Origin: an uncultured bacterium
Lineage (GTDB): Bacteria > Patescibacteriota > Saccharimonadia > Saccharimonadales > 2-12-FULL-41-12
Assembly: GCA_963834265.1 (NCBI GenBank)
Contig: CAWIAU010000001.1
Span: 7,572 to 71,571, forward strand
DNA length: 64,000 bases
Reading direction: 5' to 3'
Shown: positions 1 to 64,000 of the stretch, piece after piece
How positions within the stretch are numbered: the stretch's first letter is position 1
Layout of the letters: each line of letters opens with the position of its first letter
The notes under the pieces: generated by a model
Databases searched by the model: none
What the model was told of the DNA's origin: nothing
What the model saw: only the letters and a program-made list of their open reading frames with translations
Program-made: the position numbers and the translations under genes

Positions 1-231
1 CAAAGCTAGTATATATGCAGGCAATTGTTTGAGTTTTGCGTATAAATTACGTAGTTTCATGGAAATGGTTTCCTTTTTAGTTACGCTATTGTTACGTATA
101 ACTTTGGCAATAGTTTCATGAACGCCTGTTTTCCCAACGACGCGCATAGTATTCGCAATGAATTTTTCATTACCTTTCATATGCTCCGGCCGGGAAGCGA
201 TGAGCTGTTGATCAATGTTAGCTTTTTTCAT
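1..231 (-). CDS. hypothetical protein, N-terminal part only (runs off window edge); possible anti-sigma partner of the ECF sigma
   Basis: The frame is open from the ATG at 231 to position 1 (MKKANIDQQLIASRPEHMKGNEKF...). Its ATG overlaps the sigma stop codon as ATGA (228-231). No anti-sigma zinc motif is seen, so the role is inferred from position only. Confidence 0.35.
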   Translation of the reverse strand, partial: MKKANIDQQLIASRPEHMKGNEKFIANTMRVVGKTGVHETIAKVIRNNSVTKKETISMKLRNLYAKLKQLPAYILAL

Positions 232-746
232 GATAATTCCTCCTTCAGTTGAAGTTTGGCCCGTCTTATCCATGTACGAACTGTGTTGAGCGGTACATTT
301 ACCTGGTTGGCTATTTCGCGGTAGCTTTTGCCATGCCAATAGTAGGCTTCGATCACTTCACGGTATTCCGGCGGCATTAGCTGTGATACCGCATCTCGTA
401 TTTCCTGTTTTTCTTCCTCCTCAATAAATGTCGGCATTGTAACATCTGCAAATAATTCAATGTTATCAACATCTGCTTTCCGCTTATTTTTGCGCAGATA
501 GTCTATGGCGAGGTTAGTTGCTATCTTGTATAACCAGGTGGAAAAACGCGCTTTTTCAGAATCAAAATCATCGAGTCTGAGGTATGCCCTTACAAATGCT
601 TCCTGAGACAGATCTTCCGCTTCGTCCCTATCGCCGACTAAATTTTCACAGTGAATAATAAGTCCTACATGGTAACGACGCACTAGTTCCTCGTAGCGAT
701 CGGCACCACTACGGATTGCTTCTATAATCTCAGTTTCGTTCATCAT
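228..746 (-). CDS. ECF-type RNA polymerase sigma factor
   Basis: 172 aa with sigma-70 region 2 (DLSQEAFVRAYLRLDDF, WLYKIATNLAIDYLRK) and a region 4 HTH (SYREIANQVNVPLNTVRTWIRRAK). Confidence 0.9.
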   Translation of the reverse strand: MMNETEIIEAIRSGADRYEELVRRYHVGLIIHCENLVGDRDEAEDLSQEAFVRAYLRLDDFDSEKARFSTWLYKIATNLAIDYLRKNKRKADVDNIELFADVTMPTFIEEEEKQEIRDAVSQLMPPEYREVIEAYYWHGKSYREIANQVNVPLNTVRTWIRRAKLQLKEELS

Positions 747-755
747 ACTTAACTA

Positions 756-780
756 TACGCATTCAGGCTGTAAAAGTTTC
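756..780 (-). promoter_or_regulatory. candidate ECF-type autoregulatory promoter (GAAAC-N16-CGTA)
   Basis: On the minus strand, GAAAC (780-776), a 16-nt spacer and CGTA (759-756) end about 10 nt before the ATG at 746. There is no Shine-Dalgarno in between. This is a pattern match only. Confidence 0.3.
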
Positions 781-854
781 AGAATTCGATACAAGTATAT
801 AGACGCAGATTTTGGTCTTTTTATTATCGGGCTAATCTCTCTATACTTAATATT

Positions 855-1625
855 GTGAATAAATTCACCGCCCTTCTGGCAAACTCAAGATTTTATATAT
901 TGGCAACTTCTCTGCTGCTCAGTATATTTATTGCTGCGTATCTTAGAATCCATATACCGGACGATAGGTTGTACTACATACGTACCGAGCAGATATTTGG
1001 TTTGATATCTGTTGTATTCCTGTATATGGCCGTTATTCTGACGCCCATTAGTAAACTGATCGGTAAAAAGCTGTGGTTGCAGAAGCTGTTATTTGCCCGA
1101 CGCGGGTTTGGAGTATCTGCGGCATATTTTGCGATACTACATGTTTACCTGGTTATGACCGAGCAGATTGGCGGCTTCAGTGGCTTAACACTACTACCCA
1201 TGCGATTCAAAGTTTCTTTTATTCTCGGTACTTTAGCGCTCGTTATTTTATTTTTAATGGCCGCCACATCCTTTGATAAAGCTATCAAAGTCATGACGTT
1301 CCCGCGCTGGAAAATGCTGCATCGTTTCGTATATCCGGCCGGTTTGTTAATCATTGTGCACATTTGGCTGATAGGTACTCATGCCGAAAAGAGTGTTGTG
1401 CGCATAGCAGGCTTTGTAGCTCTTGGCATTTTGTTCGCACTGGAGGCTATGCGTATCTCGAATATTATAGCTATCCGTTACAAGATGGACCGGGCGAGGA
1501 ATGTGCTGGTTTTTGTGATGCTATTTGTGCTTATGACAGGAGCGCTTTTTCTGTTGCCGGTTCTGACGAAGAATTATCATAGCGAACATCATGATGATAA
1601 TTCAGCAGGGATGAGTTCACATTGA
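855..1625 (+). CDS. ferric-reductase-like / MsrQ(YedZ)-like heme-b transmembrane protein
   Basis: 256-aa polytopic membrane ORF with a GTG start and conserved His in TM helices (FAILHVYLV, IIVHIWLIGTH). It ends in TGA. Confidence 0.55.
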   Translation: MNKFTALLANSRFYILATSLLLSIFIAAYLRIHIPDDRLYYIRTEQIFGLISVVFLYMAVILTPISKLIGKKLWLQKLLFARRGFGVSAAYFAILHVYLVMTEQIGGFSGLTLLPMRFKVSFILGTLALVILFLMAATSFDKAIKVMTFPRWKMLHRFVYPAGLLIIVHIWLIGTHAEKSVVRIAGFVALGILFALEAMRISNIIAIRYKMDRARNVLVFVMLFVLMTGALFLLPVLTKNYHSEHHDDNSAGMSSH

Positions 1626-2164
1626 AAAAATATATTTATATATTCAGTCTTATCATAATGACGACCATAGTGTGGTCTGCTCAGGTAAAAGCACATGTCC
1701 TGCTCAGGGATCCCAAGGTAAATATCGGGGCAGTCCTGCACATAAATCCCGATGATGATCCAATCGCCGGTGAGATAAGCGAATTATATTTCGACTTGCA
1801 GGACCAGAATAGTCAGGTGAGAATTGCGTACTCCGGCTATGAATTAATTGTGACGGACGAAAAGGGTACAGACGTGCAGGCCCCGCTTACAATATCCGAC
1901 ACCACATTGATCGCAAAATATAACTTTCCGTCTCAGGGTTTATATAAACTTACTCTACGATCAAAGGCCAGCTATGATCAGTTTCAGAAAGTTTCTATGG
2001 AGGATAGTCTGCGAGTCAGCAGAGGAATCAATAGCGGTGCGCGCGCTCAGACAAAATATCCTCTTGCCAATGCCGTAGTACTGATCAGTGCGGTTGCACT
2101 CGGAGTTCTGGCCATCGTGGCGTTTAATTACCGACGGGTTATCGCTGGACACAGCAGGTTTTAA
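1622..2164 (+). CDS. secreted, membrane-anchored protein, weakly CopC-like
   Basis: The TTG start overlaps the previous stop. A signal peptide ends VKA|HVLL, giving a mature N-terminal His, followed by a beta-rich body and a C-terminal TM helix. Only the overall pattern resembles CopC. Confidence 0.4.
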   Translation: MKKYIYIFSLIIMTTIVWSAQVKAHVLLRDPKVNIGAVLHINPDDDPIAGEISELYFDLQDQNSQVRIAYSGYELIVTDEKGTDVQAPLTISDTTLIAKYNFPSQGLYKLTLRSKASYDQFQKVSMEDSLRVSRGINSGARAQTKYPLANAVVLISAVALGVLAIVAFNYRRVIAGHSRF

Positions 2165-2217
2165 GCTATATACTCTGTATTAATAGTTAATAAAGTGAAG
2201 TATTATAGGAGAAATCA

Positions 2218-2880
2218 ATGAATAGTATTAAAAAACAAGTATACATAGGAGTCGCAATTATAGCGGCGATGACATTATTATTAACCGGCTCAGCATTCGC
2301 GCATGTTGTCGTTAAACCGGCCGAAGTGTTAACCGGAGCCTTCCACACTTTCAATACCGGCGTACCCAACGAAAAAGATATTCCGACTGTTGCTGTTAAA
2401 TTACTGATACCTGAGAATTTGCAGCATGTTTCTCCGACGGTTAAGCCGGGCTGGACAATTAGTGTAGAAAAAGTTGGCGAAGGCGAAGACGCAGTAGTCA
2501 AATCTATCACCTGGAGTGGCGGCAGTATACCGGCCGGCCAGCGTGATGACTTCACTTTCAGCGCTAAAGCACCGGACAAAACAGGTGATCTGCAGTGGAA
2601 AGCCTACCAGACCTACGAAAGCGGCGAGATAGTTGCCTGGGACCAGGATCCATCCCAAAAGGGCGAGGATACCAAGCCGTTCTCCATAACAAAAGCTGCC
2701 GCCAAGGCCACTAATACGAATTCTGCAGCCGCAACGGAGGATAAGAAAGATTCTGACAACGGCGCCAAAACAATAGGATATGCCGCACTGGCAATATCAT
2801 TTGTCGCTCTTGCCGTAAGCACGCGCAAACCAGGCACCACACCTGCTGCAACCCCGGCTGCCACAAAGAAAAAAAAATAA
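2218..2880 (+). CDS. ycnI: YcnI-family (DUF1775) copper-binding protein, membrane anchored
   Basis: AGGAG RBS. After the signal peptide comes AHVVVKPAEV...NTGVPNEKDIPT...ITWSGGSIPAGQRDDFTFSAKAPDK...WKAYQTY, a close pattern match to B. subtilis YcnI. A C-terminal TM helix and a Lys tail follow. Confidence 0.85.
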   Translation: MNSIKKQVYIGVAIIAAMTLLLTGSAFAHVVVKPAEVLTGAFHTFNTGVPNEKDIPTVAVKLLIPENLQHVSPTVKPGWTISVEKVGEGEDAVVKSITWSGGSIPAGQRDDFTFSAKAPDKTGDLQWKAYQTYESGEIVAWDQDPSQKGEDTKPFSITKAAAKATNTNSAAATEDKKDSDNGAKTIGYAALAISFVALAVSTRKPGTTPAATPAATKKKK

Positions 2881-2890
2881 ACTCTTCTTT

Positions 2891-4060
2891 TTACTTTTTT
2901 CTACTGGTTGTTTTAACTGCGACTTCGGATAAATTGTAGGCGGGTCGCGGGGTTCTGTGGAATAGTTCAAGCAACAGCATTCCGGCTCCTCCCCAGAAAG
3001 CTATCAATATCGCCAGGAAACCAATAATCGGAATGAAATATGTAAGCAGCAGCACGGTTGCTCCTGCGAGCATGATGACAAGCGGCTGAACTGAGCCACG
3101 CAATATCAACCGGCCCAGATAATAGCCGAATATCGGCCCGCTGAGGATCATTACAACCAGCCATGACAACCCTATCAGTATCGCAAGCGGTATGCCGACC
3201 AGCGTAAGCGCCAAACCGATCAGAATAACCGGCACGACGAGTCCCGCCAGCAAACCGACGAGCAGCGCTTTCCATGGCCGCGGTAAGCCCCGATCCGTAA
3301 CCCTTTGCAGCATACGGGGGAATAATAGCACTAATACCATCGATGTAACGAGCATAGCCAGGAACAAATAGATAAACCAGCCGTTCACGAAGCTACCCTC
3401 TGACTTTGACTCCCGAGGAGCTTCGCTACGGGTAATTTTACCGCCTACTAAGGCTTCGCTCGCTTTTTTGATCTCGTTATTACTCCGGAATTCTATGTTT
3501 CCCTGCACCCGGGCACCGCCGCCGAGTTCAAGATTTTCGATATTACCTTTGATATCACGCCCGACTGAATTCGCAATGAGTATACTACCCCCTCCGGCAG
3601 CGATATCACGGCCTACGCTGCCGCTGAATGTTCCGTCAGAAGAACCCAACGTGACATCGCCACCGATCTTTGCTCCGGAGCTAAGCATAAAAGACTGGCC
3701 CCCAATGGTTGCGTTGCCGGATACGGTGCCTCCGACCGTGATGCTTTGGCCGGCAAGCCGCACATCACCATTTACTGTACCGTTGACTGTTAGTGTCTGG
3801 CCGGCGCATATTACGTCGCCGTGCACGGTTCCACTGATAGTAACTGTCTGGCCGGCGCAGAAAACATCACCGAATACTTCGCTGCTTATATTGATAGTAT
3901 TGCCCGCGGCAAATAAGCTATGGTCAATTCTTTCCTGCTTGTCAGCGACAACATTGGTTCCGCTTCGGAAACTATGAGCATTAGTCAGCCCCGCATATCC
4001 TGCGAAAGATATAGTTACCAATACTACGGCACTGAGTAATATTTTGTATTTTCTCACCAT
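2891..4060 (-). CDS. bactofilin-like beta-helix repeat protein fused to a polytopic membrane domain
   Basis: GAGGAG RBS and an N-terminal signal/anchor. It carries iterated G(T/D)V.GDV..AGQ..T(V/I).G repeats typical of polymer-forming cytoskeletal (DUF583) proteins, then about 5 TM helices. Confidence 0.6.
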   Translation of the reverse strand: MVRKYKILLSAVVLVTISFAGYAGLTNAHSFRSGTNVVADKQERIDHSLFAAGNTINISSEVFGDVFCAGQTVTISGTVHGDVICAGQTLTVNGTVNGDVRLAGQSITVGGTVSGNATIGGQSFMLSSGAKIGGDVTLGSSDGTFSGSVGRDIAAGGGSILIANSVGRDIKGNIENLELGGGARVQGNIEFRSNNEIKKASEALVGGKITRSEAPRESKSEGSFVNGWFIYLFLAMLVTSMVLVLLFPRMLQRVTDRGLPRPWKALLVGLLAGLVVPVILIGLALTLVGIPLAILIGLSWLVVMILSGPIFGYYLGRLILRGSVQPLVIMLAGATVLLLTYFIPIIGFLAILIAFWGGAGMLLLELFHRTPRPAYNLSEVAVKTTSRKK

Positions 4061-4171
4061 AGAATTTTCTCCTCTTATAGGCTTAGCCTACGCCACAAAA
4101 GGCAGGTTTACAATATTTAACCCTACCCAATGTAGTGTAAGTCCGTAACATTCAAATGATATGATGGACTT

Positions 4172-4699
4172 ATGAAAACAGTATTTTTGGACAGAGACGG
4201 TACAATTATTGTTGATCCGCCCGACCTGCGCGTGGATAAGATAGAGAAGATCGAACTTTTCCCTGATAGTATTGAGGCACTTGCCTATCTTGCACGGCAT
4301 GATTTTAATGCCGTAATCATAACTAACCAAGCAGGTGTAGCCGAAAACCGGATTAACGAAGAAGAATTCTGGACCATCCACAATGAGGCGTTGAAAATGT
4401 TAGCACCAAGCGGGATAAAAATACTGAAGACATACATGTCCCCGCATGGTCAGGGTGAAGTAAATGAATGGCGCAAGCCATGACCGGGCATGCTACTTCA
4501 AGCTGCAAAAGACTTTGGCCTGAACTTATCTGACATATACATGGTTGGCGATAGCCACTCTGATATCATGGCCGGCATTAACGCCGGTACCAAAACTGTG
4601 CTGGTCAAAACAGCTAACATGAATGTCGAAGCGTCTGAAGCCGACTACACCGCACCGAATCTGATGGACGCCGTAAAGTATATTGTCGCCCACAGCTAA
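4172..4699 (+). pseudogene. gmhB: HAD-IIIA phosphatase (GmhB-type) interrupted by one in-frame TGA at 4481-4483
   Basis: ORFs 4172-4483 and 4490-4699 are in the same frame. Joined, they give FLDRDGT ... IITNQ ... RKP*PGMLL ... MVGDSHSDI, which is all four HAD motifs. Confidence 0.7.
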
Positions 4700-4862
4700 A
4701 TAATACACTCAGGAAATTCCTTGGTTTTTAGTGACAGTAAATTACTTCAACGATTGCTTACCAAAGGAGTCAATTAGGCAAAATGAGCATAAAGGCGTAT
4801 AATAAGGAGTAATAAACGTTAGCTTGGAGATCTGAGCAACTATAGAGTAAAGGTTTGATAGC

Positions 4863-5111
4863 ATGTCAACGGTAAAGAAAAAAAGCAGTTTCTTCGGATC
4901 TGAGGTAGCAATTCAAATTGAACAAACACTCCGGTCAATGGCAGAAGACGTCAGATATAATACGGACTCCACATATAGTGCTGATGCCGTGCAGTATCCC
5001 AATAACCTGATACCGTTTGTCGACAAACATATGAACTATCTCAAGACTCATCCGAGTGTAGATCCTCATCATTATGTATCAAATTTACGCCTGATGACTC
5101 TGATCAGATAA
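4863..5111 (+). CDS. hypothetical protein (82 aa)
   Basis: Isolated ORF in an otherwise noncoding gap; no recognisable motif. Confidence 0.4.
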   Translation: MSTVKKKSSFFGSEVAIQIEQTLRSMAEDVRYNTDSTYSADAVQYPNNLIPFVDKHMNYLKTHPSVDPHHYVSNLRLMTLIR

Positions 5112-5120
5112 GTTTCATCG

Positions 5121-5149
5121 TTGACAGCAAATAATGTTTGTGCTAGTAT
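5121..5149 (+). promoter_or_regulatory. sigma-70-type promoter for the DEAD-box helicase
   Basis: TTGACA (5121-5126), a 17-nt spacer ending in TGc, then TAGTAT (5144-5149). It would give a leader of about 110 nt. Confidence 0.5.
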
Positions 5150-5262
5150 ATAAGTAATTGTTTTAATGGATCCGGGTTCAAATAGCTTTATTACTTTGGC
5201 TTCATACTGACAATCGACAGGTATCACGAGTAATAACTATAAAAACCAAAGGATCTTTTTTA

Positions 5263-6465
5263 ATGTCTTATTCATATCGTTCCAGTAAACCATCATCAAT
5301 GGCCAGCCGTAACTCACGGGGCCGTAGCGGACAAAGAAGTAATAATCGTGCGCATATGGGCCAGTATATCGACCCGAGCCGATTCGTAAAAGTGGCTACA
5401 ATATCTGAGGCTGAGGCATATACGCCTATGCACACATTTGTCGACTTTGACCTGCACTCTATATTGCAAACAAATCTCAGCGCCAAAGGGTATTTCATTC
5501 CTTCGCCTATTCAGGATCAGGCCATACCTGCAGCGCTAGCCGGCAAAGACGTTATCGGTATAGCGAGCACCGGCACCGGCAAAACGGCAGCATTTGCTCT
5601 GCCAATTCTCCAACGGCTTATTTCTGAAAAAGGCGGCGCAGCACTGATCGTAGCTCCTACCCGTGAGCTTGCACAGCAAATCGAAGAAGAATGCCGTGCA
5701 CTTGCCAAAGGCAGCGGGCTATCCGGAGCAATCCTGATCGGCGGCACGAGCATGGGCAACCAGCTGCGTGATCTGCGTGCGCAACCCCGTGTTGTTATCG
5801 GTACTCCCGGCCGCATCAAGGATCATCTGCAGCGCGGAACGCTAAAGCTGAATAATTTCAATATGGTAGTTCTGGACGAAGTAGATCGCATGCTGGACAT
5901 GGGATTTATAAATGATGTCACAGAAATTCTGAGCCGTCTCTCAGACAACCGCCAGTCATTCTTTTTCTCCGCAACTATGGACCCCAAGGTTCGTACGCTG
6001 ATAAATACCTTTACGCAGGATCCCTTCACCATATTACTCAAAGCGAGTGCAACTAATGAGAATATACACCAGGATGTAGTGCGCTACCAGGGCAATATAG
6101 ATAAGATCAGCAAACTGCAGGATATTTTACTCAAATCAGAAGTCGCCAAAGTCATTGTATTTGATGAGACCCAGCGCAGTGTCGAACGCCTCAGCAACGA
6201 GTTAATCAGCCGCGGATTCCCGGCAGATGCAATACACGGTGGCAAATCACAGGGTCAGCGTCAGCGCGCTCTAAGCAGATTCAAGAAAAATGAAGTCAGC
6301 ATATTAGTTGCTACCGACGTAGCAGCCCGCGGTATTGACGTCGTTGATATCACACATGTTATCAACTTCTCACTTCCCAAAGCTTACGACGACTATATCC
6401 ACCGTATAGGACGTTCCGGACGAGCCGGCCAGGTTGGCTACGCCCTGACATTTATCGCCAACTAA
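5263..6465 (+). CDS. DEAD-box ATP-dependent RNA helicase
   Basis: Q motif (PSPIQDQAIP), motif I ASTGTGKTAAF, Ia PTRELA, II DEVD, III SAT, VI HRIGRSGRAG. Confidence 0.95.
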   Translation: MSYSYRSSKPSSMASRNSRGRSGQRSNNRAHMGQYIDPSRFVKVATISEAEAYTPMHTFVDFDLHSILQTNLSAKGYFIPSPIQDQAIPAALAGKDVIGIASTGTGKTAAFALPILQRLISEKGGAALIVAPTRELAQQIEEECRALAKGSGLSGAILIGGTSMGNQLRDLRAQPRVVIGTPGRIKDHLQRGTLKLNNFNMVVLDEVDRMLDMGFINDVTEILSRLSDNRQSFFFSATMDPKVRTLINTFTQDPFTILLKASATNENIHQDVVRYQGNIDKISKLQDILLKSEVAKVIVFDETQRSVERLSNELISRGFPADAIHGGKSQGQRQRALSRFKKNEVSILVATDVAARGIDVVDITHVINFSLPKAYDDYIHRIGRSGRAGQVGYALTFIAN

Positions 6466-6504
6466 ATAACAACCCTCAGCCTTTTGTAAGATGTTGGCTA
6501 TACT

Positions 6505-8430
6505 CTAAATTTCCTGACATATCGGGGTGCCATTAGCATCAGTGCCACCCTCAATCCTATATAGTGCTATAAAGGTTCGTTTGGTTGCACCTGTAACAAC
6601 GCCCCGGGTACCGGCCTGATCACATTTCATATTGGTCATGATGAAAAGCTGTGTTGTGTCAGGGGGCGCTGCCTGGGTGCCCCCCGGATTTACTGCGTAT
6701 TTTACGTTAGCTGTCTTATAAATATCAGTTTTCGCATTTGCCATAACCTGAGCATTGAAAACGGCACTAGTGGCAGGGACATTACCATTATTATTCGCAA
6801 CATACTCATTCATGGCTGCGGCAACCCGGCTTACGTCATTCTTGCGCTGTGTATTGCGGGAATTGGTTTGTAAGCCTGATGCCCCGGACTCACCGCTGCC
6901 ACTATTATTTTCAATGCCGCTTAGATATGTTGGGTCGAAACCAAAGCGGGTCAGAATGTCTTTTACAGGAATAGCGCCGGCCGGTTTATCGGCTTTAACT
7001 TCACCGTCATATGGTTTGGCAGCCAGGCTGCCTTCAATCCGGAAGTCGCCGAAGAAAGCGTCGTCCTCTGCCGAAGCAGTTAATCCGGCTTTCGAAGTAA
7101 ATGACCTGACATCAACGTCAAGCGTAAATTTAATGTCGATACCACCATAGTCATCATGATATTTGCTAAATAGTGCTAATTTATCACCGCCGGTATAGAT
7201 TTGTCCAATATCTGTATAGGCAGTTTTTTCTGTAATGTTCGTATAGTAGCGAATTTTGTGAATAACCTTATACTTAGCATCTATCCACATCTCGAATGTT
7301 TCATCTTCCAGCTCTTTGACCGAGCTATCGCAGCTCCCGATCGACGTTTTTTTGGCATCTTCGATGTCTTTATCGTCCAGATTGGCGATTTTTTTGACTG
7401 CTATCTGACTCAAAACTTTATCTGACAAAGCCTTGCAGTATTCTGCAGCATGTGACCTGTTAATTCCAACTTTATAGTGAAACGAGTTGATGCCTTCGGC
7501 AGTTTTTTCTTTACCCAGATATTCGCGGTTTTCAAAAACAGCTTTATTGGCATCGGCTGTAAACAAGTACTCGTTACCTACATCCGAAACAGCGCGTATA
7601 AGGTCAGCGATTTCTCCGGCAGATATATTCTCTTTATTCTTATGTTCGACAGGCGGTAAGAATCCGGCTCCAAGCGACTCCAGAAAGTCTGCTTCAACGG
7701 AAATCCATTTGCCTTCATAATCTGAAAGTCCCGGAGCATAGTCATCTGCTCCCATGCTTTTCAGCCCCGTCAGCTGAAAATAAAGATCCGGAAATCGTTT
7801 ATCTTTTTGTAAATCTGTTAGAAATTTAAGTCCAAGTGTTCGATCTGATTCACCGGGAGAACTGATTTTAAAATCAAGATTGCCATTTGACTTAGTTGGA
7901 TCCAGCTTTACATTAAATGTACCGTTGAAACCGCCGTCTTCTATCGTAGATACTTCCAGCAAGCCGTCCAGCTCGGAACCTTTTTTGATCTGTTCCAGTT
8001 TATCTTTTTCTGTCGCCTGATCGATTAGTTTGTCCACTACTTTGCCTGAGCGGTCCAGACCTGTTCTATAGACATTCTCCGGCTTATTGGGCAGATAATA
8101 ACCAAAAACAACGCCGGCTGACAAAAATATAGTAAGAATGGTACCGACTGTAAGCGCTATGATGAGCTTTTTCTTACTCTTTTTTTGTGGCGGAGGAGAT
8201 TCACCCTCCGGAACACTGTAAAAAGCAGTCGGCACGTCACCCGCTACATGAGGTGAAACACCAGGCTGAGCGGTTGGCCGGGCGGGGACAGGAGCGGTAT
8301 TATCGGAGTAAATGGGTGGAGGGACAGGATTATCAGGAGCGAAGGTCTGGTCAGGTGGTGCAGATGAGACATTAACCGGGTCCGGATTATTCTCATTTTG
8401 TGTTGGATTAAATTCATGTTTTGGGTCCAT
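6505..8430 (-). CDS. large surface protein: Pro-rich cytoplasmic tail, single TM, extracellular domain
   Basis: 641 aa. The N-terminal 85 aa are Pro-rich, followed by KKSKKK and a TM helix. The C-terminal about 110 aa (RNTQRKNDVSRVAAAMNEYVANNNG...C...C) resemble the globular part of type IV pilins. Confidence 0.7.
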   Translation of the reverse strand: MDPKHEFNPTQNENNPDPVNVSSAPPDQTFAPDNPVPPPIYSDNTAPVPARPTAQPGVSPHVAGDVPTAFYSVPEGESPPPQKKSKKKLIIALTVGTILTIFLSAGVVFGYYLPNKPENVYRTGLDRSGKVVDKLIDQATEKDKLEQIKKGSELDGLLEVSTIEDGGFNGTFNVKLDPTKSNGNLDFKISSPGESDRTLGLKFLTDLQKDKRFPDLYFQLTGLKSMGADDYAPGLSDYEGKWISVEADFLESLGAGFLPPVEHKNKENISAGEIADLIRAVSDVGNEYLFTADANKAVFENREYLGKEKTAEGINSFHYKVGINRSHAAEYCKALSDKVLSQIAVKKIANLDDKDIEDAKKTSIGSCDSSVKELEDETFEMWIDAKYKVIHKIRYYTNITEKTAYTDIGQIYTGGDKLALFSKYHDDYGGIDIKFTLDVDVRSFTSKAGLTASAEDDAFFGDFRIEGSLAAKPYDGEVKADKPAGAIPVKDILTRFGFDPTYLSGIENNSGSGESGASGLQTNSRNTQRKNDVSRVAAAMNEYVANNNGNVPATSAVFNAQVMANAKTDIYKTANVKYAVNPGGTQAAPPDTTQLFIMTNMKCDQAGTRGVVTGATKRTFIALYRIEGGTDANGTPICQEI

Positions 8431-8591
8431 AACGGGTTCCTGTATCCTGCCGACACTACGGCATTATTGTATGATTTGCCTGAAGTATAGCATAAGCACA
8501 GTTACTTACGGTTACCTGACTAAAGTGGTAGTCATTTTATATGATCATTTATACAAGTTATACTTGATGCTGTTGATGGGAAGGACAGTCA

Positions 8592-9554
8592 ATGAAAAAG
8601 TATTCTAATAAATGGCCTTACGTAGGTTTGGTTGTAGTGGCATGGGTTGCCTATATACTGCTCACAATATCCGCACCCGCCACACCGGACAATCCACAAA
8701 CAAGTAACTTAAGCACTGCTGCTCTGACGATTCTTACCCTGTCAATACTTGCGCCTTATTTGCTGACATGGCTTATCGCGGTAATCGGATGGTACAATTT
8801 CAGCTGGTTTGCGACAGATGCAGTGTACAAAAAAATTCCGGGGCACCAAGGCATTATCTATATATCACGTGGACTCGGAATATTAATTTTTGACCTTATC
8901 CTGGTGCCAATGTTCAGTGTGATACGTAGAATATGGGGCGATGACGAACCAACTGCGGCATTTATAACTATCTTGAGTAATTACTTCCATGTAGTTATTC
9001 CGCTGGTAGCCTTTAGCTTTATGTACATTGGATCGCTCAAATTAGCAGCAAGCGGACACTATGCATCAGCGATACGCATCAGAATATTGCCGGCATTGCT
9101 GGCAACAATTGTTTTTATTGCGCTATTTTGTCTCGCCGTTACAGGCAATACATCCAGACAAGTAGCTCACGGTGCCGGTCAATTTGCCAGTTTCTATATA
9201 TCCGATCCTCTAATAATTTTGACAATTATTATTCCTCTGGCTATAACATGGTTTTTGGGCCTTCAAACTGCCCTTAACACTGAACGATACATGCATTCTT
9301 TTTTGCAGCCTGTATGGCGAACTGCTATTATCCATTTATTCCATGGTTTACTGGCAATAGTTAGCAGTGCAATTATATTGCAAGCCATAACCGCTTTTGG
9401 TAACCACCAACTTCAACAAATCAGTTTTGTATTGCTGTTGGTAATCCTGTTTTTATTTATTTTTTTACAAGCTGCAGGATATTTCCTTATACGCAAAGGT
9501 GCTAAACAGCTGCGTAGTTTAATTAAAACCGGTACTCCTCATGAGATTGATTGA
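8592..9554 (+). CDS. polytopic membrane protein of unknown function
   Basis: 320 aa with about 8 hydrophobic helices. Its 3' end overlaps the downstream histidine kinase gene by 14 nt. Confidence 0.6.
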   Translation: MKKYSNKWPYVGLVVVAWVAYILLTISAPATPDNPQTSNLSTAALTILTLSILAPYLLTWLIAVIGWYNFSWFATDAVYKKIPGHQGIIYISRGLGILIFDLILVPMFSVIRRIWGDDEPTAAFITILSNYFHVVIPLVAFSFMYIGSLKLAASGHYASAIRIRILPALLATIVFIALFCLAVTGNTSRQVAHGAGQFASFYISDPLIILTIIIPLAITWFLGLQTALNTERYMHSFLQPVWRTAIIHLFHGLLAIVSSAIILQAITAFGNHQLQQISFVLLLVILFLFIFLQAAGYFLIRKGAKQLRSLIKTGTPHEID

Positions 9555-11346
9555 AAAAATTATTCTATTGTTTCTTGGCATTTCACTGCTGCCCCTGCTG
9601 CTTGTAAGTACAATATTTTATTCCAGCGTAAACATCTCGATGCGCAAACAAATAAATGAACATTTGAATAATATTGCTACAATTCAGGAGCACAGACTGA
9701 TCGAAATACGTAACCACAATCTTAGCCGATTATCTGATTTTACAAGCAGGATACATTTACGAAATCTTCTGAATACTTATACTTCCAATGCCGGGACGGC
9801 CCAAATAGAAATTACGGCAATTATTGTTGAAGCAAAAAGTCTGGGTAAAGACGTCAACCTAATTGCGGTTACTGACCCTAATGGTAAAGTCATTGCTTCA
9901 ACCGCACAGGAACATACAGCTACATTATTGCCTTTGAGTGAGTTATTCAAATCAGGCATTAAAGAAAATACTATTAAATTAACGGCGGATACAGAAACAA
10001 AAAATAATGTTTTCTATCTTAGTGGCCCGATCAAACACGCGGATAAAACATTGGGAGTAGTTATTATCGAGATTAATGCTAACGAGTTAACAAAGACTCT
10101 GGCCGATCACACCGGGTTCGGGCGGACAGGAGAAATTTATCTGGGCCAACGCCTGGACAACGGCCAGTTATCATTTTTAACACCGCGCCGTTTTGAAAAT
10201 CCTGAGTCGGGCCAAATTATTACCCAAACTAACGGTCCCATGTACAAAGCACTGACAAACCAAGAGGGTATTTTTCCGAATATAACAGATTACCGTAACC
10301 AAAAGGTAATCGCAACTACGAGAGCAATAGATGGTAGCGGTTGGGGGCTTGTAAGTAAAATTGATAGTTCCGAAGCTTTTCAACCACTCAAAAACCTCCG
10401 TAATGAGTTGATCATGTTGTTCTTTGTAAATTCCGTTATTGTTGTATTCGCGGCAATTGCCCTGGCCAGGAGGTTTACGCAACCGATACTCGAGATTGAT
10501 GAAGTTGCCGAAATAGCGAGCAGGGGTAAACTTGATAAACGTGTTGCCAGCACCTCGAAGGATGAAATCGGAAGCCTTGCACATACATTTAACAAAATGC
10601 TTGATAACATGGAGATTGTTAATAAAGCCAAGAATGACTTTGTATCGCTGGCTTCGCACCAGCTCAGGACACCGCTTACATCTATCAAGTGGTCTGCAGA
10701 ACTCTTAACAGCACCCAAGTCTAGCCTGAGCAAAACTAAGCAAAAGCAATATCTGCAGCAAATATATGACTCGAATGAAAGGATGATTGAGTTAGTAGAG
10801 TCGTTACTGAATGTTTCTAAAATCGATGTTGACAGTTTGCCATCCAAAAGATCATCCGTTGATCTGGCGGATAAGCTTGAGCAGGTACTCACGGATCTCA
10901 GCTCACAAATCCGGACCAGGGAAATCTCTATCAACAAAAAAATCGATGAGAAGATTGTACCAATCACGATTGATCCGAACTGGATACGTATAATCTTACA
11001 GAATTTAATTTCTAATGCTGTCCGCTACAGCGAGCCGAAGCAACAAGTATACATTAGTATAGAAAAAAAACAGACGCACGTACTCATCAAGGTCAAAGAT
11101 AACGGTTGCGGGATTCCTGCTTCTCAGCAAGATGTGATTTTCACGAAGTTCTTCCGGGCTGACAATGCCAAACGCGTTGAAAGCGAAGGCTCAGGAATCG
11201 GCCTCTATCTCACGAAAGCAATGATAGAACGTTCCGGCGGCACTATATGGTTTGAATCTGGTCAGAACAAAGGATCCACATTTTATGTTAAAATTCCTGT
11301 AGCGAATAAAAGCATGGGCGCAAAGGAGAGCAAACGACTTGAGTAA
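9541..11346 (+). CDS. sensor histidine kinase (extracellular sensor domain, HAMP, HisKA, HATPase_c)
   Basis: Two TM helices flank a sensor domain of about 270 aa. H-box SHQLRTPLTS, N-box LISNAVRYS, G-boxes DNGCGIP and GSGIGL. Confidence 0.9.
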   Translation: MRLIEKIILLFLGISLLPLLLVSTIFYSSVNISMRKQINEHLNNIATIQEHRLIEIRNHNLSRLSDFTSRIHLRNLLNTYTSNAGTAQIEITAIIVEAKSLGKDVNLIAVTDPNGKVIASTAQEHTATLLPLSELFKSGIKENTIKLTADTETKNNVFYLSGPIKHADKTLGVVIIEINANELTKTLADHTGFGRTGEIYLGQRLDNGQLSFLTPRRFENPESGQIITQTNGPMYKALTNQEGIFPNITDYRNQKVIATTRAIDGSGWGLVSKIDSSEAFQPLKNLRNELIMLFFVNSVIVVFAAIALARRFTQPILEIDEVAEIASRGKLDKRVASTSKDEIGSLAHTFNKMLDNMEIVNKAKNDFVSLASHQLRTPLTSIKWSAELLTAPKSSLSKTKQKQYLQQIYDSNERMIELVESLLNVSKIDVDSLPSKRSSVDLADKLEQVLTDLSSQIRTREISINKKIDEKIVPITIDPNWIRIILQNLISNAVRYSEPKQQVYISIEKKQTHVLIKVKDNGCGIPASQQDVIFTKFFRADNAKRVESEGSGIGLYLTKAMIERSGGTIWFESGQNKGSTFYVKIPVANKSMGAKESKRLE

Positions 11347-11719
11347 ACCGGCCAAAAAAATACTGATCGTTGAAGACGAAGAACCTTTGTCTAATATCCT
11401 TTGTGATCAACTAACCGGCGAGGGTTTCGATGTTGTCATCGCCCGCAACGGATCAAAGGGAGTGAATATGGCAATATCCGAGAAACCTGATCTGATTCTG
11501 CTGGATATACTACTACCTAAGAAAAGCGGTCTGACCGTAATCAAAGAACTCCACGAGCACAAGGAAACATCATCTATACCTGTCATTATGCTGACCAATC
11601 TGAGTGACACTGACAGCGTAAACGAATCCCTAAACTTTGAAGCATATGATTTTATGGTCAAATCCGACACCAAATTAAGTACTATTGTCGATGCTATCCA
11701 CACCAAATTAAGCGTGTAA
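11339..11719 (+). CDS. single-domain response regulator (CheY-like receiver)
   Basis: The TTG start overlaps the kinase gene end. KILIVEDEE ... DLILLDILLP ... K near the C-terminus; no output domain. Confidence 0.9.
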   Translation: MSKPAKKILIVEDEEPLSNILCDQLTGEGFDVVIARNGSKGVNMAISEKPDLILLDILLPKKSGLTVIKELHEHKETSSIPVIMLTNLSDTDSVNESLNFEAYDFMVKSDTKLSTIVDAIHTKLSV

Positions 11720-11768
11720 TTTTTAGTTCAATTATAATTGTAATCTGTTTATTGTTATACTTTGTATA

Positions 11769-12371
11769 ATGAAAACCAGCATACGAACACTTAAAAATAC
11801 TTTACCGTATATTCTGTCTGTCGGCGGCTTCACCGGCTTATTATCGGCTTTCGTGCTGGCAGTTGAAAAGATAGCCATCATTAAAGACCCGGCATTCCAG
11901 CCATCATGTAATATCAACCCGATCCTGAGTTGCGGCTCTGTGATGATTACCGATCAGGCCGAAGCCTTCGGCTTCCCGAATCCGTTCCTCGGTATTGCCG
12001 GCTTCGCAGCGCTGACTTCAATAGGTCTGGCATTATTGGCCGGAGCTACTTTCAGGCGATGGTTCTGGTTGCTGATTCAGGCTGGCGTATTATTTGCTGT
12101 TGTATTTATCCATTGGTTGATGTTCCAGAGTATTTATAATATTGGTGCGCTCTGCCCATATTGTATGGTTGTCTGGTCTGTTACAATTCCAATTTTCTGG
12201 TATGTAACCTTGTATAATCTGCGCGAAAAAAATATAAGATCCCCCAAGGCTTTCAAAGGAATCTGTGCTTTTGTCCAGAAACATCACGGGGATATTCTGC
12301 TGGTTTGGTTTCTGATTATTATCGGCACCATCCTGGAACATTTCTGGTATTACTGGAAGACTGTACTCTAG
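11769..12371 (+). CDS. vitamin K epoxide reductase (VKOR) family protein
   Basis: Loop Cys pair C-x7-C (CNINPILSC) and the active-site CPYC in a TM helix; 4-5 TM helices. Confidence 0.85.
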   Translation: MKTSIRTLKNTLPYILSVGGFTGLLSAFVLAVEKIAIIKDPAFQPSCNINPILSCGSVMITDQAEAFGFPNPFLGIAGFAALTSIGLALLAGATFRRWFWLLIQAGVLFAVVFIHWLMFQSIYNIGALCPYCMVVWSVTIPIFWYVTLYNLREKNIRSPKAFKGICAFVQKHHGDILLVWFLIIIGTILEHFWYYWKTVL

Positions 12372-12940
12372 TTAGTCGAGTGGACTTTTCGCTCTGTCCG
12401 ATTGTTCCGGGTTTTGGCCAGTTTTTTCTGTCCGTAAAAGATACTGATAGCTCCCAGTGCAACTATGTAGTCCTTAAACGTTTCTCCCCAGTTCTCAGGT
12501 TTCAAAAAGAATTTTTCCGGCGAACTTTTGACTAATGCCTGAGCACTTTCTACTTCAAAGTTCAGAGCTGTTGTGCTGATTACGGCATACTTAAAGGCTT
12601 TTTCGTACAAGGCAGAAGTAACCTCTCCAACTTTTTTGCCCACTATCTGGCGCTTATATCCCACATACGCGCCCAACGCGCCAACTATCAGATGATCAAA
12701 GCTGGTGGCACTTGCATAAGCAACACCATGCAAATTATCAGTTATGCCGCTGGGTCGAACGTATACCACATCAGCAACAGTTGCAGCACCCAGAACCAAA
12801 GCAGTTCCTGCCTGCCCCATTGTCGGAAGCCAGCTTTCGGTATATTCCTGTGCGCCTGCGTCGAGGGGTCTGGTCTGCTCATATGCCAGAGGAGGGGCGG
12901 TCTCAATGACGAGCGGCTGGCCATCTAAAGCTATACTCAC
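12368..12940 (-). CDS. hypothetical protein (190 aa)
   Basis: Longest ORF in a stop-poor stretch, with a GTG start. A minus-strand TATAAT (12954-12949) lies 8 nt upstream, so the mRNA may be leaderless. No motif recognised. Confidence 0.45.
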   Translation of the reverse strand: MSIALDGQPLVIETAPPLAYEQTRPLDAGAQEYTESWLPTMGQAGTALVLGAATVADVVYVRPSGITDNLHGVAYASATSFDHLIVGALGAYVGYKRQIVGKKVGEVTSALYEKAFKYAVISTTALNFEVESAQALVKSSPEKFFLKPENWGETFKDYIVALGAISIFYGQKKLAKTRNNRTERKVHSTN

Positions 12941-12995
12941 TGGCTACAATTATAACAATGAGTATTACCTTTTCCAGCTGGTTTATTCTATATTT

Positions 12996-13036
12996 AAAAA
13001 CTGAAATAAATAAGGCCCTCTCGCAAGGGGCCTTAT
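12996..13036 (-). terminator. intrinsic terminator of the small stress-protein gene
   Basis: A 9-bp stem ATAAGGCCC/GGGCCTTAT (13010-13018 / 13028-13036) is followed on the minus strand by TTATTTCAGTTTTT. Confidence 0.7.
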
Positions 13037-13056
13037 CCATCCTGGGCGGGACTTAC

Positions 13057-13188
13057 CTACATTGTAGGCATTGTACGATGAGTTGTATTACCACCACCTC
13101 TGCTGGCTTTACCGCCTGCACGTGCTACACGTGTCCGTGTTGCCTTGCTTGCGCTCGCGAGTCCTCGCTTTGATTTAGCTTCTGCCAT
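13057..13188 (-). CDS. 43-aa basic protein, KGG-repeat general-stress-protein-like (below ORF-track cutoff)
   Basis: GGAGGTGG RBS 6 nt upstream of the ATG at 13188. MAEAKSKRGLASASKATRTRVARAGGKASRGGGNTTHRTMPTM resembles the RGFA...GGKAS stress-protein motif. A terminator lies downstream. Confidence 0.55.
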   Translation of the reverse strand: MAEAKSKRGLASASKATRTRVARAGGKASRGGGNTTHRTMPTM

Positions 13189-13301
13189 ATATCCACCTCC
13201 CTATGTATTAGTTGATACAGGCTTCCATACGCTCCCGTGGTGCCGTCTGTGGAAGCTCCTACCATAATACTGCTGTAATACCTCTGAGTCTGTGACTTAT
13301 C

Positions 13302-15020
13302 TTACTTTGGGGAAAAAGTATGGAATTTGGTTTTGAACCTTGAGGCCATGCTAAAAACTTCGTGTCGCCATTCGTAAAATGCATAGCCAAGCGCGGCAAT
13401 AACAGCTAGTGTCACAAGGAGCAACCTCGGATTATTCCCTACTGAGCCTGACGGAAGATCCCTGACCTGTGCAATCCCCGCCACACTACCGCCACCCGCA
13501 CTTTTCCGACAACGATTTGTTTCAGGGTTACGTTCCTGACCCTCATCGCAAGGAGTCAGAGAAGAAGCTGTTTGGATAATTGCACGGCAACGATTTGTTT
13601 CAGGGTTACGTTCCTGATCGGCCTTACACGGCACAAGTTCTGAATCAGACGCTCCGATTGAGCGACATCTGTTTGTTTCAGGGTTACGTTCCTGACCGAT
13701 TTTGCAGGCTGTCAGATTCAGCGCAGCTAGCTGTATTAACCGGCAACGATTGGTATCATGATTACGTTCCTGATCCTGACGGCAGGGTGCGAAGCTTACG
13801 ATATTGTTGCTGATGTCCTCTTCGTCGGGAGTATTAATCAGCATAGGAAGATTAGCATTCGCGGGAGTAGGCTGATTGGTATACTGCCATACCCCGTCAA
13901 TGAGCGCCCATGCATTGTTTTCTATTGGCTGCTCATAGCTCGCTGCCAAACTGACAGCTTCACCATTCGGTGCTACGAGCCGTACGCTGGCCGAACTATT
14001 AGGCAGCACCAAACCTGTCTGAGTATCAGAAAATGCCTGATATGCTCCTGACCCTATTATCTGATCGGGCAATGGGTATGATTTGGAGTAGTCAGGACCT
14101 GATTGTAGTATGTAGCCTTTCAAACTTATTGGCCGGTTGTTAGGATTGTATATTTCGATAAATTCGTTCCCCGCATCATAGCTGGTGGCATTTGGCAACA
14201 ATTCAGTGATATACAATGTGGCATTTTCGAGTGGGATAACATTGCAGTTTTCACCATCAGAACTCTCGTAACCGGCAGGGATGCTGGTCTGCAGATCATC
14301 GATATTAAAACAGAGATCAGCCTGACAATTGCCCGCTGCATCTTTCAGATACCCGGCCGGCAATTGTGTTTGTAGTCCATCAATATTTATACAGATATCT
14401 GTCTGTACTATTACTTCGTAGACACTACTGGAGACCAGTACTGGCACGGCAACCTGCCCGAAGTCATCCAGGTTATCATTAGTGTCTTTAAGCGTCGTCT
14501 CGCCAATGCTGACGCGCTGTAAAATGCCGGGGCTTACCGGATTGGCCGCAGCTGTACCTTCTGCAGTACCGCCTCCCCATCCTAATCTGTCAATTTCCAC
14601 ACCGCCGGCATCGAGCAAGCGAATATACCGGTCTTTGCCGGCAATCGAACCTGACGCAAAAGTAATATCGAAGACAGACGCCGGGTAATCAACTTTGAAT
14701 GCACTGCTCGCTGCAACCAGGTAGCCATGAGCCGGTAGCCAGAGTTTAGTATGAGCATCAGGAGCGATCAAACAGCCCAGATTTGCAGAATCTTCTGTCG
14801 TGGCGCCATATTTTAGACACCATCCGGTCGTATCAACCGCTGCCGGGCTGTTGTTGTAGACAGAGATGTATTCTTTATTTGTAAATCCTGTTGCCCCGAC
14901 CTGTAACTGGTAAATCACAGGATTGCCAGCTGCTTGAGCCACTTGAGAAACTAACATCAATAACCCGAGTACTGCGAATACTCCGCTCACCCCCAGCAAG
15001 CTTTTAATCATGCCGTTCAC
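13302..15020 (-). CDS. surface-anchored protein with two lamin-tail (LTD) domains and four Cys-bracketed repeats
   Basis: Signal peptide; LTD-like segments (YISVYNNSPAAVDTTGWCLKY; EFIEIYNPNNRPISLKGYIL); 4x C-x3-QERN(P/H)(E/D)TNRCR; C-terminal TM helix. Confidence 0.8.
   Translation of the reverse strand: MNGMIKSLLGVSGVFAVLGLLMLVSQVAQAAGNPVIYQLQVGATGFTNKEYISVYNNSPAAVDTTGWCLKYGATTEDSANLGCLIAPDAHTKLWLPAHGYLVAASSAFKVDYPASVFDITFASGSIAGKDRYIRLLDAGGVEIDRLGWGGGTAEGTAAANPVSPGILQRVSIGETTLKDTNDNLDDFGQVAVPVLVSSSVYEVIVQTDICINIDGLQTQLPAGYLKDAAGNCQADLCFNIDDLQTSIPAGYESSDGENCNVIPLENATLYITELLPNATSYDAGNEFIEIYNPNNRPISLKGYILQSGPDYSKSYPLPDQIIGSGAYQAFSDTQTGLVLPNSSASVRLVAPNGEAVSLAASYEQPIENNAWALIDGVWQYTNQPTPANANLPMLINTPDEEDISNNIVSFAPCRQDQERNHDTNRCRLIQLAALNLTACKIGQERNPETNRCRSIGASDSELVPCKADQERNPETNRCRAIIQTASSLTPCDEGQERNPETNRCRKSAGGGSVAGIAQVRDLPSGSVGNNPRLLLVTLAVIAALGYAFYEWRHEVFSMASRFKTKFHTFSPK
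13505..13790 (-). repeat. four tandem 75-78-bp coding repeats (core ACGATTTGTTTCAGGGTTACGTTCCTGA)
   Basis: Cores lie at 13512-13539, 13590-13617, about 13665-13695 and 13746-13773. They encode the QERNPETNRC modules of the LTD protein. Confidence 0.9.
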
Positions 15021-15032
15021 TATACTCTATGG

Positions 15033-16496
15033 TTATACTAATTCGCTAATGTTTTTTCCTGATCGGAAATTATATTTAGTTTTATAGTACAAATAAATGA
15101 TGGTGCTCAGACCCAAAACATAACTCGCAATCAGAAGATTACTACTGAATTTCATTTCCCCCGCGGCACCTGGGAAAGCAGCAATTTTCTCAATTATAAA
15201 TGTTGAATACGTTAGCAGTGCTGTGGCCGGCAGGCCAAAAATATGAGCCATGCCCGGTATCAGCAGGCTGCCAGCTCCGGCAATAAACACAAATAGCATT
15301 GCAAACGGAACTACCGGCAATACCAAAATATTAGCCAATAAAGCATACGGCGAGTATTGTCCGAAGACGTAAACAATAATCGGCAACGTCATGATTTGAG
15401 CGCTCAGAGTAGCTATGAATAATTCGCGAATAACGCCTGGCTTTCGATCGCCCCAAAAATAACGATGCAATAAAGGTGCCAGTAATAAAATGCCTGCAAA
15501 GGCGGCAAACGACAGATACCAGCCAATATCTCCCCAAATATAGGCCGGCCTGAACAGCAAGGTCGCAGCTGCCGCGAAAGACAAAAGTATAACCGGATGC
15601 AATTTACGCCCGTAGTACCACGCCAGTAGCCCCAGTCCCGCTACCAGGCCAGCTCGGGACATGCTGGGACTGAGCCCGGTAATTAACATAAATCCGGCAA
15701 TCATCATACCTCCGGCCAGTGTTGCCAGATATTTTGACACGCGACTCAGGATTCTTCGAGCAAACACTACAAGGATCATCAGATTATAGCCACTGGCTAC
15801 AACTACGTGCGTCAGGCCGGTTATGCGAATTTGCTCTTCGAGAGTCTCCGGCAACGCACTTTTCTGTCCCAGCAAATAGCCTGCACCCAGACTGACCTGC
15901 GGCTCCGGAATAGCACGCGCTATCCCGCCGGCAAACCAATCACGAAACTGCCGGCCGATATCCCCGGGGTGTGGTCTTGACACAGCCTCTACCTCAGCAC
16001 GGAACATCGAGGCCTGCAAATTACCGAATCCCTTCAGCAAAATTCCACTAAGCTTCACCTTATCACCTCTTTTTATATCAGACTTACCGAGTACACTTGT
16101 CCATACTTCACCGTCCAAATGCTTATTATTTATTTCAACGTTCCTGATGCGTATTCTCTGATCTACGCGCTCGCCGTAAGTAACGTCCTCTGTGACATTT
16201 CCGCTCAGGATTATCTGCTGACCATAATATGGCCGATACTCTGCGAAGTCCTGAACCACCATATTGCCGCGCGTTAAACCCGTTAACAATCCGGCCGCAA
16301 ATGCCAGACTCAAAAGTATTTTCGGACGCCTGAGCAATGCAATGAAAAGTAGCGAACCTACAACAATATACCACTCCGGACTGTCAAAAAAAGCAGATTT
16401 TATGATGAGACATAGTGCAGTACCGATAATAATTCCTAGTGATAATGCACAAATAAACCAAGAAATATGTGTTTTTTTAGTCAGCCAGTTTTTCAT
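15033..16496 (-). CDS. comEC: ComEC/Rec2 DNA-uptake channel, lacking the C-terminal metallo-beta-lactamase domain
   Basis: 487 aa with an N-terminal OB-fold-like region (DIKRGDKVKLSGIL) and a competence domain (ITGLTHVVVASGYNLMILV) with about 10 TM helices. The ORF ends right after the last TM helices. Confidence 0.85.
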   Translation of the reverse strand: MKNWLTKKTHISWFICALSLGIIIGTALCLIIKSAFFDSPEWYIVVGSLLFIALLRRPKILLSLAFAAGLLTGLTRGNMVVQDFAEYRPYYGQQIILSGNVTEDVTYGERVDQRIRIRNVEINNKHLDGEVWTSVLGKSDIKRGDKVKLSGILLKGFGNLQASMFRAEVEAVSRPHPGDIGRQFRDWFAGGIARAIPEPQVSLGAGYLLGQKSALPETLEEQIRITGLTHVVVASGYNLMILVVFARRILSRVSKYLATLAGGMMIAGFMLITGLSPSMSRAGLVAGLGLLAWYYGRKLHPVILLSFAAAATLLFRPAYIWGDIGWYLSFAAFAGILLLAPLLHRYFWGDRKPGVIRELFIATLSAQIMTLPIIVYVFGQYSPYALLANILVLPVVPFAMLFVFIAGAGSLLIPGMAHIFGLPATALLTYSTFIIEKIAAFPGAAGEMKFSSNLLIASYVLGLSTIIYLYYKTKYNFRSGKNISELV

Positions 16497-17224
16497 AAGA
16501 TAACCTGAGGAAGTTGTTGGTTGGGGCAGGTATCAAGTACCCGATGCATGGCATCGTGCTCGGCCTGGGTAATCCATAATGTGTATTTGGCTTTGACTGC
16601 GATCTGGCGGGCAATGTATTGGCAACGATACGGTTTGTTGGGTGGCAGCCATGTGGCGGCATCGCTATCGCTTTTTTTCTGATTGACAGGACCATCTACT
16701 GCCAGAAGATTCAATGGATCGTTTGCAAACTCCTGCCTGGTCGTGGCAGACAGTTGCTGAGCCCCCTTCTGCCAGGCATCAGATAGTGCAACGACATGAT
16801 CGATCTGGACATCATCGCTTGTATCCCGGCCCCGTACAAAGTTGATCCGATTACCGGTATAAGGATCATCCAGTAATCCACTGATTACTGTGCAGTCTGT
16901 TTCGGAAACAGTTTTGACCTCCGTCATATCGCGCCTGAGTATATGGTTGCGTATATCGCACGCGCCCAGCCGCTGCCAGTCATCATCAAACTGTGCCCTT
17001 TTGTAGTCTGTTCGCGGGGCACGTCCTTTGATAGCCAATTTGCCCAGAGCCTCCACGGCCGATCCTGGCAGCGGCACACCTGCCGTTTGCTCAGTATTGA
17101 CCGATTGCACATTGGTTGGCAGCGCCGGCATCCTGCTTTGCTGCCATGCTTCATAAGCCGCACCCGCACATATAGAAAATGTCACCAATAAAATTACTGC
17201 CAGCCGCCTGCGACGCTCAATCAT
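16493..17224 (-). CDS. secreted DUF1524 (GmrSD C-terminal type, His-Me finger) nuclease
   Basis: Signal peptide; VQIDHVVALSDAWQKGA ... FANDPLNLLAVDGPVNQKKSDSDAATWLPP. Its stop overlaps the comEC start by 4 nt. Confidence 0.8.
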   Translation of the reverse strand: MIERRRRLAVILLVTFSICAGAAYEAWQQSRMPALPTNVQSVNTEQTAGVPLPGSAVEALGKLAIKGRAPRTDYKRAQFDDDWQRLGACDIRNHILRRDMTEVKTVSETDCTVISGLLDDPYTGNRINFVRGRDTSDDVQIDHVVALSDAWQKGAQQLSATTRQEFANDPLNLLAVDGPVNQKKSDSDAATWLPPNKPYRCQYIARQIAVKAKYTLWITQAEHDAMHRVLDTCPNQQLPQVIL

Positions 17225-17227
17225 AAA

Positions 17228-17941
17228 TTATTTTCTTTTTCGATGTGGTACTTTCATACGAGGCAGTATGGCAAAGACTAACAGGAACGCATAGATTACC
17301 GCAAACCCGCACATGATGCTGGTCACACCGGCCAGGCTTTCAGGACTGAGCGTATTAACAACGAGAGTGGGTACGATAAACACACAATATCCGAGTATCA
17401 GCAGATGTAGATTATTCCGTATACGCTTAGACGCTGTTACGGCAAAATAAGCTGACAAAATCAGAGTAAGAAGCAATAAGAAATAATAATAGAGATAGAA
17501 ATATCCGCCCATTTTTCCCGAAAGATGAAAAATAATATAATTGCCTCCACAAACATGAGGATCAAAAGCCTGCGCTGCTAATGCGAAAAAAGCTATCCAG
17601 AAGGCTGCAGCAGCGTAGCCAATCCATTTGAGAACAGGCCATCCACATCTTGAAATTATCTGCATCAGGTGCAGGCCGAGTGCCGGCAGAACAGTAATAG
17701 CGGCAAAGCCGGCACGCGACCAGGGATCGATACCCCCATCCACTTGCCCGCAGACGTTATACTCTGCCAGTTGAAAAAGGCCCAGACAGAACAACATCGC
17801 CACCACCAAGCGCGTGACTACCGTTAACTTATAGCGAAAGACAACATATATCAGAAGACTAATCTCAATGATAAAGGTCGCCAGCATTATGGGCGGCGAG
17901 AAACAATAAAATGTCGTACCGCGTCGGCGGTTTCTGTTCAT
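17228..17941 (-). CDS. 7-TM membrane protein of unknown function, first gene of the comEC operon
   Basis: 237 aa with about 7 hydrophobic helices; 3-nt gap to the nuclease gene. Confidence 0.6.
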   Translation of the reverse strand: MNRNRRRGTTFYCFSPPIMLATFIIEISLLIYVVFRYKLTVVTRLVVAMLFCLGLFQLAEYNVCGQVDGGIDPWSRAGFAAITVLPALGLHLMQIISRCGWPVLKWIGYAAAAFWIAFFALAAQAFDPHVCGGNYIIFHLSGKMGGYFYLYYYFLLLLTLILSAYFAVTASKRIRNNLHLLILGYCVFIVPTLVVNTLSPESLAGVTSIMCGFAVIYAFLLVFAILPRMKVPHRKRK

Positions 17942-17961
17942 GCTTTGATTATATATGATTT

Positions 17962-18411
17962 TTAGCTGTTTTTATGCAGCAAGAAATTCATCCAAGCGTC
18001 CAGATTCTGACGTTGTTTGGATTTAGCTTTTACCTGAGTCTGCGAAGGAGATACAGCTGGTTTGGGCGGCTCAACGGTACGGGCCAGGGCAACGCTGCGA
18101 GGCACAAGGTACAAGCGCTCCCCCGGAGCAGCCTTGCCGAATTGACGGCGGGCAGTCAGTTCCAGATAGTGATCGCTTTCCAGATATTTATTTTTAAGTT
18201 TGAGATTCTCGTTCTCGAGTGCCTGTAATGCTTCCCGTTGTCTGAGCTGAGTTATCTGTTTCTCCAGCTCATAGTTAGTTTGCAGAACCTTCAGACCACT
18301 CCACGATACCAGCAACACAATCACACCAAATACCAACAACCCGAGCACCCGCGCATCAAGCAGCAATCTGGATTTTTGGATTATGGTTTGAGTTTTTATT
18401 TTGGTTATCAT
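17962..18411 (-). CDS. FtsB/DivIC-family septum formation initiator
   Basis: N-terminal TM helix, then a coiled coil (NYELEKQITQLRQREALQALENENLKLKNKYL) and the conserved YLELTARRQFG...PGE segment. Confidence 0.75.
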   Translation of the reverse strand: MITKIKTQTIIQKSRLLLDARVLGLLVFGVIVLLVSWSGLKVLQTNYELEKQITQLRQREALQALENENLKLKNKYLESDHYLELTARRQFGKAAPGERLYLVPRSVALARTVEPPKPAVSPSQTQVKAKSKQRQNLDAWMNFLLHKNS

Positions 18412-18502
18412 TTATATCTATTATTATACAATTGAACACGCTCTGCCGGCAACATCTGCTATACTCTATCTGTTACGCAGACATATATTACTGCGCAATC
18501 AC

Positions 18503-18578
18503 GGGGGTGTAGCTCAGTGGTTAGAGCAGTCGGCTCATAACCGATTGGTCCCTGGTTCAAGTCCAGGCACCCCCACCA
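18503..18578 (+). tRNA. tRNA-Met (anticodon CAT), elongator type; tRNA-Ile2 (lysidine) not excluded
   Basis: 7-bp acceptor stem GGGGGTG/CACCCCC, D arm GCTC-AGTGGTTA-GAGC, anticodon loop CTCATAA, T arm CCTGG-TTCAAGT-CCAGG, encoded ACCA tail. The G1-C72 pair argues against an initiator. Confidence 0.9.
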
Positions 18579-18833
18579 AAAGGAATAACTGGCTCATACG
18601 CCACAAATCTACACAATTATCTATACCGAAAATGCTGGAAGCTTTTCTACACTATTTCGGAGCTTATTTGCAACCGCTTCAGTCTTTGTCTTTACTACAC
18701 TCGTGAATTAATAAAGACCGGTCATTAACCATAATATTCGGCTTGCTGGCAATCGTACAATTTACAGTTGCAATTTCATCATTTATTTATTAACTCCATA
18801 AGCGCGGCTTCTGCAACGGGCCACGATGTTGTC

Positions 18834-18868
18834 ATTAAATAAGAGACCATAATGGTCTCTTATTTAAT
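18834..18868. terminator. 16-bp perfect hairpin, bidirectional terminator candidate
   Basis: ATTAAATAAGAGACCA-taa-TGGTCTCTTATTTAAT, just 3' of the minus-strand gene 18891-20123, with A/T runs on both sides. Confidence 0.7.
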
Positions 18869-18890
18869 GCTTAAACCTTAGGTCAGAGTT

Positions 18891-20123
18891 TTAGAATCTT
18901 ATGAAGAAGCTTCTGATCAGCTTCAGGTAGAACTGAATAATCTTTTGCTGTGACGGAGGAGCGCTGGCGCCTGCGACATAGACAATACAGTCATTCTGGC
19001 TTACAAACGCAGGATTAGAGAAGTTCTTCCAGCCATTGTTGTAACATTGTTCAACTTTGGTCGGAGAATTTTTGACCGTGATCTTGTATGGTGCTGCAGC
19101 GCCATTGCTCCAGGCACTTGTGTTGCCGTCAGCATCGATAGCTCGTACTCGCACATAATATGTGCCTTCCGGAGTACCTGCAGTAGATATCTCCGAGGAA
19201 GTCAGGGTCGGACCACTGTCATAAACGGATGCCGTGTAAGCAGGGTCAGCAGAAAATGCCTGATATTGATATTTAACCGGCCCGTTCCCTGTGGTAGTTG
19301 CATCAGTCCAGTCAATTTTATTTAACTGTGATGTAGTAACGACTGAGTTATTGGCCGGCGAAGTAATAGCGGGCGCAGAAACTGTAGGCGCGTTAAGCTC
19401 AAAGTTAAAAGTAGTGGTATTGCCGCCGGTGGTAATACTAAATGCATCTACATTACCATTAAATGAGCTCCAGCCACTTCCGGCTTTGAATACAACAGCT
19501 CCCAGAGTTGGGCTGGGATGTACGCCTACATTAGGAAAGAGTGTTTTGATTTGATTCCATGTACAAGGGACTGCTTGAGTACAGGTGTTATTAAATTTAG
19601 TTGCGCCCTGACTGCTGAACCACCACTTGGCATTGCCGCCATTTATAGCGTCCCAGGTTGTCCAGGTTCCTTGCGGTACAGTTCCTCCGTTGTTTTGATA
19701 TGGCTCATAAACAATCCGGCCCTGGAAGGTAGTGTCCGCATCAGTTACGTCTTTGTCCACATTAAACTGCAATGCAATTGCCGTGGCATTGCTTGGGTTA
19801 GCAGGTGCCTGGTACGTTGCATAACTAAGCGCACTAATGTCTGCCAGCTTTGTCCCTGCAAATGCTGCCTTTGCTAATATGTGCCCTTCGCTAGTACTAG
19901 CCGTGGTAAGCTGTGCGCTACCCGATCCCAGCGGAGGCGTACCGGGTCCATTTACAAATACTCCGGTTTCGGGAGTGTTTGTTTGATCGTTGATAAATGC
20001 CCAGCCCTGTTCGTGGCCCGGATAGACCGTTACTGTGTTAATTGCCGCAAATGCTATTGCCGACGTTCCGAGTACTACCGATAAACCTGCGCCAATACCT
20101 ACTAATAACTTTTTTATAGACAT
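18891..20123 (-). CDS. secreted protein of unknown function with an Ig/FN3-like C-terminal module
   Basis: 410 aa; signal peptide (AIAFA|A); Thr/Asn/Gly-rich beta-type sequence; conserved Cys pairs (NNTCTQAVPC, QCYNNGW...DC). Confidence 0.7.
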   Translation of the reverse strand: MSIKKLLVGIGAGLSVVLGTSAIAFAAINTVTVYPGHEQGWAFINDQTNTPETGVFVNGPGTPPLGSGSAQLTTASTSEGHILAKAAFAGTKLADISALSYATYQAPANPSNATAIALQFNVDKDVTDADTTFQGRIVYEPYQNNGGTVPQGTWTTWDAINGGNAKWWFSSQGATKFNNTCTQAVPCTWNQIKTLFPNVGVHPSPTLGAVVFKAGSGWSSFNGNVDAFSITTGGNTTTFNFELNAPTVSAPAITSPANNSVVTTSQLNKIDWTDATTTGNGPVKYQYQAFSADPAYTASVYDSGPTLTSSEISTAGTPEGTYYVRVRAIDADGNTSAWSNGAAAPYKITVKNSPTKVEQCYNNGWKNFSNPAFVSQNDCIVYVAGASAPPSQQKIIQFYLKLIRSFFIRF

Positions 20124-20150
20124 ATGTATCCCCTCTTAGTTAGACTCCCT

Positions 20151-20177
20151 ATTATACATGCTTATGGTTCTTGTCAA
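20151..20177 (-). promoter_or_regulatory. promoter with consensus TTGACA and TATAAT hexamers
   Basis: On the minus strand, TTGACA (20177-20172), a 15-nt spacer ending in TGt, then TATAAT (20156-20151). A GAGGGG RBS precedes the ATG at 20123. The spacer is short. Confidence 0.5.
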
Positions 20178-20218
20178 AAAACAAATTTATTCTATTGCTG
20201 TTAAATTTATAATCCGAC

Positions 20219-20725
20219 TCAGGAACGGCCACCCTTAACCCGAATTCGCTTCCAGATGAGCCCGTCCAGCAGTAAGTGGCTGAAATAGCCTGCAACAGCG
20301 GCACCATAATAAATAATCGATATCGGTAGTATATTGTCATTATGCAGATACGGAACGAGCAGTAAGGGCAACGGAATTACCACCATTGCAATTTTACTGT
20401 GAGTCCACCCACGGTGATGCCCGATAATCGGCAGCATCGCAATCAGGCCCAGATAAGCAGCAGCCTGGATATTGCCATTCAGGATCAATAGCACATCTGT
20501 AGCAAAGGCCAGGCCTACAAAAATATCCTGACCTTTACTATTGGTATCTACATCTGGGAATAATGCGAACAGCATGCTCAGCACGAACAAAGCGGCGAGC
20601 GCCTGCCAATCTTCGAGCAATCCCGCAGATTCAGCGAATCTCTCGACAGGAACCCATGAAAGCAACACCGCATACATAGTACCGGCAGCCAGACCTCCGG
20701 CAATGTGTCCCTTATAATTCGCCAT
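20219..20725 (-). CDS. membrane-bound metal-dependent hydrolase, YdjM (DUF457) family
   Basis: N-terminal YKGHIAGGLAAG, FPDVD, GHHRGWTHS; 4-5 TM helices. Confidence 0.7.
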   Translation of the reverse strand: MANYKGHIAGGLAAGTMYAVLLSWVPVERFAESAGLLEDWQALAALFVLSMLFALFPDVDTNSKGQDIFVGLAFATDVLLILNGNIQAAAYLGLIAMLPIIGHHRGWTHSKIAMVVIPLPLLLVPYLHNDNILPISIIYYGAAVAGYFSHLLLDGLIWKRIRVKGGRS

Positions 20726-20772
20726 ATCTAAGCTTCGAGTCTCTTTAACTTCGCTACTAACACAAGTACGTC

Positions 20773-21306
20773 TTAGGAGTCCCGATCGATTTTGACATTG
20801 CTGACCATCCAGTTTCCATCCTGAAGCGTATACCAGATCGTATAGTCTACCGGCTCAGAGATGTCTTCTCCATTAATAGATATTGTTTCTGTAGCATTAA
20901 GCGAAACTTTTGCTTCAGAACCATTGATCTTCACAGAGCCTTCATTATAATCATCAGTTACAGTAGTTTCTATTATTCCCTGTATATCCTGCTGCTTCTG
21001 CGTAACCTGGTCATCTATAAAGCTTTGACGGCTATATTCTTCCGTAACAAGCGGTTTGAGCTCAGATACCCTTTCCTGATATGTTTCAGCCGTATAAGTA
21101 CCGTATTTTTGCACGAACTCATATGACTGGCTTCGCAGTTTTGTTTCTGTAGTGTCCGTGCCCGACTCTGTAGAGTCATTCGTTCTCTGATAGATGATTG
21201 CGACAGTTATGGCTGAAATCAATATGATCACTACAAGCAGGACCAATCTTGATTTCTTATTCATAGACCTTATGTATTGAGCTATCTGGCTAATCTTATT
21301 CCTCAT
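20773..21306 (-). CDS. membrane-anchored hypothetical protein, immediately downstream of the giant hydrolase
   Basis: 177 aa with one N-terminal TM helix; 2-nt gap to the 21309-26090 gene. Confidence 0.6.
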   Translation of the reverse strand: MRNKISQIAQYIRSMNKKSRLVLLVVIILISAITVAIIYQRTNDSTESGTDTTETKLRSQSYEFVQKYGTYTAETYQERVSELKPLVTEEYSRQSFIDDQVTQKQQDIQGIIETTVTDDYNEGSVKINGSEAKVSLNATETISINGEDISEPVDYTIWYTLQDGNWMVSNVKIDRDS

Positions 21307-21308
21307 AA

Positions 21309-24300
21309 TTAATAACCTACCGATCCGGCTTTACAGTTGTTTGGGTTACCGCGTCCGTCATTCGGCAGATAGTTCAGCGGATTAAGCGTCCCCTGGTTCA
21401 GGCCTTTCGGTCCAGGACCTTCCGGAGGATCCTGCGCATTGCCCGAGGGGGTGTCACTCCTACTATTTTGGATGTTGAAGTGCAAATGAACCGCATAATC
21501 TCCGCCTGTATTACCCATCCTGCCAACCAGCTGACCTCTGACTACGATTTTACCCACCTCAATGCCAGGCTGGAACGAGGCCAGGTGCGCATAGAGAGTA
21601 TAGTAGAAGCGCGTGGGATTACCGGCAACCGGGTGCTTAATATAAACCGCATTGCCATAACCCTCGAAGGGTGCTGTGTTACTGGCTTTTGCAACCACCG
21701 TACCGACTGCCGCCGCACGGATACCCGGCGCGGATTTACCTGCGGCACCCACGTCGATTCCGGAATGCAGATGGTCACCACGATCGTCTCTCCAGCATGA
21801 TGACAAAGGATAATCGGCTGATACCGGCCAGCTCCACTTTACACCGCCCACCACACGCGACGGAAGATTGGTCCCTGCTCCGGGACTATCAGGCAACGGA
21901 GTCGTGCCGGGATTGGCCGGTAGATTGCCGGCATCGCCGTTGCTAGCCGAATTTCTGAACTTTTTCCATGCTGCAAGAACTTTTGCATTATAGCCGGATG
22001 TAAAACCGGGATCGCGCCGGCAAGCTGACTTGTTACCAGAGTTATAGCCACAGGCTGCTTTACGGACTTGTTCTTCGCTCAGACGTTCGCTGGGATTTGA
22101 AGTTTTGTCTATATAGTTTGCCACAGTGAACACGGCATCGGACCATTTCTGATCATCCCACGTTGACGGGAAGGTATCTACCGCATTTGTACCGGTGCCA
22201 CCATCTCCCGGATATAAGAGTCTGCCGCCAAATTTATTGCTATTCCATGTGCCTTCTTTCATCTGGCCGGGGCCTTTGCATACCGGTGATGCTCCGCCAC
22301 AATTGTTGTTAACTTTTGCTTTGAATGCAATTGGGTCTTTTACCAGAGAACCGTCCATTGATTCGACCGAGATAATTGCAAGGATCAGTGCAGGATCCAC
22401 GCCCATACGGGCGCCGGCAGTACAGGCATAATCGGCATACATTTTGGTCTGGGCACGGGATAATGGGGAAATTGTTGTTTTAATATCATCGCATACTACC
22501 GGAATATGGGCGGCTCCGGCTCCGGTGGACGGAACAGGTGTTGTCGGAGGGCCACAATCGGCTTGCCCAGGCGCGACACCACCCGTAGTAGGGACAGGAC
22601 AGCCCCCGCCGGTTGCATTATTGAGGAATATTATTGAAAATGTGGCGGGTTCGTCTTTTTGCAGAGTCACGGTACGTTTAATTTTTTGAACGCCGTTTTC
22701 GGTAAATATTTTCGTATCGGCATCGGGATTAGCCGAAAATCTTTTACTCATTGTATAGCCGCTCGGTATGGTGGCGTTTATCTCCCATTGCTTGGCATAA
22801 TCATTGTTGCTGGCGAATGCAACGGGACATGAACTGAAGCCAATTGATGCAGGACCTGTCGCGGTCTCGGCCTTTGTGTTGCCTCTGCTTGGTGTACAGT
22901 TATCGTTGGGACGGCCGGTGCTAACCATCTCGATGGATATATTCTTGAAAGGCTGGTCTTTGAACGTTCCTTTATTATCCGTATCCACCCATGTTTCTAC
23001 GGTAACCCTGCCTGCCTTATTAGAGCTGGGAACAGGACTGGTATTGTTAGTTCCTCCGCCCGGAGTAGACGAGACTGGTACCGGATCACAGGTTATGGAA
23101 CCTGCACCCTGAACCAGATATATTTCGATGCGTGTAACTTTATTCTGGTTAACTTTGAAGTGATATTTGGAGTTGTCGCAGCCGGCTTTATGCGGCGAAT
23201 TATCGGCTTCTCTATATCCTGCTCTCTTGACGAGACTCAGCTGGTAAGTTTTGGCACCGCCGTCCTGTGCCACCGGACAGTTTACAAAGCTAACTCTACC
23301 TTTGATTCCATTACTGCCATCAGATCCTGAAGTTCTGTTGCGCGGATCACATTGGAACTGCGGAGTGTCTGCGGCGCCAATCGATTTGGTATGTACTTCA
23401 ACCTCACCCATCAGTGTTTTTTTGCCTCCAGTAGTATCGTATGTGCAAACAACAATCGCACCTTTGCCGTTGGTTGGATTTGCTACACCTGCAGTATTTT
23501 TGTTGGTATCACAAAGCTGAGCAACAGCCGGGGTAGTCGGATTAGCGGGGGGTGGCGCATTAGATCCGGGTGGGTTCGGTACCGGCCCCGGACTTGGATT
23601 ATTCGGATTTTCAACACTTCCGTTGCTACCGATCAACAAGAAGCTGACTTCGGTTTCCAGATTTTTGCGAAGTGTGACATCACGGTAGACTATATTGCCA
23701 TTGACGACTGCCCCAACGCCATTGTTGTATGCTGAATCAAGCGTGAAGCCAGCCGGAACATTCATGGTGACCCGATATTTCTTGGCGTGGTTATCGTTTG
23801 TCTGCTCGGCTACCGGACATTCTGTGAAACGAATCAATCCGAAGCCATTTGGTCCGCTGGCCCTGTCGGCATTGGTCAGGCCGGCAGTGGTTGACTTGGT
23901 CTTTCCGTCGCTAAGTGTATGCTTGGTTCCGTAGCACTGTTTAGTCGGTCCTACGCCAATGTTTTCGGTTGAGATGTATACATTGCCAACACGGTTATCG
24001 ATGCTTGTGTTGATGACTTGTCCGGCTTTATCGTGGGCATAAACCCCGACTTTGATTTTGCCGACATTGAGAGACGGCGTGGTGGGAGAAGCAGGAGGAG
24101 AACCGCCGGTTGGAGGCGGAGGAGGTGGAAGTGGCGAAGGATTAGCTGATCCCGATGCGGGAATTACTATGGTAGCGGAATTCGAGAGGTTATTGTCATT
24201 AGTAGCTTTGAATACCAATGTATGACGATTACCGTCAGCAATATTGACTCCGCCAAAGTCCAGGCTGGTACCACGATGCGAAGGATGCTTAGAAAAGTCA

Positions 24301-26090
24301 CTGCGGATTCCCCTTTGAGTACCGTCGATTGTAACTGTTACATCCCGTACGAAGTCCAAGGGGAAATTATTCTGTGTCTGATAGCCGAAAACATCTACTT
24401 CAGCCCCCGTTGCCGAGAGTCCTGTCACGGCTATTAGCGGACCGTCACCCGGAGCATGGTTGTAGTTAATTACCGTTGGTGAAGGCGGTGGTGGTGCAGG
24501 CAAGCCAGGATCAGGGCCGGGAGTACCTCCCTGCGAGAAAGAATCCCAGACCACCTGGCCGCCCGGTGTAGTAATCACTAGGTTGCCATCGTCTCTCATT
24601 ACCAACCGGTCGGCACCAGTCCCATTTGTATTGCTGGCCCAGGTACCAGTACCATTAGACCTGTACTTTACAAGGTTTCCGTCACCCTGCATGTGCAAAT
24701 AAGTTGACCCGTCACCGTGAGTATAATTGCACCAAAGCCCGTGGCCGCGGTCATAAATACACATATTGCTGTCACCTTGGAAGATAAATTTGAACCGGCC
24801 GTTGCTGGAAGTTAATGAGTCGCCATTATTCATAACGATGTCATTGCCGGCGTAAAGTACGTTGCCGAGTGAGTTGGAACTAGGAGTAGGTGATCCAGGC
24901 GGGCCAGCTGGGGGTGGTGCTGGCGCCGGTGCTTTGGATTCATCATATATAAAGCGGGCGTTTACATTCTGATTCCACAGAAGCGTTACAGTACGGCTGT
25001 GTGTGCCTGCTATAGTGTAGCCCGGCGGCGTGTCACCGGCTGTAACGGTATAGGTAGCATCATTGCCCCCGATATTGCTCACCGGACAACCACGAAAATT
25101 AACTGCGCCTAAACCATTAGTAACACCGGAATTACCGCTATCACATGCACTAAGGGATGGGTGACTTATAGATATAGGAACCCCGCTGATGCGCTTTCCC
25201 TGCTTGTCTTCGGCAAATACATCAAGGTCGCCGTGTCGGCAACCATTACAGGTATGGGCTTCGGCCTTTGGAGTTATCAGGTTACCCAAGTTGTTTGATG
25301 CCCCACGAACCGTGCTGGAAACGGTGGAGGCTATGTCAGTTCCTGACTTATTGGCCGAATCAGCAAGTTTCTCAAATATGCCCTGGTCCGGTGATAAGAA
25401 AGCACGGGCCGGAGGATCCAGTGTAAAACTAGATACGGCCACTTCTTTGGCCTCACCAGCTGCCACAAAGTTCTTTGGCTGTGCATAGAAAGGTATTGTA
25501 GTTGAACTTATATTCGAACCCTGTCCGATTACCCCGCCAAGTTTAGCAGTTGCGTTAATCGTATGTTGGCCCGGCTTAAGGTTATGCATGGGGAACATAT
25601 TGACTCCATTGACACCACCACTAAAGATATACGGATATACTCCCCCGTTCTTAAACGTTGAATTGGCGTTGATGATCTTGGACATAACAACGCGGCCATC
25701 CATACTTACCACAATGTTAATAGGGCTGGTAATGTCAGATGCTGCCCTAAACTCTGTTCTGATCTCAAAATCAGTATGCATTGTTGTGCCAGAAGTCGGT
25801 GAAGTAATCACAAACTGGCTTCCGGCACTACCGACAAATTGTTGGACGGCCAGGTAGCTGCCAACCCCTGTAGCACCGACCATTGCAACAGAAACAGTTG
25901 ATATACCGATCTTAGTAGCTAATGTTCCGGTAACGAATTTCTTACTAACGGCCACAAAAGCTGAAGAGGATTTGAGCTTAAACATCAAACTAATCAGTAA
26001 ACCTAAGACAAGCCCAATGATTGGCACAGATCTTAATTTTTTCCAACCTTTTGCAACACTGATTTTCATGTTTTTTCTCAAAACTTTCAA
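21309..26090 (-). CDS. 1593-aa envelope protein: bulb-type lectin, four beta-sandwich repeats, lytic transglycosylase-like domain and M23 peptidase
   Basis: N-terminal TM helix. B-lectin-like segment (FIFQGDSNMCIY...MQGDGNLVKY...MRDDGNLVITT). Four modules of about 130 aa share the motif F..CPV and are separated by Pro-rich linkers. SLT-like segment (ILAIISVESMDGS ... GPGQM). M23 motifs (HSGIDVGA ... HLHFNI). Confidence 0.9.
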   Translation of the reverse strand: MKVLRKNMKISVAKGWKKLRSVPIIGLVLGLLISLMFKLKSSSAFVAVSKKFVTGTLATKIGISTVSVAMVGATGVGSYLAVQQFVGSAGSQFVITSPTSGTTMHTDFEIRTEFRAASDITSPINIVVSMDGRVVMSKIINANSTFKNGGVYPYIFSGGVNGVNMFPMHNLKPGQHTINATAKLGGVIGQGSNISSTTIPFYAQPKNFVAAGEAKEVAVSSFTLDPPARAFLSPDQGIFEKLADSANKSGTDIASTVSSTVRGASNNLGNLITPKAEAHTCNGCRHGDLDVFAEDKQGKRISGVPISISHPSLSACDSGNSGVTNGLGAVNFRGCPVSNIGGNDATYTVTAGDTPPGYTIAGTHSRTVTLLWNQNVNARFIYDESKAPAPAPPPAGPPGSPTPSSNSLGNVLYAGNDIVMNNGDSLTSSNGRFKFIFQGDSNMCIYDRGHGLWCNYTHGDGSTYLHMQGDGNLVKYRSNGTGTWASNTNGTGADRLVMRDDGNLVITTPGGQVVWDSFSQGGTPGPDPGLPAPPPPSPTVINYNHAPGDGPLIAVTGLSATGAEVDVFGYQTQNNFPLDFVRDVTVTIDGTQRGIRSDFSKHPSHRGTSLDFGGVNIADGNRHTLVFKATNDNNLSNSATIVIPASGSANPSPLPPPPPPTGGSPPASPTTPSLNVGKIKVGVYAHDKAGQVINTSIDNRVGNVYISTENIGVGPTKQCYGTKHTLSDGKTKSTTAGLTNADRASGPNGFGLIRFTECPVAEQTNDNHAKKYRVTMNVPAGFTLDSAYNNGVGAVVNGNIVYRDVTLRKNLETEVSFLLIGSNGSVENPNNPSPGPVPNPPGSNAPPPANPTTPAVAQLCDTNKNTAGVANPTNGKGAIVVCTYDTTGGKKTLMGEVEVHTKSIGAADTPQFQCDPRNRTSGSDGSNGIKGRVSFVNCPVAQDGGAKTYQLSLVKRAGYREADNSPHKAGCDNSKYHFKVNQNKVTRIEIYLVQGAGSITCDPVPVSSTPGGGTNNTSPVPSSNKAGRVTVETWVDTDNKGTFKDQPFKNISIEMVSTGRPNDNCTPSRGNTKAETATGPASIGFSSCPVAFASNNDYAKQWEINATIPSGYTMSKRFSANPDADTKIFTENGVQKIKRTVTLQKDEPATFSIIFLNNATGGGCPVPTTGGVAPGQADCGPPTTPVPSTGAGAAHIPVVCDDIKTTISPLSRAQTKMYADYACTAGARMGVDPALILAIISVESMDGSLVKDPIAFKAKVNNNCGGASPVCKGPGQMKEGTWNSNKFGGRLLYPGDGGTGTNAVDTFPSTWDDQKWSDAVFTVANYIDKTSNPSERLSEEQVRKAACGYNSGNKSACRRDPGFTSGYNAKVLAAWKKFRNSASNGDAGNLPANPGTTPLPDSPGAGTNLPSRVVGGVKWSWPVSADYPLSSCWRDDRGDHLHSGIDVGAAGKSAPGIRAAAVGTVVAKASNTAPFEGYGNAVYIKHPVAGNPTRFYYTLYAHLASFQPGIEVGKIVVRGQLVGRMGNTGGDYAVHLHFNIQNSRSDTPSGNAQDPPEGPGPKGLNQGTLNPLNYLPNDGRGNPNNCKAGSVGY

Positions 26091-26165
26091 TAAGTCTTAC
26101 TTTTTGCTTATGTTAAGCCAGCACACCTATAATGTCAAGTTTCGATGATTTCAGGAATCAGACAT

Positions 26166-26771
26166 CTAATAGAACGTAATGTTACCGATCGGATAAAGCC
26201 GGACTGTTAATACTCCTACTATAGTTTCTGTATTGAGTGGTCCGAAATCCCTCGAGTCATACGACCCGTCACGGTTATCCCCCAGTACAAATATTTCTCC
26301 AGGTCCCAGAATCTGATCGATATAACCGGCTGTTATGTCATCGATTCCTGCTTCAGCGGGTGCGGCCCAATCTACCAGAAGGCCTTCGGGATTACTTTCA
26401 TTAAAAACCCGCACATCATTATTAACAATTGCTACCCGTTCACCCGGTAAAGCAATGACCCGCTTGATAAGCTCTTTTTCTCCAAGCGCATTAGGGTTTT
26501 TGAAGACAATTACATCGTATCTCTTTGGTATATACAGACTGCCGGTAATTTTTGCCCATGTTTTACCTAGTTTTTCTACAATAACCACGTCTTTATGATG
26601 CAATGTTTCTTCCATGCTCGGACCGTCAATACGATAAAAATGAAATACAAAAAGTGTCAGCAAAAGGGTGATTACCGGTACACCGATAATATAAATCAGC
26701 TTTTCTTTAAAGATTAGCCGGTTCCGGCTGTTTTCCTGCGCTTCCTGATAGCTTTTTTGGCTTGTTTTCAT
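26166..26771 (-). CDS. lepB: signal peptidase I
   Basis: TM anchor, catalytic-Ser box DGPSMEETL, KRVIALPGERV, GDNRDGSYDSR. Confidence 0.9.
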   Translation of the reverse strand: MKTSQKSYQEAQENSRNRLIFKEKLIYIIGVPVITLLLTLFVFHFYRIDGPSMEETLHHKDVVIVEKLGKTWAKITGSLYIPKRYDVIVFKNPNALGEKELIKRVIALPGERVAIVNNDVRVFNESNPEGLLVDWAAPAEAGIDDITAGYIDQILGPGEIFVLGDNRDGSYDSRDFGPLNTETIVGVLTVRLYPIGNITFY

Positions 26772-26828
26772 ATTAGTCTGATGTGTTATTTTTTGGACCT
26801 GTGCTTACTAAATGGTACCACAGATGGC

Positions 26829-27716
26829 TCATATGATTGTACGCAGTATTTCTCTGGCAGACGTAATATCAACTCTCGTGCCTTTCGAAAGCTTAGTGAC
26901 TTCTCCGTCCATTTGCATCGGCATATTTTTGACTACTTCGAATGAATATTTCCGTTCTCTGCGCGTGTTCTTAAGTCCGGTTGTCGCCGCTTTGAAAAGT
27001 TTCTTTATAAGCTGAAACTTATGTGCATGAGGGAATGAAATAACTTCGAACTTACCGTCATCCGGTCTGTTTTTTTCTGCAAGAGTGAGTACTTTCGCCA
27101 TTTGATTGATATTTGCAAAAATCAGACTGTCAAAGCTAAATATCCTGCCATTCCGGCGTATTTTAAATGGCCGGTATTTAAAAAATGTTTTAAGGGTCAG
27201 AGTTGTCTCTTTGAACGCATTGAGCGTATGGCGATTTAATTCAGTGGCAATGACGGGCGTCAGACCCAATCCTATGTATGAATGCGCATACCGGGCAGAC
27301 ACAGTTCCCGGTTTTTTCATATTTACTTTTAACAGATCAATCCTTATAACTTTACCCTTCTTAATAGCCTGAAACAGTGGCCGGTCCTGCATTGTCCGGC
27401 TATGGTCGTTGGCATTTCCGGCAGGAAGTATGGCGCATATAGCTGACTTCCCTTTTTCGCCTGCCAGCATGACGCCATTGATAACTTCATGATATCCCCC
27501 ATCACCACTGGATGAAATAATTAGTGGTTTTTTATTGGATTTTGCTAAACCAAGGGCTATCTTTTCAGCATGACCGGCATATTCTGTGGGGACCGATTTG
27601 ACGGGTATTTCGGGCAGAGCTTTTTTAAGCTGCTTCTGAAGTTCCTTAGCATCAGATTTACTATTACCGGTACTGTTCGGATTATATATTATCGTTACGC
27701 TGCCAAAAGCAATCAT
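26829..27716 (-). CDS. diacylglycerol-kinase-family lipid kinase (YegS/BmrU-like)
   Basis: IIYNPNSTG ... LIISSSGDGGYHEVINGV ... ILPAGNANDH, as in DAGK catalytic domains. Confidence 0.85.
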   Translation of the reverse strand: MIAFGSVTIIYNPNSTGNSKSDAKELQKQLKKALPEIPVKSVPTEYAGHAEKIALGLAKSNKKPLIISSSGDGGYHEVINGVMLAGEKGKSAICAILPAGNANDHSRTMQDRPLFQAIKKGKVIRIDLLKVNMKKPGTVSARYAHSYIGLGLTPVIATELNRHTLNAFKETTLTLKTFFKYRPFKIRRNGRIFSFDSLIFANINQMAKVLTLAEKNRPDDGKFEVISFPHAHKFQLIKKLFKAATTGLKNTRRERKYSFEVVKNMPMQMDGEVTKLSKGTRVDITSAREILRTII

Positions 27717-27750
27717 TTTACCGCCAGAGCAGATTGATGATTAATAAGTA

Positions 27751-28176
27751 TCAGACAGTCCGGTCGCGGCGATTGATGGTCAGCAATCTGACAATACCGT
27801 AACCTATAAGCGCATAGACGGCCATGGCCACCAGTGTTTCTATCTCGAAACGTGCCACACCGTACTGGACCTGATAGCCGAATAGCCCGAAGAAAGGCGA
27901 GACAAACGGATAGGTAATGCTATAGATCATATCTGCAAACCCGTTGCCCCGGTTTGCTCCCAGCATCGACAGCAAAAATCGCAGTGCCAGCAGGGTCAGC
28001 AGGACACCGGTAATAAACCAGACAACGCGGGCAGCAGTATTCGGTGCGTCCCTAACTACAGGATCTGCACGATCTACCTCCCCGGTCTCTGTAGTAGTAG
28101 TGACTCGTCTGTCAACTTGCTCCGCGGCACCATCATTAATTATTCTTTCACGGGTTTCCTGAGTTCGTTCGGCCAT
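27751..28176 (-). CDS. small membrane protein, YggT-like
   Basis: 141 aa with an acidic N-terminal tail and then two TM helices whose pattern (ITYPFVSPFFGLFG) is weakly YggT-like. Confidence 0.45.
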   Translation of the reverse strand: MAERTQETRERIINDGAAEQVDRRVTTTTETGEVDRADPVVRDAPNTAARVVWFITGVLLTLLALRFLLSMLGANRGNGFADMIYSITYPFVSPFFGLFGYQVQYGVARFEIETLVAMAVYALIGYGIVRLLTINRRDRTV

Positions 28177-28286
28177 ATCTGTAGTCTCCTGTTAGATTTA
28201 TTAAGAACAACTATTAAATATATCCCTTATGTGTCCCCAAAGCTGTTAGAAATCTCGCTTAAATTTATTGCAAGCTACCGGTCGTA

Positions 28287-29039
28287 CTAATTGGCGTCAC
28301 GCCGGACGAAGAGCAGCCAGGTGATGAATAAACCGCCTGCCAGATATACACAAGTAACAGCTATCGCATTGCCTGGTGATAGCACATTAGGCATGACTGT
28401 TGCCCCTACAGTGCTATCGAGTGCAGTAAATGGCAGATATTTGGCATTATCCCTGAGCACCAGGCTGAGCAATGGTTCAATTGTAATCGGGAAAATCAAC
28501 AATGTTCCAACAGCCATCACTACGCTCCTGGTAAGCATAGCGAGAAGCAGCCCGACCAGCGCGTAACCCATATAGTAGAATACTACTTTGCCGAGCTCTG
28601 CCAGCGCATCAATATCCTGCGGAGGCAGTGTAGCATCTCTCAGCGACAAGCCAAACATATAACATCCTAACGCTACTGCCACAGCAATTAGTCCATAGAC
28701 TATACTAAAGAGTACAATCGCCAGTACTTTCGCAAGCAGCACTCTGCCGCGGCGAACATTGGCAGTCAACGTATACATAATAGTGTTATAGCGATATTCG
28801 TGGGCCATGAATAAAATTGAGACTATACTGGCGAATAAGACACTTATTCCTGCTCCGTTGGAAACAATTTCCTGCAAAGCGGTGTCGCCCAGTGTAGAGG
28901 CCGGAGATCCTGTATTGCCCTTGTATCCCTCAAAGAAAAAACAGTACAAGGCAATTAGCGCCATCGACAAAGCAATCATTATGTAAGTAGAACGGACAGT
29001 GAAAAGCTTGCGGAATTCGGATTTCAAAGCAGGTAACAT
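28287..29039 (-). CDS. ABC-2-type transporter permease
   Basis: 250 aa with 6 TM helices; its start abuts the ATPase gene stop (29039). Confidence 0.75.
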   Translation of the reverse strand: MLPALKSEFRKLFTVRSTYIMIALSMALIALYCFFFEGYKGNTGSPASTLGDTALQEIVSNGAGISVLFASIVSILFMAHEYRYNTIMYTLTANVRRGRVLLAKVLAIVLFSIVYGLIAVAVALGCYMFGLSLRDATLPPQDIDALAELGKVVFYYMGYALVGLLLAMLTRSVVMAVGTLLIFPITIEPLLSLVLRDNAKYLPFTALDSTVGATVMPNVLSPGNAIAVTCVYLAGGLFITWLLFVRRDAN

Positions 29040-29962
29040 TATTTTTTACCTTTCTGAGCCTTCGTACTATATTCCTGTGAATCTTCGGTAAGTTCCAGGA
29101 AAGCTTCTTCCAGAGAGGCCGACTGATGAGATAGCTCCAGAACCGGCACGCCGGCTGCAAAAGCCAGCTTGCCCACATCATCGGTCTTAGCTCCGCTGAC
29201 TTTCAGACCGCCATCCAGTTTTTCGTAAGCCAGCAACCTGGCTTTCAATGCCAGTTCCAGTTTGGCAAGCTTGCTGGTGCGTATAAACGCTCCGGAATGA
29301 GCGCTGCCACTGATCAGCTTGTCGATCGAGGTATCCGCAATGAGCTTACCCTTTCCGATTACTACAACGTTATCAGCCATCTGTGACATTTCGCTCAGCA
29401 GGTGGCTCGAAACAAATACAGCGTTGCCATCATCGGCATAGTCCTTGATAAACTGCCTTAACCATGCGATACCTTCGGGATCCAGGCCATTAGCAGGCTC
29501 ATCCAGTATTAGATACTTAGGACTGCCCAATATAGCAGCCGCGATACCCAGCCTCTGACTCATTCCCAGCGAAAATTTTCCTGGTTTCTTTTTGGCTACT
29601 TCCAGTAGCCCCACAACCTCAAGTACTTCGTCCACCCTCTTATCCGGCACACTTCCGGCGGCGGCCAGTATTCTCAGGTGGTTACGGGCGGTACGCGTGG
29701 GATGAAAAGCCTTTGCCTCTAACAGTATGCCGACCATCTGAGCAGGTCTGTCAAATTCTCTAAGGTATTTTCCTTCAAATGTTGTAGAACCAGCGCCCCT
29801 GTCAAGTCCCAGCATCAGTCGCATGGTAGTGGATTTGCCGGCGCCATTCGGCCCCAAAAAGCCCGTAACCTTTCCTGTATCTACCCGAAAAGAGACATTG
29901 TCAACGGCCAGCTTCTTCTTGTACCGCTTACTGAGCCCCTTTGCGACTATCATTACCTTCAC
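29039..29962 (-). CDS. ABC transporter ATP-binding protein
   Basis: Walker A GPNGAGKST, signature SLGMSQRL, Walker B YLILDEP, H-loop SSH. Confidence 0.95.
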   Translation of the reverse strand: MKVMIVAKGLSKRYKKKLAVDNVSFRVDTGKVTGFLGPNGAGKSTTMRLMLGLDRGAGSTTFEGKYLREFDRPAQMVGILLEAKAFHPTRTARNHLRILAAAGSVPDKRVDEVLEVVGLLEVAKKKPGKFSLGMSQRLGIAAAILGSPKYLILDEPANGLDPEGIAWLRQFIKDYADDGNAVFVSSHLLSEMSQMADNVVVIGKGKLIADTSIDKLISGSAHSGAFIRTSKLAKLELALKARLLAYEKLDGGLKVSGAKTDDVGKLAFAAGVPVLELSHQSASLEEAFLELTEDSQEYSTKAQKGKK

Positions 29963-30078
29963 TATAACAGATAAAACTTTTAACTATACCCCCTGCGCAT
30001 ACTTTAGGAATGTAAGATTAATTACAGTACAGTTTTACAATTGTGTGTAGTCTTGATTATATACGTGAATAAAAATCT

Positions 30079-30846
30079 ATGCTTCTTACTTATCTCCGGG
30101 ATTTACAAATTCCCGCCGAATGGAAACGGGCTTTTAAAATTATGATAAAAGTAATCATCTTCGATGTGGACGGTGTGCTTAACACTAACTCTACGGCCGG
30201 ATACTATGCCTGTTTTGACGAAGCCCTGAAAGAGATGGGTGTTACCAGAAGCCATCAGGAGCAAAGGCGGAGAATCGGGATAACGTGGGGCAGCGTCGGC
30301 AAAGTTCATCTGGCCGGCTTGTTGAAAGAAGAGCTGGATAATCTAAGTACCGGGCAGGACCGCGAGGCTATGCTTGAAAAAGCCGATCTTATCTATGAAA
30401 AACATTTGTTCGGTAATACATTTGCCAGCCACCTCAGAGAGATTGAAGGGGGGGCCGAAGCGTTAACTCAGCTCAGGGAATCTTACATCTTGGCTTTGGC
30501 TACAGGAATGCATCCCCGATTACTAAGCATAATGCTGCATGCCTTTAATATTCCGATGGGAATATTCCGGCGAATCGAAAGCTCCTATCTATTGGAAGAT
30601 AATCAAGCCAAACCAAGTCCTTATATGCTTGAGCGAATCATGGAAGTTGTGGGCTCAGACCCTGATGAAACTATCAAAGTCGGCGATGCGTTACCGGATA
30701 TTCTAAGCGCACGGAAGGCCAGTGTTGAGCCAATATTAGTACTCAGTGGCCATCTGAATAAAGAACAGGGTCAGAACCTAGGCATAAAGCATATTATTCC
30801 GGATATAACTCAGCTTGAACCACTTCTGGCTGGCATGAAAAAATAA
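30079..30846 (+). CDS. HAD-superfamily hydrolase (phosphoglycolate-phosphatase-like)
   Basis: VIIFDVDGVL (motif I), LATGM, KPSPYML, VGDALPDI. The ATG at 30142 (MIKVIIFDVDG) is a more typical start than 30079. Confidence 0.8.
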   Translation: MLLTYLRDLQIPAEWKRAFKIMIKVIIFDVDGVLNTNSTAGYYACFDEALKEMGVTRSHQEQRRRIGITWGSVGKVHLAGLLKEELDNLSTGQDREAMLEKADLIYEKHLFGNTFASHLREIEGGAEALTQLRESYILALATGMHPRLLSIMLHAFNIPMGIFRRIESSYLLEDNQAKPSPYMLERIMEVVGSDPDETIKVGDALPDILSARKASVEPILVLSGHLNKEQGQNLGIKHIIPDITQLEPLLAGMKK

Positions 30847-30860
30847 ACCCGGAACTCACC

Positions 30861-31535
30861 TTAAGAATGGGCTTCCATTTCCAATAGCTTCAGATCCGGA
30901 ACGATTGTAAACTGTTTGTCCGTCCTGATCAGCTTTTTTTCGCGCAGTGTTTTGATATTGAGCGCAACCGTCTCGCGGGTAATGTTCAGATTGCTGGCTA
31001 TGGTTTGCTGAGTCAGAGGGACCATTATTTTGATGCCTGTTCCGCGCGGCGTACCGAACTGACGACAGTAAAAAACCAGTTGATGAGCTATCCGGTTGTA
31101 AGCATGGTGAGTCGAAAGATTCTCCATAGAATGCACCAGATAATATAACCGCGTCCCGCAAACTCTCAAAAGATCGGCATATAGAGTAGGATTTGTTTTA
31201 AACTGCGCCCCGATAACATCTTTTTCAACTGTAAATAGCCTGGCATCAGTTATGGTCTCGTAATAAAAAACTTCCGGACCGTCATAGAGACTTTGGTTGA
31301 ATAAAACGCGGAATGCGAGAGTAAGTGACAAAAGACCCCCCGGACCATTAATAATCTGAATGCTCTGATTGCCGTCGTTTGTGATGGAATAGCGCTTTAC
31401 ATAACCCTGGTCTATCAGTGTCAGCGCTTCTTTATGATCAGTTGTCTGGAAGACCTGGCCCTTGGGTATTTGCAATAGACGGCCTTTTTTGAGCATATGA
31501 TACAAGCCGGTGTCTGCAATATTAAAGTCTTTCAC
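30861..31535 (-). CDS. Crp/Fnr-family transcriptional regulator
   Basis: N-terminal cNMP-binding-like beta-roll and a C-terminal HTH (LTQQTIASNLNITRETVALNIKTLREKKLI). Confidence 0.85.
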   Translation of the reverse strand: MKDFNIADTGLYHMLKKGRLLQIPKGQVFQTTDHKEALTLIDQGYVKRYSITNDGNQSIQIINGPGGLLSLTLAFRVLFNQSLYDGPEVFYYETITDARLFTVEKDVIGAQFKTNPTLYADLLRVCGTRLYYLVHSMENLSTHHAYNRIAHQLVFYCRQFGTPRGTGIKIMVPLTQQTIASNLNITRETVALNIKTLREKKLIRTDKQFTIVPDLKLLEMEAHS

Positions 31536-31613
31536 TACTCAATAGAAACATTTTTATAGCTGACAGGTCAAGAATTAATACCACAATCTGGACAGACTTG
31601 CTATAATTGCTCG

Positions 31614-32510
31614 ATGGCCTCCTCTCCTATAGAAAATGGAAGAACTTTAGCAAACGGCCAGCTGGAAGCTGAGCAGTATAAGACAAGCAGGAATCTGGAA
31701 GCCCGCTGGGCAGTATACGACGAGCTTACTGAGCCGTTTGTTGATTTTTACGAAGCTGCCGGCGACGCGCTGGATATAAAACCGGGTGAAAGAGTGTTAG
31801 ATGTCGGAACCGGGACCGGTGCCGGTCTGCTACAACTGTATTCGCGCGAGCCCGGTGCTGATTACACCGGAGTAGACATTAACCACAGAATATACTTCGA
31901 TAGTAAAAGAAAAATTAATAGCGAAGGAATAACAAATGTAAGATTCCGGGTAGGCGACATGCAGCGCCTGATAACACCTGAGCTTCGGCCAGGATCATTC
32001 AATGTTGCCTTATCTATGTTTTCGGTGCATCATGTACCAGTACCGAGGTTTGGTCTGCTTTCACTCAGCGAAGCAATTGCACCTGACGGTAGAGCCGTAA
32101 TAGCAACAATTGATCGTGACAACAAACCACGCATGCGCACTATGCAATGTCTGGCTCTGGAAAAGTGCGGGGTTAAACCTCAGGATACACAGATTATCCC
32201 GGGCAAGTTTGATTCTACACAAGCCAAAACTGCCCTGCCACAATTTTTTGAAACAGTAGAAGTTGCTATTGTGCAGGATGCTGTAACCCGTCTTGTAACG
32301 CCTGCTGACGTAGAATGTTGGCTTGGTGCCTTATCTACCTACAGGACTGCTGTCGCAGATGGTGTAGATGCTCCTACACCGGCCCGGTGGGCACGAGCCA
32401 TCAAAGAACATGTCCGGCCTGTAATAGAGGGCGAGATCGAAAGAGATGGCGTATTCACTGATCTGGCAAAACGAACCGGATTTTTCTGCAAAACTCCGAT
32501 ATTAGCTTAG
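31614..32510 (+). CDS. class I SAM-dependent methyltransferase
   Basis: Motif I VLDVGTGTGAG, post-I DYTGVDIN, motif II-like FNVALSMF. Confidence 0.85.
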   Translation: MASSPIENGRTLANGQLEAEQYKTSRNLEARWAVYDELTEPFVDFYEAAGDALDIKPGERVLDVGTGTGAGLLQLYSREPGADYTGVDINHRIYFDSKRKINSEGITNVRFRVGDMQRLITPELRPGSFNVALSMFSVHHVPVPRFGLLSLSEAIAPDGRAVIATIDRDNKPRMRTMQCLALEKCGVKPQDTQIIPGKFDSTQAKTALPQFFETVEVAIVQDAVTRLVTPADVECWLGALSTYRTAVADGVDAPTPARWARAIKEHVRPVIEGEIERDGVFTDLAKRTGFFCKTPILA

Positions 32511-32525
32511 TAGCGGTAACATTAA

Positions 32526-33497
32526 TTAAGTTAACCGGCCCTGCAGTTTTAAAAGGAGCTCAGCTGTGTGTGTACATTGCATAAGCTCTTCCCGCATTTC
32601 TTTGGCGCCGTCAAAGCCGTTAATATAGATTTTACAAAATTTATTGAGTACATGTATGGGGTGCTCACCATTTTTCCATGTATCGGCAAACAAGCTGACG
32701 TGGCGGGCATATAACCCTGTCTTTTGTTCGCGTGTCCAACTGGTCCACAAAGACCTTTCTGCAAAAGCGAATGGGTCGTGGAAGATACCGCGGCCGATCA
32801 TAATTCCGTTCAGGCCGTGGCGCTCAGCCAGCTCCAGACCATGTGAACGATCCCGAACATCACCATTTCCTACAATCAGTGTTTCCGGAGCCATGATATC
32901 GCGCATTTTGGAGGCATTTTCGATCAGATCCCAATGGGCATCTACGGCTGACTGCTCTTTTGCAGTCCGCCCATGGACGGTCAGCATATCAATTTTTTTA
33001 GACAATAAAAATTCTATCCATTCCATATTTACTTCATTGAACCCCACTCTTGTTTTTACGCTCAGCGGCACTCTGCCGGCCAAACCATTTTTGCAGGCGT
33101 CAATTATCTCTCCGGCCAGAGCCTGGTTATTAATAAGTGCTGAGCAACAACCGTTCTTTACCACGGTCTTTACAGGACAACCCATGTTAATATCTACACC
33201 GTCAAATCCCATCTCCACGAGTTCCTGAGCAGTTTTGTAATAATTATCCGGATTTTTACCCCATAGCTGGGCAATAATCGGGTGTTCTTTATCTGTAAAT
33301 TGCAGTTTTTTGAGCAATTTGGGCCTGCCAGGCGATTGCAAACCATCAGCATTCACAAATTCAGTAAAATACAAATCAGGCGGAGCTAATTCGGCAATAA
33401 TCTGCCTAAAAACCGTATCAGTAACATCATCCATTGGTGCCAGCACAAAAAACGGGCTGGGTATGTTTTCCGTTAACTTCTCTGGATAATTATTCAT
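32526..33497 (-). CDS. dus: tRNA-dihydrouridine synthase
   Basis: LAPMDDVTDTVFRQI, DGVDINMGCP (catalytic Cys), TVHGRT. Confidence 0.9.
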   Translation of the reverse strand: MNNYPEKLTENIPSPFFVLAPMDDVTDTVFRQIIAELAPPDLYFTEFVNADGLQSPGRPKLLKKLQFTDKEHPIIAQLWGKNPDNYYKTAQELVEMGFDGVDINMGCPVKTVVKNGCCSALINNQALAGEIIDACKNGLAGRVPLSVKTRVGFNEVNMEWIEFLLSKKIDMLTVHGRTAKEQSAVDAHWDLIENASKMRDIMAPETLIVGNGDVRDRSHGLELAERHGLNGIMIGRGIFHDPFAFAERSLWTSWTREQKTGLYARHVSLFADTWKNGEHPIHVLNKFCKIYINGFDGAKEMREELMQCTHTAELLLKLQGRLT

Positions 33498-33517
33498 AGA
33501 CTGTTTATTATACAGAT

Positions 33518-35005
33518 ATGCAAAAGAGGGTAATAATTATCGGCGCGGGTACTGGCGGACTGGCGACCGCTTGTCTACTGGCAAAAGATGGATACAAAGT
33601 TACTGTCTACGATAAGAACGAGCAGCCCGGAGGGCGTAACAGCCGGTTCACTGAAAAAGGCTTTACATTCAACTATGGGCCTAGCTGGTATCTGATGCCC
33701 GATGTGTTCGAGCACTACTTCGAATTGCTGGGCGAGGATATAACTAAACACCTTTCTCTGCTAAGATTGTCACCCGGCTATCGGGTGTTTTTCAAAGATA
33801 CGCTACTTGGTGCCACAGATATATATGGTGATCCGGAACGGGACGGTACGACTTTTGAGAGTTTTGAGCCCGGGGCAAAGATTCGATTGCTGAATTATCT
33901 TGATCAGGCCGGTCAGAATTATAATCTGGCAACAGAGCATTTTTTGTATAAGAATTATGAATCGTGGCGCGACTATCAGAAACCGGCTGTACTCCGTGAA
34001 ATGAGAATGTTCAAGTTGTTAGGCACCCTGCATAAACACATTGCAAAGCAGTTCAAAAGTGTCCAGTTGCAGAAGATTCTGGAATATCCGGCTGTATTTT
34101 TAGGCGGTAGTCCCTATAACATACCGGCGCTTTACAGTGTCCTCAGTCATGTTGACCTCAATCAGGGTGTGTTCTACCCAAAAGGCGGTCTCTATGCTGT
34201 TACCGAAGCACTGGCGGCCATTGCAAAGCAGCATGGAGTGAAGATTATATGCAACCAGGAGGTTACCAGGCTTACAGTTGAGAGCAGGCAGGTCAGCGGT
34301 ATTCGCCTGAGCTCAGGGAAAACAGCATCAGCTGATATAGTAATCAGCGGAGCCGGGATACAAAATACCGAGCAGAATCTGTTGGATCCAAAAAATCGTA
34401 TGTACTCGAATCGCTACTGGAAGAAACGGGTTCATGCACCAAGTGCAATGTTGATTCATCTGGGTGTTTCGGGGAAATTGCCTGAACTGGCGCATCACAA
34501 CCTGTTATTTAGCAAGAAATGGAAATCTCACTTTGACACCCTATTTGGCAAAAAAGCATGGCCGGGAGATCCCTCAATATATATCTGCAACCCCACAAAG
34601 ACGGATCCCGATACAGCACCCAAAAATCATGAAAATCTGACCATACTTATACCCCTTGCGTCCGGACTTACTTATAGCGATGATACTCTGGAAACATACG
34701 CCAATCATATTCTGAGTAAGCTGGAGGAAACTTTACATTTGAATAACCTTCGTGCGCGAATTGTCTATAAGAAGTTATTTTGTGTGCGTGACTTCGCCGA
34801 ACGCTACAATGCACCTCAGGGCACAGCTCTGGGTTTGGCACACACATTACGTCAAAGTGCCGCATTCCGACCTTCTAACATTCATAAAAAAGTAAAAAAT
34901 CTATACTTTGTCGGTGCCGACACTACTCCCGGAATTGGCATACCGATGTGCCTGATAAGCGCCGAGCTGGTCCAAAAACGCATAATCGCTTCGCTTCAAA
35001 ATTAG
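33518..35005 (+). CDS. phytoene-desaturase-family FAD oxidoreductase (CrtI-like)
   Basis: N-terminal Rossmann fold VIIIGAGTGGLATACLLAKDGYKVTVYDKNEQPGGR and a C-terminal LYFVGADTTPGIGIPM. Confidence 0.85.
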   Translation: MQKRVIIIGAGTGGLATACLLAKDGYKVTVYDKNEQPGGRNSRFTEKGFTFNYGPSWYLMPDVFEHYFELLGEDITKHLSLLRLSPGYRVFFKDTLLGATDIYGDPERDGTTFESFEPGAKIRLLNYLDQAGQNYNLATEHFLYKNYESWRDYQKPAVLREMRMFKLLGTLHKHIAKQFKSVQLQKILEYPAVFLGGSPYNIPALYSVLSHVDLNQGVFYPKGGLYAVTEALAAIAKQHGVKIICNQEVTRLTVESRQVSGIRLSSGKTASADIVISGAGIQNTEQNLLDPKNRMYSNRYWKKRVHAPSAMLIHLGVSGKLPELAHHNLLFSKKWKSHFDTLFGKKAWPGDPSIYICNPTKTDPDTAPKNHENLTILIPLASGLTYSDDTLETYANHILSKLEETLHLNNLRARIVYKKLFCVRDFAERYNAPQGTALGLAHTLRQSAAFRPSNIHKKVKNLYFVGADTTPGIGIPMCLISAELVQKRIIASLQN

Positions 35006-35027
35006 AAGTTCTTTAAAAAACCAGAGA

Positions 35028-35273
35028 ATGTTCTTCCGACCAAGAACCAAGTCGATACTTTTGTCAGCAGCAACAAAAGTATCCAAAAACGCCGCATCGG
35101 TTGCCGAAACAAGACTGTCCCTCAATACCAGATCAGTTCGTGCCGGCAAAGACACCCGCTGGTCGGCCCCGCTTGATTATTTTTAATGAGAAGCAGGACT
35201 GGTTTGCCGTCAATAACCCGAACTGACCTGATTGAGTGTCAATCCGTTTCGGCAAATGCTGGACTGGATCCAT
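35028..35273. repeat. copy A of a ~250-nt structured repeat (second copy at 56647-56900)
   Basis: Long identical blocks are shared with copy B (ATGTTCTTCCGAC, AAGAACCAAGTCGATACTTTTGTC, CCAAAAACGCCGCA, GTGCCGGCAAAGAC, TTTCGGCAAATGCTG). Hairpins at 35030-35047 and 35054-83 (11-bp perfect stem). Confidence 0.85.
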
Positions 35274-35330
35274 GGCTAGCGGATTTACTATCAAAAACAT
35301 ACTATACAAGGATCAACCTTGTTTCAACAG

Positions 35331-36284
35331 TTACTCTATAAAAAGATTAATGATGAAAAGGCTGGCGTAGAACAGAACCACTATAGAAACGAGCCAGATG
35401 CCGATTCTGCGACGTTTCAGGAACATGCCTTTTGCGGAAACTGTCTGGCGGCCTTCAGCAAAAGGCAGACGTTCATCGCGATACGTTAAAATATTATCGA
35501 GCAGTTGTTTTTTGATTATGCCCAGCTTCTCACTCATTTCTTTAAGCTGCAACGAGGGCTCGTACATCGACCCATAAATTAGCAGTTGCTTACCGACTAT
35601 TTCTATATCATAATCATCCGCTTCAATAAGTGCCTCCATAACATCAGGTGTGATAAAGCTCATGCTGTCAATCGTGTAGTCCCTAGCAAAATATGTTGCA
35701 AAATGCTGATCAAAATCACCTTCAAGACTATGTAGCTGTTTCTTATCAAATACAGTACTAAATTGTCGGCCACGCTGTTTAAGAGAGTCAAATACGACAT
35801 TTGGTAACGCCCGCGGCAAATCGGTGCTCATAACTCCATAGTAAATAACAGCTTTTCTGTAGGTGCCATACCGGGTCTCCAGATAGGTCGCGTACTTTAA
35901 GTCTACATAGGTCCAATCGGGAGCTGTGATAGCGTTGTCGTATTGGATTTGAGTATCAGTAATCTTCAGTAGCGAAGCATTTTTTATGGCTGGGGGTGGT
36001 AAACCTTCAATGATTTTCCATTCATGTTTTTTGGCTAATTGCTTGAAAATTTCAGCTCGTTTTGTAAGCTGTTGATATTCCTTAAATAACCTGTAAAAGC
36101 CGTATAACAAAACCATACATCCGAGAAGAATTGGAATAAAAAGAATTTTCGTAACTTGTCCATCCTGCCCTATCGCTCCCGTTTTACTGGCGGCAATCAC
36201 AAAAGCCAAACCAAAAACGAGAAAGCCGGCAAAAATGTAAGTTGGCGGTGAGTACCGTATTTTAAGTAAGTCTGGTTTTCGCAT
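35331..36284 (-). CDS. membrane protein of unknown function (two N-terminal TM helices, one C-terminal TM helix)
   Basis: 317 aa. An extended -10 TGCTATAAT lies on the minus strand at 36323-36315. No catalytic motif recognised. Confidence 0.6.
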   Translation of the reverse strand: MRKPDLLKIRYSPPTYIFAGFLVFGLAFVIAASKTGAIGQDGQVTKILFIPILLGCMVLLYGFYRLFKEYQQLTKRAEIFKQLAKKHEWKIIEGLPPPAIKNASLLKITDTQIQYDNAITAPDWTYVDLKYATYLETRYGTYRKAVIYYGVMSTDLPRALPNVVFDSLKQRGRQFSTVFDKKQLHSLEGDFDQHFATYFARDYTIDSMSFITPDVMEALIEADDYDIEIVGKQLLIYGSMYEPSLQLKEMSEKLGIIKKQLLDNILTYRDERLPFAEGRQTVSAKGMFLKRRRIGIWLVSIVVLFYASLFIINLFIE

Positions 36285-36411
36285 TTTTATTCTCTAAATA
36301 TTCACTATAATCGGAATTATAGCAGAGTTTTTGGGATTTAGAGGAATGAAGCAACGAAACAGTTTTGTTAGTCTCAGGCGCAGATATAATACTATTCCTG
36401 GTGTTAACGTT

Positions 36412-37026
36412 TTATTTAAAATCTATTGATTGGATAAGATCATTGTAGATCTTTGAGTACTCTGAATTTTTATACACTTCCTCCGGAATCTCAATCCGAT
36501 AGGAGCTTTTGTCAATGAAGAATAGGGTGTTATGCGATACATGAGTACCGAGAGTAGCGTCGTACTCATATACTTTTTTGCCGTCAACGGTCTTATCTAT
36601 TCCATTTGTAACATATTTTAGTATAGGGTTATCATTACTTTTGAATTTATCAATCGTATCTAAATTTAGACTGGGAGTCATATATATTCCAATAACAGCG
36701 CCTCTGATAACTGCCAGAGAAAGTCTGGCTTCATCGATTTCGGTATCCGGTGCAATAAGCTTTATGTCCAGGAAATTGCTCTCCTCAAGATCAACTTTGC
36801 TTGACCATGATTCAGGATACTTGAATGTGAATGGTAACTTTTCTAATGCTGCGCTGTCTTTATCTTGGTTAACGACGATATTCGTGCTGTTAGATTGAGG
36901 TTGTTCTCTTTTGTCTTTGTTCGCGTTAATAACGTAAAAACCCACTCCTACAAGTACCGTTAGAGCTATAACCCCTAAGAAACTCTCAATTACACCAAAG
37001 CCTTTTGAATTAAGTTTTTCGTTCAT
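36412..37026 (-). CDS. type IV pilin-like protein (prepilin-type N-terminus)
   Basis: MNEKLNSKG|FGVIESFLGVIALTVLVGVGFYV: Gly at -1, Phe at +1, Glu at +5, then a hydrophobic helix. Paralogous N-terminus to 56910-57503. Confidence 0.7.
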   Translation of the reverse strand: MNEKLNSKGFGVIESFLGVIALTVLVGVGFYVINANKDKREQPQSNSTNIVVNQDKDSAALEKLPFTFKYPESWSSKVDLEESNFLDIKLIAPDTEIDEARLSLAVIRGAVIGIYMTPSLNLDTIDKFKSNDNPILKYVTNGIDKTVDGKKVYEYDATLGTHVSHNTLFFIDKSSYRIEIPEEVYKNSEYSKIYNDLIQSIDFK

Positions 37027-37115
37027 ACTTTATTCCCGTTATTTCTGGTTATGATTATTCTGAAAAGTATAAAGCCTAATTTTATAAATAGAAAGCGGTT
37101 CTGACTTTGGGCGAT

Positions 37116-37517
37116 TTAGAAAGCTAGTTTTTTGGCCATTTCGGCCAGGGCTTCGTGATCTGGTTCGGTCAACTGATCAGGGATATATCGGGATTCTTCG
37201 GGCGAATCAAACGGATACACGTGGACATGTGCATGCGGTACATCTTCGCCTACAACTAACTCGCCAACATAAGTCCTACCGATTACTTCCCGAATACGCA
37301 AAGCAATTTTTTTGACTGTAGACATGACAGCATAGTAGTCTTCGTCTTCTAAATCCCACACAAACTCTACCTGTTTTTTAGGTATAACAAGGGTGTGACC
37401 GGGTTGCTTAGGATGAATATCAAGAAAAGCCAGTGTTTTATCGTCTTCATAGATTTTGTGACACGGAATTTCACCTTTTATAATTCTGGTAAAAACTGAG
37501 TCTTCCATCTTACTCAC
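37116..37517 (-). CDS. HIT-family nucleotide hydrolase/transferase
   Basis: Histidine triad HAHVHVYP with an N-terminal IFTRIIKGEIP. Confidence 0.9.
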   Translation of the reverse strand: MSKMEDSVFTRIIKGEIPCHKIYEDDKTLAFLDIHPKQPGHTLVIPKKQVEFVWDLEDEDYYAVMSTVKKIALRIREVIGRTYVGELVVGEDVPHAHVHVYPFDSPEESRYIPDQLTEPDHEALAEMAKKLAF

Positions 37518-37539
37518 AAGTATACACGTATACCAAAAA

Positions 37540-37565
37540 GGATCCGCAGAAAAATCTGCGGATCC
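37540..37565 (-). terminator. intrinsic terminator of the 37601-37801 gene
   Basis: 11-bp stem GGATCCGCAGA/TCTGCGGATCC with an AAAA loop, followed on the minus strand by TTTTTGG. Confidence 0.8.
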
Positions 37566-37600
37566 CGATTTTGAGACGTCTTTGTTTGATGCTTATGCTA

Positions 37601-37801
37601 TCACTTGTCGCGCTTGACAGTCAAGAAACCGTTGCGTGGGTTTTCGTTGACGCTCATGCCTGCAGGCAAGTCAGTAGCGGTTTCTTTACGCTCGTCCTTG
37701 CTGAAGTAAAAAATTCTTTGCTTTTTGCCGCCTCGCAGGACTACTTCCTTTGAGTTCAGATGATATGTAACACCCTTACTGTTAGTATGATTGTATCCCA
37801 T
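37601..37801 (-). CDS. small basic hypothetical protein (66 aa)
   Basis: AGGGAG RBS 10 nt upstream of the ATG, with its own promoter and terminator. No motif recognised. Confidence 0.6.
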   Translation of the reverse strand: MGYNHTNSKGVTYHLNSKEVVLRGGKKQRIFYFSKDERKETATDLPAGMSVNENPRNGFLTVKRDK

Positions 37802-37844
37802 TGGTTATTCACTCCCTCTACTTACATTTACTAATGGTACCCCT

Positions 37845-37874
37845 ACCATACTCCTCTGACTTTTCACTTGTCAA
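37845..37874 (-). promoter_or_regulatory. promoter of the 66-aa gene
   Basis: On the minus strand, TTGACA (37874-37869), an 18-nt spacer, then TATGGT (37850-37845). Confidence 0.45.
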
Positions 37875-38192
37875 CCCTGTAGTGAGCTTTTCATACCATC
37901 CCCAGAGGTGGATGCATAGTTTAACAGAAGTTAAACTGATGAAAAGTCTACTACGGGGTCAACACCTTTCTTTAACCGAGCATTTGCATATCAGGAGTTA
38001 AATCCTTTTCAAATGAGTCAATTTTAAATTGCTTTTAAGATTATTTTTTGCTGTTACTGCGCTGGGTGAAAGTATATTTCTAATTGTTGTAAGCAGCCTG
38101 CCGTCGTAAAAATTTCTAACTTTGACTTGCAAGCTATTATGCTTATGCAGTACACTAAGATTCAGTAACATAACAATAACAGAGGTGGTAAA

Positions 38193-38831
38193 ATGGAATT
38201 TATGAATCGTGGCGTTCGTCAACCGCAACCAGGAACTCCTGTAGAGAGCGACAATGTCCAATCAGCAGCTAAAGCTAGCCGGGCTTCCGGGTCTCGTGTT
38301 GGTCCGAAAGGTCTTAGAATCGCACAAGTCGGGCTGTTAGCATGCATTGCCGTACTTCTCGTAGCGGCAGCTATATTAATGGCTACCAGCAAGGATGACA
38401 GGAATACAGCTGTCGCCAGCGAGGCCCGGCTCGTAGATACCGCTAAAATGCAGGCGATTTTCCTGAATAACGGGCAGGTATACTTCGGCAAGATCGGTGA
38501 TCTGAATAAAGACTACCTAAGCATGGTAGACATTTACTACTTGAGAGTTAATCAGCAGGTACAGCCCGGCCAGCAGGCAAGCCAGAACGATGTCTCTTTG
38601 GCTAAGCTCGGTTGTGAGCTACATGGTCCTGAAGACCGAATGGTGGTTAACCGGTCCCAGGTGGTATTCTGGGAAAACCTCAAGACTGACGGTCAGGTCG
38701 CAGACGCCGTCAAGAAATTCAAAGAAGCTAATCCTGATGGTCAGAAGTGTCAGACTGAACCGGCTGCCAGTACACCAGGTACTACTACGCCAGCCGCAAC
38801 TACCCCTGCCGCTACAACACCAAGACGGTAG
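38193..38831 (+). CDS. membrane-anchored extracytoplasmic protein of unknown function
   Basis: GAGGTGG RBS, one TM helix (LLACIAVLLVAAAILMA) and a C-terminal Thr/Pro/Ala repeat tail. Confidence 0.6.
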   Translation: MEFMNRGVRQPQPGTPVESDNVQSAAKASRASGSRVGPKGLRIAQVGLLACIAVLLVAAAILMATSKDDRNTAVASEARLVDTAKMQAIFLNNGQVYFGKIGDLNKDYLSMVDIYYLRVNQQVQPGQQASQNDVSLAKLGCELHGPEDRMVVNRSQVVFWENLKTDGQVADAVKKFKEANPDGQKCQTEPAASTPGTTTPAATTPAATTPRR

Positions 38832-38852
38832 ACGCACCCGGCATAAGCTAAT

Positions 38853-38886
38853 TATAAAACCCCGTTTATTTTCGCGGGGTTTTATA
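38853..38886. terminator. 12-bp perfect hairpin, bidirectional terminator between convergent genes
   Basis: TATAAAACCCCG-tttattttcg-CGGGGTTTTATA. Confidence 0.8.
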
Positions 38887-38943
38887 ATTCTACCGAAAAA
38901 CTATTCTGTTGTGCGCGTCGGTTACCTGATTATCGTAATTTAT

Positions 38944-39549
38944 TCAGGCCAGACGCCTTACCAGCCACCACTCTACAAGGTAGCGCAGAACAAATAGTCC
39001 GAAGAACAGGCAGCTCAGGGCTAAACCTATGCCTGCAAGATCCGGAGTCCAGGCAGGACTTTTGAAATCGAACTTATAAAGCTCACCCGGAATTTGTCGT
39101 TCAACCGTAGCATGCCTGGCTATATAATCCTGCACGCAGGAAACACGCGCAACATTAGGCCCCTGTCCGGGAAACTGGCTTTGGCAGATGGCTTCCGCCT
39201 GAGCATTGACCGATACATTGGCTTGTTTAACACGTTCTTTTTCGGCCGCTAAAAGCCTTTCATAATGGGCTTTCAGATGGATGGGAGGCTTTATAGGAGA
39301 AGGACCGCCCGAGAGATCTGTATTCATATGTGCGAACACAAAAGAGCGCAAGTCATTCAGTGCCTTTTCAGTATTCACGGCCTGTTGGTCAGCAACGATA
39401 ACCGCTTGTCTCAAATCACTCATTGTCCGGTAATTCTGGCGCATTCCGTATACACCAATGATCAAAAAAACAATAGCTATAATCAGAAAATACCATGCAT
39501 TTACGATGCGAAGTTTTTTGTGCCAATAATAAAGCTTACGTTTATTCAT
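38944..39549 (-). CDS. membrane protein of unknown function (N- and C-terminal TM helices)
   Basis: 201 aa; 4-nt gap to the upstream MFS gene. Confidence 0.55.
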   Translation of the reverse strand: MNKRKLYYWHKKLRIVNAWYFLIIAIVFLIIGVYGMRQNYRTMSDLRQAVIVADQQAVNTEKALNDLRSFVFAHMNTDLSGGPSPIKPPIHLKAHYERLLAAEKERVKQANVSVNAQAEAICQSQFPGQGPNVARVSCVQDYIARHATVERQIPGELYKFDFKSPAWTPDLAGIGLALSCLFFGLFVLRYLVEWWLVRRLA

Positions 39550-39553
39550 ACAA

Positions 39554-40759
39554 TCATTCTAGTGCACGAAAACGCTCTGTCATAATCAACAGCGACATTA
39601 TTACCCCTATCAGAAATAGTAACCTGAAAATATGCTCAATGTCGCTAATATAATAAGCAATGATTGTTGCAGAGATAAAAAACAGAGCTTTTGCAAATGC
39701 ACAGGTCGATTCCATGACGCTAATGTAAACGATTCTGCTTCCCGGATAATCATCAGCTGCATCATACATACCTTTAAAATATGGCATTCTGAACATCGGA
39801 CTTATAGCTTCGCTGAGCATGTTTATACCAAACGCTGCCGGTAAGCTGTTCGCATAAGGCCGGAATATGTGAAGACCGGCATTGGCAGTGGCCCCCAGGC
39901 GAAGCAGCTGGCGTCCTTTTTGTTTATCTATCAGAACCCCGATTGATCTTGATGCCAGAAACGCAATAACCACTGAAACCGATGTGATAAATCCCAGATT
40001 AATATAAGGACTCTCCGGAAAAATAATCAATGCTATAAAAAATGGCCATACTGTTAGCTGAATCAGGGCTTCAGTTCCCTGAGCAGCATGAGAGAATATA
40101 TCACGGCTTACGCGCCTGATAGGAAGAGCAGAAAAATTTATAAACTGGCGGGTTTTGATGGGTTCAGCAGTGCTTAATAGCGGTAATGTACCGAGGAATA
40201 ACAAAATAATAGATACCAGAAAAATATATTGCGCTCCGAAGAAATAAGCGACAACTCCTCCGATAATCGGGCCGAGAGCGAGCCCGGTCTTTTGCATAAC
40301 AAACATCCAGCCCACTTCTTTGCCGCCGTGTTTGCTGTGTTTAACTTTTGAGAAATCGATGTGGAAAGCCAGAAAGAATAAACCATTGCTGGCTCCGAAA
40401 AATAATGCGATTAATATCAATGGCCATCCAACAGAACCCAAACTGACCAGCATGGCCATAGAAGCGACAATCAGAAAATGGCTCATAAGCATCGAATGCT
40501 TCGGGCCGACTCTGGCCACAATCCAGGCGCCGGCTATGGCAGCCATCTGCCAGAAAATATAGACCCAGGCAAAGAACAAAAAGATTGCAGCTATTTCATA
40601 GCCCAGCTTATAAAGATATATTGGTATGAATATACCTACTATGCTTTGCGCCATGCTTCGGAACATCATGCTGGTATACAGCTCGCTTAGTTCATCGAAG
40701 CCTATATCACGCCAGTAGTGTCGGTGCCCGAGAAAACGCCTGATTAATTTTTGAAGCAT
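39554..40759 (-). CDS. MFS-type transporter
   Basis: 401 aa with about 12 TM helices in two halves. No substrate inference is possible. Confidence 0.65.
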   Translation of the reverse strand: MLQKLIRRFLGHRHYWRDIGFDELSELYTSMMFRSMAQSIVGIFIPIYLYKLGYEIAAIFLFFAWVYIFWQMAAIAGAWIVARVGPKHSMLMSHFLIVASMAMLVSLGSVGWPLILIALFFGASNGLFFLAFHIDFSKVKHSKHGGKEVGWMFVMQKTGLALGPIIGGVVAYFFGAQYIFLVSIILLFLGTLPLLSTAEPIKTRQFINFSALPIRRVSRDIFSHAAQGTEALIQLTVWPFFIALIIFPESPYINLGFITSVSVVIAFLASRSIGVLIDKQKGRQLLRLGATANAGLHIFRPYANSLPAAFGINMLSEAISPMFRMPYFKGMYDAADDYPGSRIVYISVMESTCAFAKALFFISATIIAYYISDIEHIFRLLFLIGVIMSLLIMTERFRALE

Positions 40760-40818
40760 ATTCGATTTTAGAGTGACTTCTCAATCATACCATCTGACGG
40801 CTGTGGTTTAATACATAT

Positions 40819-42123
40819 ATGCATATTTACTTTTCCGGTATCGGCGGTGCTGGTATGGGCCCGCTTGCGTTGATAGCACATCAATCCGGCCATGAGATAT
40901 CCGGTTCTGACAAGCAGGATTCACAGTATCTGGCTTATCTACAGGATAAAGGACTGCACGATATTCATGTTGGACAATCTGCCGAAGCAATTGAAAGTCT
41001 GCATCAGAAAAAGCCGATCGACTGGATCGTATTTTCTTCAGCGGTACTTATAGAAAATGCTGATCATCCTGAGCTGATCTTTGCTAAAAAACAAGAGATA
41101 CGGACCAGCAAACGTGACGAGCTATTAAATAAAATCATCGCAGACAACGGACAGAAGCTCATAGCTATAGCCGGTACACACGGCAAAACCACTACAACCG
41201 CGATGGTTGTTTGGCTCTTAAAGCAGTCAGGACAGCCTCTCAGCTACTCTGTCGGCGCCAAGTTATCATTCGGTGATATGGGTCAATTTGACTCAAGAGC
41301 AGAATACTTTGTATATGAATGTGATGAGTTCGACCGGAATTTTCTGGCTTTTCATCCATATCTTAGCCTGATCAGTGGTATATCCTGGGATCATCATGAA
41401 ATTTTCCCAACGAGTAAGGCATACAACGAAGCCTTTCACCAATTCATCGGACAATCAGAATGGACAATCCTGTGGCCCAAAGATATGAAATATCTTAATC
41501 TGCAAAGCAGCAACAGTATATTCTCGCCGGATCCGAAGCTTACCCAGTCAGACAAATTAACTCTTGTAGGCCAAGTTAACCGCGAGAATGGCTGGCTGGC
41601 CATACAGGCCGTCGCGGAACTCACTCAGGAACCTTACGACAAGCTAGCCTCCCTTATGAACAATTTTCCAAGCTTGTCGCGCCGTATGGAGCAATTAGTG
41701 CCAGGACTCTATTCCGACTATGCCCACACTCCCGAAAAGATCCGTGGCGCAATCGAAACTGCTCTGGAGATTGTCAAAGATGATACCAGCAAGCTGGTTA
41801 TCGTCTATGAACCTCTGACAAATCGTCGGCAGCATTATATAAAAAAATTGTATTCTGATCTGTTCAGAGATATTAATAAGCTTTATTGGGTACCCAGCTT
41901 TCTAACACGTGAAGATCCGGCGCAAAAAGTATTAACTCCGGCAGATTTAATAGCGAATATGACAAATCCGCAGATTGCAGAGCCAGCTGATATGAACGAT
42001 AATCTTAAACAAACAATCCAAAAACACTTAGACCAGGGTGATCAGGTTGTCTGTTTAACAGGCGGCGGAGGCGGAAGCCTCGACGAATGGCTCCGGGCAA
42101 ACTTCGTTCGCAATAGTAAGTAG
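40819..42123 (+). CDS. murC: Mur ligase family, MurC/Mpl-like (UDP-N-acetylmuramate--L-alanine ligase type)
   Basis: N-terminal IYFSGIGGAGMGPLALI and P-loop AIAGTHGKTTTTAM. At 434 aa it is shorter than a typical MurC, so Mpl is not excluded. Confidence 0.75.
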   Translation: MHIYFSGIGGAGMGPLALIAHQSGHEISGSDKQDSQYLAYLQDKGLHDIHVGQSAEAIESLHQKKPIDWIVFSSAVLIENADHPELIFAKKQEIRTSKRDELLNKIIADNGQKLIAIAGTHGKTTTTAMVVWLLKQSGQPLSYSVGAKLSFGDMGQFDSRAEYFVYECDEFDRNFLAFHPYLSLISGISWDHHEIFPTSKAYNEAFHQFIGQSEWTILWPKDMKYLNLQSSNSIFSPDPKLTQSDKLTLVGQVNRENGWLAIQAVAELTQEPYDKLASLMNNFPSLSRRMEQLVPGLYSDYAHTPEKIRGAIETALEIVKDDTSKLVIVYEPLTNRRQHYIKKLYSDLFRDINKLYWVPSFLTREDPAQKVLTPADLIANMTNPQIAEPADMNDNLKQTIQKHLDQGDQVVCLTGGGGGSLDEWLRANFVRNSK

Positions 42124-42142
42124 ATCTTAGCTGGTATTATGG

Positions 42143-42475
42143 TTAACGGTTGTCGCCGCTGCCTTTGGTCACTCCGCGTTTTTTGCGGCTGTGGATTTTT
42201 TCCAGATTTTTTTCGGCAATTTCACTGAGCGGCACTTCCAGAATGTCAGCTAGAGCTTGCAGGTACCAGAGTACGTCCCCCAGCTCTTTGATAAGATCCT
42301 CTTTGTCCTGGGAATTCATTTTGCTTTCTTTGTCGCGCAGGACTTTTTTCATTTTTTCGGCTACTTCACCGGCCTCCCCTACCAGACCGAGCGTCCTGTA
42401 CATCAGAGCGTTGAAATCACGTTTTGGATTAAGTGCAGTACCTATTGCCTGCTTCTGATAGTCATCAAATTTCAC
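42143..42475 (-). CDS. MazG-like nucleotide pyrophosphohydrolase (single domain)
   Basis: LVGEAGEVAEKMKK ... ELGDVLWYL. Confidence 0.8.
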   Translation of the reverse strand: MKFDDYQKQAIGTALNPKRDFNALMYRTLGLVGEAGEVAEKMKKVLRDKESKMNSQDKEDLIKELGDVLWYLQALADILEVPLSEIAEKNLEKIHSRKKRGVTKGSGDNR

Positions 42476-42485
42476 GCAAGGCCTC

Positions 42486-43079
42486 TCATGATTCTATTTC
42501 TCCTTTTTCATTAATCTTAACAGCTCCGAGGCGCAAAATCTCAATTGCATCATCTACAATCCGGATGATCGTCGACGGCTGTTTTCCGGTCATATCCCCC
42601 CCATCAACATATACATCAACCTTATCACCAAAATATTTTTGAGCCTCTGCGAGTGTATTTGCCGGCGTGTTTCCGGGCAGATTTGCACTTGTTGTAAGCA
42701 GAGGGCCAGTTCGATCAAGCAGACGAATTAATTCCGTGTCCGCCACCACACGAACAGCCATACTTCCTTTGCCCTGGTCAATATATTTAAGATCAGAGCC
42801 TGTAGGAATTACGATGCTTATTTCTCCGGGCCACATGTGTTCGACAGCTTTCAAATAACGACGTTTAATCCCCAGATTAACCAGCTGATCGGTTGAGGAC
42901 GCAATAACTGTGCCCGGTTTTGCTTCCCGCTTTTTACTCATATACAGCCGTTTAACGGCCGCCTGATCACTGGCAGGTGCCACCAAACCATACACGGTAT
43001 CAGTCGGAATAACTGCCACTCCTCCATTATTCAGCATTTCCACCAGATGTATATCCTGAAGTGAAGATAAAATAAGCAT
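42486..43079 (-). CDS. tsaC: L-threonylcarbamoyladenylate synthase (TsaC/YrdC/Sua5 family)
   Basis: VAVIPTDTVYGLVA, KKREAKP, LLTTSANLPG. Confidence 0.85.
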   Translation of the reverse strand: MLILSSLQDIHLVEMLNNGGVAVIPTDTVYGLVAPASDQAAVKRLYMSKKREAKPGTVIASSTDQLVNLGIKRRYLKAVEHMWPGEISIVIPTGSDLKYIDQGKGSMAVRVVADTELIRLLDRTGPLLTTSANLPGNTPANTLAEAQKYFGDKVDVYVDGGDMTGKQPSTIIRIVDDAIEILRLGAVKINEKGEIES

Positions 43080-43124
43080 AAAAGTTTTATTAATTCTCCT
43101 CTGTAAGTATTATACTATCCTCTA

Positions 43125-44018
43125 ATGGATGAATCGCTACTGGAATCTGCTCTGGCAAGTTACGATACTTTTTTGCATAATATCGGTAGCTGGTTCTCAA
43201 GTCACGGCTGGACTGTTCTGGGCATCATGCTGGGCGCCTGGCTTGTAAGGCGCTTTGGTGCACAGCTGATTATCCGCGCTTTTCACCGGACTATCCGGGA
43301 AGACCTCTATCCAACGCGGGCAGACCGCGAGAAGCGTATCAGAACATTAGATGCTCTCATACACGCAGTGACACGCTTCGGAGTTTATATTGTGGCCGGC
43401 ATTATGATTGTCAGCGAGCTGGGCGTCAATACCGCGCCGTTGCTGGCCAGTGCAGGAATCCTCGGTATCGCGCTTGGCTTTGGAGCTCAGAGCCTGATCA
43501 GAGACTTTGTTAGCGGTATATTTATAATTACTGAGAATCAGTACCGTGTAGGAGACATCATCGAGCTGGATAACACTGCGGGCGTTGTCGAAGCCATAAC
43601 TATCCGTACGACCGTTATCCGCGATCTCAGCGGCAACCAGCACCATATACCCAATGGTAGTATCATTCGCACCACCAATATGACAATGGGCTTTGGTGGA
43701 ATAGATGAGAATATTGTCGTCGGCAACGAAACAGATATGCCGGAGTTAATCGCACTTATAAATAAAATCGGCGCAGAAATGGCTGAAGATCCTGTTTTCG
43801 CCAAAAAAATCAAAGAACCGCCACATTTTTTACGCATCATCAGCCTGAACAGGGGTGGCATAGAAGTAAAGATTATCGGTACTACAGGAGCCAGTGATTC
43901 ATGGGATGTAAAGGCGGAGTTATACAGCCGCTTATTGCCCGCTTTGCGCAAAGCAAAGATCAGCACCCCGACCACAGACTTCAATACAGTATTTACCCGG
44001 GCCGGTACTAAACTTTAG
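43125..44018 (+). CDS. mechanosensitive ion channel (MscS family)
   Basis: Three TM helices, then GIALGFGAQSLIRDFVSGIFIITENQYRVGDII. Confidence 0.85.
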   Translation: MDESLLESALASYDTFLHNIGSWFSSHGWTVLGIMLGAWLVRRFGAQLIIRAFHRTIREDLYPTRADREKRIRTLDALIHAVTRFGVYIVAGIMIVSELGVNTAPLLASAGILGIALGFGAQSLIRDFVSGIFIITENQYRVGDIIELDNTAGVVEAITIRTTVIRDLSGNQHHIPNGSIIRTTNMTMGFGGIDENIVVGNETDMPELIALINKIGAEMAEDPVFAKKIKEPPHFLRIISLNRGGIEVKIIGTTGASDSWDVKAELYSRLLPALRKAKISTPTTDFNTVFTRAGTKL

Positions 44019-44064
44019 CGTGAACACAAGCCATGAAAATGATTCTTAGTTAAAATAAATTTTA

Positions 44065-44400
44065 TTATTTGAGCGCCAGATAAACAGCAACCGCGATCAT
44101 GAATCCGGCTATGACAATGGCCGAGAAAATTGGCACGATTGGTATGGTCGAGGCAGGTTTGGGAGGGCGTGGAGCAGGAGCGGGTATGACCGCTAATTTT
44201 TCTTCATGATCAGATTCTTCTGGCTGTTCTGTTGCTGGTGATGTCTCAGGCGCCGGTGCGGGCGTTGTCTCCGGAGTATGCATTGGCTCAGGAGCAACCG
44301 AACTTTCGGATGGCTTTGCGCTTTCGGCTACAGTTTTATCTTCAGGGGGAGGTGTTGGTGTTGGTGGAGGAACTTTAACATCATCCATTTTTATCTCCAT
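44065..44400 (-). CDS. tail-anchored Pro/Thr/Glu-rich protein
   Basis: 111 aa of low complexity ending in one TM helix. An extended -10 TGCTAAAAT lies on the minus strand at 44439-44431. Confidence 0.5.
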   Translation of the reverse strand: MEIKMDDVKVPPPTPTPPPEDKTVAESAKPSESSVAPEPMHTPETTPAPAPETSPATEQPEESDHEEKLAVIPAPAPRPPKPASTIPIVPIFSAIVIAGFMIAVAVYLALK

Positions 44401-44475
44401 TTGTTACTTGGCCGGAAACTATTTATGCTTATTTTAGCACATTATCTTTACTAGTCATTTACGCAATCAGACTTA

Positions 44476-44644
44476 AGAGCTAATTAACATCTATCTGTCG
44501 GCTAAAAACTTAAGGTCCGGCACTTTCAATCTGTTTTTCGTTTTCGGTTCGTAGCAAAGGCTACGACCAAAAGCCGAAAAACAGATTGAAAATCATGTCG
44601 GCTGCTAAAGTTTCGCTATCAACAGATAGATGTTAATTAGCTCT
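44476..44644. repeat. 169-bp rod-like inverted-repeat element (E1)
   Basis: 23-bp perfect outer stem (44476-98 / 44622-44), 17-bp perfect inner stem (44524-40 / 44575-91) and an apical GTAGC-AAAG-GCTAC (44551-64). The large internal loop carries TGTCGGCT on both strands of the loop. Confidence 0.85.
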
Positions 44645-44888
44645 AAGATTTCTGCTGAGCAATCCAGGTCAGAATAATACCCACGCCCAGCAGTTCTCTA
44701 ATGCCATGGAAAATGATCCATGCAGGATTATCTGTAAGTCCTACGATATAAGTGAATGCTAATGACAAATACAGTACCGCGAACAGGTAACAGATCCACG
44801 CCTGCCAGCTGATCGGAAAATAACTTTTACGCTTCTCTATAAACCACTTATCCTGATTTGTTTTTACATCTTTTTTCTTCATACGCAC
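44643..44888 (-). CDS. small two-TM membrane protein
   Basis: 81 aa; its stop codon overlaps the outer arm of E1. Confidence 0.5.
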   Translation of the reverse strand: MRMKKKDVKTNQDKWFIEKRKSYFPISWQAWICYLFAVLYLSLAFTYIVGLTDNPAWIIFHGIRELLGVGIILTWIAQQKS

Positions 44889-44941
44889 AGTGTACCATTT
44901 TCAGTTGTCCAAAGGTAAGCAATTTGGACTTAGCTTACGCT

Positions 44942-47110
44942 CTAATAGTAATACCAGCGGTCAGTACCCGCGGTGTTGGTTACATCTGTCAGTTTTTTGG
45001 GCTGGCCGCCGCTCAGGCTCATGACGTAATCCGCTGTTTCCGGTCCGCCCGCAACCCTATAAACTACATGGTCGTTATCGAGCCAGCGTAACGGGTTTTT
45101 GAGGCCACTCTGTGAATGCAATACTTTGTCTTCTTTGCCTGTATGATCATAAGCCAAAAGCGTTCCCTTGCCATCGCGATCTTCAACCCACAGACTGCGC
45201 GAATCATCAGGGCTGCCAATGTACAACCGGGAGACGAGTGCGGGAGGAGCTCCGGTGGCCTTACTGAACTTACCCCCCGGGATATCGTAGTCGTACCAAT
45301 CCTGACCGACAGACACGCTTATTCGGTCAAAGCTGGTACGGAAGAGATTCCAGGCTTCTTTGTCCGAGATAGTCTTTTTGCCGCTGCCATCAGAATCGAT
45401 TCTGAATAAGCCTATAGCTCCGTTCACTTTATATATCGCCGGGCTGTAATATATTGCGCCCCGGGCTACCATAACATCGTTGAAGTAATTGGTACTGGCC
45501 AGTTCTTTTTCCTGCTCGGTTTTCAGATCATAAGACATCAACCGATGTCGCTGAGGGCTGGCCGCACTGGCACCCTCGGCTACCACGACATAGATCAATC
45601 TATCTCCTATCCAATCAATGATCTGGATTCTTTCTGACTGTCCGATTTTGGTTATGGTCGCATTTTCTACATTGATAATGTTGAGCGTGCTCAACAAAAA
45701 GCCATCTTTATTTCGTATATTGCCACGTGTCGAGACAAAAGCTGTCATTTCTTTAGCAGGATGCGATACCAGGGTCATACTATCCGGCTGTTCGCTACCT
45801 GTTCCAAGTAGTAATTTTTGTTCATTTTTGCCGTCAACGTCAATCTTGTAGATGTCAAATGTCCCGCTCCGTTTGGACACAAAGACGGCTTTTCGCGCCG
45901 GTACCAGTTTGACCTGCTGGTTTACTTTGTTGGCAGCAGGAATTTTCAATATTTCATTACGATAATTGTCAGCTGTTATGGTCACTTCTATCTCTGCGTC
46001 ATCAGACTGCGGTACACTTAATACGACTTCACCTTTTTCATTGGAGCTGGCGCTGGCTTCACCGCTGGATGCTTCGCCTTTTGTGAGTGATTTGCCTGAC
46101 AGAAAATCACTTAGTATAAAGGTGTACTGGCTACCAACGGGTATCAGATTCATGCTGCCAAGCGGATTGCTGCCCCAGCCGATATTTAATTCTTTTGTCA
46201 TATCAGCAAATGCAACCTTTTTGATACTAAGCGTCTGCGCCCCAAGCTTAATATGATCGAGCCTCACTGTGCCTTCTTTGTCCGTTCTGCTTGTTTGTCC
46301 GGCCAGATTAACTTCAACGTTTTTGAGTGGCTGACCGGTGGTCTGATCCAGAACTACCATCGAAGTGGAAGCTCGCACACCTACAGTATTGAGCACAAAA
46401 TAACGGCTGGAAGGCAATACAGCGCACGCTACCAAACCGGCCAGTAGCAATATTACTGTAAGCCGGCGATACAGCCGGTTATGCCACCATGCCCCGAAAA
46501 ATGCCTTGAATTTAGATTGTGTTTTGGGCTGTGCAGCCAATAACGGAGGAGTCTCAGAGGTGTTACCTGCCCGTTCGTCTTCGGCAGCCAGAAGTTCATC
46601 CGCTTCCTCGGCCACAATAGCATCGACAAGTTTGCCTGTATCCGGGTCATCAAGTTTCAGTTCATCTGTAGGCTTGACGGCTGTGCTGTCTTCTTCGGTT
46701 GTATTTTCGGGTAATTCTTCGGGCTCTGTTTCAGCTACTACTTCAGGCTCTTCAATAATCTTTACTTCGTCAGGATTATCCGTTGCTTCAGACTGTTCAG
46801 GTACTTCATCTCCGGACACTTTTCTTTTATCAGGATCGGCATGGGGGGCCGTTTTATCTTCGGGAACATCTGTAGTTTCATTTTCATCGTGGAAAATTTT
46901 GATTTTTTTTAACTTTTCGGTAGGCAAAAGCGGAGCACCCATTGACTCAGAATCTTTTGGAGCCGGAGCCAGCGTATCGCTGATATCCGGTTCATCCGGA
47001 ATATCGCTACTCATCATAGCGTCGACTTTGCTCTCCAGTTCAGGATCAACGCCGCCGGAATCAAATCCTGGCTCGTGGTCTGCTTTGGGTGTGTCTTTTT
47101 TATTGGCCAT
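44942..47110 (-). CDS. membrane-anchored protein: acidic disordered tail, TM, CarboxypepD_reg-like domain, TolB/PD40-like beta-propeller
   Basis: 722 aa. The N-terminal about 210 aa are D/E/P-rich, followed by a TM helix. MVVLDQTTGQPLKNVEVNL...TDKEGTVRL, then FVSKRSGTFDIYKIDVDGKNEQKLL-type repeats. Paralogue of 47907-49676. Confidence 0.8.
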   Translation of the reverse strand: MANKKDTPKADHEPGFDSGGVDPELESKVDAMMSSDIPDEPDISDTLAPAPKDSESMGAPLLPTEKLKKIKIFHDENETTDVPEDKTAPHADPDKRKVSGDEVPEQSEATDNPDEVKIIEEPEVVAETEPEELPENTTEEDSTAVKPTDELKLDDPDTGKLVDAIVAEEADELLAAEDERAGNTSETPPLLAAQPKTQSKFKAFFGAWWHNRLYRRLTVILLLAGLVACAVLPSSRYFVLNTVGVRASTSMVVLDQTTGQPLKNVEVNLAGQTSRTDKEGTVRLDHIKLGAQTLSIKKVAFADMTKELNIGWGSNPLGSMNLIPVGSQYTFILSDFLSGKSLTKGEASSGEASASSNEKGEVVLSVPQSDDAEIEVTITADNYRNEILKIPAANKVNQQVKLVPARKAVFVSKRSGTFDIYKIDVDGKNEQKLLLGTGSEQPDSMTLVSHPAKEMTAFVSTRGNIRNKDGFLLSTLNIINVENATITKIGQSERIQIIDWIGDRLIYVVVAEGASAASPQRHRLMSYDLKTEQEKELASTNYFNDVMVARGAIYYSPAIYKVNGAIGLFRIDSDGSGKKTISDKEAWNLFRTSFDRISVSVGQDWYDYDIPGGKFSKATGAPPALVSRLYIGSPDDSRSLWVEDRDGKGTLLAYDHTGKEDKVLHSQSGLKNPLRWLDNDHVVYRVAGGPETADYVMSLSGGQPKKLTDVTNTAGTDRWYYY

Positions 47111-47168
47111 AGAACTTTTTGTTTAGATTTAGATAAGGTTAAGCATAACAGATTTCTGCTGATATGTG

Positions 47169-47335
47169 TATATAGGACTTTCGCACTTTCCCACAGCCCC
47201 GGAACTCATCTGAGCTGCTGCAAATTGCCCATCTTCTCTCAATGTAGCGACGGCTACCCCTCCGGAAGCTGAACAATTTTCGCTAAACCCGAGCTGACCT
47301 CCGGAATCCATGTCAAAGTGCGAAAGTCCTATATA
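47169..47335 (-). ncRNA. candidate structured RNA / hairpin element E2, homologous to E3 in reverse orientation
   Basis: 21-bp perfect outer stem (47169-89 / 47315-35). The minus-strand core shares CAGCTCG, AGCGAAAATTGTT, GTAGCC, GCTACATTGA and CAATTTGCAGC with 52941-53103, in the same order. Confidence 0.45.
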
Positions 47336-47404
47336 GCTTTTGCAATTAACATGTTGGCGATACCGCTCTTCGGCAATGATCTGTTACTAAATCAATTGAC
47401 CGGA

Positions 47405-47800
47405 TCAACTGATTTCCAGTCGACGAAGCCAAAACCATAGCAATGCACCTATACCCGCCAGAAATAAACATATGCCTGCCAGTAAAGTCTTTGATGTACC
47501 CCCGGCTGTATCGGGCGGAATGGCTTTATCCGGTTGTTTATCCATCTGTCCGCTGCCTGTATTGGCAGACAGTCCCGCATCATTCAGTAATTTTTGATTC
47601 GATTGATCGAGCAAACTACCTTTGCTACTATCGCCAAATATTTGCGGATCTGAGCCCTGTAAGCCTGCCGGCGCCTGCTGTAACCCGCCCCCGCCTGATT
47701 GTAGCAAACTGCCCTGCGCGGTATTGCCAACCTGCTGAGCCTGAGCAGCCGCGGGCAGCATTAAAGCCAGCAGGAATATAAATGCAGCAACGCGCTTCAT
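47405..47800 (-). CDS. secreted Gly/Gln/Ser-rich protein with C-terminal TM anchor
   Basis: The start is set at the ATG at 47800 (MKRVAAFIFLLALMLPAAAQA|QQ), which gives a canonical signal peptide. The track start at 47815 is a GTG inside a hairpin. Confidence 0.6.
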   Translation of the reverse strand: MKRVAAFIFLLALMLPAAAQAQQVGNTAQGSLLQSGGGGLQQAPAGLQGSDPQIFGDSSKGSLLDQSNQKLLNDAGLSANTGSGQMDKQPDKAIPPDTAGGTSKTLLAGICLFLAGIGALLWFWLRRLEIS

Positions 47801-47867
47801 CCCGTTAGAGTTCACTCAGATTTACCATTCGAAAAATTTACATACGTTTTTTGAACTCTAACGGGAT
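47799..47867 (-). promoter_or_regulatory. 16-bp perfect hairpin enclosing the translation start region of 47405-47800
   Basis: ATCCCGTTAGAGTTCA (47799-47814) pairs with TGAACTCTAACGGGAT (47852-47867), with a 37-nt loop. The proximal arm ends within the ATG. Confidence 0.5.
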
Positions 47868-47906
47868 TCATGTCTCTAATCATACCAGTTATGCGTAATG
47901 CGGGTG

Positions 47907-49676
47907 TTACAGACCGCCGTAGCCACCGCCGTAGCCCAGGAACCGTATTGACGGCTTATGGTAATCGGTAACTTTGAGGTACGTTGCATTCCCGCCAATC
48001 TCCCTGGGAGCTACATAGAGTTCGCTGCCCTCACTGGATATCAGGATATATTCATCGCTGTACCAGCCATACGGGTTATACTTGGTGGTTTGATCCAGTA
48101 ATTTTCCTTCCTCACCGGCTTTATTACCCAGAAACAATGCGCTCTTACCATCGCGGGGTTCGCTCCAAAGAGTATAGTTGCCACTGGGAGACAAAAGATA
48201 TGTCGGATACTCACCCGTGAACTTCTCGCTCTCATTTGCAGCGTCTTTGATAGCGTTGTCCTCATACTCCAGATAGTTTTGCTTTCCATCGGTATAGTAT
48301 GAGAAATAGACTTCATTCGGTTTGTAGAGCAGCTGCTGGACGTATATGTTGGCTGGCAGGGATTTTACGTCTTTTTTGCCGGAACCATCGTAGTTAATAG
48401 CATTGATAGTTACTGCTTTGCTATCCAATGCAATACCATAGCCACCCTGCCATTGTTTGACATAAATGATGTTCTGGTCAAGCAGACTAACTCCGGATGC
48501 AATTTCCTGAGCAACTCCGCCTTCGCCGGTTGTTTCGTCAATTGTCTGTAGTTTTCCGGTTGACGCATGGAAGACTTTCAGAGCCTGACGTTTGGGCTGA
48601 CCGACAGGCACCTGATTACGCGTAACCGTATACACAAAGTCCTGATCGTGCCATCCTGACAGAGCGAAACTGGCATCCCCTTCATCAAAGGCCGTCAATT
48701 TGTCATTTGATGTGTCGAGCAGATACAGCTTGGGCTGCGGGCTGTCGCGCCGGGACTGTAGCACCAGATATTTCCAGTCGCGGGTCGCAAGCAGAACCGT
48801 ATTGCCCTCTTCTTCCCTGCCAGTCCCCGGCAGTACAGTCTGGCGATCAGTACCGTCAAGATTGGTTTTGACGACATCTATCTTGCCGGTACGTTTAGAC
48901 AGGAAATACAATTTGCCACTCGCCGTGAGGCTAAACTTATTATCCTTATCTCCGGGGTTTTCAGCTACGATATCCACCGTAGCCGTATTGAAGCCCTGTC
49001 GTGACAATTCGGCTTTTTGATCTTTGCCGCCCGCAGGCAGAACGATAGTTGCCAGGCCTTTTTCGTCAGTCTTTGCTTCGCTGTCGCCGGCTTTTATAGC
49101 CACGGCCGTGAGACTTTTACCCGAAATTTTATCCGTTACCGTAATTTCCACTTGGCGCCCTGTTGCCTCAAGCTTCGTCTGCAAAGGTTCTTTCTTAGAT
49201 TTAACTCCAACCGTTATTGACTGACTGTACTCTTTGTAATAATTCTTTTTTATCTGAAGATTGGCTTTACCCACCTTGACTACTGATAAGTTAGCTTTGC
49301 CTTCTCCATCGGTTCTGGCTGTTTTGCTTCTGATCGTTACATCGGCACCACTAACCGGCTTATTCGTCTTACTGTCCAGTACTACTACCGGCACATCCTG
49401 ACTCAGAAATGTACCGAGTACCAGATACCGCGTAACAGGAACTGCCAGTAATATACTAATAACAGCCAGAACAGTCAGTGGAATGGTCAGCTTCTTTTTG
49501 GCAAGATATCTGACCCACAATCTCTTTAGCCGGCCGGGCTCTTTATCTGATGTATTTACGGGAATCTCCGGAGTTATTTCAGTATTTTCTGTCACTGCAC
49601 TTTGGTCCGTATTTAAGTTTTTGTTCTGCTCTGTCTCTGTTGTTTCTGAGTTTTCATCAGAAGTATCATTCTTCAT
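47907..49676 (-). CDS. membrane-anchored protein: disordered tail, TM, CarboxypepD_reg-like domain, TolB/PD40-like beta-propeller (paralogue of 44942-47110)
   Basis: 589 aa; VVVLDSKTNKPVSGADVTIRSKTARTDGEGKANL; YFLSKRTGKIDVVKTNLDGTDRQTVL; ends GYGGGYGGL. Confidence 0.8.
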   Translation of the reverse strand: MKNDTSDENSETTETEQNKNLNTDQSAVTENTEITPEIPVNTSDKEPGRLKRLWVRYLAKKKLTIPLTVLAVISILLAVPVTRYLVLGTFLSQDVPVVVLDSKTNKPVSGADVTIRSKTARTDGEGKANLSVVKVGKANLQIKKNYYKEYSQSITVGVKSKKEPLQTKLEATGRQVEITVTDKISGKSLTAVAIKAGDSEAKTDEKGLATIVLPAGGKDQKAELSRQGFNTATVDIVAENPGDKDNKFSLTASGKLYFLSKRTGKIDVVKTNLDGTDRQTVLPGTGREEEGNTVLLATRDWKYLVLQSRRDSPQPKLYLLDTSNDKLTAFDEGDASFALSGWHDQDFVYTVTRNQVPVGQPKRQALKVFHASTGKLQTIDETTGEGGVAQEIASGVSLLDQNIIYVKQWQGGYGIALDSKAVTINAINYDGSGKKDVKSLPANIYVQQLLYKPNEVYFSYYTDGKQNYLEYEDNAIKDAANESEKFTGEYPTYLLSPSGNYTLWSEPRDGKSALFLGNKAGEEGKLLDQTTKYNPYGWYSDEYILISSEGSELYVAPREIGGNATYLKVTDYHKPSIRFLGYGGGYGGL

Positions 49677-49732
49677 AAGTTGCCCCTTTGACTCTTAGAA
49701 TAATTTCAAAAAGCAATTAACACAAGCAATTT

Positions 49733-50140
49733 CTAACTCCGAGCATACAGATTTTTTATCATAACTCCTGCTTTGAATTCTATCAGCACATAGAAAAGTA
49801 GGCAGATAACAAAAATGTACACTGCAAAACCGTATTCGGCAAAGCGCCAGTTATCAATAGTTAGAAGCGTAATGCCAGATCCAAAAATAGCGTTTCTAAA
49901 AATGACACTGTTTTCAGTTTCGGGAAAATTAAACGACTTAAAAATTGTTGGTATCGACGCTAAAAGATCTGCTGCTATTGCTAGTATAAGAGCAGCCAAG
50001 CCAGTTCCCGTCACTATCCAAAGTATGATAGCGGCTATTGATAAAGTTCCGCAGATTATATCGATCTTACTGATTTTCCAATACGCTTTTTTATTTTTAA
50101 AGGAAGCAAGGAATACCATCAGGGGACCCAATCCAGCCAC
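49733..50140 (-). CDS. small polytopic membrane protein, possibly 5'-truncated
   Basis: 135 aa from a GTG start. The frame stays open for about 45 further codons upstream (..ITWLLWAIIAFIAFAAQIGEGVGWQAILTF) without a standard start codon. Confidence 0.45.
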   Translation of the reverse strand: MAGLGPLMVFLASFKNKKAYWKISKIDIICGTLSIAAIILWIVTGTGLAALILAIAADLLASIPTIFKSFNFPETENSVIFRNAIFGSGITLLTIDNWRFAEYGFAVYIFVICLLFYVLIEFKAGVMIKNLYARS

Positions 50141-50349
50141 AAATGTCAGAATCGCTTGCCACCCTACCCCCTCACCAATCTGAGCAGCGAATGCTATAAA
50201 AGCAATGATAGCCCATAATAACCAAGTAATCCTGTTGGGACGTGATATGCCTTTAACAGTGCTAGTACGTAGCTAATCTGTCCAAGTACATATATAAATG
50301 GCACTAAAAAAGGAATTTTTCGCTAATCATACCTGAAAATAGATCTTCA

Positions 50350-51375
50350 TCATCTCAATACCCTTATTTTCTGGAAGTTTTTGCCAATAAGACCGGGGAT
50401 AGTAATATTCTCCACCTCGAACTCGGCTGATCCCAGCTGCTTGGGCGTCAAAACTAGTTCATGGTAATTATTGCCTGATTTCTCCAGCGCTCCGACGCCG
50501 ACCCAGAATTTAGCATAAGAGCGCTTGGTACTGCCCGTAGCTATCCAGCCGGAATAACTTGTCGAACAGGCTCTGATAATAGATGGGTCATTGTAATACT
50601 CTTGATTGCCTCTGGTATCGTTTAGCGCAGAAAGTCGTAACTCAACTTTTTCGCGCCACTGAGGGTCTTTGTCCTGCCCTGGCAATAATCTTACGTTGAG
50701 TTCGGTTGCAATTTTTTCTTTTTCACTCATTCGTGGCAGCTCCCCTCCATTTTGATCAAGCAATTTGGTCATCTTGTCCTCAATGTCAGCCAGAAAATCT
50801 CTGTAACTTTCGTATTTTTCTCCCAGACGAGTGTAGGTGAGCTTTACATCGTCAGGCATATGAGGCTGAAGAAATTTTATTAACCGGCAAAAGGTATCGG
50901 TGTAACGATCTACTTCCGCCAGACTTACGTTGTTCATTTTATCAACCGCAATACCTTCTGAATAAAAATCCAGAATAATTCCATATGGGTAGACTTGCAG
51001 TATATACTTTGCCCATTCTGTTAAATAAAAAACCGTAAATAGTTCCGCCCAATCTATTTCCGGCGATTCATCAAGCCGCCAAAGTTTATTACCACCAAAG
51101 TTAGTGCTAAGAACAACAGGCTGCTTGTTTTTGACGGCTGTTTTCACGCCACGTCTGGCAATTTTTTGAGTCTCTTCGTCAGCTGCAACTTTACGAAACT
51201 TCTTAGACATTAGACGACCATAGGTCATTTCTTCCAGTTGGTCGTCATGAACATCAACCCGCTCAGACATTTCTTTAAGTCCGTTAATTCGACTATTTAC
51301 GTGGTGTTCTGCAGTCATAATATGGAGATGCGGGGCCGGCATTACTCGGCCGTAGATAGCTTTGCAAGCTACCAC
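50350..51375 (-). CDS. hypothetical cytoplasmic protein, downstream of and co-oriented with aspS
   Basis: 341-aa ORF with no signal peptide or TM helix; 38-nt gap after aspS. The true start may be an internal Met (MTAEHH...). No motif securely recognised. Confidence 0.6.
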   Translation of the reverse strand: MVACKAIYGRVMPAPHLHIMTAEHHVNSRINGLKEMSERVDVHDDQLEEMTYGRLMSKKFRKVAADEETQKIARRGVKTAVKNKQPVVLSTNFGGNKLWRLDESPEIDWAELFTVFYLTEWAKYILQVYPYGIILDFYSEGIAVDKMNNVSLAEVDRYTDTFCRLIKFLQPHMPDDVKLTYTRLGEKYESYRDFLADIEDKMTKLLDQNGGELPRMSEKEKIATELNVRLLPGQDKDPQWREKVELRLSALNDTRGNQEYYNDPSIIRACSTSYSGWIATGSTKRSYAKFWVGVGALEKSGNNYHELVLTPKQLGSAEFEVENITIPGLIGKNFQKIRVLR

Positions 51376-51413
51376 CTATTCTCGGTCACCGCATCATGTT
51401 TATTGTAGCAAAG

Positions 51414-52724
51414 TCAGGGAGCCAGGCGGTTGATGTCTCGGGGGAAGAGTGTAGCTTCTTTGATGTTCTTCAAACCAACAGTTTTTTGCACCAGCCGGTC
51501 AATACCGTAGCCGCAGCCGCCATGCTGTGGCAGACCGAATTTCATAGCCTGCAGGAAATATTTGTAACCGGGATGTTCAATATCCATACCGGCTGCTTTC
51601 ATTTGTTCAACCAGTTTATCGTAGCGATGTTCTCGCAGCGGTACGGTTGCGATCTCCAGCCCCCTGAACAACAAATCCCCCCAAAGTACTGTCTTAGGAT
51701 CGTTCGGATTAACATGATGGTAGAATTTCATGGCTTCAATCGGGAAATTTGTCGCATATACCAGGTCGGAGCCAAGTTCCTTGCGGGCATAGTCACAAAT
51801 CCAGCGCTCCTCATCCGGTATTAAATCCTTTTCGTCGGTTGTGTCAGTCTTGGTAGCTTTGGTATACATTTCGTGAATTTCAGCAACTGTAAATTTCGGT
51901 ACTATGTCTGTGGTAACTAACTCCGGAGCTTGAAGCGACTTCAGATCAGCTGCGTGATCATTATATACCCTTTTGAGCGCATCAATGGTCATACTGCCGA
52001 CCGTATCGAGCACTTCATCGTGGTCGACGACAAATCCCATCTCGATATCCAGCATCATGACTTCGCTCATATGTCTGGTGGTGGCGCTGGGTTCAGCACG
52101 GAAAGCCGGTGCGATCTCAAATACCCGCTCGAAAGCACCGACCATCATTTGCTTGTACAACTGAGGACTCTGCGCCAACGTGGCTTCCTGGCCAAAATAA
52201 TCCAGTTTAAAGACTTCAGCACCGCCCTCTGTAGCCCCGGCCAGCAATTTCGGTGTCTGTATTTCGACAAATTCATTCTTTGTCAGATACTCACGTATAT
52301 AGCGCAACAGGCTGGCCCGGATTTTGAAAACTTTTTGCTCCTGCAGATTGCGTAGACTCAGCGCGCGGTATTCAAACAACGTATCCAGGTTTTCAGGCTT
52401 GTGATCAATGGGTTTGTCGATTTCGATCGGGGGTTCATCAGTGACCGGCACCAGAATCGTAAGTTTGGGATCATGAATTTCAGCTCCACCAGGTGCTCGC
52501 TCGTCCTCAAAGACCATACCTGCAACTTCCAGTACCGTTCCTATATGCAGGCCGCGAAGTTTCTCAACTTCGGATTTATCCTGCACCAATACCTGCACCA
52601 GACCACGTCGATCCCGAACGTTTATGAATGTCAGCCCACCCAGCAGGCGTTTCTTATGGAGCCAGCCCTGGATTTTTATTTCTTTACCGATATGTTCTTT
52701 TACGTCTGAACTCAGAATTCTCAT
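51414..52724 (-). CDS. aspS: aspartate--tRNA ligase, archaeal/type-2 form
   Basis: 436 aa with an N-terminal OB fold (IKIQGWLHKKRLLGGLTFINVRD), motif 2 FRAEPSATTRHMSEVMMLDIEM and motif 3 GGCGYGIDRLV. Confidence 0.85.
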   Translation of the reverse strand: MRILSSDVKEHIGKEIKIQGWLHKKRLLGGLTFINVRDRRGLVQVLVQDKSEVEKLRGLHIGTVLEVAGMVFEDERAPGGAEIHDPKLTILVPVTDEPPIEIDKPIDHKPENLDTLFEYRALSLRNLQEQKVFKIRASLLRYIREYLTKNEFVEIQTPKLLAGATEGGAEVFKLDYFGQEATLAQSPQLYKQMMVGAFERVFEIAPAFRAEPSATTRHMSEVMMLDIEMGFVVDHDEVLDTVGSMTIDALKRVYNDHAADLKSLQAPELVTTDIVPKFTVAEIHEMYTKATKTDTTDEKDLIPDEERWICDYARKELGSDLVYATNFPIEAMKFYHHVNPNDPKTVLWGDLLFRGLEIATVPLREHRYDKLVEQMKAAGMDIEHPGYKYFLQAMKFGLPQHGGCGYGIDRLVQKTVGLKNIKEATLFPRDINRLAP

Positions 52725-52862
52725 AATTTCACCTCTGTATTACTTGTTTTGTTGACAGACCTCTGGCATGGACCTCTAGCTGTATGAACGCTCAGTTTGA
52801 AACGAACATACATCGGTCCTCAGATTTGAATCAGGATAATTCTTTAGTCTCATTTATATTTG

Positions 52863-52871
52863 ATTATAGCA
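52863..52871 (-). promoter_or_regulatory. extended -10 (TGCTATAAT) candidate promoter for aspS
   Basis: Minus-strand TGCTATAAT lies about 140 nt upstream of the aspS ATG, and the -35 is weak. Confidence 0.35.
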
Positions 52872-52899
52872 TCTTTAAGGTACTTGTTGTGACTTCTTA

Positions 52900-52928
52900 T
52901 TGACATTTTGTATATTATTTGCTATGAT
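52900..52928 (+). promoter_or_regulatory. near-consensus promoter driving element E3 and the S8 protease gene
   Basis: TTGACA (52900-05), a 17-nt spacer ending in TGc, then TATGAT (52923-28). The predicted start lies a few nt before the E3 outer stem. Confidence 0.6.
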
Positions 52929-52940
52929 AAGTATTAAGGT

Positions 52941-53103
52941 TAACTTACCTTACGCAAATCGCTGGCTTCCACGATGAATCAGCTCGAGCGAAAATTGTTT
53001 TCTCTGAACGAGACGTAGCCATAGCTACATTGAAAGAAGAAAAACAATTTGCAGCCGAAATTATTCGTACTGGGGGCGCAGGAAGTTTGCGTAAGGTAAG
53101 TTA
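52941..53103 (+). ncRNA. candidate structured RNA / 5' leader element E3
   Basis: 18-bp perfect outer stem (52941-58 / 53086-103), an inner stem AAATTGTTTT.../...AAAACAATTT and an apical GTAGC-CATA-GCTAC (53015-28). It ends 11 nt before the protease ATG. Confidence 0.5.
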
Positions 53104-53114
53104 CTAAAATAAAA

Positions 53115-54890
53115 ATGAATAAACTACAAAAAATTATTTCCCTTATGTGCATGCTGGCACTTATCGCCAGTCCTTTCTCTGTGATTGCACCGTCTCAACC
53201 TCACAGCTTCAAAGCACATGAATCCGGTGATAATAACCCCCCGCGACAAAACTCATCTAAGCCTGCAGCTATTGCCGATAACAAATCTACTCCTAAGCAC
53301 TCTGATCCGTCGCCTGCAACCACCAGTACCGGACAGCCATCAAACTCTCAAGCCAACCTTTCAGACGGGGCAGTCGTAGAAAAAGACCGTATCCTGACCC
53401 GCGACGGCCGGATTTTTCCGATTCGTCAGTATAAACCTACGCTAAGCCCCAACGACACTTACGCAAATCAGTGGTGGGCAGCTACGAATGGCATGAACGC
53501 TGTATGGGATATGTCTTTTGGTGCCCGCCAGACCAAAGTAGCAATTATCGATACCGGCTTCGCGCTGAATCATCAGGAATTTGCCAATCGCTGGGCTATA
53601 AACTCCGGCGAAAGTGGCAGCACATCCAATCAGGGGGCCAGCAAACTTAACTGCACAGACCAGGCATTGGCACTCAACAAATCCTGCAACAATATAGATG
53701 ATAACTTCGACGGTATAGTCGATAACGAATTCGGCGCTGTATCGCGCCAGAATCCATCATTTCTGAATTGCACAGACCAGGCCAGAAGCTTAGACAGGTC
53801 ATGCAACCGTCTCGATGATGATAAAAATGGCCTGGTTGACGACTACCGTGGCTGGGACTTTGCCAGCTTCGATAACAGTTCGCAGGCCGGACAAACCAAT
53901 CCGGACGGCAGCGGCACTACTCATGGCACTATGGTAGCCGGAGTCCTGGGCGCTACAGGCAATAACGGCATTGGTCTGGCCGGAGTCAACTGGTACAGCA
54001 CTATCCTGCCTATCCAGGCTCTTAATGACGATAGCTATGGTGACAGCTATACTGTCGGCGAATCGATTTATTACGCAGCCGATCAGGGAGCTGATGTTAT
54101 CAGTATCAGTCTGGGAACCTCTGCCGATGATCCTTATCTGCGCCTGGCAATTCGCTATGCCATGGACAAAGGCGCCATCGTGGTAGCTGCCAGCGGCAAT
54201 GATGGCTGCAACTGCATATCCTATCCGGCCAACTATCCCGAAGTCATTGCCGTCGGTGCCATCGACAGCAGTAATAATCCTGCCGGTTTCAGCAACTACG
54301 GCTCCCGACTCGATGTACTAGCCCCCGGTGCGGGGATAACTACCAGCACCTGGACCAAAACTAATCAGGGCAGTGCATACGCAGCCAATGCGGCCGGTAC
54401 ATCATTCGCCACACCATTTGTCAGTGGATTACTCGGTCTTGCGCGCAGTTATCAGCCTGATGCGACGTGGGAAGAAATTGTTGGCGCAATGCTGGAGAAC
54501 AGCGATCGTCGTTCTCTTACCGCCAGCACACCACGCAACGACCAGCTGGGCTATGGAGTAACCCGCGCCAGCACGATGCTTGCGCGTCTCAAGACACCGG
54601 CTCAACCCGTGCAACGATATCAGCTGGGTGGCGCACCTGTCTTCGGTTCTGCGCGTACATATCAATGTGAAAACACATTGCCTGCCAGCATGCTCTACGA
54701 ACTCACTATTCAGGGCCAGCTACGTTACACAGCCAGTCCCTTCGAAAATTATAATGCAACGCTGCAGGGCTGGACTTCACGCGAAACTTTCTATACCTGC
54801 ATTGGCCTGCCAACCGACCAGCCCGGCACATTACGTATGATCAATCTGCCCGCCGAGATCAAAAACAATCCTCTGAATACGAAGTTCTAA
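53115..54890 (+). CDS. secreted subtilisin-like (S8) serine protease
   Basis: Signal peptide. Catalytic triad contexts VAIIDTGF (Asp), HGTMVAGV (His) and GTSFATPFVSG (Ser). A duplicated Cys-containing insert lies between Asp and His. Confidence 0.9.
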   Translation: MNKLQKIISLMCMLALIASPFSVIAPSQPHSFKAHESGDNNPPRQNSSKPAAIADNKSTPKHSDPSPATTSTGQPSNSQANLSDGAVVEKDRILTRDGRIFPIRQYKPTLSPNDTYANQWWAATNGMNAVWDMSFGARQTKVAIIDTGFALNHQEFANRWAINSGESGSTSNQGASKLNCTDQALALNKSCNNIDDNFDGIVDNEFGAVSRQNPSFLNCTDQARSLDRSCNRLDDDKNGLVDDYRGWDFASFDNSSQAGQTNPDGSGTTHGTMVAGVLGATGNNGIGLAGVNWYSTILPIQALNDDSYGDSYTVGESIYYAADQGADVISISLGTSADDPYLRLAIRYAMDKGAIVVAASGNDGCNCISYPANYPEVIAVGAIDSSNNPAGFSNYGSRLDVLAPGAGITTSTWTKTNQGSAYAANAAGTSFATPFVSGLLGLARSYQPDATWEEIVGAMLENSDRRSLTASTPRNDQLGYGVTRASTMLARLKTPAQPVQRYQLGGAPVFGSARTYQCENTLPASMLYELTIQGQLRYTASPFENYNATLQGWTSRETFYTCIGLPTDQPGTLRMINLPAEIKNNPLNTKF

Positions 54891-55900
54891 ACATTCTCCA
54901 GGTCGTCGCGTCTGGCTTCCAGCGTTGCTACTGCCCGCAGGTCCGCATGCTGATCGAACTCATCGACGATTTCGTGGCCGATTATCTGCTCAATGACGTC
55001 TTCAATAGTTATCAGACCGACAATTTCTTCGAACTCGTTGACGACCATGAATATATGATGCTTCGTCTTAATAAAGGCCGATAGCACATGCTCCAGCGGA
55101 CGCTCCTGATTGACGTAATAAACCGCCGGCTTCATGATATTTTTGACGATACCGCTTTTTTTGTATTCCACCAGATCACGCAAATATAGTGTGCCGATAA
55201 TCTGATCCGGCTCGTCACCTGTTACCGGGAAGCGCGAGAAGCCTGTGTCGTGCAGTTCGCTCGTCAGAATTGGCCCGACAGGTTCGTCACCGCCGACAAA
55301 CCGGATCTGGCGCCGCGGCGTCATGATATCTTTGACTGTCTTATCTCCAAACTCCAGTGCGTGCAACGCGATATCCAGCTCATTCTGTTCAATTCGATTG
55401 TTTCCGGCCACCTTCTGGCGTTTGAATAGCTCGATCAGATCGGCCTTATCATAGAGACCGGTATGGATAGTCACAGGGCGGCGGGAACGAATTAATGCTA
55501 TGATCCGATTCGAGCCGGGCCCCAGCACACTAAGCAGTTTCGAAAGCCACGGAGCAAGCCTGGCGGCTATAGCCTTACTCAGCCTGCCACTACCTGTGAC
55601 AGGAATCATGACAAACACCACTAAGATCAGACAAAAGGCGAATATAATTGCAAAGTAAGAAGGAATTGCATGGGCGGCAATCACGATAGCTAACGATGTC
55701 CATAGCCCGCTCAGCGCCCATATAACCGCATCTGTTGTCAGGCCATGCTGAGCAACCTGATGAAGTAACCCTGCCATGGTGTCGCCATTCCGCGCCCGTC
55801 GCCTGAGTTCTTTGGGGGGGGCCTGTCTGTATACTTTGCCGATACTGCTTGAAACTATTGCGAGCCCTGCCGTAATCAATAAAAAAAACCATTCCGTCAT
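54887..55900 (-). CDS. DUF21 + CBS-pair membrane protein (CorC/TlyC hemolysin-like family)
   Basis: The start is trimmed to the ATG at 55900 (MTEWFFLLITAGLAIV), because the longer track ORF overlaps the dsbA-like gene. Four TM helices, then two CBS motifs. Confidence 0.8.
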   Translation of the reverse strand: MTEWFFLLITAGLAIVSSSIGKVYRQAPPKELRRRARNGDTMAGLLHQVAQHGLTTDAVIWALSGLWTSLAIVIAAHAIPSYFAIIFAFCLILVVFVMIPVTGSGRLSKAIAARLAPWLSKLLSVLGPGSNRIIALIRSRRPVTIHTGLYDKADLIELFKRQKVAGNNRIEQNELDIALHALEFGDKTVKDIMTPRRQIRFVGGDEPVGPILTSELHDTGFSRFPVTGDEPDQIIGTLYLRDLVEYKKSGIVKNIMKPAVYYVNQERPLEHVLSAFIKTKHHIFMVVNEFEEIVGLITIEDVIEQIIGHEIVDEFDQHADLRAVATLEARRDDLENV

Positions 55901-55970
55901 AACTATATTTATACCACTTTTGCGTGCGGGTGATATGATGGATAGATAAGAAAAGGGACGAGAATAATAC

Positions 55971-56621
55971 ATGGATAAACAATTTTTGTTGGTTTTAGGA
56001 GTCATTATTGCTGCTTTGGTAGGCGTATTCGCGTTTACCAAAGAAAAAGCCGCTACACCGGGCACAGATACAGCTCAGAACAGCTCCCAGGTCGGCAGTC
56101 GAACAGTAGGCGAAGGTACCGGAGGAGTAACGCTTGTAGAGTATGGCGACTTCGAATGTCCGGCGTGTAAGTCTTATTATCCTATCATTCAGGAGATTAA
56201 AAAGTCATACGGCGATCAGATAAAATTCCAGTTCCGACACTTTCCGCTTGTCCAGATTCATCAGAACGCAATGCTGGGCAGTCGTGCCGCTGAAGCAGCA
56301 AATAATCAGGGGAAGTTCTTCGAAATGCATGATCTGTTGTACGAAAATCAGGATACCTGGTCCAAGACCACCAGTCCCAACAGCGTACTGGAAACATTTG
56401 CAAAACAGCTGAATCTTGATGTCGAAAAATTCAAAGCAGATATGTCTAGCGAAGCAACTCTGAAGACAATCAATGCCGATATCAAAACAGGACAGGCTTT
56501 AGGTGCTAACTCAACACCGACATTTGTGATCAACGGTAAAAAAATTGACAAGAATCCGCAATCTCTGGAAGATTTCAAAAAGCTGATCGACGAAGCACTG
56601 GCCGAAAAGAAACCCCAATAA
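55971..56621 (+). CDS. DsbA-family thiol:disulfide oxidoreductase, membrane anchored
   Basis: N-terminal TM helix and a thioredoxin fold with active site CPAC (FECPACKSY). Confidence 0.85.
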   Translation: MDKQFLLVLGVIIAALVGVFAFTKEKAATPGTDTAQNSSQVGSRTVGEGTGGVTLVEYGDFECPACKSYYPIIQEIKKSYGDQIKFQFRHFPLVQIHQNAMLGSRAAEAANNQGKFFEMHDLLYENQDTWSKTTSPNSVLETFAKQLNLDVEKFKADMSSEATLKTINADIKTGQALGANSTPTFVINGKKIDKNPQSLEDFKKLIDEALAEKKPQ

Positions 56622-56646
56622 ATTCTTCTTTCTTTTGATAAAAGGT

Positions 56647-56900
56647 ATGTTCTTCCGACGAAGAACCAAGTCGATACTTTTGTCTTCAGCAACAAAAGTA
56701 CCCAAAAACGCCGCAGACAATTACCGGAACACGACTGTCACCCATACCAGCTCAGTCCGTGCCGGCAAAGACTCCCTTTGGTCGGTCCTGCTTAATAATT
56801 CTCAAAAAGATGCAGGACTTATTTGCCGGCAATCACCCCCACTAACCTGATGACCGCCAATCGGTTTCGGCAAATGCTGAATAAAATCCAAAGACTAAAT
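56647..56900. repeat. copy B of the ~250-nt structured repeat (first copy at 35028-35273)
   Basis: Collinear with copy A, with the same two 5' hairpins and long-range complementary segments (TGCCGGCAAA / TTTGCCGGCA). It starts 26 nt after the dsbA-like stop and ends 10 nt before the stop of the pilin-like gene. Confidence 0.85.
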
Positions 56901-56909
56901 TAATTAGTT

Positions 56910-57503
56910 TTAGAGTTTGGTTATTGTTGGCTGCTGTTTGACTAATGCTTGTTTTAGTTCACTAAATAATGCGATATTAGGATCGTTTTCCGGAACAGTG
57001 TTTGGGTTATGGCAAGGTGCTTGGTTATTTCCTTCAAAGGCATAGTACCTATCACCGATTTTAACACCACCAAAGGATTCGAGATCTGCCTGAGTTAACG
57101 GTGTACCGAAATGGTCATCTCCTACTTTTGCTGCATTTATAACAGCTAAACCTCCGCCATTTCCAAACTCCCCTCGCGCTGTACAGCCCTCAAAGCCTTT
57201 AAGGCTATCAAAATGCCTGACTGAGATATAAACAAAGCCGCTTTCGTGCACAAAATAATACGCATCTTTGAGCTTATCGTTAAGCTCAAATTTTATCCCT
57301 AGCTCTTTAATTTCAAGGTATTTCTTCTCATCCTTCTTCGCTTCTTCAACTTTTGTTGTTGTTTGCTGTGAAGATTGAGTTGCTTTAGAATTATCTTTAT
57401 TAGCATTCACTACGTAGAATCCGACGCCGGCTATCATAGTTAGGGCTATGACAATTAGTAAGCCTTCGATCATGCCGAAACCTTTTTGATTAAGCTTTTG
57501 CAT
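56910..57503 (-). CDS. type IV pilin-like protein (prepilin-type N-terminus)
   Basis: MQKLNQKG|FGMIEGLLIVIALTMIAGVGFYV with Gly at -1, Phe at +1 and Glu at +5. The C-terminal domain has a Cys pair. Confidence 0.7.
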   Translation of the reverse strand: MQKLNQKGFGMIEGLLIVIALTMIAGVGFYVVNANKDNSKATQSSQQTTTKVEEAKKDEKKYLEIKELGIKFELNDKLKDAYYFVHESGFVYISVRHFDSLKGFEGCTARGEFGNGGGLAVINAAKVGDDHFGTPLTQADLESFGGVKIGDRYYAFEGNNQAPCHNPNTVPENDPNIALFSELKQALVKQQPTITKL

Positions 57504-57856
57504 TATCCGGTCCGCCTTTACGATTATGATTATTTGCTAGTTATTATACAGCTTTTAACCCTATTTAATAATCCTTTAGTCCATGGATTTCCTCAGGCCC
57601 GAATAGCTTCCTGATGTGCGAGTGTCACAAGCACAATTAGGGCCAAGGCAATGTCTGAACCAATTTCTCACTGAAAGTTAATTAATAATTGATGAGTTTG
57701 CCGGGCATTGTGCTCTTTGACAATGAGATCATAAAGAATCTTTTGTCGCCTGCCATTTTTTCGCTTCGTTTTTGTTGGCACAAAAAGGAAGTCGGGCTGA
57801 CCTTCAGGTCAGAATGAAATTGATTTCAAATTAAAAAATTTTGACTTTTCAGGCAA

Positions 57857-58324
57857 TTAGAATTTTTTGTGCATCAGGTCGTTGAGTTTGTCGACTGATT
57901 TGCCGAATATTTTGCGACGCTCATGCTCGACCTGCAGACTGGCATGAAGCTTTATCATTACCTGGCTGGTTGCCTGCTGGGTGTGGAGCTTATGAAAATC
58001 TTTATCCAGTTGTTCCAACTCCTCGTCAGTCAGTTCTTCCAGCCCGACGAATGCGTCACGCGCGCGGGTAGCCCGGATCAACTCATCAAGCTTCAACTGT
58101 ACGGCCTTTCCATCACGATTCTGAGTATTCTGGATCAGAAACACCATCAGGAAAGTTACGATCGTTGTGCCGGTATTAATAACTAATTGCCAGGTGTCAG
58201 AAAAATCGAAAGCAGGACCTGTAACTGACCACACGACGATTACCATTACGGCCAGAGAAAACGCGGCGGCGCTGCCGGCTGCCTGGGACACTCTATTGGA
58301 AATCTTGCGGAAGATTGGTTTCAT
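57857..58324 (-). CDS. low-affinity iron permease-like small membrane protein
   Basis: The start is trimmed to the ATG at 58324 (MKPIFRKISNR), because the track start at 58393 would leave 3 nt to the divergent gene. Two TM helices contain VINTGTTIVTFLMVFLIQNTQNRD, then LDELI. Confidence 0.6.
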   Translation of the reverse strand: MKPIFRKISNRVSQAAGSAAAFSLAVMVIVVWSVTGPAFDFSDTWQLVINTGTTIVTFLMVFLIQNTQNRDGKAVQLKLDELIRATRARDAFVGLEELTDEELEQLDKDFHKLHTQQATSQVMIKLHASLQVEHERRKIFGKSVDKLNDLMHKKF

Positions 58325-58396
58325 GCTTGTGTTTACGTTAGAATAAGTACTAAGTATTAGCGTAACATAGCAAACTAAAAAGTACCCGCACAAAAA

Positions 58397-60091
58397 ATGG
58401 ATTCTATCTTCACCGAACTTAGTCTGGTCATAGTCGTAACGGCAGCTGTATCGATATTCATGAAATGGATCAAGCAGCCATTGATTCTGGGCTATATACT
58501 GGCCGGTTTGCTGGTAGGACCTTCATTATTCAATCTGATCCATCATACAGAATTATTTGAGACATTTTCTAAACTTGGCATTGCCTTGCTGTTGTTCATA
58601 GTAGGTCTGGGCATGAATGTATCGGAGCTTCGCAAGCTCGGTAAGGTCGTGCCTTTGATTGCCGCATCCTCTTTGTTCGGAATTACGCTGCTTGGTTTTG
58701 CCGCCAGTACGCTGTTCGGCTTCGGCAAGATCGAATCTCTGATCGTAGGATTGAGTCTGTTCTTCAGCAGTACGATTATTATTATCAAGATTCTGTCTGA
58801 CAAGCACGAACAGGGCCGGCTGCACGGCCAGATTGCCATCGGTGTCATCTTGGTCGAAGATATCGTGGCTACCTTTGCCCTGCTGTTCATCGTGGCCGGC
58901 AAAAACGGACAGCTGGATCTTGAGCAGATCGGCTTGCTTCTGGGCAAAGGTTTAGCCCTTCTGGCGCTGCTGGCAATTTGTAATACCCGCATTCTGCCCC
59001 GCGTATCAAGGTATATGGCATCTACGCAGGAACTGTTGTTCTTATTTGCTATCAGCTGGGGCTTCGGCATCGCGACTTTGTTTGAGCTGGCCGGCTTCTC
59101 TATCGAAGTCGGTGCCTTGTTTGCCGGGGTTGCATTGGCATCTTCCCCGTACGTACAGGAAATTGCGGCCAGGCTCAAGCCGTTGCGGGACTTCTTCATC
59201 GTGCTGTTCTTTATCGGACTGGGCGAAAGTATGGATCTGGGAAGCATTTCTTCGGCAATCGTACCCGCACTTGTACTATCTGCCATTGCCATTATCGCCA
59301 AGCCGTTCATTATCACTACCACGATGGGCATGCTCGGCTATACCAAGCGCGTCAGCTTCAAGGCCGGGATCAACCTGTCACAAATTAGTGAATTTTCCAT
59401 TGTATTGGTAGTCCTGGCCGCCGGTATAGGTATGGTCAGGCCGGAAATTGTTTCTATCATTACTCTGGTCGCGATTATTACCATTGCCGTCTCGGCATAT
59501 CTGATGCAATACGATGACCAGCTGTTTGAGCGCTTCAACCGTATCAAGCTGCACATGTTCGAAAAAGAAGTTACCTACCGCGAGAAACGCAGCCCGCGGG
59601 CTTACCAGATGGTGCTACTTGGCTATCATCATGGCGGCCACGAATTTATCAGGACATTTTCCGGTATGCACAAAAAGTATCTGGTGATCGATTACGATCC
59701 CGAAGTTATCGATATATTGGAACACCAGAAGATCGACTACCTGTATGGCGACGCGACCGATACAGAGTTGCTGCGTGAAGCCGGCATAGATAAGAGCAAA
59801 CTGGTCGTATCGACCATGACTGACCATGATGCCAACATGTTCGTGGCCAAGCTGTTGCACGAAATCAATCCTGATGCTGTACTGATCTGTCATGCTGATA
59901 ATATCAAGCAGGCCGGCGAGCTATATAATACGGGAGCAAGCTATGTGATGATTCCGCACCACATCGGCAGCGAAAAAATGAGCGCTTTTATTAAACGAGC
60001 TGGTACCGATAAGAATGAATTCGAGAAATACCGACATAAACACATGGCCTACCTTCAGGCCCATTCTCCCGACCCCCTCGATTTCGACTAG
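58397..60091 (+). CDS. CPA2-type cation:proton antiporter with C-terminal RCK/TrkA-N domain (Kef-like)
   Basis: About 12 TM helices (ILGYILAGLLVGP...), then a Rossmann-like MVLLGYHHGGHEFIRTF ... YGDATD. Confidence 0.85.
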   Translation: MDSIFTELSLVIVVTAAVSIFMKWIKQPLILGYILAGLLVGPSLFNLIHHTELFETFSKLGIALLLFIVGLGMNVSELRKLGKVVPLIAASSLFGITLLGFAASTLFGFGKIESLIVGLSLFFSSTIIIIKILSDKHEQGRLHGQIAIGVILVEDIVATFALLFIVAGKNGQLDLEQIGLLLGKGLALLALLAICNTRILPRVSRYMASTQELLFLFAISWGFGIATLFELAGFSIEVGALFAGVALASSPYVQEIAARLKPLRDFFIVLFFIGLGESMDLGSISSAIVPALVLSAIAIIAKPFIITTTMGMLGYTKRVSFKAGINLSQISEFSIVLVVLAAGIGMVRPEIVSIITLVAIITIAVSAYLMQYDDQLFERFNRIKLHMFEKEVTYREKRSPRAYQMVLLGYHHGGHEFIRTFSGMHKKYLVIDYDPEVIDILEHQKIDYLYGDATDTELLREAGIDKSKLVVSTMTDHDANMFVAKLLHEINPDAVLICHADNIKQAGELYNTGASYVMIPHHIGSEKMSAFIKRAGTDKNEFEKYRHKHMAYLQAHSPDPLDFD

Positions 60092-60119
60092 CACTCATGC
60101 TCACGTGTGAAATACGTGC

Positions 60120-60635
60120 TCAGTCCCTATAGAGATTGTGCTTATTTATATACTGCTGAACCTGCGGATCAAGATCAGCTGATATTTTCTGATTTTTTAA
60201 TATAGTCCGTATTTTAAATGAGGATGCCATGCCATAGGGTGCATGATCATCTCTTTTTCCAACTATTAATTGTACATCTTTTAGCACTTCGGAAACGTTT
60301 TCCCAGCTATCAATATGCTCTGCAACATCTTTCCCCAGCAACAGATAAAGCTGAGCATCCGGATGTTCATTTCGAATCTCTGGCAAGCCATTGGTTATCG
60401 GAAAGTCTATTGTGTTAACTTCGTACATTACAATTTGCGAATTATTCGCAAAGGTTAATTGAACCATTTTCTTCCTGTGCTTATAATCTGCCAAACAACT
60501 CTTGTATCGCGGCTTCTTCTCAACCAGTACCAGAACTTTATCGAGACCATGCTCGTCGATAGCACTACTGACAAAAGCAGTATGCCCCAAATGTACCGGG
60601 TCAAAACTCCCTGCAAAAATCCCGGTCTTTTGCAC
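60120..60635 (-). CDS. nadD: nicotinate-nucleotide adenylyltransferase
   Basis: GIFAGSFDPVHLGH (the GxFxPxHxGH motif), 171 aa. Confidence 0.85.
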   Translation of the reverse strand: MQKTGIFAGSFDPVHLGHTAFVSSAIDEHGLDKVLVLVEKKPRYKSCLADYKHRKKMVQLTFANNSQIVMYEVNTIDFPITNGLPEIRNEHPDAQLYLLLGKDVAEHIDSWENVSEVLKDVQLIVGKRDDHAPYGMASSFKIRTILKNQKISADLDPQVQQYINKHNLYRD

Positions 60636-61333
60636 TACCTGACTCCGACTAACTTAGCTATGGAAGTGCCTGCCGAAACTTCCCTTACCTGTCTGTGTTC
60701 CGTTTCTTCCCCGGGAGTACGCGTATCAGAAGTTGCAGGAGCTTTTTCTGCGTCCTCGCCTCTCGGCCGTGAAATTGTTTTTTGCGTATTTCCACCGACG
60801 CAATCATTACATACATGCTGTCTGATAAGTCGTTTCCCGCAGCCCCAGCAGTCTTTGGCGCGGCTTCCGCCACTACCCCCACTCATTCTTTGCATATTTG
60901 AAGACACTTCTTCTGCGTTAACTTCTCCATCATGTGGTTCATCGTCATCTGGCTCTACCGCTAAATCCGTATTTGCAGAAATCCCTGGTTGTTTCGCGCC
61001 TGCTTCTATGGATTTATCAGTTTCACTATGTTTATTAAGTGAAGGTGCCTCCGGCACAACAAAGCTTGTAATAACTTCTCCTAATAATTCTGTCTGTGGT
61101 TGACCTGTTACTTCAGTAGCTCCCAGAGTTTGTTCCCCGATTGGTTCTAAGGGAATTGTAACCCGGAATAATTCCAGAGCAGCTCCGCCGATCATAGGCT
61201 CTGCTGCATGTGGCGCGACCATTCCTGACAATTCAGGATGATATAAAGGCACAGGGGCAAAATCAGCAATTGCCAATTGTTCCGCACCAAACATCGCCAT
61301 TTTACCTCCAACTGCATCCATGCACGCCCCCAA
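60635..61333 (-). CDS. acidic hypothetical protein with C-terminal CxxC...CxxC zinc-ribbon-like motif
   Basis: 232 aa; DCWGCGKRLIRQHVCNDC near the C-terminus; its stop abuts the nadD start (60635). Confidence 0.6.
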   Translation of the reverse strand: MGACMDAVGGKMAMFGAEQLAIADFAPVPLYHPELSGMVAPHAAEPMIGGAALELFRVTIPLEPIGEQTLGATEVTGQPQTELLGEVITSFVVPEAPSLNKHSETDKSIEAGAKQPGISANTDLAVEPDDDEPHDGEVNAEEVSSNMQRMSGGSGGSRAKDCWGCGKRLIRQHVCNDCVGGNTQKTISRPRGEDAEKAPATSDTRTPGEETEHRQVREVSAGTSIAKLVGVR

Positions 61334-61429
61334 GGTCGTATAAATTTACTTATACGTTGTTTACAACTTATTATACCCCACTCCGATTTTTTCCTGCTAA
61401 ATTAAAATGAGCTCTGTGTTGTCGTCAAT

Positions 61430-62863
61430 TCATGAAGAAGTTTGTGTGTCGGACGAACCTATCTTTAATTTGTTCGCGCTAGCTTTGGCAGCAAAAGAAA
61501 CTAATGCTTTGGCCATGGTATTGCCAGTGGTAGCCCAAACCGGTATGCTACCCTTATCAAATATTGGCTGGCACTTTTCTATGCAGACATCACATGGTCC
61601 GCATACTGTAGCCCCAGGGCCTGATGGGCATTTTTCTATCCGGCATTTTGCCATTTTTTTCTTCCAAGTCTCTTTGCCCTTTTTAATAAGTTCACCGGTT
61701 TTGTTGACTTCCAGTCCAAGTTCTTTGGCTCTGTCTAAGCTGATTGATCCACCGCAGAAAATCACCGTTTCTTTGACCAGGTCGGCTCTGACAAGTTCCT
61801 GTGCCGCTTGTTGAATATAACCAGCAGCAGTCAGCTCAGAAGCACGATTAAGATGAGTAGCTGCTGCTTCACCGAACGTATCCTTGGCATACTCTGGCGA
61901 AAGGACGCAAATAGCCGAAAGTATTCGATCAATTTCTTCCGAGAATATATTCTTGTGTTCCTCGGTATCTATAGATCCATTCCATAACATACCATCCAGC
62001 TGTGCCTGCAGTGTCGCCAGACCATCAAAGTAACATTCCACTGCATTTTCGCGCTGCTTGCTTATCTCGCTTAATTTATTGTAGCCAGGGTGATTCTGCT
62101 TTTCGGTGTCCACGTCACCGTATAAAACTCCGAATCCAGAATATCTATCCAGCCTTCTTGTAATGTCTGTAGCGCCTAACGGATGGTCATATAGCGAATA
62201 GACAACTGGTGTTTTTAATGCTTCAACATCGGGTTCACCATTCCCAAGCGTAATGCCCTCGCTTTTAAAAAAACGAATGGTACTCTCCGGAGTTCCGTTA
62301 CTACGACTGACTTGCTGGATAACTCTGGTATACGTTCCGCCTTCGTTTACCCGCAATGTGGTCGATCGAACCATACCTTTTTTATTTTTATCCCGGTAAC
62401 CCAGGCTTGTGGCTATAGCACTGTCCAGAGAGATAGGATAATCAGATACTTCCCCGACGGCTGTATCTCCAGATAATAAACCGTCTGCAATTGCCTGGTG
62501 GGTATCACCTATGTAGAGTTCATTACAGAGTTCGAAAAATCTGCGCTCTTTTTCCTGCTTGGGTAATGAATCATTCCAGCCATTTACCAGCCTCGCAAGA
62601 ACTATTGCGTTTATGTCCTCTACTGTCTGGCCGTGAATTTCTACAACAGACTCGTGTGCTGAAGCTGTAAGTGCCTCCATGAGTAATGTTCTGGCATTAT
62701 CACGATACTCGCCATGACTCACTGCAGGATTTGGTAAATCCGCTCTATTTTCTATTAAATTCCGAGCGCGTTGTTCAATTTGCTCGCGCTCAAATCCAAT
62801 CGCTTCAGAAAAACCTTGCGCTGATCTTATTTCTACTGTCTCTGGTGTGGCTGCTCCGGCCAT
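61430..62863 (-). CDS. hypothetical 477-aa protein with C-terminal Cys-rich cluster
   Basis: No signal peptide or TM helix. C-terminal KCRIEKCPSGPGATVCGPCDVCIEKC. AAGGGG RBS, and a minus-strand TATAAT at 62921-62916. Confidence 0.65.
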   Translation of the reverse strand: MAGAATPETVEIRSAQGFSEAIGFEREQIEQRARNLIENRADLPNPAVSHGEYRDNARTLLMEALTASAHESVVEIHGQTVEDINAIVLARLVNGWNDSLPKQEKERRFFELCNELYIGDTHQAIADGLLSGDTAVGEVSDYPISLDSAIATSLGYRDKNKKGMVRSTTLRVNEGGTYTRVIQQVSRSNGTPESTIRFFKSEGITLGNGEPDVEALKTPVVYSLYDHPLGATDITRRLDRYSGFGVLYGDVDTEKQNHPGYNKLSEISKQRENAVECYFDGLATLQAQLDGMLWNGSIDTEEHKNIFSEEIDRILSAICVLSPEYAKDTFGEAAATHLNRASELTAAGYIQQAAQELVRADLVKETVIFCGGSISLDRAKELGLEVNKTGELIKKGKETWKKKMAKCRIEKCPSGPGATVCGPCDVCIEKCQPIFDKGSIPVWATTGNTMAKALVSFAAKASANKLKIGSSDTQTSS

Positions 62864-63121
62864 AAAATAAACCCCTTGTCTATATCAAGCAGGAACAAGA
62901 GACTAGAAATATCAGATTATAGCTTTTTGCTTCTGCCCGGAAGACTTTAGCTGTATCGGACTCTCCTTTAGCCCTCATAGACTTCAGGTAAACCGTTGCG
63001 GCACAGTTCACGATTTGCACGTGATTCCAGCTTTATATTGTTAAGTACTCTCAGAATACCACGCTATAGCTAGCGTGCAATACGTCAAATTTACACCAGC
63101 AGTGGGGGTTTGATCTATGGC

Positions 63122-63928
63122 CTAAAGAACCAGGGCTGCTAATATTATTATGCCAAGGATAATTCGGTAATAAGCAAAAAGTTTAAAGTCATGACGCGAT
63201 ATATAGCGCAGCAACCATTTAATAGCGACGAGGGCGGTGATGAAAGCTGCGGCCGTACCGACCAGCAAGGCCGACACTCCTCCGTCTACTGTCGTAATTT
63301 CATCCCTGGCTTTAAATATTTGGTACGAACCCGCCAGCAGTAAAATCGGGATGCTCAGGTAGAACGAAAAAGCCGTAGCCGTCACCCGATCCAGGCCGCT
63401 CAGCAGCCCACCCATAATCGTTGACCCCGACCTTGAAACACCCGGAACAAGCGCGAGCATCTGGAATAGCCCTACTCTAATGGCTTGCGCCGTGGTGATA
63501 TGGTCAAGCCGAGCCTCTGTCCCACGATTTTTAGCTGCGCGGTGATAAGTTTCGATCAGCCAAATAGCGATTCCGCCGATTATCAGTGCGATGGCAACCG
63601 TAGTAGCCACTGCATAGACAGACACCGAATCCTTGAGCAAAAAGCCGGTAAGTCCTCCGGGAATCGTTGCGAGAATCCATATTTTCCAAAAATGTATAGC
63701 TGCTTTTTCGCCCTTTATTAGTCCGGTAATACGCTGAATCAAGTCGTGGCGATAATTCCAGATTACAGCAGCGATTGCACCCAGCTGAATAACCACTGTA
63801 AAGATTTTGAAGGTATCCTTATAGCCCATCAAATGCTCAGCTACAATCAAATGCCCAGTGCTCGAAATAGGCAAAAACTCTGTCAGACCTTCAATTACTC
63901 CTAAAGCGATAGCCTGTAGAATTTCCAT
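63122..63928 (-). CDS. uppP: undecaprenyl-diphosphate phosphatase
   Basis: GLTEFLPISSTGHL, PGVSRSGSTI, 8 TM helices. Confidence 0.9.
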   Translation of the reverse strand: MEILQAIALGVIEGLTEFLPISSTGHLIVAEHLMGYKDTFKIFTVVIQLGAIAAVIWNYRHDLIQRITGLIKGEKAAIHFWKIWILATIPGGLTGFLLKDSVSVYAVATTVAIALIIGGIAIWLIETYHRAAKNRGTEARLDHITTAQAIRVGLFQMLALVPGVSRSGSTIMGGLLSGLDRVTATAFSFYLSIPILLLAGSYQIFKARDEITTVDGGVSALLVGTAAAFITALVAIKWLLRYISRHDFKLFAYYRIILGIIILAALVL

Positions 63929-64000
63929 TTAGCCTATTATACCTTCTTTCGCAACTCTGACAGACGGGCGATGAAGCTCCCCGCAGCGCCGTCCAGGCCT

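Follow-up and report, generated by a model that had tools for sequence, protein, structure and literature searches.

A DUF1524 nuclease-comEC-lamin-tail gene cluster of Saccharimonadia as a candidate DNA uptake locus

The 64-kb stretch of DNA analyzed here (hereafter, the window) belongs to a Saccharimonadales bacterium and carries a gene for the DNA channel ComEC/Rec2 that is flanked by a gene for a predicted extracytoplasmic His-Me-finger nuclease of the DUF1524 family, the stop codon of which overlaps the comEC start codon, and by a gene for a surface protein with lamin-tail domains (LTD). Roughly a third of Saccharimonadia have this DUF1524-comEC-LTD triad: it was recovered in 24 of the 71 species loci that were informative and, in a metagenome sample drawn independently and anchored on a motif, in 10 of 27 such loci. 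Its recurrence is more than chance. The triad appears to be undescribed so far, and no link of DUF1524 or LTD to ComEC was found in the searched literature. We tentatively favor, at somewhat less than an even chance, a reading as a competence locus, i.e., a clade-specific operon of the form (divIC)-7TM-DUF1524-comEC-LTD, whose nuclease would act in trans at the channel. The triad offers a candidate, open to experimental test, for the DNA cleavage that this saccharibacterial (TM7) ComEC lacks.

Gene organization of the locus

Four minus-strand genes in the same orientation encode a seven-transmembrane (7-TM) protein, the DUF1524 nuclease, ComEC, and the LTD protein (Table 1). The reading frames and the sequence confirmed the spacing given by a first-pass annotation (gaps of 3 and 12 nt and one 4-nt overlap): the 7-TM and DUF1524 genes lie 3 nt apart, and comEC is followed by the LTD gene after 12 nt if the latter begins at GTG or after 21 nt if it begins at the ATG at 15011, which is the start of the 569-aa protein as deposited (P0241). 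The ATGA at which the DUF1524 and comEC genes overlap is predicted, from the sequence, to couple their translation. Neither yebC nor ruvC was found within the window. Short gaps and overlaps are frequent all over the window (e.g., an 8-nt overlap at 11339-11346).

Upstream of the 7-TM gene, at a distance of 20 nt, lies a divIC-like gene. It is itself preceded by a promoter-like sequence (TTGCCG-18-TATAAT; 18452-18423, minus strand) and may open the transcription unit; a hairpin with a T-run 3' of the LTD gene is the likely end. The 7-TM protein has no match in Pfam, NCBIfam, or PADLOC, and just 2 of 80 comEC loci have a homolog within ~6 kb, located ~3.4 kb downstream of comEC; another assembly with an identical nuclease also carries the gene. 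The 7-TM gene, which had been counted as part of the cluster, is thus not a conserved member of it.

Table 1 Features of the comEC locus and its flanks (window positions)
Feature	Position	Strand	Evidence
Terminator-like hairpin and T-run 3' of the LTD gene	13016..13029	-	Consensus scan, weak evidence
LTD protein, 572 aa (569 aa from ATG at 15011)	13302..15020	-	PF00932, 2 stretches, E 1.6e-20
C-terminal TM helix of LTD protein	13374-13430	-	Hydropathy; followed by conserved YEWR motif and short basic tail
Four CxxxQERNPETNRCR cysteine loops of LTD protein	13506-13784	-	Repeat reading
ComEC/Rec2 DNA channel, 487 aa	15033..16496	-	PF03772, E 8e-44 (8.4e-44); TIGR00360, E 2.3e-18
ComEC Competence channel domain, residues 208-469	15090-15875	-	PF03772
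ATGA overlap, 4 nt, DUF1524 stop/comEC start, GTTATCTTATGAAAAAC	16493..16496	-	Sequence reading
DUF1524/GmrSD_C His-Me-finger nuclease, 243 aa	16493..17224	-	PF07510, E 1.6e-23, 83.6 bits vs cut-off 23
GmrSD_C (DUF1524) catalytic domain, residues 91-228	16541..16954	-	Pfam; invariant columns
D-H dyad of DUF1524 nuclease	16796-16801	-	Invariant columns in alignment
Nuclease N-terminal RRRR and hydrophobic helix, residues 8-26	17147..17203	-	Hydropathy
7-TM protein, 237 aa	17228..17941	-	7 hydrophobic segments (hydropathy)
DivIC/FtsB-like septum protein, 149 aa	17962..18411	-	PF04977, E 3.6e-10

ComEC without a nuclease domain

ComEC consists of N-terminal transmembrane helices, a putative OB-fold region, and the Competence channel domain. 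The OB-fold family DUF4131 (PF13567) was unmatched in the 487-aa protein at E ≤ 1 and was matched in 28 of 30 full-length ComEC homologs (50 to 75% identical). The reading frame ends 12 to 21 nt before the next gene and has no C-terminal metallo-beta-lactamase (MBL) nuclease domain; Lactamase_B was absent from this protein and from the 30 homologs in Pfam searches even at E ≤ 1, and no HxHxDH-bearing ORF occurs in the window. The lack of the MBL nuclease reported in the first pass is therefore genuine. It is also shared by all of the best 120 ComEC homologs (each ~485 aa) and by nearly all ComECs of CPR bacteria, in which it is the norm (Meheust 2019), and the "DC" domain profile (OB fold and channel, no nuclease) is among the most abundant. 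This ComEC is therefore of the ordinary CPR type, and its lack of a nuclease, previously taken as a special configuration, is no peculiarity of the locus.

A predicted membrane-anchored DUF1524 nuclease

GmrSD_C is the only Pfam domain of the nuclease. Residues D142, H143, N168, D169, N181, D186, D188, and W192 and four cysteines are invariant in 32 homologs, so that the catalytic signature D-H..N..N is intact; the motifs quoted in the first-pass annotation were recovered as well. Type IV restriction enzymes (GmrSD, BrxU, and SspE) share this His-Me catalytic domain; these are cytoplasmic proteins with an N-terminal DUF262 NTPase, whereas here GmrSD_C stands alone, without a DUF262 domain, behind a membrane helix and with conserved cysteines.

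The single hydrophobic segment of the nuclease is N-terminal. An AF2 model (pLDDT 77) contains a continuous helix at residues 2-30 and a disordered linker at residues 33-47, the linker being variable among homologs, and no small-x-small cleavage site is conserved in the alignment, with F/Y often following the helix. From hydropathy, the model, and the alignment, we infer that the helix is likely an uncleaved signal anchor that tethers the enzyme on the extracytoplasmic side. The earlier description of the upstream gene as encoding an exported His-Me nuclease and overlapping the comEC start is supported. Identity of the nuclease across the class is ~60%, which is above that of ComEC. The nuclease had no significant match in the PDB, by either Foldseek or sequence comparison, and its best PADLOC match (E 0.0016) was not significant either. 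Genes for stand-alone DUF1524 proteins abound: of 8000 candidates that were scored, all 8000 had E ≤ 1e-5.

An acidic surface protein with lamin-tail domains

Besides the cysteine loops, the LTD protein contains a signal peptide, two lamin-tail domains, and two CxNIDGLQ repeats, and hydropathy revealed an N-terminal and a C-terminal hydrophobic segment; the two LTDs and the surface anchor of the first-pass annotation were thus recovered. Its AF2 model (pLDDT 79) comprises two beta-sandwiches, four hairpins, and helices 528-547 and 549-565. The best Foldseek matches of the model are lamin Ig folds (TM 0.62 to 0.73), and matches were limited to folds of this type, with no nucleic-acid-binding fold among them. 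The ectodomain is strongly acidic, with a net charge of -26 (median of -25 over 62 orthologs). In Pfam, neither this protein nor its best 120 homologs have a nuclease domain; LTD is the sole domain of these homologs, except for one with an additional TNFR_nem match.

In the envelope proteins ExeM, Xds, and NucH, which are linked to DNA handling at the membrane, LTDs likewise occur together with a signal peptide and, at the C terminus, a hydrophobic anchor that precedes basic residues. Their OB and EEP nuclease domains are part of the same chain, whereas the window protein has no nuclease and additional Cys-loop repeats. It also differs from the membrane-anchored helix-hairpin-helix (HhH) receptor ComEA in its acidic ectodomain and in the absence of an HhH match in Pfam. 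A search of all ORFs in the window for HhH-like motifs was negative, and the statement that ComEA is missing from the window therefore holds.

Conservation of the triad across Saccharimonadia

In the ComEC tree, most of the triad loci fall on the same side, and this rough confinement of the adjacency to one clade may reflect an origin by one or a few rearrangements. In 22 of the 24 species loci, the DUF1524-to-comEC spacing ranges from an overlap to 88 nt; the remaining two have spacings of 379 and 1163 nt. Among 19 strict triad loci, flanking families are common to at most 5 of 19 loci upstream, DivIC being directly upstream of DUF1524 in 5, and to at most 2 of 17 loci downstream; the triad thus remains contiguous in changing surroundings. 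In about two-thirds of Saccharimonadia, comEC has no nuclease neighbor. The proposed conservation of the nuclease-comEC adjacency thus applies to a sizeable subclade, in spite of flank turnover, and does not extend to the class.

Outside the triad clade, the order is comEC-yebC-LTD-ruvC, with DUF1524 at another site (e.g., locus L001). In three triad loci (L135, L142, and L151), yebC-ruvC forms a separate divergent operon adjoining the triad. An LTD gene was seen on the downstream side of comEC in 65 of 73 informative species loci; in the metagenome set, 20 of 27 loci have comEC preceding the LTD gene. In other clades, the LTD gene is tightly linked to ruvC (45 of 53 loci), and some close LTD orthologs are neighbors of ruvCAB, with comEC nowhere in the vicinity. 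In most genomes, the LTD gene is tied to ruvC at least as tightly as to comEC.

Comparison with Southlakia epibionticum

The only genetically tested species is S. epibionticum ML1, the com locus of which comprises SEML1_0777 (comEC), 0776 (yebC), 0775 (LTD protein), and 0774 (ruvC); its comEC is needed for natural transformation, and its com genes contribute nothing to fitness (Wang et al. 2023, PMC10633639). The S. epibionticum ComEC has the same make-up as the window protein (Competence, no MBL), with DUF4131 matched there, and the LTD protein, encoded downstream on the same strand, has two LTDs and TNFR-like Cys loops. The gene order differs: in S. epibionticum, yebC lies between comEC and the LTD gene, which is followed by ruvC, and a stand-alone DUF1524 His-Me nuclease gene (SEML1_0519) lies ~245 kb from comEC, whereas in the window the LTD gene directly follows comEC and the DUF1524 gene overlaps it. 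No ComEA annotation is present in the S. epibionticum genome tables.

In the S. epibionticum Tn-seq data, the LTD protein scores as essential (NE/ES/ES), whereas comEC and yebC just upstream score as non-essential; a polar effect is therefore unlikely, and the LTD protein has a role beyond ComEC-dependent uptake. The DUF1524 copy is dispensable for growth. In this species, DUF1524 is marked neither as a core family nor as one enriched in Patescibacteria, yet nearly all CPR ComECs lack the MBL domain, and DUF1524 is therefore no general CPR solution.

Comparison with other DNA uptake systems

In Streptococcus pneumoniae, the membrane-bound extracytoplasmic His-Me nuclease EndA degrades the non-transported strand, and the MBL domain of ComEC is probably inactive; we propose the same logic for the DUF1524 protein. 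The role of EndA has been demonstrated experimentally, whereas that of the DUF1524 protein is a proposal. To our knowledge, endA is not encoded beside comEC. EndA is an Endonuclease_NS protein with a DRGH motif, whereas the window nuclease is a GmrSD_C protein in Pfam; these families belong to His-Me groups 5 and 3, respectively (PMC5714182). Strand degradation with an MBL-less ComEC (e.g., in Helicobacter pylori) is described as open. The CPR/Helicobacter-type ComECs ("DC" and "C" profiles) have an OB fold and a channel and are nuclease-free, as is the protein studied here; in the searched literature, no dedicated nuclease neighbor is reported for them, whereas DUF1524 adjoins comEC in the window.

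In the Bacillus subtilis comE operon (comEA-comEB-comEC), comEC stands beside genes for envelope proteins handling incoming DNA, and the membrane nuclease NucA makes DNA ends for uptake. The B. subtilis ComEC has its own active MBL nuclease. Relative to this operon, the window lacks ComEA (HhH) and ComEB, and the partners of comEC are the DUF1524 and LTD genes.

Proposed function and alternative explanations

By homology, ComEC would import single-stranded DNA. The DUF1524 nuclease, which its N-terminal helix and a flexible ~30-residue linker would tether to the outer face of the cytoplasmic membrane, would most likely process extracellular double-stranded DNA beside the channel, cutting it and/or degrading the non-transported strand in the manner of EndA or NucA, and would thereby supply in trans what canonical ComEC has in cis. 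The LTD protein would be a co-expressed, C-terminally anchored, acidic surface protein and probably no simple DNA receptor. An EndA-like role in trans is plausible because of the predicted N-terminal anchor, the invariant D-H..N..N, and the four invariant cysteines. Gene order, domains, triad conservation, and the intact catalytic motif are observations, from which we infer membrane tethering, catalysis by the DUF1524 protein, and its coupling to ComEC, be it physical or functional. Secreted nucleases can also hinder transformation instead of helping it (e.g., Vibrio cholerae Dns).

It is possible, if rather unlikely, that the DUF1524 protein serves as an all-purpose DNase at the cell surface or outside the cell, with no mechanistic part in strand selection at the channel, and is used for phosphate or nucleotide salvage from environmental or host DNA or in biofilm or host interactions, and that it is co-transcribed with comEC merely because both handle extracellular DNA. 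Such a role would fit the abundance of stand-alone DUF1524 genes, their location away from comEC in many Saccharimonadia, the lack of nucleotide synthesis in CPR bacteria, and the common use of extracellular nucleases in nutrient acquisition and biofilm control (ExeM paper). It is at odds with the tight start/stop overlap with comEC, the retention of the triad despite flank turnover, and a predicted anchor that would prevent the enzyme from leaving the cell surface. The dispensability of the S. epibionticum copy bears both ways, being compatible with an accessory DNase but arguing against a major nutritional role there. We consider it unlikely that the order is merely inherited synteny, i.e., that one ancestral rearrangement set DUF1524 before comEC and that the overlaps are a compact-genome default. 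The position of triad loci in the ComEC tree, the overlaps and very short gaps common across the window, and the equally tight linkage of the LTD gene elsewhere to ruvC, which has an unrelated cytoplasmic function, would be expected in that case. However, flanks on both sides are poorly conserved in the same genomes, ComEC identity within the triad clade is only ~45 to 57%, so that a neutral adjacency would have had to survive over a long period, and the three envelope genes remained joined once yebC and ruvC split off.

The first-pass annotation had proposed a core nucleotide-scavenging machine in which the nuclease degrades one strand and the LTD protein replaces ComEA as the receptor; as a whole, this model now seems highly improbable. 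The apparent lack of ComEA in the window and in the S. epibionticum tables, the frequent position of the LTD gene after comEC, and the occurrence of LTDs in membrane-bound nucleases such as ExeM, in which LTD deletion lowers in-vitro activity (ExeM paper), are in its favor. Against these stand the strongly acidic ectodomain, unlike that of DNA receptors, the exclusively lamin-type folds, the LTD orthologs linked to ruvC or found with ruvCAB away from comEC, and an essential LTD counterpart beside a dispensable comEC in S. epibionticum, all of which weaken the receptor role; the core-system claim is contradicted for that species, in which the com genes make no fitness contribution. Quite improbable, too, is a tripartite importer in which partners encoded with comEC would provide both functions missing in CPR, the DUF1524 protein as an ecto-nuclease tethered at the channel that degrades the non-transported strand and the LTD/Cys-loop protein in DNA capture or handover. 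If this were true, DUF1524 would represent a second, independently recruited "EndA," and the essentiality of the LTD protein would point to a further, ComEC-independent uptake of nucleic acid or other host material.

Gene organization around comEC

Four co-oriented genes in the window, namely, those for a 237-aa protein with seven hydrophobic segments, a DUF1524 (GmrSD_C) His-Me nuclease, ComEC, and a lamin-tail domain (LTD) protein, form a compact cluster (see the table below). The first two genes are 3 nt apart, the stop codon of the nuclease gene and the start codon of comEC overlap as ATGA, and the comEC-to-LTD gap is 12 nt with a GTG start or 21 nt with an ATG at 15011, the latter of which agrees with the deposited 569-aa product (P0241). 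The ORFs, the 3-nt and 12-nt gaps, the ATGA overlap, and the domains were all re-found, and the four-gene description in the first-pass annotation is therefore accurate. A DivIC/FtsB gene, itself preceded by a promoter-like site, lies 20 nt upstream of the cluster, and past the LTD gene is a hairpin resembling a terminator.

Features of the comEC cluster and other features of the window
Feature	Positions	Strand	Basis
237-aa protein, 7 hydrophobic segments	17941-17228	-	ORF call, hydropathy
DUF1524/GmrSD_C nuclease, 243 aa	17224-16493	-	Pfam/NCBIfam, 83.6 bits
ComEC, 487 aa, Competence channel domain alone	16496-15033	-	Pfam/NCBIfam
LTD protein, 572 aa, two lamin-tail domains	15020-13302	-	Pfam/NCBIfam
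Four Cys hairpin loops, Gly-rich transmembrane helix, and (Y/W)EWR motif of LTD protein	13374-13784	-	Alignment of LTD orthologs
Histidine kinase (601 aa) and response regulator (126 aa)	9541-11719	+	
VKOR homolog	11769-12371	+	
190-aa protein	12368-12940	-	
tRNA-Met gene	18503-18578	+	
410-aa protein	18891-20123	-	
1593-aa protein	21309-26090	-	
722-aa protein	44942-47110	-	
589-aa protein	47907-49676	-	

The 237-aa protein was assigned to no family from Pfam or NCBIfam. Its homologs (L018:10873-11622 and L059:10913-11647 in the surveyed loci; E about 1e-63) come from a clade whose comEC has no LTD gene nearby; there they are encoded ~3.4 kb downstream of comEC. The tRNA-Met gene lies next to the DivIC gene heading the cluster, on its upstream side and in divergent orientation. 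The cluster is also flanked by a 190-aa protein without family assignment or hydrophobic segments and by a 410-aa protein that has no family assignment and an N-terminal signal-like segment. The histidine kinase and response regulator genes, which overlap by 8 nt, lie just past the cluster, and similar two-component pairs occur near the DUF1524-comEC-LTD triad in other loci (e.g., L085).

ComEC without a nuclease domain

Homologs of DUF1524, ComEC, and LTD proteins all originated from Candidatus Saccharimonadales/Saccharimonadia (TM7). The best 120 ComEC homologs are all about 485 aa long and contain DUF4131 and Competence domains with no lactamase domain; among 30 aligned homologs, DUF4131 was matched in 28 and Lactamase_B in none, even at E<=1. 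[quoted passage not shown] The possibility that comEC is frameshifted or split was dismissed, as the homologs share this length and the next gene begins 12 to 21 nt past the stop codon. The absence that the first-pass annotation had pointed out is thus real and is found in the 120 best homologs alike, but it is not peculiar to this locus: a nuclease-less ComEC is already known, having been published for CPR (Meheust et al.). DUF4131 plus Competence is among the most abundant ComEC profiles (Pimentel and Zhang 2018), and the S. epibionticum ComEC, built from the same domains, is indispensable for natural transformation and dispensable for fitness (Wang et al. 2023, PMC10633639). Regular-expression searches of the 64-kb window and Pfam searches of its larger ORFs revealed no second comEC, stand-alone MBL, or ComEA, and an exact-sequence look-up of ComEC returned no match.

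The DUF1524 nuclease

The DUF1524 homologs share about 60% identity across the class, and D142-H143, N168-D169, N181, D186, D188, W192, and four cysteines are invariant in 32 of them. The N terminus comprises RRRR and a hydrophobic helix of ~20 residues, followed by a variable linker of ~30 residues; in the alignment of homologs, no small-x-small cleavage site is conserved after the helix. The AF2 model (pLDDT 77) places a helix at residues 2 to 30 and disorder at residues 33 to 47. We infer that the protein is a type II membrane-tethered ecto-enzyme with disulfides. The nuclease had no significant match in the PDB, whether by sequence, by profile, or by Foldseek; the S. epibionticum DUF1524 protein was placed with Vvn-type His-Me endonucleases in a table of Wang et al. 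(PMC10633639). A GmrSD-type restriction/defense enzyme was rejected on the basis of the missing DUF262, the predicted extracytoplasmic topology, and the lack of a significant PADLOC match.

Conservation of the neighborhood

With ComEC as the anchor and one genome per GTDB species, a contig scan using a single ComEC sequence found nothing, whereas a scan using a ComEC alignment identified 80 loci, all from Saccharimonadia, which were annotated by phmmer. Two main layouts were found, i.e., the triad, in which comEC is immediately preceded by DUF1524 and, as a rule, immediately followed by the LTD gene, and a comEC-yebC-LTD order, often followed by ruvC, that characterizes most non-triad loci. 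The nuclease gene precedes comEC in 24 of 71 informative species loci (22 overlapping or with a gap of <=88 nt and 2 further off). In 65 of 73 informative loci, comEC has a co-oriented LTD gene downstream. The triad loci, including the window, cluster together in a quick neighbor-joining tree of ComEC. Among the strict triad loci (n = 19), no upstream flanking family is common to more than 5 of 19 (DivIC) and no downstream family to more than 2 of 17; the three genes remain together despite changing surroundings. DUF1524 is also encoded at sites distant from comEC (e.g., in surveyed locus L001 and as S. epibionticum SEML1_0519). In non-triad loci, the ~240-aa gene between comEC and LTD was rejected as a diverged nuclease or 7-TM protein and is YebC; the genes upstream of comEC, screened as pilins or nucleases, proved to be RimK, DUF192, hydrolase, and 6-phosphogluconolactonase genes.

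An independent metagenome sample, anchored on the LTD protein motif RNPETNRCR, provided 27 loci whose upstream sequence was long enough to judge: 10 triads, 9 with comEC-yebC-LTD, 1 with comEC placed elsewhere, 4 with yebC-LTD and no comEC within reach, and 3 with neither. Of the non-triad loci in this sample, 45 of 53 have ruvC no more than 900 nt past the LTD gene; of the triads, 0 of 10 do. In three triads (L135, L142, and L151), yebC-ruvC forms a separate, divergent operon, encoded on the other strand just ahead of DUF1524. Some close LTD orthologs are part of LTD-IMPase-ruvCAB(-recA-recX) blocks and lack a neighboring comEC.

The LTD gene lies between yebC and ruvC in most Saccharimonadia, with ruvC typically starting ~15 nt after it, which yields a comEC-yebC-LTD-ruvC block (noted from L052:6001-10592, L084:107-4675, L096, L097, L155, L160, and L161); in L084, the run continues as LTD-IMPase-ruvC-ruvA-ruvB-...-recA-recX. 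A surface protein inside a recombination operon is odd.

The LTD surface protein

From the N to the C terminus, the LTD protein consists of a signal peptide, two beta-sandwiches, two CxNIDGLQ repeats, four Cys hairpin loops, a Gly-rich transmembrane helix, a conserved (Y/W)EWR motif, and a basic tail. The beta-sandwiches are confidently predicted, and their closest PDB structures are lamin Ig-folds. In the orthologs examined, the loops are four near-invariant, TNFR-like stretches of 15 residues (CxxGQERNPETNRCR). These loops and the Gly-rich helix/(Y/W)EWR region are covered by no Pfam family, and none of the 120 best homologs contains a nuclease domain. The ectodomain is strongly acidic (net charge, -26 in the window; median, -25 over 62 orthologs).

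The S. epibionticum counterpart, SEML1_0775, belongs to a core and Patescibacteria-enriched family, and its Tn-seq calls were NE/ES/ES, with insertions falling from 30 to 1 (PMC10633639 Table S1/S2); it is not mentioned in the text of Wang et al. (PMC10633639). Both comEC and yebC, the latter just upstream of SEML1_0775, were NE (PMC10633639), which argues against polarity and indicates that this counterpart matters independently of ComEC.

A DsbB-like disulfide-bond oxidoreductase homologous to VKOR is encoded on the opposite strand ~0.9 kb past the LTD gene, and in L151 a VKOR gene and the LTD gene are 17 nt apart, again on opposite strands. This protein could be linked to oxidative folding of the Cys-rich nuclease and the LTD protein.

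Possible role of the triad in DNA uptake

The best reading, to which we give nearly an even chance, is a clade-specific competence operon in which a surface-tethered DUF1524 nuclease would process incoming DNA for the MBL-less ComEC. The analogue is Streptococcus pneumoniae EndA, a nuclease working in trans and a member of another His-Me group. A rather unlikely account is that DUF1524 is a general nuclease for scavenging extracellular DNA and is merely coexpressed with comEC, and inherited synteny without any coupling seems improbable. The full model of the first-pass annotation, in which the LTD protein substitutes for ComEA as the DNA receptor, is very doubtful, being weakened by the acidic ectodomain, by the Tn-seq contrast between the essential LTD counterpart and comEC, and by the equally tight LTD-ruvC linkage. 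Its view of a core nucleotide-scavenging system conflicts with the dispensable com genes of S. epibionticum.

How the nontransported strand is removed with an MBL-less ComEC is an acknowledged open question in Helicobacter pylori and essentially all CPR, and the locus nominates a specific, conserved candidate enzyme, DUF1524. The candidate nuclease gene can be dispensed with in S. epibionticum, an organism in which genes can be replaced and the transformation of a ΔcomEC mutant has been assayed, and the competence-operon hypothesis is therefore directly testable. The main value of the locus lies in bringing this mechanistic question within reach of a simple knockout in an organism with established genetics; should the nuclease link fail, an ordinary TM7 competence gene with two envelope neighbors would be left. 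The survey also draws attention to a so far undiscussed family of LTD/Cys-loop surface proteins, which is Patescibacteria-enriched, fitness-essential, and set between DNA-uptake and recombination genes. Neither the triad nor the comEC-yebC-LTD-ruvC block was found in the literature searched.

Other features of the window

The 1593-aa protein, with an M23 peptidase domain at its C terminus and a segment resembling B-lectins, could serve an epibiont in cell wall attack or host interaction. The 722-aa and 589-aa proteins, which have CarboxypepD_reg-like domains and little else recognizable, are likely surface proteins.

Follow-up and report, generated by a model that had tools for sequence, protein, structure and literature searches.

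How CPR epibionts pass the thick wall of their hosts is, to our knowledge, not known. Genetic work has so far implicated pili, a type IV secretion system and a small number of envelope proteins that bind glycans (PMC10633639, PMC11623550). Rhamnose and mannose lower the binding of the Saccharibacterium TM7x to its host, an effect that suggests lectins (PMC11623550), and in Southlakia some essential envelope proteins carry glycan-binding domains (PMC10633639). For the CPR predator Vampirococcus, secreted hydrolases have been suggested to act on the host wall, in a study that also mentions, for the predator Bdellovibrio, self-protection mediated by ankyrin (PMC8080830). The stretch of Saccharimonadales DNA analyzed here (64,000 nucleotides, the window) encodes a very large protein with two predicted peptidoglycan-cleaving domains, and the question that it raises is whether the wall to be cut is that of the producer or that of another cell. 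An earlier note on this DNA had described a membrane-anchored multi-enzyme aimed at a host envelope, with remodeling of its own wall for pilus passage as the alternative and a small downstream protein as a possible inhibitor or immunity factor. Its reading of the domains proved essentially right, as judged by Pfam for the M23 domain, alignments for the lectin, an HMM for the stalk modules and a profile together with a predicted fold for the GH23 domain, and the gene linkage held as well, whereas the labels CarboxypepD_reg and SdrD_B for the stalk did not, the SLT call extends to the GH23 lysozyme-like fold only, and the small protein does not look like an immunity factor specific to M23.

Two predicted peptidoglycan-cleaving domains on one polypeptide

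The gene (21309..26069) encodes 1586 residues plus a stop, and it lies on the minus strand, as do its domains, the two flanking genes and the promoter-like site described below. The open reading frame noted earlier, 21309..26090 on the same strand, is present and starts mechanically at a TTG at 26090, but gene callers place the start at the ATG at 26069, and the N-termini of two homologs (P0002 and P0003, MKI/MKY) both line up in the homolog alignment with the methionine encoded there. The ATG at 26069, giving 1586 residues, is likely the true start, and residue numbers throughout are counted from this methionine. An identical protein is present on a 720-kb contig and on a 15-kb contig. The order of domains is a hydrophobic N-terminus, a conserved module (Ig1), stalk module A, a bulb-type lectin, a second conserved module (Ig2), stalk modules B to D, a GH23 domain and an M23 domain.

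The M23 (LytM/lysostaphin-type) metallo-endopeptidase domain with its C-terminal tail (residues 1400-1586; 21312..21872) is recognized by Pfam PF01551 with 62.8 bits against a cut-off of 28.7 (residues 1434-1536). H1435xxxD1439, H1495 and H1528xH1530 align with their counterparts in solved M23 enzymes (TagE, Csd3-like, 9gy1 and 3slu), such that all five metal-binding or catalytic residues are present, HxxxD and the second histidine of HxH as zinc ligands and the other two histidines as catalytic residues. With Pfam above cut-off and HxxxD and HxH intact, the M23 assignment of the earlier note is borne out, and the domain is predicted to be a zinc endopeptidase that would cut the peptide stem or cross-bridge of peptidoglycan. 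The M23 bacteriolysins and autolysins lysostaphin, LytM, zoocin A, TagE and Csd3 likewise keep HxxxD, the histidine of YAHL and HxH. In lysostaphin and zoocin A the M23 domain is paired with a targeting module; in contrast to such lysostaphin-type enzymes, the M23 domain here follows, on the same polypeptide, a GH23 domain and a lectin-bearing stalk some 1100 residues long. One of the M23 matches is phage Gp16 (9m7n), and phage tail-associated lysins that combine a lytic transglycosylase with an M23 endopeptidase have the pair of activities predicted here and use it from the outside to perforate a foreign wall locally (PMC10194240). Unlike in those lysins, the gene has cellular neighbors and no phage genes close by, and its product has a predicted N-terminal export signal and a lectin.

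The domain that precedes M23 (residues 1186-1376; 21942..22514) had been called SLT-like, and it carries the motifs of GH23 enzymes, with Glu1236-Ser1237 at the catalytic site, GPGQM at 1266-1270 and GYNSG at 1341-1345. It misses the Pfam cut-offs for SLT_2 (PF13406; 14.8 versus 24.3 bits) and SLT (PF01464; 11.8 versus 21.3 bits), and its assignment to GH23 is supported by three lines of evidence. A profile search of the PDB retrieved g-type lysozyme (E 6e-4) and MltC (E 7.6e-3) in alignments centered on the catalytic Glu, where E1236 lines up with AIISRESRAG of the former and AIMQTESSFN of the latter. The only outside relatives of the domain, both of them short proteins (P0035, a membrane helix with SLT_2, and P0046, M23 with SLT_2), pass Pfam SLT_2 with 29.7 and 33.0 bits. 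Finally, the top 50 Foldseek matches of the structure model (pLDDT 73.9, pTM 0.81) are nearly all lytic transglycosylases, lysozymes or related lysins, at TM scores of only 0.4-0.5, and the match to MltE has a Foldseek probability of 0.99. E1236 is invariant in the five sequences compared; S1237 is kept by the three full-length proteins, with Asn in its place in P0035 and P0046. The domain shares a catalytic Glu-Ser on the same helix, the GxxQ motif, the (A/G)YN motif and the predicted fold with GH23 enzymes, namely the family 1 lytic transglycosylases MltE, MltC and Slt, goose-type lysozyme, the lysin of phage phi6 and the T6SS effector Tse3; it differs from them in being too divergent for the Pfam cut-offs, in having extra cysteines and in a long insert (1280-1305). 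Sequence and model assign residues 1186-1376 no further than to the GH23 lysozyme-like fold, with which a lytic transglycosylase and a hydrolytic lysozyme are alike compatible. Hence the fold and the catalytic Glu of the SLT claim stand, the Pfam SLT thresholds are missed, and a lytic transglycosylase is one of two possible chemistries. The catalytic Glu in the one enzyme domain and HxxxD and HxH in the other are all in place.

Export region, stalk modules and lectin

Residues 1-82 (25824..26069) form a putative export region with hydrophobic segments, identified by hydropathy and family comparison, at residues 14-32 and, conserved among relatives, at about 46-76. After A82 comes a possible site for signal peptidase, VGSA/GSQ (the slash marks the predicted cut), and here ...GSA/GSQFVITSP of the 1586-residue protein aligns with ...SFA/ASTFTVISP of the relative P0028. 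The signal-peptidase-type motifs SLA/, TFA/ and SFA/ in relatives stand just before the first module, and directly upstream of the gene lies one for signal peptidase I (26166..26771; Pfam Peptidase_S26 3.7e-34, TIGR02227), an arrangement found in five loci (this window, L001, L002, the P0014 locus and L004). Together these features suggest that the N-terminus, previously taken as a transmembrane anchor, may be a long cleaved signal peptide and that the protein could be released. We infer that the protein is exported, and an extracellular location fits the invariant cysteine pair of the stalk modules and the 26 cysteines in the whole 1586-residue protein. The same motifs and the signal peptidase gene are what would be expected of a released bacteriolysin directed against competitors, similar to class III bacteriocins such as lysostaphin and zoocin A; its signal peptide would be removed by the adjacent signal peptidase, its lectin would target a surface glycan of the victim, as in lectin-like bacteriocins, and the linked small protein would protect the producer. 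Against release, the long hydrophobic segments that follow a conserved region of about 45 residues could be a stable anchor, and relatives with a C-terminal membrane anchor show that the same scaffold is used in cell-bound proteins.

The stalk is built largely from modules that are particular to this family. Ig1 (residues 83-200; 25470..25823), putatively Ig-like, was found by phmmer in 15 family proteins and matches no Pfam family except for a weak match to CBM_2 (E 0.05). No part of the family is more conserved than Ig2 (residues 533-640; 24150..24473; YNHxPGDGPL...LVFKATNDN), likewise putatively Ig-like, which occurs in 20 family proteins. A single HMM recovers four copies of a further module at E values of 1e-16 to 1e-30 (278-379, 668-813, 868-986 and 1018-1149). 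These are module A (residues 268-378; 24936..25268; HTCNGCRHGD...FRGCPVSN; E 1.1e-16), module B (665-818; 23616..24077; E 1.5e-24), module C (850-998; 23076..23522; E 1.3e-30) and module D (1015-1152; 22614..23027), the last also modeled with AlphaFold. Modules B and D match each other reciprocally (phmmer, E about 1e-8), module C has two additional cysteine pairs and 46 related copies across the family, and Cys309 and Cys328 of module A line up with a cysteine pair that is invariant across 43 copies of the module. The repeats appeared only with the HMM and were not found by self-BLAST of the protein. Three Pro-rich linkers are located at residues 380-400, 648-666 and 831-848. The four repeats and the Pro-rich linkers between modules proposed in the earlier note are therefore real, and the models of individual modules agree with its reading, the GH23 region being lysozyme-like and module D all-beta with nine strands (pLDDT 88.2).

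The best Foldseek match of module D is the adhesin UafA (3irp; E 5e-4, TM 0.57), followed by streptococcal pilins, a TIE protein and cohesin. Hence the stalk modules resemble, in their predicted fold, pilins and the stalks of Gram-positive adhesins like UafA, and module D is alike in its model to the stalk domains of UafA, Spy0128-type pilins, PitA/PitB and TIE proteins. The profiles CarboxypepD_reg and SdrD_B, suggested earlier for these modules, gave no Pfam match on modules A to D at E values up to 10, and the likeness to the sandwich domains of adhesin stalks exists at the level of the fold only. A search of PDB sequences with a 43-sequence profile of the module gave no match. In contrast to the adhesin and pilin stalks, the repeated module resembles no Pfam or PDB family in sequence, it has an invariant cysteine pair of the disulfide type, and there is no sign of an LPXTG sortase signal. 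Common to both would be the task of holding a functional tip at a distance from the cell. The two enzyme domains would be placed about 1100 residues from the N-terminus, separated from it by six putative sandwich-type modules (four of them of one family), the lectin and the Pro-rich linkers, and from this we infer a reach of tens of nanometers.

Between module A and Ig2 lies a bulb-type (monocot mannose-binding, beta-prism II) lectin (residues 400-514; 24528..24872). In phmmer searches of the PDB, residues 402-514 match putidacin L1 (E 2.6e-15) and the plant bulb lectins or agglutinins (E 1e-12), in an alignment that is full-length, spanning residues 2-109 of the 109-residue plant lectins. Both family models score below cut-off, Pfam B_lectin (PF01453) with 24.7 bits against 32.4 and NCBIfam LLB_putidacin (NF033557; E 7.7e-23) with 81 bits, far under 275. 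Compared with the motif QxDxNxVxY, the sub-repeat QGDGNLVKY (461-469) is exact, QGDSNMCIY (431-439) has C for V, and the third, RDDGNLVIT (492-500), is degenerate, carrying R for Q and T for Y. A bulb-type lectin, with two near-intact sub-repeats and a degenerate third, is thus supported by alignment to solved lectins, even though Pfam B_lectin remains below its cut-off. The best-scoring solved relatives are the lectin-like bacteriocins (LlpA/putidacin L1 and pyocins L1/L2), bacterial proteins that use the bulb-lectin fold on surface glycans of other bacteria, and this would suit a bacteriolysin. However, the domain scores almost as well against plant lectins, and while those bacteriocins are tandem lectin pairs lacking any enzyme domain, the present hydrolase contains one lectin only. 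Even with an immunity-like gene tightly linked, we regard a released bacteriolysin as improbable.

The family and the gene neighborhood

Among 1.84 billion representative proteins, 40 belong to this family; two metagenome scans added nothing new and a genome scan added one fragment. The family is a rare set of modular surface proteins, probably restricted to Saccharibacteria, and with only 40 relatives in such a collection the protein does not belong to the conserved enzymes of housekeeping. Both its sugar-binding module and its C-terminal head can be exchanged as cassettes. The stalk and N-terminal scaffold is kept in relatives, while the sugar-binding module is swapped, being a lectin, a DUF5648 domain at the lectin position or missing (the homolog P0003, for example, is without a lectin). 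The heads include GH23 with M23, GH23 with a domain carrying an H..D/HDNHIH motif, M23 alone, CHAP, CAP, or FN3 with a C-terminal membrane anchor. This is the arrangement of polymorphic toxins, a conserved N-terminal scaffold with exchangeable C-terminal domains. Identity to P0002 and P0003 is 40-44% in GH23 and 47-73% in the stalk modules, and the head region is the most divergent. The C-terminal head of P0002 and P0003 carries SxHxxGxAxD ... HDNHIH and is M15/LAS peptidase-like by motif; it has no Pfam, NCBIfam or PDB match, and a profile comparison with Ply500 aligned the motif at an E value of 0.18, which is not significant.

The partner gene (177 residues; 20773..21306) starts 2 nucleotides after the stop of the large gene, and it encodes an N-terminal membrane helix followed by a domain of about 120 residues with weak NTF2-like signals, all below significance (DUF4440 at 3.9e-4 and hints of SnoaL and CaMKII_AD). 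A homolog of the partner lies directly downstream of a hydrolase-headed large gene in 7 of 7 distinct loci, which may represent only a few related lineages, and the partner is absent from the 3 of 3 related loci examined in which the large gene is without a GH23 or M23 head. The co-conservation of this gene, which the earlier note had proposed to check, is therefore found. The same small-protein family stands beside both head types; its members share 52% identity when both come from the M23 type and 22-26% when they come from different types, a divergence that could reflect phylogeny. One partner family for two different peptidase heads argues against an M23-specific immunity factor and against a simple toxin-specific immunity protein in general.

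Upstream, between the signal peptidase gene and the large gene, lies a promoter-like site (TTGACA-17-TAACAT; 26110..26138), which with 10 of 12 consensus positions is the best of the region, although scans for promoters and terminators gave no more sites than shuffled sequences did. Synteny past the partner gene (YdjM and a 410-residue protein) is not shared with L001, L002, L008 or L010. A Mur ligase is encoded at 40819-42123 in the window, and hence the organism makes its own wall; a DivIC gene is located 3 kb from the large gene, separated from it by four genes and a tRNA. No genes for VirB4, VirD4, VirB6 or pilin were found among the genes scanned across the 64-kb window or in related loci, and this leaves pilus passage, the alternative put forward in the earlier note, without support from the context.

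The same scans bear on a further possibility, that the protein is the wall-opening part of a monoderm secretion or conjugation machine, VirB1-like as are PrgK, TraG and CwlT, with the partner in a VirB8/PrgL role. Proteins of the VirB8 type are bitopic and have an NTF2-like domain, prgL follows prgK, and we know of no VirB1-like enzyme with an 1100-residue stalk or a lectin. The hydrolases of monoderm type IV secretion systems (PrgK of pCF10, TraG of pIP501 and CwlT of ICEBs1) combine an N-terminal membrane segment, a glycosidase and a peptidase on one polypeptide, the combination seen here, and VirB1 homologs with M23 have been reported from Patescibacteria, often away from virB4 (PMC12102498). 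The weak NTF2-like signals of the partner also fit this role, but they are below significance, and in contrast to PrgK, TraG and CwlT the gene is outside any secretion-system cluster and its product has a stalk, a lectin and a head that is exchangeable among relatives. With none of the secretion genes named above among the genes scanned, this role appears very unlikely.

Whose wall would be cut

A glycosidase paired with M23 is likewise characteristic of hydrolases that serve cell division or secretion systems, autolysins often have lectin or wall-binding domains, and LytM-factor or FtsEX-type controls regulate wall hydrolases elsewhere. The protein might then be an autolysin that acts on the wall of its producer during growth or daughter-cell separation or to make local openings, with the lectin bound to a self glycopolymer and the partner as a regulator. 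The Mur ligase and the nearby DivIC gene speak for the producer's own wall and against a foreign one, P0035 and P0046 resemble ordinary wall-remodeling enzymes, and the link to signal peptidase is equally expected for any exported enzyme. On the other hand, a family of 40 proteins in 1.84 billion, in which the head and the binding module are swapped or absent, is unlike an essential enzyme conserved for division, the stalk with its roughly 1100 residues puts the catalytic tip far from the membrane, and DivIC is separated from the gene by the intervening genes and tRNA. An autolysin is possible, but we consider it the less probable outcome.

Attack on a host wall, by comparison, fits the stalk, the swapping of modules and the rarity of the family, and the protein is a good candidate, as yet unproven, for a hydrolase directed at a wall other than its producer's. 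The reading that we tentatively favor, at somewhat less than an even chance, is an exported, stalk-mounted GH23 and M23 hydrolase that docks by its lectin and has as its most likely substrate the wall of another cell, that of an Actinobacteria-type host. The hydrolase would be exported by Sec with its two catalytic domains at the C-terminal tip, the lectin would dock it on a surface glycan, and both enzymes would open the wall locally, GH23 by cutting the glycan strand and M23 the peptides, the target being the wall of the epibiont's host. The linked small membrane protein would be a protective or regulatory partner on the surface of the producer. In a more specific version, which we hold to be rather doubtful, an episymbiotic Saccharibacterium would use the protein as a dedicated tool for breaching the host wall. 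Guided by the lectin, the two stalk-mounted domains would open the Actinobacteria wall at the site of contact, a co-evolving, membrane-anchored NTF2-like partner would shield the producer's own wall, and the swaps of binding modules and heads would reflect an arms race over host range.

The locus provides a concrete, testable candidate for how CPR epibionts breach the host wall. Even if the protein is an autolysin, Saccharibacteria build surface proteins from private stalk modules with plug-in binding and catalytic cassettes, and this private module set is useful in annotating the many giant proteins that are now hypothetical in Saccharibacteria genomes.

The gene and its enzymatic head

The open reading frame of the earlier note proved to be real (21309..26090, minus strand), with TTG as the mechanical start codon, and the ATG at 26069 is the position at which both full-length homologues start in alignment (MKI/MKY). 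According to gene callers the protein has 1586 aa, and its residues are numbered here from the Met of this ATG. Two independent contigs, of 720 kb and 15 kb, carry the identical protein, and hence the gene is not an assembly artefact. Its product is very probably an exported wall hydrolase that combines two stalk-mounted enzymes with a lectin. The proposed C-terminal LytM/M23 endopeptidase holds, as the domain scores 62.8 bits (Pfam cut-off 28.7) and alignment to solved enzymes shows that the metal and catalytic residues H1435xxxD1439, H1495 (in YAHL) and H1528xH1530 are retained.

The assignment of an SLT-like glycosidase stands only in part. Residues 1186-1376 fall under every curated cut-off (SLT_2 14.8, SLT 11.8, EmtA 14.5 bits), but the evidence for a lysozyme-like fold with a catalytic Glu comes from elsewhere. 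In an exhaustive HMMER search the region matched, outside the family, only P0035 and P0046, both of which are above the Pfam SLT_2 cut-off, the latter also containing an M23 domain. A five-sequence profile of the domain matched goose-type lysozyme (E 6e-4), MltC (7.6e-3) and Tse3 (0.3) in the PDB, and its alignment on the catalytic helix places the invariant E1236 and the adjacent S1237 on the catalytic Glu-Ser. With few exceptions, the top 50 Foldseek matches of the AlphaFold model (pLDDT 73.9, pTM 0.81) are lytic transglycosylases, lysozymes or related lysins; MltE is matched with a probability of 0.99, yet with a TM of only 0.4-0.5. These three independent lines (outside relatives passing SLT_2, profile matches and modelling) point to a lysozyme-like GH23 fold, the chemistry of which would be either lytic transglycosylation or hydrolysis.

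Lectin, stalk and probable export

The bulb-type lectin proposed earlier is likewise retained with a qualification. Residues 402-514 can be aligned over their full length with both solved bulb lectins and the lectin-like bacteriocins (E 1e-12 to 2.6e-15), but the Pfam B_lectin score is under the cut-off, and the QxDxNxVxY motif occurs three times, once exactly, once with V changed to C and once in degenerate form. The repeated modules were borne out, with an HMM built from the four candidates (A-D) recovering all four (E 1e-16 to 1e-30) and module D being modelled as a nine-strand sandwich (pLDDT 88.2). The same HMM finds 92 copies in 40 proteins, and a Cys pair (C1058 and C1081 in module D) is invariant across 43 aligned copies. 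No matching sequence family was found in Pfam or the PDB; the best structural match of module D is to the stalk region of UafA, a staphylococcal adhesin (E 5e-4, TM 0.57), followed by streptococcal pilins, the TIE protein and cohesin. Residues 83-200 and 533-640 form two more conserved modules, which are also present in other family members. The three Pro-rich linkers and 26 Cys suit an extended, extracellular protein, and its seven globular domains together with some 245 linker residues give an estimated reach of tens of nanometres.

The strongest hydrophobic segment is at residues 14-32, and a second, conserved one is at about 46-76. Relatives have one such segment, followed by SLA|, TFA| or SFA| right before the first module, and ...SFA|ASTFTVISP of the close relative P0028 aligns with ...GSA|GSQFVITSP of the large protein. 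Some relatives also have a C-terminal membrane helix, an arrangement that would be understandable if their N-terminus were removed, and a signal peptidase I gene is directly upstream in five loci, two of which have a large gene without a recognisable hydrolase head. Because of these cleavage-like sites, C-terminal helices and the adjoining peptidase gene, the protein may be released rather than membrane-anchored; that it is a released bacteriolysin is a minor possibility.

Exchangeable heads and the partner gene

Only two full-length homologues were found among 5.8 billion clustered proteins, and the family comprises only 40 proteins among 1.84 billion representatives. The one relative found in the reference genome collection is a fragment (38 % identical) from the MAG of an uncultured Candidatus Saccharibacteria. 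P0002 and P0003 share the scaffold and the GH23 domain with the large protein, but a 180-aa domain takes the place of M23, and the lectin is missing from P0003. The head is the most divergent region, with GH23 identities to P0002/P0003 of 40-44 % compared with 47-73 % for the stalk modules; between P0002 and P0003 the GH23 identity is 70 %. The alternative head (the C-termini of P0002 and P0003; L008 2-469, L010 2-739 and L013 2-715) matches no family in databases. It has SxHxxGxAxD, HDNHIH and four conserved Cys, and looks M15/LAS peptidase-like by motif, a likeness that is not significant. The short relative P0028 is ordered signal, module, module A, DUF5648 repeats, module and M23, and other C-termini carry CHAP (P0017), DUF5648 and CAP, FN3 repeats with a C-terminal anchor, or unknown domains. 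In the FN3-bearing P0011, P0013, P0019 and P0021 a hydrophobic helix and basic residues are followed by a conserved terminal PPDP(D/E)I motif, which may represent a so far unrecognised signal for sorting or anchoring.

The gene for a 177-aa membrane protein (20773..21306, minus strand) begins 2 nt past the stop codon of the large gene, and its homologues lie directly 3' of the hydrolase-headed gene in every locus examined, two with the M23 head (the window and L011) and five with the alternative head (L001, L002, L010, L013 and L008, which shares its contig with L009 and L012). In the related loci L004, L005 and L006 the downstream genes are unrelated and the large genes are without a GH23 or M23 head, that of L006 being the CHAP-headed P0017. 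The ectodomain gives only weak NTF2-like signals (DUF4440 3.9e-4, SnoaL, CaMKII_AD PDB E 0.097). The co-conservation of the small gene, proposed earlier as a cognate inhibitor or immunity factor, is borne out, but an M23-specific immunity factor is unlikely, since both types of peptidase head come with a partner of one and the same family. The small protein may act against the GH23 domain that these large proteins have in common, or may serve as a regulator or in assembly.

Genomic surroundings and possible target

Synteny outside the three-gene cassette is not conserved among the related loci compared. The window genes scanned have ordinary functions and include signal peptidase I, a lipid kinase, YdjM, DivIC, ComEC, a Mur ligase, a subtilase and transporters, and there were no pilus or secretion-system genes among them; a secretion-system component is a minor possibility for the large protein. 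Two large proteins with CarboxypepD_reg-like sandwich domains (722 and 589 aa; 44942-47110 and 47907-49676, minus strand) may be further surface proteins of the same organism. A DNA-related envelope run (13302-17224, minus strand) encodes a lamin-tail-domain protein (569 aa), ComEC (487 aa) and a GmrSD_C nuclease-domain protein (243 aa), and fits the natural competence reported for Saccharibacteria. A secreted S8 subtilase is encoded at 53115-54890 (plus strand), and in L004 a membrane-anchored subtilase-like gene (2642-3373) directly follows a family member; the arrangement in L004 may hint at proteolytic processing of the family's surface proteins. A 410-aa protein with a signal-like N-terminus and no family match is encoded two genes downstream of the partner gene (18891-20123, minus strand), and between it and the DivIC gene is a tRNA-Met (CAT; 18503-18578, plus strand). 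No other RNA gene was detected across the 64 kb. A 389-aa protein (2891-4060, minus strand) has a bactofilin domain just under the Pfam cut-off (26.8 vs 27.9 bits).

An autolysin acting on the producer's own wall is a reading to be reckoned with, as the organism is itself walled and the GH23 domain also has simple relatives. Four features, namely the rarity of the family, cassette swapping, the long stalk and a partner gene specific to GH23-bearing versions, agree better with an enzyme directed at a host or another foreign cell than with such a housekeeping role, and a foreign target is tentatively favoured on these grounds. The four features are in line with what has been proposed for other CPR bacteria (PMC8080830) and with the reliance of TM7x on lectins and sugars in binding its host (PMC11623550).

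Follow-up and report, generated by a model that had tools for sequence, protein, structure and literature searches.

The window (the whole 64,000-nt stretch of DNA analysed here) contains two copies, A and B, of a structured repeat of about 250 nt, each of which forms the 3' end of a minus-strand cassette that is lineage-specific and carries one of two paralogous type IV pilin-like genes. The genes adjoining the copies encode an amine-oxidase/phytoene-desaturase-like (crtI-like) protein, a DsbA-like protein, the pilin-like proteins and a membrane protein of 317 aa, and a HIT gene (37116-37517) lies on the far side of cassette A. The window is compact, most of its intergenic gaps being shorter than 130 nt. 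Its protein neighbours and named homologues point to a small Saccharibacteria-like genome, two of the listed homologues being assigned by NCBI to Candidatus Saccharibacteria. The cassettes, the element copies and their genes are located as follows.

35006-37115, minus strand: cassette A, between the crtI-like and HIT genes, absent in relatives
35028-35273, minus strand: core of element copy A, delimited by alignment to copy B; strand assigned from the G-U asymmetry and the strand of the cassette
35331-36284, minus strand: gene for a predicted membrane protein of 317 aa, the last gene of cassette A, read immediately before copy A in the minus-strand direction
36412-37026, minus strand: type IV pilin-like gene (204 aa), whose prepilin motif, KGFGVIE, leads into a hydrophobic helix; the first gene of cassette A
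56622-57856, minus strand: cassette B, between the DsbA-like and iron-permease genes, absent in relatives
56647-56890, minus strand: core of element copy B, delimited by alignment to copy A
56910-57503, minus strand: type IV pilin-like gene (197 aa) of cassette B, with the motif KGFGMIE; read on this strand, it ends 19 nt before copy B
57543-57550, minus strand: extended -10-like site TGTATAAT, about 40 nt ahead of the gene for the 197-aa pilin-like protein, a consensus match only

A sequence-only reading of this DNA had described two diverged copies that are collinear over their full length, and the alignments bear this out. Copy A (35028-35272/3) aligned collinearly with copy B (56647-56890/1) over the full length in MAFFT, with 43 substitutions (22 transitions and 21 transversions) and three single-base indels in 247 columns, and blastn returned 81.7% identity over 246 nt (E 7.8e-59). 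The 5' 69 nt of the element (in window coordinates) are 94% identical between the copies (65/69), the remainder is 76% identical (136/178), and the longest exact run that the copies have in common is 24 nt. On the left, homology may extend weakly to 35009 (A) and 56630 (B), as judged by permissive blastn, and on the right it may reach about 35281 (A) and 56899 (B), where a small conserved hairpin sits. No third copy was found in the 64-kb window by blastn with 7-nt words, by nhmmer --max or by two covariance models. The distances to the flanking genes are as that reading had given them: the element begins 22 nt (A) or 25 nt (B) past the plus-strand stops at 35005 and 56621, and ends 57 nt (A) or 19 nt (B) short of the minus-strand stops at 35331 and 56910. 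Its description of the copies as filling convergent intergenic gaps holds for the gaps, which are convergent, but the element itself belongs to, or arrived with, the minus-strand gene.

This assignment is apparent from the composition of the cassettes and from the orthologous junctions of relatives. Cassette A holds the element, the 317-aa membrane protein gene and the 204-aa pilin-like gene, and cassette B holds the element, the 197-aa pilin-like gene and a 353-nt upstream region, all the extra genes lying on the minus strand. A putative promoter region heads each cassette. At the crtI junction of relatives, the convergent HIT gene overlaps the crtI-like gene in loci L066/L067 and L069 (crtI-like protein 68-70% identical), and a single extra gene of 191 aa lies between the two in L068. 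At the DsbA junction, the gap to the convergent iron-permease gene measures 2 nt in L098 (DsbA 79% identical), and L099 and L100 have a gap of 224-258 nt whose sequence is unrelated to the element. Neither the cassettes nor the element occur at the two orthologous junctions in the relatives examined. Between the two cassettes, similarity is limited to two segments, namely the element and the pilin 5'UTR together with the N-terminal coding region, the latter being 63% identical over 244 nt. The linkage of the element to pilin-like cassettes rests on n=2.

The 204-aa and 197-aa proteins are 62% identical over 45 residues that comprise a prepilin-type N-terminus, KGFG(V/M)IE, and the hydrophobic helix, and their C-terminal domains are completely different. 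Both display the pilin-like N_methyl motif (a prepilin leader whose last residue is G, then F-x-x-x-E and the hydrophobic helix), and no other ORF of the window contains the prepilin motif. Individually the two proteins score below Pfam thresholds. The family to which they belong numbers about 1000 representative clusters; 12 of 47 sampled members match Pfam N_methyl (PF07963), the best of them at E 1.8e-6, and a search of PDB with the family profile hits the N-termini of Geopilin/PilA (E 0.0019). The 317-aa protein matched no Pfam, NCBIfam or PHROG family, and a phage origin of the cassette proteins was rejected.

Where the shared pilin N-terminus uses the same residue in both proteins, third codon positions match in only 10 of 28 cases and fourfold sites in 3 of 13, so that the synonymous sites of this segment are saturated, and the element is far better conserved than the synonymous sites of its own cassette. 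If gene and element were duplicated as one, this saturation would mean that selection has preserved the element; if the element came later than the gene, it would have spread, or been converted, between the cassettes. The same comparison bears on a neutral origin, according to which the element is a functionless leftover of an old segmental duplication of the pilin cassette. The cassettes are indeed paralogous at both ends, but a neutral relic is disfavoured by an element that is 82% identical, with stems 2.5-3 times better conserved than its loops, next to co-duplicated pilin codons with saturated synonymous sites, and we regard its probability as next to negligible.

Each copy folds into one imperfect hairpin of about 165 nt and two short hairpins, which are located as follows.

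35094-35259, minus strand: long imperfect hairpin of copy A, about 165 nt, with three helical segments separated by internal loops; predicted by RNAalifold, by minimum free energy (MFE) folding and from inverted-repeat arms
35054-35083, minus strand: hairpin 2 of copy A, with a stem of 11-12 bp
35030-35047, minus strand: hairpin 1 of copy A, 6 bp, followed by AUUCUCUGGUUUUUU on the minus strand
56713-56877, minus strand: long imperfect hairpin of copy B, predicted by MFE folding, the RNAalifold consensus and inverted-repeat arms
56673-56702, minus strand: hairpin 2 of copy B, with one A-U to G-U change (columns 205/232), its stem intact on the minus strand only
56649-56666, minus strand: hairpin 1 of copy B, 7 bp, a weak terminator-like site with GTTCTTCGTCGGAAGAAC and then ATACCTTTTA

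The long hairpin corresponds to columns 27-193 of the RNAalifold consensus. Both short hairpins named in the sequence-only reading were recovered, with small corrections for copy B. Hairpin 1 is GTTCTT-CCGACC-AAGAAC in copy A (6 bp, with an unremarkable local fold) and GTTCTTC-CGAC-GAAGAAC in copy B (7 bp); hairpin 2 is a perfect 11-bp stem in copy A, and in copy B it has 9 contiguous bp on the plus strand and 11 bp, including one G-U pair, on the minus strand. On the minus strand of copy A, an invariant linker, UGCGGCGUUUUUGG (35084-35097), precedes hairpin 2. Every long-range pairing that had been listed as kept in both copies was likewise found in both (TTGCCGAAAC/GTTTCGGCAA and TGCCGGCAAA/TTTGCCG(T/G)CA), and the two C-A mismatches noted in the GTCCTGC/GCAGGAC helix proved, when the minus strand is read, to be U-G pairs in copy A where copy B has U-A (columns 88/119 and 91/116). 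Changes had also been said to concentrate in loops. With each copy's own MFE structure as the reference, a choice made against circularity, 23 of 172 paired columns differ between the copies compared with 23 of 75 unpaired ones (Fisher p 0.002), and with the other copy as the reference the counts are 14/148 and 32/99 (p 1e-5). Between copies A and B, stems are 2.5-3 times better conserved than loops. Because paired columns change less than unpaired ones, selection on the predicted structure of the element is well supported. Within the 69-nt module, the unpaired linkers are near-invariant as well.

The minus strand, the G+U-rich strand of the element, is favoured, not proven, as the strand of the RNA. 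Its MFE fold is about 20 kcal/mol stronger than that of the plus strand in each copy (-103.3 versus -81.5 kcal/mol for copy A, with a 261-nt stretch used for the minus strand, and -87.2 versus -67.4 kcal/mol for copy B). On either strand the fold is better than all 200 shuffles, and the z-scores favour neither strand (copy A, -5.0 minus and -3.5 plus; copy B, -3.1 minus and -4.2 plus). The RNAalifold consensus reaches -71 kcal/mol on the minus strand, with 73 pairs, none of them broken, nine one-sided wobble changes and one compensatory change, versus -38.6 kcal/mol on the plus strand, with 49 pairs and no recovery of the long hairpin. Covariation is minimal with two copies, amounting to that one compensatory pair. 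Among 11 single transitions at pairs, nine are compatible with pairing in a minus-strand RNA and two in a plus-strand RNA, a marginal asymmetry (two-sided p 0.065). When the plus strand is read instead, A-C mismatches take the place of 17 of the 146 cells paired on the minus strand. The hint of a minus-strand RNA that had been taken from the G-U wobbles is strengthened by these transitions and by the stronger consensus fold, and the orientation of the cassettes points independently to the same strand.

These results weigh directly on the possibility that the element is a plus-strand feature, serving the crtI-like and DsbA-like genes as their 3' UTR or terminator, or terminating transcription in both directions between the convergent genes. 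Its start 22-25 nt past the plus-strand stops and a plus-strand fold better than shuffles (z -3.5 and -4.2) would suit such a role, but the plus-strand genes are unrelated and it is the minus-strand cassettes that are paralogous. Moreover, some of the relatives' junctions have no spacer at all, so that no such element is needed there, the plus-strand consensus lacks the long hairpin and contains the A-C mismatches in 17 of 146 cells, and no U-tract follows any plus-strand hairpin. We consider this origin highly improbable.

No coding signal was detected in the element: stops interrupt all six frames, and the changed codons of any one frame comprise 7-10 synonymous versus 22-28 non-synonymous ones. 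A 52-aa ORF that gene callers picked inside copy A had no relatives among 5.8 billion proteins, and translations of the spurious ORFs, used as protein queries for copies annotated as genes, gave no matches. A small protein gene was rejected on these grounds (stops in six frames, no synonymous excess and no database relatives of the translated ORFs). In agreement with the earlier failure to recognise a riboswitch or small RNA, no Rfam family matches either copy: at the gathering thresholds of Rfam 15 the sole match in the window is a tRNA at 18503-18575, and permissive scans of both copies gave only sub-threshold chance matches (E at least 0.18).

Searches for homologues were equally without result. 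In a genome collection with one genome per GTDB species, the pattern CCAAGTCGAN{20,40}AAAAACGCCGC hit 65 loci, all by chance; in JGI metagenomes, the 24-mer AAGAACCAAGTCGATACTTTTGTC had no match and ATCNGTTTCGGCAAATGCTG had 26, all chance; three patterns gave nothing or chance matches in IMG/VR viral contigs; and blastn found no match to the element in GenBank phages or PLSDB plasmids. Since such scans of the large collections need exact words of 19-24 nt, they exclude close copies only, and absence is weak evidence beyond close relatives. Two covariance models, R1 for the 3' module and R2 for the long hairpin, and nhmmer were run against the window, the five relatives' loci and the gaps downstream of the closest pilin homologues (L101-L104), and they found no element in about 74 kb from relatives. 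The downstream gaps of these nearest pilin-like homologues (about 50% identity, from other genomes) contain no homologous element, and the one gap compared with shuffles, that of L101, shows no unusual structure; both results count against the trailer reading given below. The nearest database genomes are just 70-80% identical at the protein level, so the species appears to be essentially a singleton among the databases.

Taken as a whole, the element is a structured non-coding repeat that is selectively maintained and new as a sequence family, although, as a kind, hairpin repeats that close transcription units on their 3' side are already known. The 250-nt block is unlikely to be idle, given the compact genome and an identity of 82% despite saturated synonymous sites in the cassettes. 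Our preferred reading, which we hold tentatively and at somewhat less than even confidence, is that the element is a conserved structured 3' trailer RNA of the pilin-like transcripts, made from the minus strand and stabilising or insulating them in cis. We infer its transcription, RNA ends, strand and role as a stabiliser or insulator, and the mechanism follows from the anatomy of the cassettes and from analogy with the REP, BIME and ERIC hairpins. Transcription would start at each cassette's own promoter, cross the pilin-like gene (in cassette A also the gene for the 317-aa protein) and read on into the element with no terminator in between; the RNA would then fold into the imperfect hairpin of about 165 nt followed by the two short hairpins, and this 3' structure would shield the pilin message from 3'-to-5' decay in cis and would stop or insulate transcription ahead of the convergent crtI-like or DsbA-like gene.

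Several observations are consistent with such a trailer. Both copies are oriented and placed alike with respect to the pilin-like unit, a stable imperfect palindrome is predicted downstream of the last gene of each cassette, where a REP/ERIC-like stabiliser would lie if the transcript extends that far, and no terminator-like site was found between the stop codons and the element in the spacers of 19 nt (B) and 57 nt (A). Against this reading, no canonical intrinsic terminator closing the element was found, and hairpin 1 with the U-run after it makes a poor terminator. In the terminator scan of hairpin 1 on the minus strand, copy B passes (7 bp, 3 G-C, tail ATACCTTTTA) and copy A does not, and the U5 that comes after the long hairpin sits 4-5 nt away from the stem. 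At least one strong canonical terminator does occur elsewhere in the genome, at 37566-37539. The element might also be a previously undescribed family of non-coding RNA, specific to a Saccharibacteria lineage and dedicated to pilin cassettes, which would act as a 3'-UTR regulator coupling or switching the paralogues or as a cis module for portability, a reading that we regard as decidedly unlikely.

A different function would fall to the same minus-strand structure if the two copies were paralogous genes of a trans-acting small RNA, with a transcript of their own or processed from the pilin 3' UTR, and with the linkers UGCGGCGUUUUUGG and CGACUUGG as interaction sites. The 69-nt module, at 94% identity including its unpaired linkers, is conserved beyond what the upkeep of hairpins requires; the structure favours the minus strand, and a sigma-70-like site lies on that strand upstream of copy A (35327-35299). 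That single promoter match is, however, at chance level for the scan, no promoter-like site lies upstream of copy B, which is 19 nt from the stop codon, no candidate target was found, and no homologue turned up in any collection searched. A small RNA of this type seems to us quite unlikely.

The element might instead be a selfish or formerly mobile palindromic repeat (a MITE, or ERIC/Correia-like), which would have spread within this genome and be found in the cassettes since harmless landing sites are rare in so compact a genome, any effect on RNA being secondary; this we judge unlikely. Like ERIC, Correia and MITE-like repeats, it has a long imperfect palindrome as its core, it is absent from relatives at both loci, and a later spread would agree with a divergence between its copies that is far smaller than between the pilin paralogues. 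In the source sample, Logan short-read contigs break off within the 5' module, near 35067 and 56656. The copies have at most 24 consecutive nt in common, and these breaks may point to additional copies or variants. The sequence-only reading had named dozens of copies with terminal inverted repeats as the mark of a mobile MITE. Such terminal repeats were not found, all inverted repeats being internal and the left end, ATGTTCTTCC..., being unpaired with the right end, ...GCAAATGCTG; as to number, there are just two copies within the 64-kb window and none in about 74 kb of relatives. No direct duplication flanks the copies, though with edges fuzzy by about 20 nt a duplication of 2-3 bp could escape notice. 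Stems are retained over loops despite a divergence of about 30% at unpaired sites, which is unexpected for a dead element, and the identical orientation and position of both copies with respect to the pilin-like unit, the lack of a transposase nearby and the lack of a match in phage and plasmid collections all argue in the same direction.

Some specific mobile or diversifying systems were considered and rejected. The spread of the differences over all four bases of copy A (A 9/68, C 7/66, G 15/54, T 14/58) and the intergenic position of both copies do not fit a TR/VR pair of a diversity-generating retroelement; no reverse-transcriptase domain occurs in the adjacent genes, as a retron msr-msd would have; and the 21.6 kb between the copies is not a prophage bounded by attL and attR, this interval being syntenic with relatives and containing core genes such as that for a class II aminoacyl-tRNA synthetase (Pfam tRNA-synt_2).

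A gene cassette whose 3' end is an imperfect palindrome, the apparent insertion of both cassettes relative to relatives, and the arrangement in which a conserved pilin N-terminus and a conserved element bracket unlike C-terminal domains also bring to mind a DNA homology block or recombination site for the exchange of pilin cassettes, similar to the Neisseria Sma/Cla repeat or to attC. This is, in our view, very unlikely. With a longest identical run of 24 nt and a 5' block of only 63% identity, the cassettes would be poor substrates for homologous exchange, the changes of G-U type are mismatches in DNA, and the scanned flanking genes match no recombinase or integrase family in Pfam, NCBIfam or PHROGs. 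An attC site was rejected outright: neither core motif (R' GTTRRRY and R'' RYYYAAC) is present on either strand of the two gaps (35006-35330 and 56622-56909).

The interest of the element lies in its specific link, in two instances, to type IV pilin-like cassettes of a candidate-phyla-radiation genome, such genomes being tiny and tightly packed. In cultivated Saccharibacteria, the summaries of published work describe type IV pili as mediating attachment to the host bacterium and as central to finding and holding host bacteria. If the trailer reading is true, a conserved RNA structure on pilin-like messages would offer a first handle on post-transcriptional control in Saccharibacteria. If the element is just a local repeat, it is one that breaks short-read assemblies and marks the insertion of lineage-specific pilin cassettes.

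Among known systems, small RNAs derived from 3' UTRs (CpxQ, SdhX) share with the element a conserved structured RNA at the 3' end of a coding transcript. RNAs of this type are 60-100 nt long, finish with a canonical terminator and act on defined targets through defined seed regions, whereas neither a canonical terminator nor a candidate target was found for the element. The Sma/Cla repeat of Neisseria pilE/pilS is, like the element, a conserved non-coding block lying 3' of pilin genes whose variable parts differ. That repeat is about 65 bp long and serves recombination between numerous silent cassettes at the DNA level; the element, in contrast, is about 250 nt long and strongly structured, its G-U pattern points to RNA, and it accompanies two complete genes, the conserved flanks of which have diverged too far for gene conversion to be efficient. 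MITEs such as the Correia elements (NEMIS) of Neisseria resemble it in being small, non-coding, hairpin-forming, repeated and intergenic, and in being able to join transcripts, but their terminal inverted repeats and target-site duplications were not found here, and both copies of the element have the same orientation to the same kind of gene. A literature search on Saccharibacteria and the candidate phyla radiation returned no mention of MITE or REP-type repeats.

Parallels also exist with the ERIC/IRU, REP/BIME and YPAL repeats of enterobacteria, which are likewise imperfect intergenic palindromes of 100-170 nt that form an RNA hairpin, are probably co-transcribed and often lie at the 3' end of an operon. 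The REP, BIME and ERIC hairpins of enterobacteria form a barrier to 3' exonucleases and modulate message stability, as was reportedly described for REP by Newbury et al. (1987) and for ERIC by De Gregorio et al. (2005), and the element would act by the same means. There is no sequence relationship between these repeats and the element, and they occur in tens to hundreds of copies compared with the two seen here. Unlike them, the element has an additional, very conserved two-hairpin module of 70-80 nt, is linked to pilin-like cassettes and resides in a host of the candidate phyla radiation.

Each copy of the structured repeat element contains two occurrences of a 17-18-nt direct repeat (CAGTYCGTGCCGGCAAA versus CAATCSGTTTCGGCAAA), spaced 105-106 nt apart:

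35133-35150 and 35239-35256, direct repeat in copy A
56753-56769 and 56858-56874, direct repeat in copy B

Because the direct repeat is present twice per copy, the long hairpin contains four occurrences of the motif CGGCAAA/TTTGCCG. Such an arrangement could have arisen by duplication within the element, or the motif could be a binding site present in several copies.

Short-read contigs (Logan) from the source sample, ERR12037361, matching approximately 35067-37606 and 56656-57775 of the window, stop within the most conserved module of the element. Copies A and B have no exact 31-mer in common, yet the contigs end there, and further copies of the element or strain variants may therefore be present in ERR12037361.

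Most gaps in the window are shorter than 130 nt, while four others are unusually long and non-coding, all of them covered by the Rfam gathering scan:

37518-38192, non-coding gap of 675 nt
52725-53114, non-coding gap of 390 nt
4484-4862, non-coding gap of 379 nt
57504-57856, non-coding gap of 353 nt

A strong canonical intrinsic terminator was found upstream of the HIT gene (37539-37566, minus strand; 12-bp stem with seven G-C pairs, followed by TTTTGG), indicating that classical terminators are in use in this genome. Another hairpin of unusual length for such a compact genome is formed by an inverted repeat at 44524-44591 (32-nt arms, 84% complementary, 4-nt loop), which lies in a 242-nt gap (44401-44642) 3' of a minus-strand gene. 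The DsbA/iron-permease gap of two relatives carries another conserved non-coding block (L099, 6192-6415; L100, 1078-1335; 67% identity between L099 and L100 over 196 nt), which is unrelated to the window element and had no Rfam match.

Four tandem units were also observed at 13507-13794, spaced by exactly 78 nt and displaying 72-80% identity over 54 nt. These units fall within a minus-strand ORF encoding 572 amino acids (13302-15020), a location that favours a coding repeat, and they probably represent a 26-residue repeat of the encoded protein rather than a CRISPR-like array.

Follow-up and report, generated by a model that had tools for sequence, protein, structure and literature searches.

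The window analysed here, 64,000 nucleotides long, is a stretch of bacterial chromosome with about 45% G+C and a monotonic GC skew. Within 9 kb it carries three related palindromic elements, E1, E2 and E3, near a non-discriminating AspRS gene, a subtilase gene and the genes of two secreted CarboxypepD_reg/beta-propeller proteins (table 1). E2 lies between the stop of a 136-aa gene (47405-47815) and the promoter of a 722-aa gene, as the original prediction had it. This promoter, of the extended -10 type (TGTTATGCT), belongs to the host and lies outside E2; it is seen as AATCTGTTATGCTT, at an equal distance from the ATG, at two orthologous loci, L090 and L091, both of which are without E2. Relatives of the 722-aa protein include one labelled Candidatus Saccharimonadales, which, taken with the homologues of the elements, points to a Saccharibacteria (TM7) genome.

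E2 had been described as a 21-bp perfect closing stem around a 125-nt core, and the arms, at 47169-47189 and 47315-47335, are indeed complementary at every position. The boundaries of the element were placed by comparison with 20 or more homologues. Because the same ends recur in these homologues with differing flanking duplications, the 21-bp stem consists of a 17-bp terminal inverted repeat (perfect, 17/17 bp) and a duplicated TATA; the outer 4 bp of each 21-nt arm are a target-site duplication and lie outside the element. TATA is itself palindromic and ambiguous when taken alone, so that the duplication of E2 is convincing only by analogy with the other copies. E3 has a comparable architecture (52941-53103): its perfect stem measures 18 bp and its core 127 nt, and its flanks read TTAA (52940-52943) and TTAC (53101-53104). 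In E1 (44476-44644) a perfect stem of 23 bp closes a core of 123 nt, and the 3-bp sequence TAA is duplicated at 44474-44476 and 44644-46 of the plus strand.

Table 1. Coordinates of E2, its parts and the neighbouring features in the window.
Feature	Position	Strand	Remarks
E2 proper, 159-bp non-autonomous palindromic element	47173..47331	- (sense strand)	profile search and homologue comparison
E2 target-site duplication TATA, copy 1	47169..47172	.	identical TATA at 47332-47335
E2 terminal inverted repeat, first, TAGGACTTTCGCACTTT	47173..47189	+	pairs perfectly with 47315-47331
E2 conserved central module	47217..47283	-	common to E3 and the Rhodothermales 161-bp repeat
E2 apical hairpin, GTAGCC-GTC-GCTAC	47244..47257	-	most conserved part across all subfamilies
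E2 terminal inverted repeat, second, AAAGTGCGAAAGTCCTA	47315..47331	+	perfect inverted repeat
E2 target-site duplication TATA, copy 2	47332..47335	.	identical to copy 1
Extended -10 promoter of the 722-aa gene	47142..47150	-	host sequence
E1, 167-bp copy of a second subfamily, ends GAGCTAATTAAC…	44477..44643	-	homologues with the same ends
E3, 157-bp sister copy	52944..53100	+	insertion in the subtilase 5' UTR
Non-discriminating AspRS gene	51414-52724
Subtilase gene	53115-54890

The minus-strand core of E2 aligns with the plus-strand core of E3 with a local score of 34, against 8.0 +/- 1.2 (maximum 13) for dinucleotide shuffles, and the same-strand comparison gives a score of 10, which is the chance level. 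E2 is thus a reverse-oriented homologue of E3, as had been proposed. The shared blocks are GCGAAAATTGTT, GTAGCC-NNN-GCTACATTGA, AGAAGA and CAATTTGCAGC; in the central module of E2 they follow one another as GCGAAAATTGTT (47283-47272), the apex and CAATTTGCAGC (47227-47217). The apex motif GTAGC-N4-GCTAC has three matches in the window, one per element, where 0.05 are expected, and the 21-mer arm of E2 has no other match in the window when three mismatches are allowed (0 expected). With a family profile, nhmmer scores E2 at 124.8 bits on the minus strand and at 49.2 bits on the plus strand; profile searches of the window detect no members beyond E1, E2 and E3.

The 60-aa ORF reported over E2, which the original prediction had doubted, is spurious: no reading frame is consistently stop-free across the family members, the stops falling in varying frames, and a small protein or an in-frame-adapted element was rejected on this ground. 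An intrinsic terminator was rejected as well. There are neither promoter-like nor terminator-like sites in 46900-47900, and the stem is followed by UAUACACAUAUC, without a U-run, as had been noted. With Rfam 15, searched at gathering and E-value thresholds in the window and 15 loci, only tRNA reaches threshold. Between 44000 and 48000, with E-values admitted up to 10, no match overlaps E2; the seven weak matches in this interval are mostly miRNA-like, to the central hairpin of E1.

Relatives and subfamilies

A pattern covering the apex and the right-hand block only, GTAGCCNNNGCTACN{14,20}CARWTTGMA, was scanned across 185,579 species-representative genomes. It returned 88 loci that form two groups plus scattered noise. 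The first group comes from Candidatus Saccharibacteria and other CPR genomes, the second (44 loci) from Rhodothermales (phylum Rhodothermota), Longimonas halophila among them. Another 16 members of the same types come from a scan of metagenomes. The plasmid collection contains no match to E2 and none to the Longimonas repeat, and a match in a viral contig (L001) was rejected as chance-like, having neither the palindrome nor the strand asymmetry.

The members can be divided according to their ends, which read TAGGACTTTCGCAC, CTGGACTTACGC, GAGCTAATTAAC and GAACCTGTTTGGG across the family. Ends of E2 type (TAGGACTTTCGCACTTT or compensated variants) are found at loci L054, L012, L046, L009, L015, L043, L079 and L100, and ends of E1 type (GAGCTAATTAA…ATCTATCTGT) at L088, L011, L016, L054, L108, L136 and L151. 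Ends reading CTGGACTTACGCAAAATCG, akin to those of E3, are carried by copies at L010 (two copies), L040 and L152. Copies of the E2/E3 type measure 153-160 bp and those of the E1 type 166-169 bp. The Rhodothermales repeat is a palindrome of 161 bp with ends GAACCTGTTTGGGTTTTGG, of which more than 30 copies were recovered in Longimonas halophila. At least four E2-type copies occur in the MAG CAYGDJ01, loci L010, L040 and L151 each have three copies within 8 kb, and two copies are chimeric, with one end of each type (L040 2799-2955 and L010 1639-1794).

The tips differ between subfamilies (TAGGAC, CTGGAC, GCACGC, GAGCTA, GAACCT), and the central ~75 nt, GCGAAAAYTG…GTAGCC-NNN-GCTAC…CARTTTGCAGC, are common to them. 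In the Rhodothermales repeat the centre reads GCGAAAATTG-N17-GTAGCCGGGGCTAC-N16-CAATTTGCAGC. Its likeness to the centre of E2 is not an artefact of the search, because the left block and its spacing are absent from the search pattern. When all subfamilies are aligned together with MAFFT (A4), the result is structurally inconsistent, RNAalifold recovering from it the apex only, whose columns are invariant; the subfamilies were therefore analysed separately. The family appears to be undescribed, and its central part is common to repeats in an unrelated phylum. Our literature search returned no paper tying Saccharibacteria/Patescibacteria or Salinibacter to MITEs, and these taxa are unmentioned in a MITE survey of 2024 (PMC11602168).

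Target-site duplications, empty sites and mobility

Identical 3-bp flanks border 27 of the 31 complete copies of the Rhodothermales type, namely TAA (10), TTA (10), TCA (4) and TGA, TAT and TAC (one each). E1 and several of its relatives have a duplicated TAA or TTA. The flanks of the E2/E3 type are 4-5 bp long with a few readings of 3 bp, and their length is thus not strictly fixed. Some of them, those of E2 included, read TATA. Non-palindromic duplications flank several copies with E2 ends: TACA at L009, TAAA at L079, GTAT at L040, and CTAAG and AGTAA at L151. Sister copies of the E3 type are flanked by TCTA, TAAA and TAGA.

Orthologues of the 722-aa protein are encoded at L090 (70% identical) and L091 (68% identical). 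The E2 site is empty at both loci, the small upstream gene ending just before AATCTGTTATGCTT, and L091 has an E2-type copy at another, unrelated locus. L090 is also without E3: once E3 is removed, the window is colinear with the subtilase promoter and 5' UTR of L090 (TTGACn-17-TATGAT…AAGGTT…AAAAATG, with the junction after AAGGTT). E3 begins about 10 nt past a TTGACA-17-TATGAT promoter in the window, and because L090 has this promoter without E3, it is the subtilase gene's own, with E3 lying in its leader.

E2 therefore has terminal inverted repeats that recur as the same ends on its homologues; the duplications are short and differ between copies; the copies, of 153-169 bp, are small and non-coding, and they are multiple, dispersed and polymorphic in presence or absence at orthologous loci. 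Comparison of the loci shows, at the level of sequence, that, in the lineage of this Saccharibacteria-like genome, E2 entered a TATA site and duplicated it. The family as a whole is shown to be mobile, now or recently. On account of the recurring ends, the differing duplications, the empty orthologous sites and the random orientation (see below), E1, E2 and E3 are very probably MITEs, and E2 a 159-bp, non-coding and almost fully palindromic remnant of a DNA transposon. Several observations run against this: the duplications of the E2/E3 type vary in length, the ends vary and the centre is conserved across subfamilies, which is the reverse of usual MITEs, and no transposase with matching ends lies in the 1.1 Mb of DNA fetched.

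This last search covered all fetched loci and the neighbourhood of every copy, and it found no autonomous element either. The ORFs beside clustered and other copies of the family code for TsaD, Mur ligases, arginase, TyrRS, RecG and MscL; those around the clustered copies of L010 and L040 are housekeeping genes. At the Longimonas loci, solo ends or inverted end pairs at kilobase distance amount to a single remnant, adjoining MscL. A tblastn search of the 1.1 Mb with an IS5 transposase query gave nothing credible, the best match (E = 0.86, at L020) falling within a CarboxypepD_reg protein gene. Short duplications of fixed length next to terminal repeats nevertheless suggest mobilisation in trans by a DDE-type transposase. 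TNA duplications combined with GA/GG tips are the signature of the IS5 group and of PIF-Harbinger ('Tourist') elements, and the 3-bp TNA/TWA duplications and GA/GG ends of the E1 and Rhodothermales subfamilies would fit this style. Part of the E2 repeat also resembles, in inverted polarity, what we take to be an IS5 end (GGAAGGTGCGAA…). The E2/E3 type departs from Tourist/IS5 elements in its duplications of 4-5 bp and its tips TAGGAC and CTGGAC, and no IS5-like transposase was detected in the fetched DNA.

Hairpin conservation and strand bias

In the 18 sequences of the E2/E3 type, standard pairs occupy 92.1% of the cells, against 77.4% in column shuffles, and changes on both sides are seen in 41 of the 58 pairs, against 21.4 expected. 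Sliding the partners by 1-3 columns as a control reduces pairing to 34-47%. In the E1 group, 33 of 72 pairs have changed on both sides. The apex has compensatory variants of its own, GTAAC/GTTAC at L151 and GTATC/GATAC at L040. Covariation alone is no proof of RNA, because transposon ends co-evolve with their transposase and palindromes can become homogenised at the DNA level.

The two strands of the elements fold differently. As RNA, the minus strand of E2 has a minimum free energy of -84.6 kcal/mol (z = -8.8) and the plus strand one of -63.0; for E3, the plus strand reaches -70.6 kcal/mol and the minus strand -61.2. RNA and DNA parameters alike make the sense strand the more stable one in 16 of 16 elements. 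In every true family member the strand reading GCGAAAA…GTAGCC…GCAGC folds 8-40 kcal/mol better than its complement, and the noise matches of the scan have no strand difference in folding. Counts based on RNAalifold structures (G.U in 125 cells and 34 columns, A.C in 16 cells and 11 columns) lean to G.U by construction. The fair test of the wobbles is a rule-blind one, in which one arm is aligned to the reverse complement of the other with a scoring that ignores the pairing rules. For the minus strand of E2 it gives 11 G.U and 1 A.C, which bears out the earlier claim that the wobbles favour this strand. In the set L009, L010, L012 and L050 the G.U:A.C ratios are 10:0, 9:0, 9:0 and 11:0 (set-wise), and smaller excesses are found elsewhere. 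There is little G.U excess in E3 (4 versus 6 A.C) and in E1 (3 versus 3) by this test. Compensatory change thus maintains a rod-like hairpin, and on one of its strands every subfamily strongly favours G.U over A.C; this implies that a single-stranded form of that strand is under selection or subject to strand-specific mutation.

The orientation of the elements relative to genes was counted from crude gene calls for 22 copies of the Saccharibacteria type and 44 of the Rhodothermales type, those without a callable neighbour being omitted. In the Saccharibacteria type, 9 copies are co-oriented with the upstream gene and 12 opposite, and 7 are co-oriented with the downstream gene and 12 opposite (3 without a callable gene). 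The corresponding figures for the Rhodothermales type are 19 and 11 upstream and 18 and 21 downstream (5 without a callable gene). Since orientation is random across copies, it is by coincidence that in this window the favoured strand is also that of the flanking genes. The E2-type copy at L054 3415-3572 is antisense to both its neighbours, yet the bias is present in it; the strand bias is a property of the element and not of its context.

The original prediction had regarded many genomic copies with identical terminal repeats as the mark of a plain MITE. Such copies are largely what the searches returned. 'Plain' is the part that does not quite hold for E2, since the strand bias and a centre conserved across families need explaining. 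The elements are unusual in these two respects and in the sharing between CPR and Rhodothermota, and there is a modest chance that they represent something more novel.

The form in which the hairpin matters may be RNA, a reading that we hold tentatively and rate at somewhat below even chances. As no terminator lies between the upstream gene and E2, read-through RNA would carry the sense strand and would fold into a hairpin of about -80 kcal/mol. On the model of Correia and ERIC elements, this hairpin might be cleaved by RNase III, or might stall or stabilise the 3' end upstream of it, and it would uncouple the transcript of the 136-aa gene from the 722-aa gene, which has its own promoter. The random orientation speaks against selection, at the level of the host, for a co-transcribed RNA. 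It sits more easily with the view that the hairpin acts as single-stranded DNA, as a folded intermediate in mobilisation or replication, the G.T bias then reflecting either selection for the fold or deamination (C>T, A>G) in the strand that is exposed. Here the bias would belong to the element whatever its orientation, as it does in anti-oriented copies such as that of L054; DNA parameters favour the sense strand throughout, and the fold extends to the tips of the element, beyond the reach of an internally promoted RNA. We nevertheless consider this rather unlikely, given that short fixed duplications with terminal inverted repeats point to double-strand DDE cut-and-paste, for which a hairpin is unneeded, and that the known single-strand transposons (IS200/IS605, REPIN/RAYT) leave no duplications. 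Exposure of one replication strand is not the common cause, because the sense strand is the minus strand for E1 and E2 and the plus strand for E3 in one and the same replichore. That the bias is a historical accident of the master copies is unlikely, the wobble positions being independent in at least five subfamilies. The probability left over by the RNA and single-stranded DNA readings goes to an absence of function.

According to the original prediction, E2 and E3 would be structured RNAs in their own right, either as genes or as cis-regulatory elements resembling terminators, transcribed from the same strand as the genes around them. The fold is indeed very stable (the z-score given above) and covarying, the G.U-favoured strand is the neighbouring-gene strand for all three copies of the window, and E3 starts just after a promoter. 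We judge this reading very improbable in view of the duplications, the conserved ends on many copies, the empty sites and the random orientation. The copies adjoin unrelated housekeeping genes, one of them lying within a Mur ligase ORF; the promoter in question is present in L090 without E3, and there is no U-run, no terminator-like match and no Rfam family. A riboswitch-like or leader-like cis-regulatory RNA was rejected by the same random orientation and by neighbours as unrelated as TsaD, Mur ligases, TyrRS, RecG and MscL. An invertible DNA switch, with the inverted repeats as recombinase sites and E2 and E3 as the two orientations of a phase-variable segment, would make sense of perfect inverted repeats around a segment of ~125 bp upstream of secreted-protein genes and of the opposite orientations of E2 and E3 in the genome. 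E2 and E3, however, occupy separate loci, and each points the same way as the gene that follows it; the entire segment is a palindrome and not a promoter cassette, the duplications and empty sites indicate insertion and not inversion, and no recombinase gene lies nearby; this possibility is close to negligible. Defining features are also absent for an inverton, a 6S-like RNA, a retron ncRNA and a CRISPR-repeat mimic. Integron attC sites have R''/R' core sites (RYYYAAC…GTTRRRY) and extrahelical bases and are located at the 3' ends of cassettes; this identity was rejected for E2, which has ends TAGGAC…GTCCTA and perfect stems, in a family whose copies are surrounded by housekeeping genes.

The terminal repeats that accompany the central hairpin module of ~75 nt, with its G.U bias on one strand, fall into at least four classes; the duplications have two or three lengths, and the module is found in two unrelated phyla. 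We think it improbable that this module is a functional single-stranded nucleic-acid motif. Such a module might be a strand-specific hairpin read by the mobilisation machinery, which would combine the duplications with a folded intermediate, or else an RNA 'passenger' spread by these MITEs. If the centre is functional, it would constitute a testable structured RNA or ssDNA motif needed by, or carried on, a bacterial MITE.

Comparison with known repeat families

E1, E2 and E3 are best annotated as mobile repeats and not as sRNA genes, terminators or a 60-aa ORF. Saccharibacteria have tiny genomes of ~0.7 Mb that are regarded as poor in mobile DNA, which makes a MITE family in them informative. 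Its insertions are lineage-specific, in promoter, UTR and intercistronic positions and once in a Mur ligase gene; they show that these genomes remain plastic and have variation in expression readily at their disposal.

The closest parallels are found among the MITEs of other bacteria. The Correia elements of Neisseria (CREE/NEMIS) are likewise intergenic MITEs of ~100-160 bp with terminal inverted repeats and short AT-rich duplications, and they form long hairpins when co-transcribed, as is predicted here. They have no sequence similarity to E2, and Correia families share their ends whereas the E2 family shares its centre. To our knowledge, neither a strand-biased G.U excess nor conservation across phyla has been reported for Correia elements. 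The ERIC/IRU elements (127 bp, enterobacterial) resemble E2 in being mobile repeats, imperfectly palindromic and located in intergenic regions that are transcribed, and the effect of ERIC on flanking mRNA was reportedly found by De Gregorio et al. in 2005 to be orientation-dependent. ERIC elements belong to another phylum and have another sequence, and the mobility signature, with duplications and empty sites, is clearer in the E2 family. In Correia hairpins, RNase III cuts at the paired terminal repeats, and ERIC, whose hairpin RNA involves RNase E, is said to act on flanking mRNA in a manner depending on its insertion orientation (PMC10969869).

Long hairpin-forming repeats of which one DNA strand is active are also known from REPIN/RAYT and IS200/IS605 systems. 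Unlike the E2 family, these have neither target duplications nor terminal inverted repeats, and this identity was rejected because of the duplications and because no HUH, RAYT or TnpA gene was seen near the copies. Finally, the palindromic elements of Rickettsia (RPE) are repeats of ~150 bp able to sit in frame inside genes (described in PMC10969869). The E2 family differs from them in that no frame is open family-wide and that its in-frame case is single: the copy at L010 6511-6668 separates the M domain from the C domain within the ORF of a Mur ligase, to which it adds 158 + 4 = 162 bp, or 54 codons.

Insertion sites of family copies

E3, the palindromic MITE copy in the subtilase leader, has the outer repeat CTTACC…GGTAAG; three double changes, each complementary, set this repeat apart from CTGGAC…GTCCAG, the consensus of the family. 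A TAAGGT is recreated by this repeat, and a similar TAAGGT lies just upstream of the element.

The exact site of E1, which belongs to another subfamily, is the stop codon of an 81-aa ORF (44643-44888). The present TAG stop is formed by the TAA duplication and the first element base; the pre-insertion site would have had a TAA stop in the same position.

Among E3-type copies from other genomes, the one inside a Mur ligase ORF keeps the frame open, as its 158 bp and a 4-bp duplication amount to 54 codons. Rickettsia palindromic elements can likewise lie in frame within genes. The Mur ligase locus comes from a MAG, and the in-ORF copy may be an assembly artefact. In the copy enlarged beside the apical hairpin (conserved form GTAGCC-NNN-GCTAC), the apical stem is compensated, reading GTATCC-AAA-GATAC.

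Locations of the elements and repeats in the window and in loci from other genomes (L numbers)
Feature	Sequence	Position	Setting	Characteristics
E3 with flanks	window	52940-53104	5′ UTR of subtilase gene, between conserved TTGACA-17-TATGAT promoter and ATG	
E1 with duplications	window	44474-44646		subfamily other than E2/E3, third family member; ends GAGCTAATTAAC…; 3-bp duplication TAA
E3-type copy	L010	6511-6668	inside 500-aa Mur ligase ORF 5641-7143, between Mur_ligase_M and Mur_ligase_C domains	
E3-type copy	L040	7410-7625		~60-nt insertion beside apex; flanks TAGA/TAGA
Solo left end of Rhodothermales repeat	L077	1884-1912	between Usp gene (directly after) and mscL	TAA|GAACCTGTTTGGGTTTTGGTTTGACAGG
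143-bp palindromic element	L022; also L049, L089	6940-7082 (L022)	Lachnospiraceae / Bacillota MAGs	ends CACACTAATTAACCG…
Perfect 16-bp inverted repeat	window	47799-47867	between 589-aa gene (47907-49676) and 136-aa gene	ATCCCGTTAGAGTTCA / TGAACTCTAACGGGAT; 37-nt spacer
Four tandem 78-bp repeats	window	13507-13794	inside ORF 13302-15020	72-100% identity over 54 nt

Rhodothermales variants and a possible Firmicutes branch

Among copies of the Rhodothermales repeat (161 bp; loci L019, L025, L036, L047, L057, L063, L068, L074 and L087), several share an identical hairpin insertion of about 25 nt, CCAGGGGCATGACCTTCGGCCCCAG, directly after CAATTTGCA. Other copies (L056, L062, L073 and L074) have a second insertion, GCGCCCTGACCGTAGGGAAGAAGTACTCCTGGGGTGC. 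These insertions are either nested small insertions or variant subfamilies. The solo left end in L077 has no right half of the repeat beside it and is a remnant copy rather than the end of an insertion sequence.

The 143-bp element has a centre, TTTCCATCTGCC…GTAGCCACCGCTAC…GCAGATTGAAA, similar to that of the E1 type, and it may represent an additional family branch in Firmicutes. With ±110 nt of context, the antisense strand of this element folds better (-83.9 versus -75.8); despite this, the arm mismatches comprise four G.U and no A.C.

Other repeats in the window

The 13-mer AGATTTCTGCTGA occurs twice on the plus strand (44647-44659 and 47152-47164), less than 20 nt from the right side of E1 and the left side of E2, respectively. 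E2 is also bracketed by a partial inverted repeat, TAACAGAT/ATCTGTTA (47146-47162 and 47370-47386). Both the recurrence and the bracket may be due to chance. The perfect 16-bp inverted repeat, which has no sequence relationship to E1-E3, overlaps the GTG start listed for the 136-aa gene.

The tandem 78-bp repeats probably encode a 26-aa protein repeat and do not form a CRISPR array. A segment of about 245 bp, corresponding to repeat families D2, D3 and D8, is duplicated at 35028-35272 and 56647-56890, 21.6 kb apart, with 78-94% identity.
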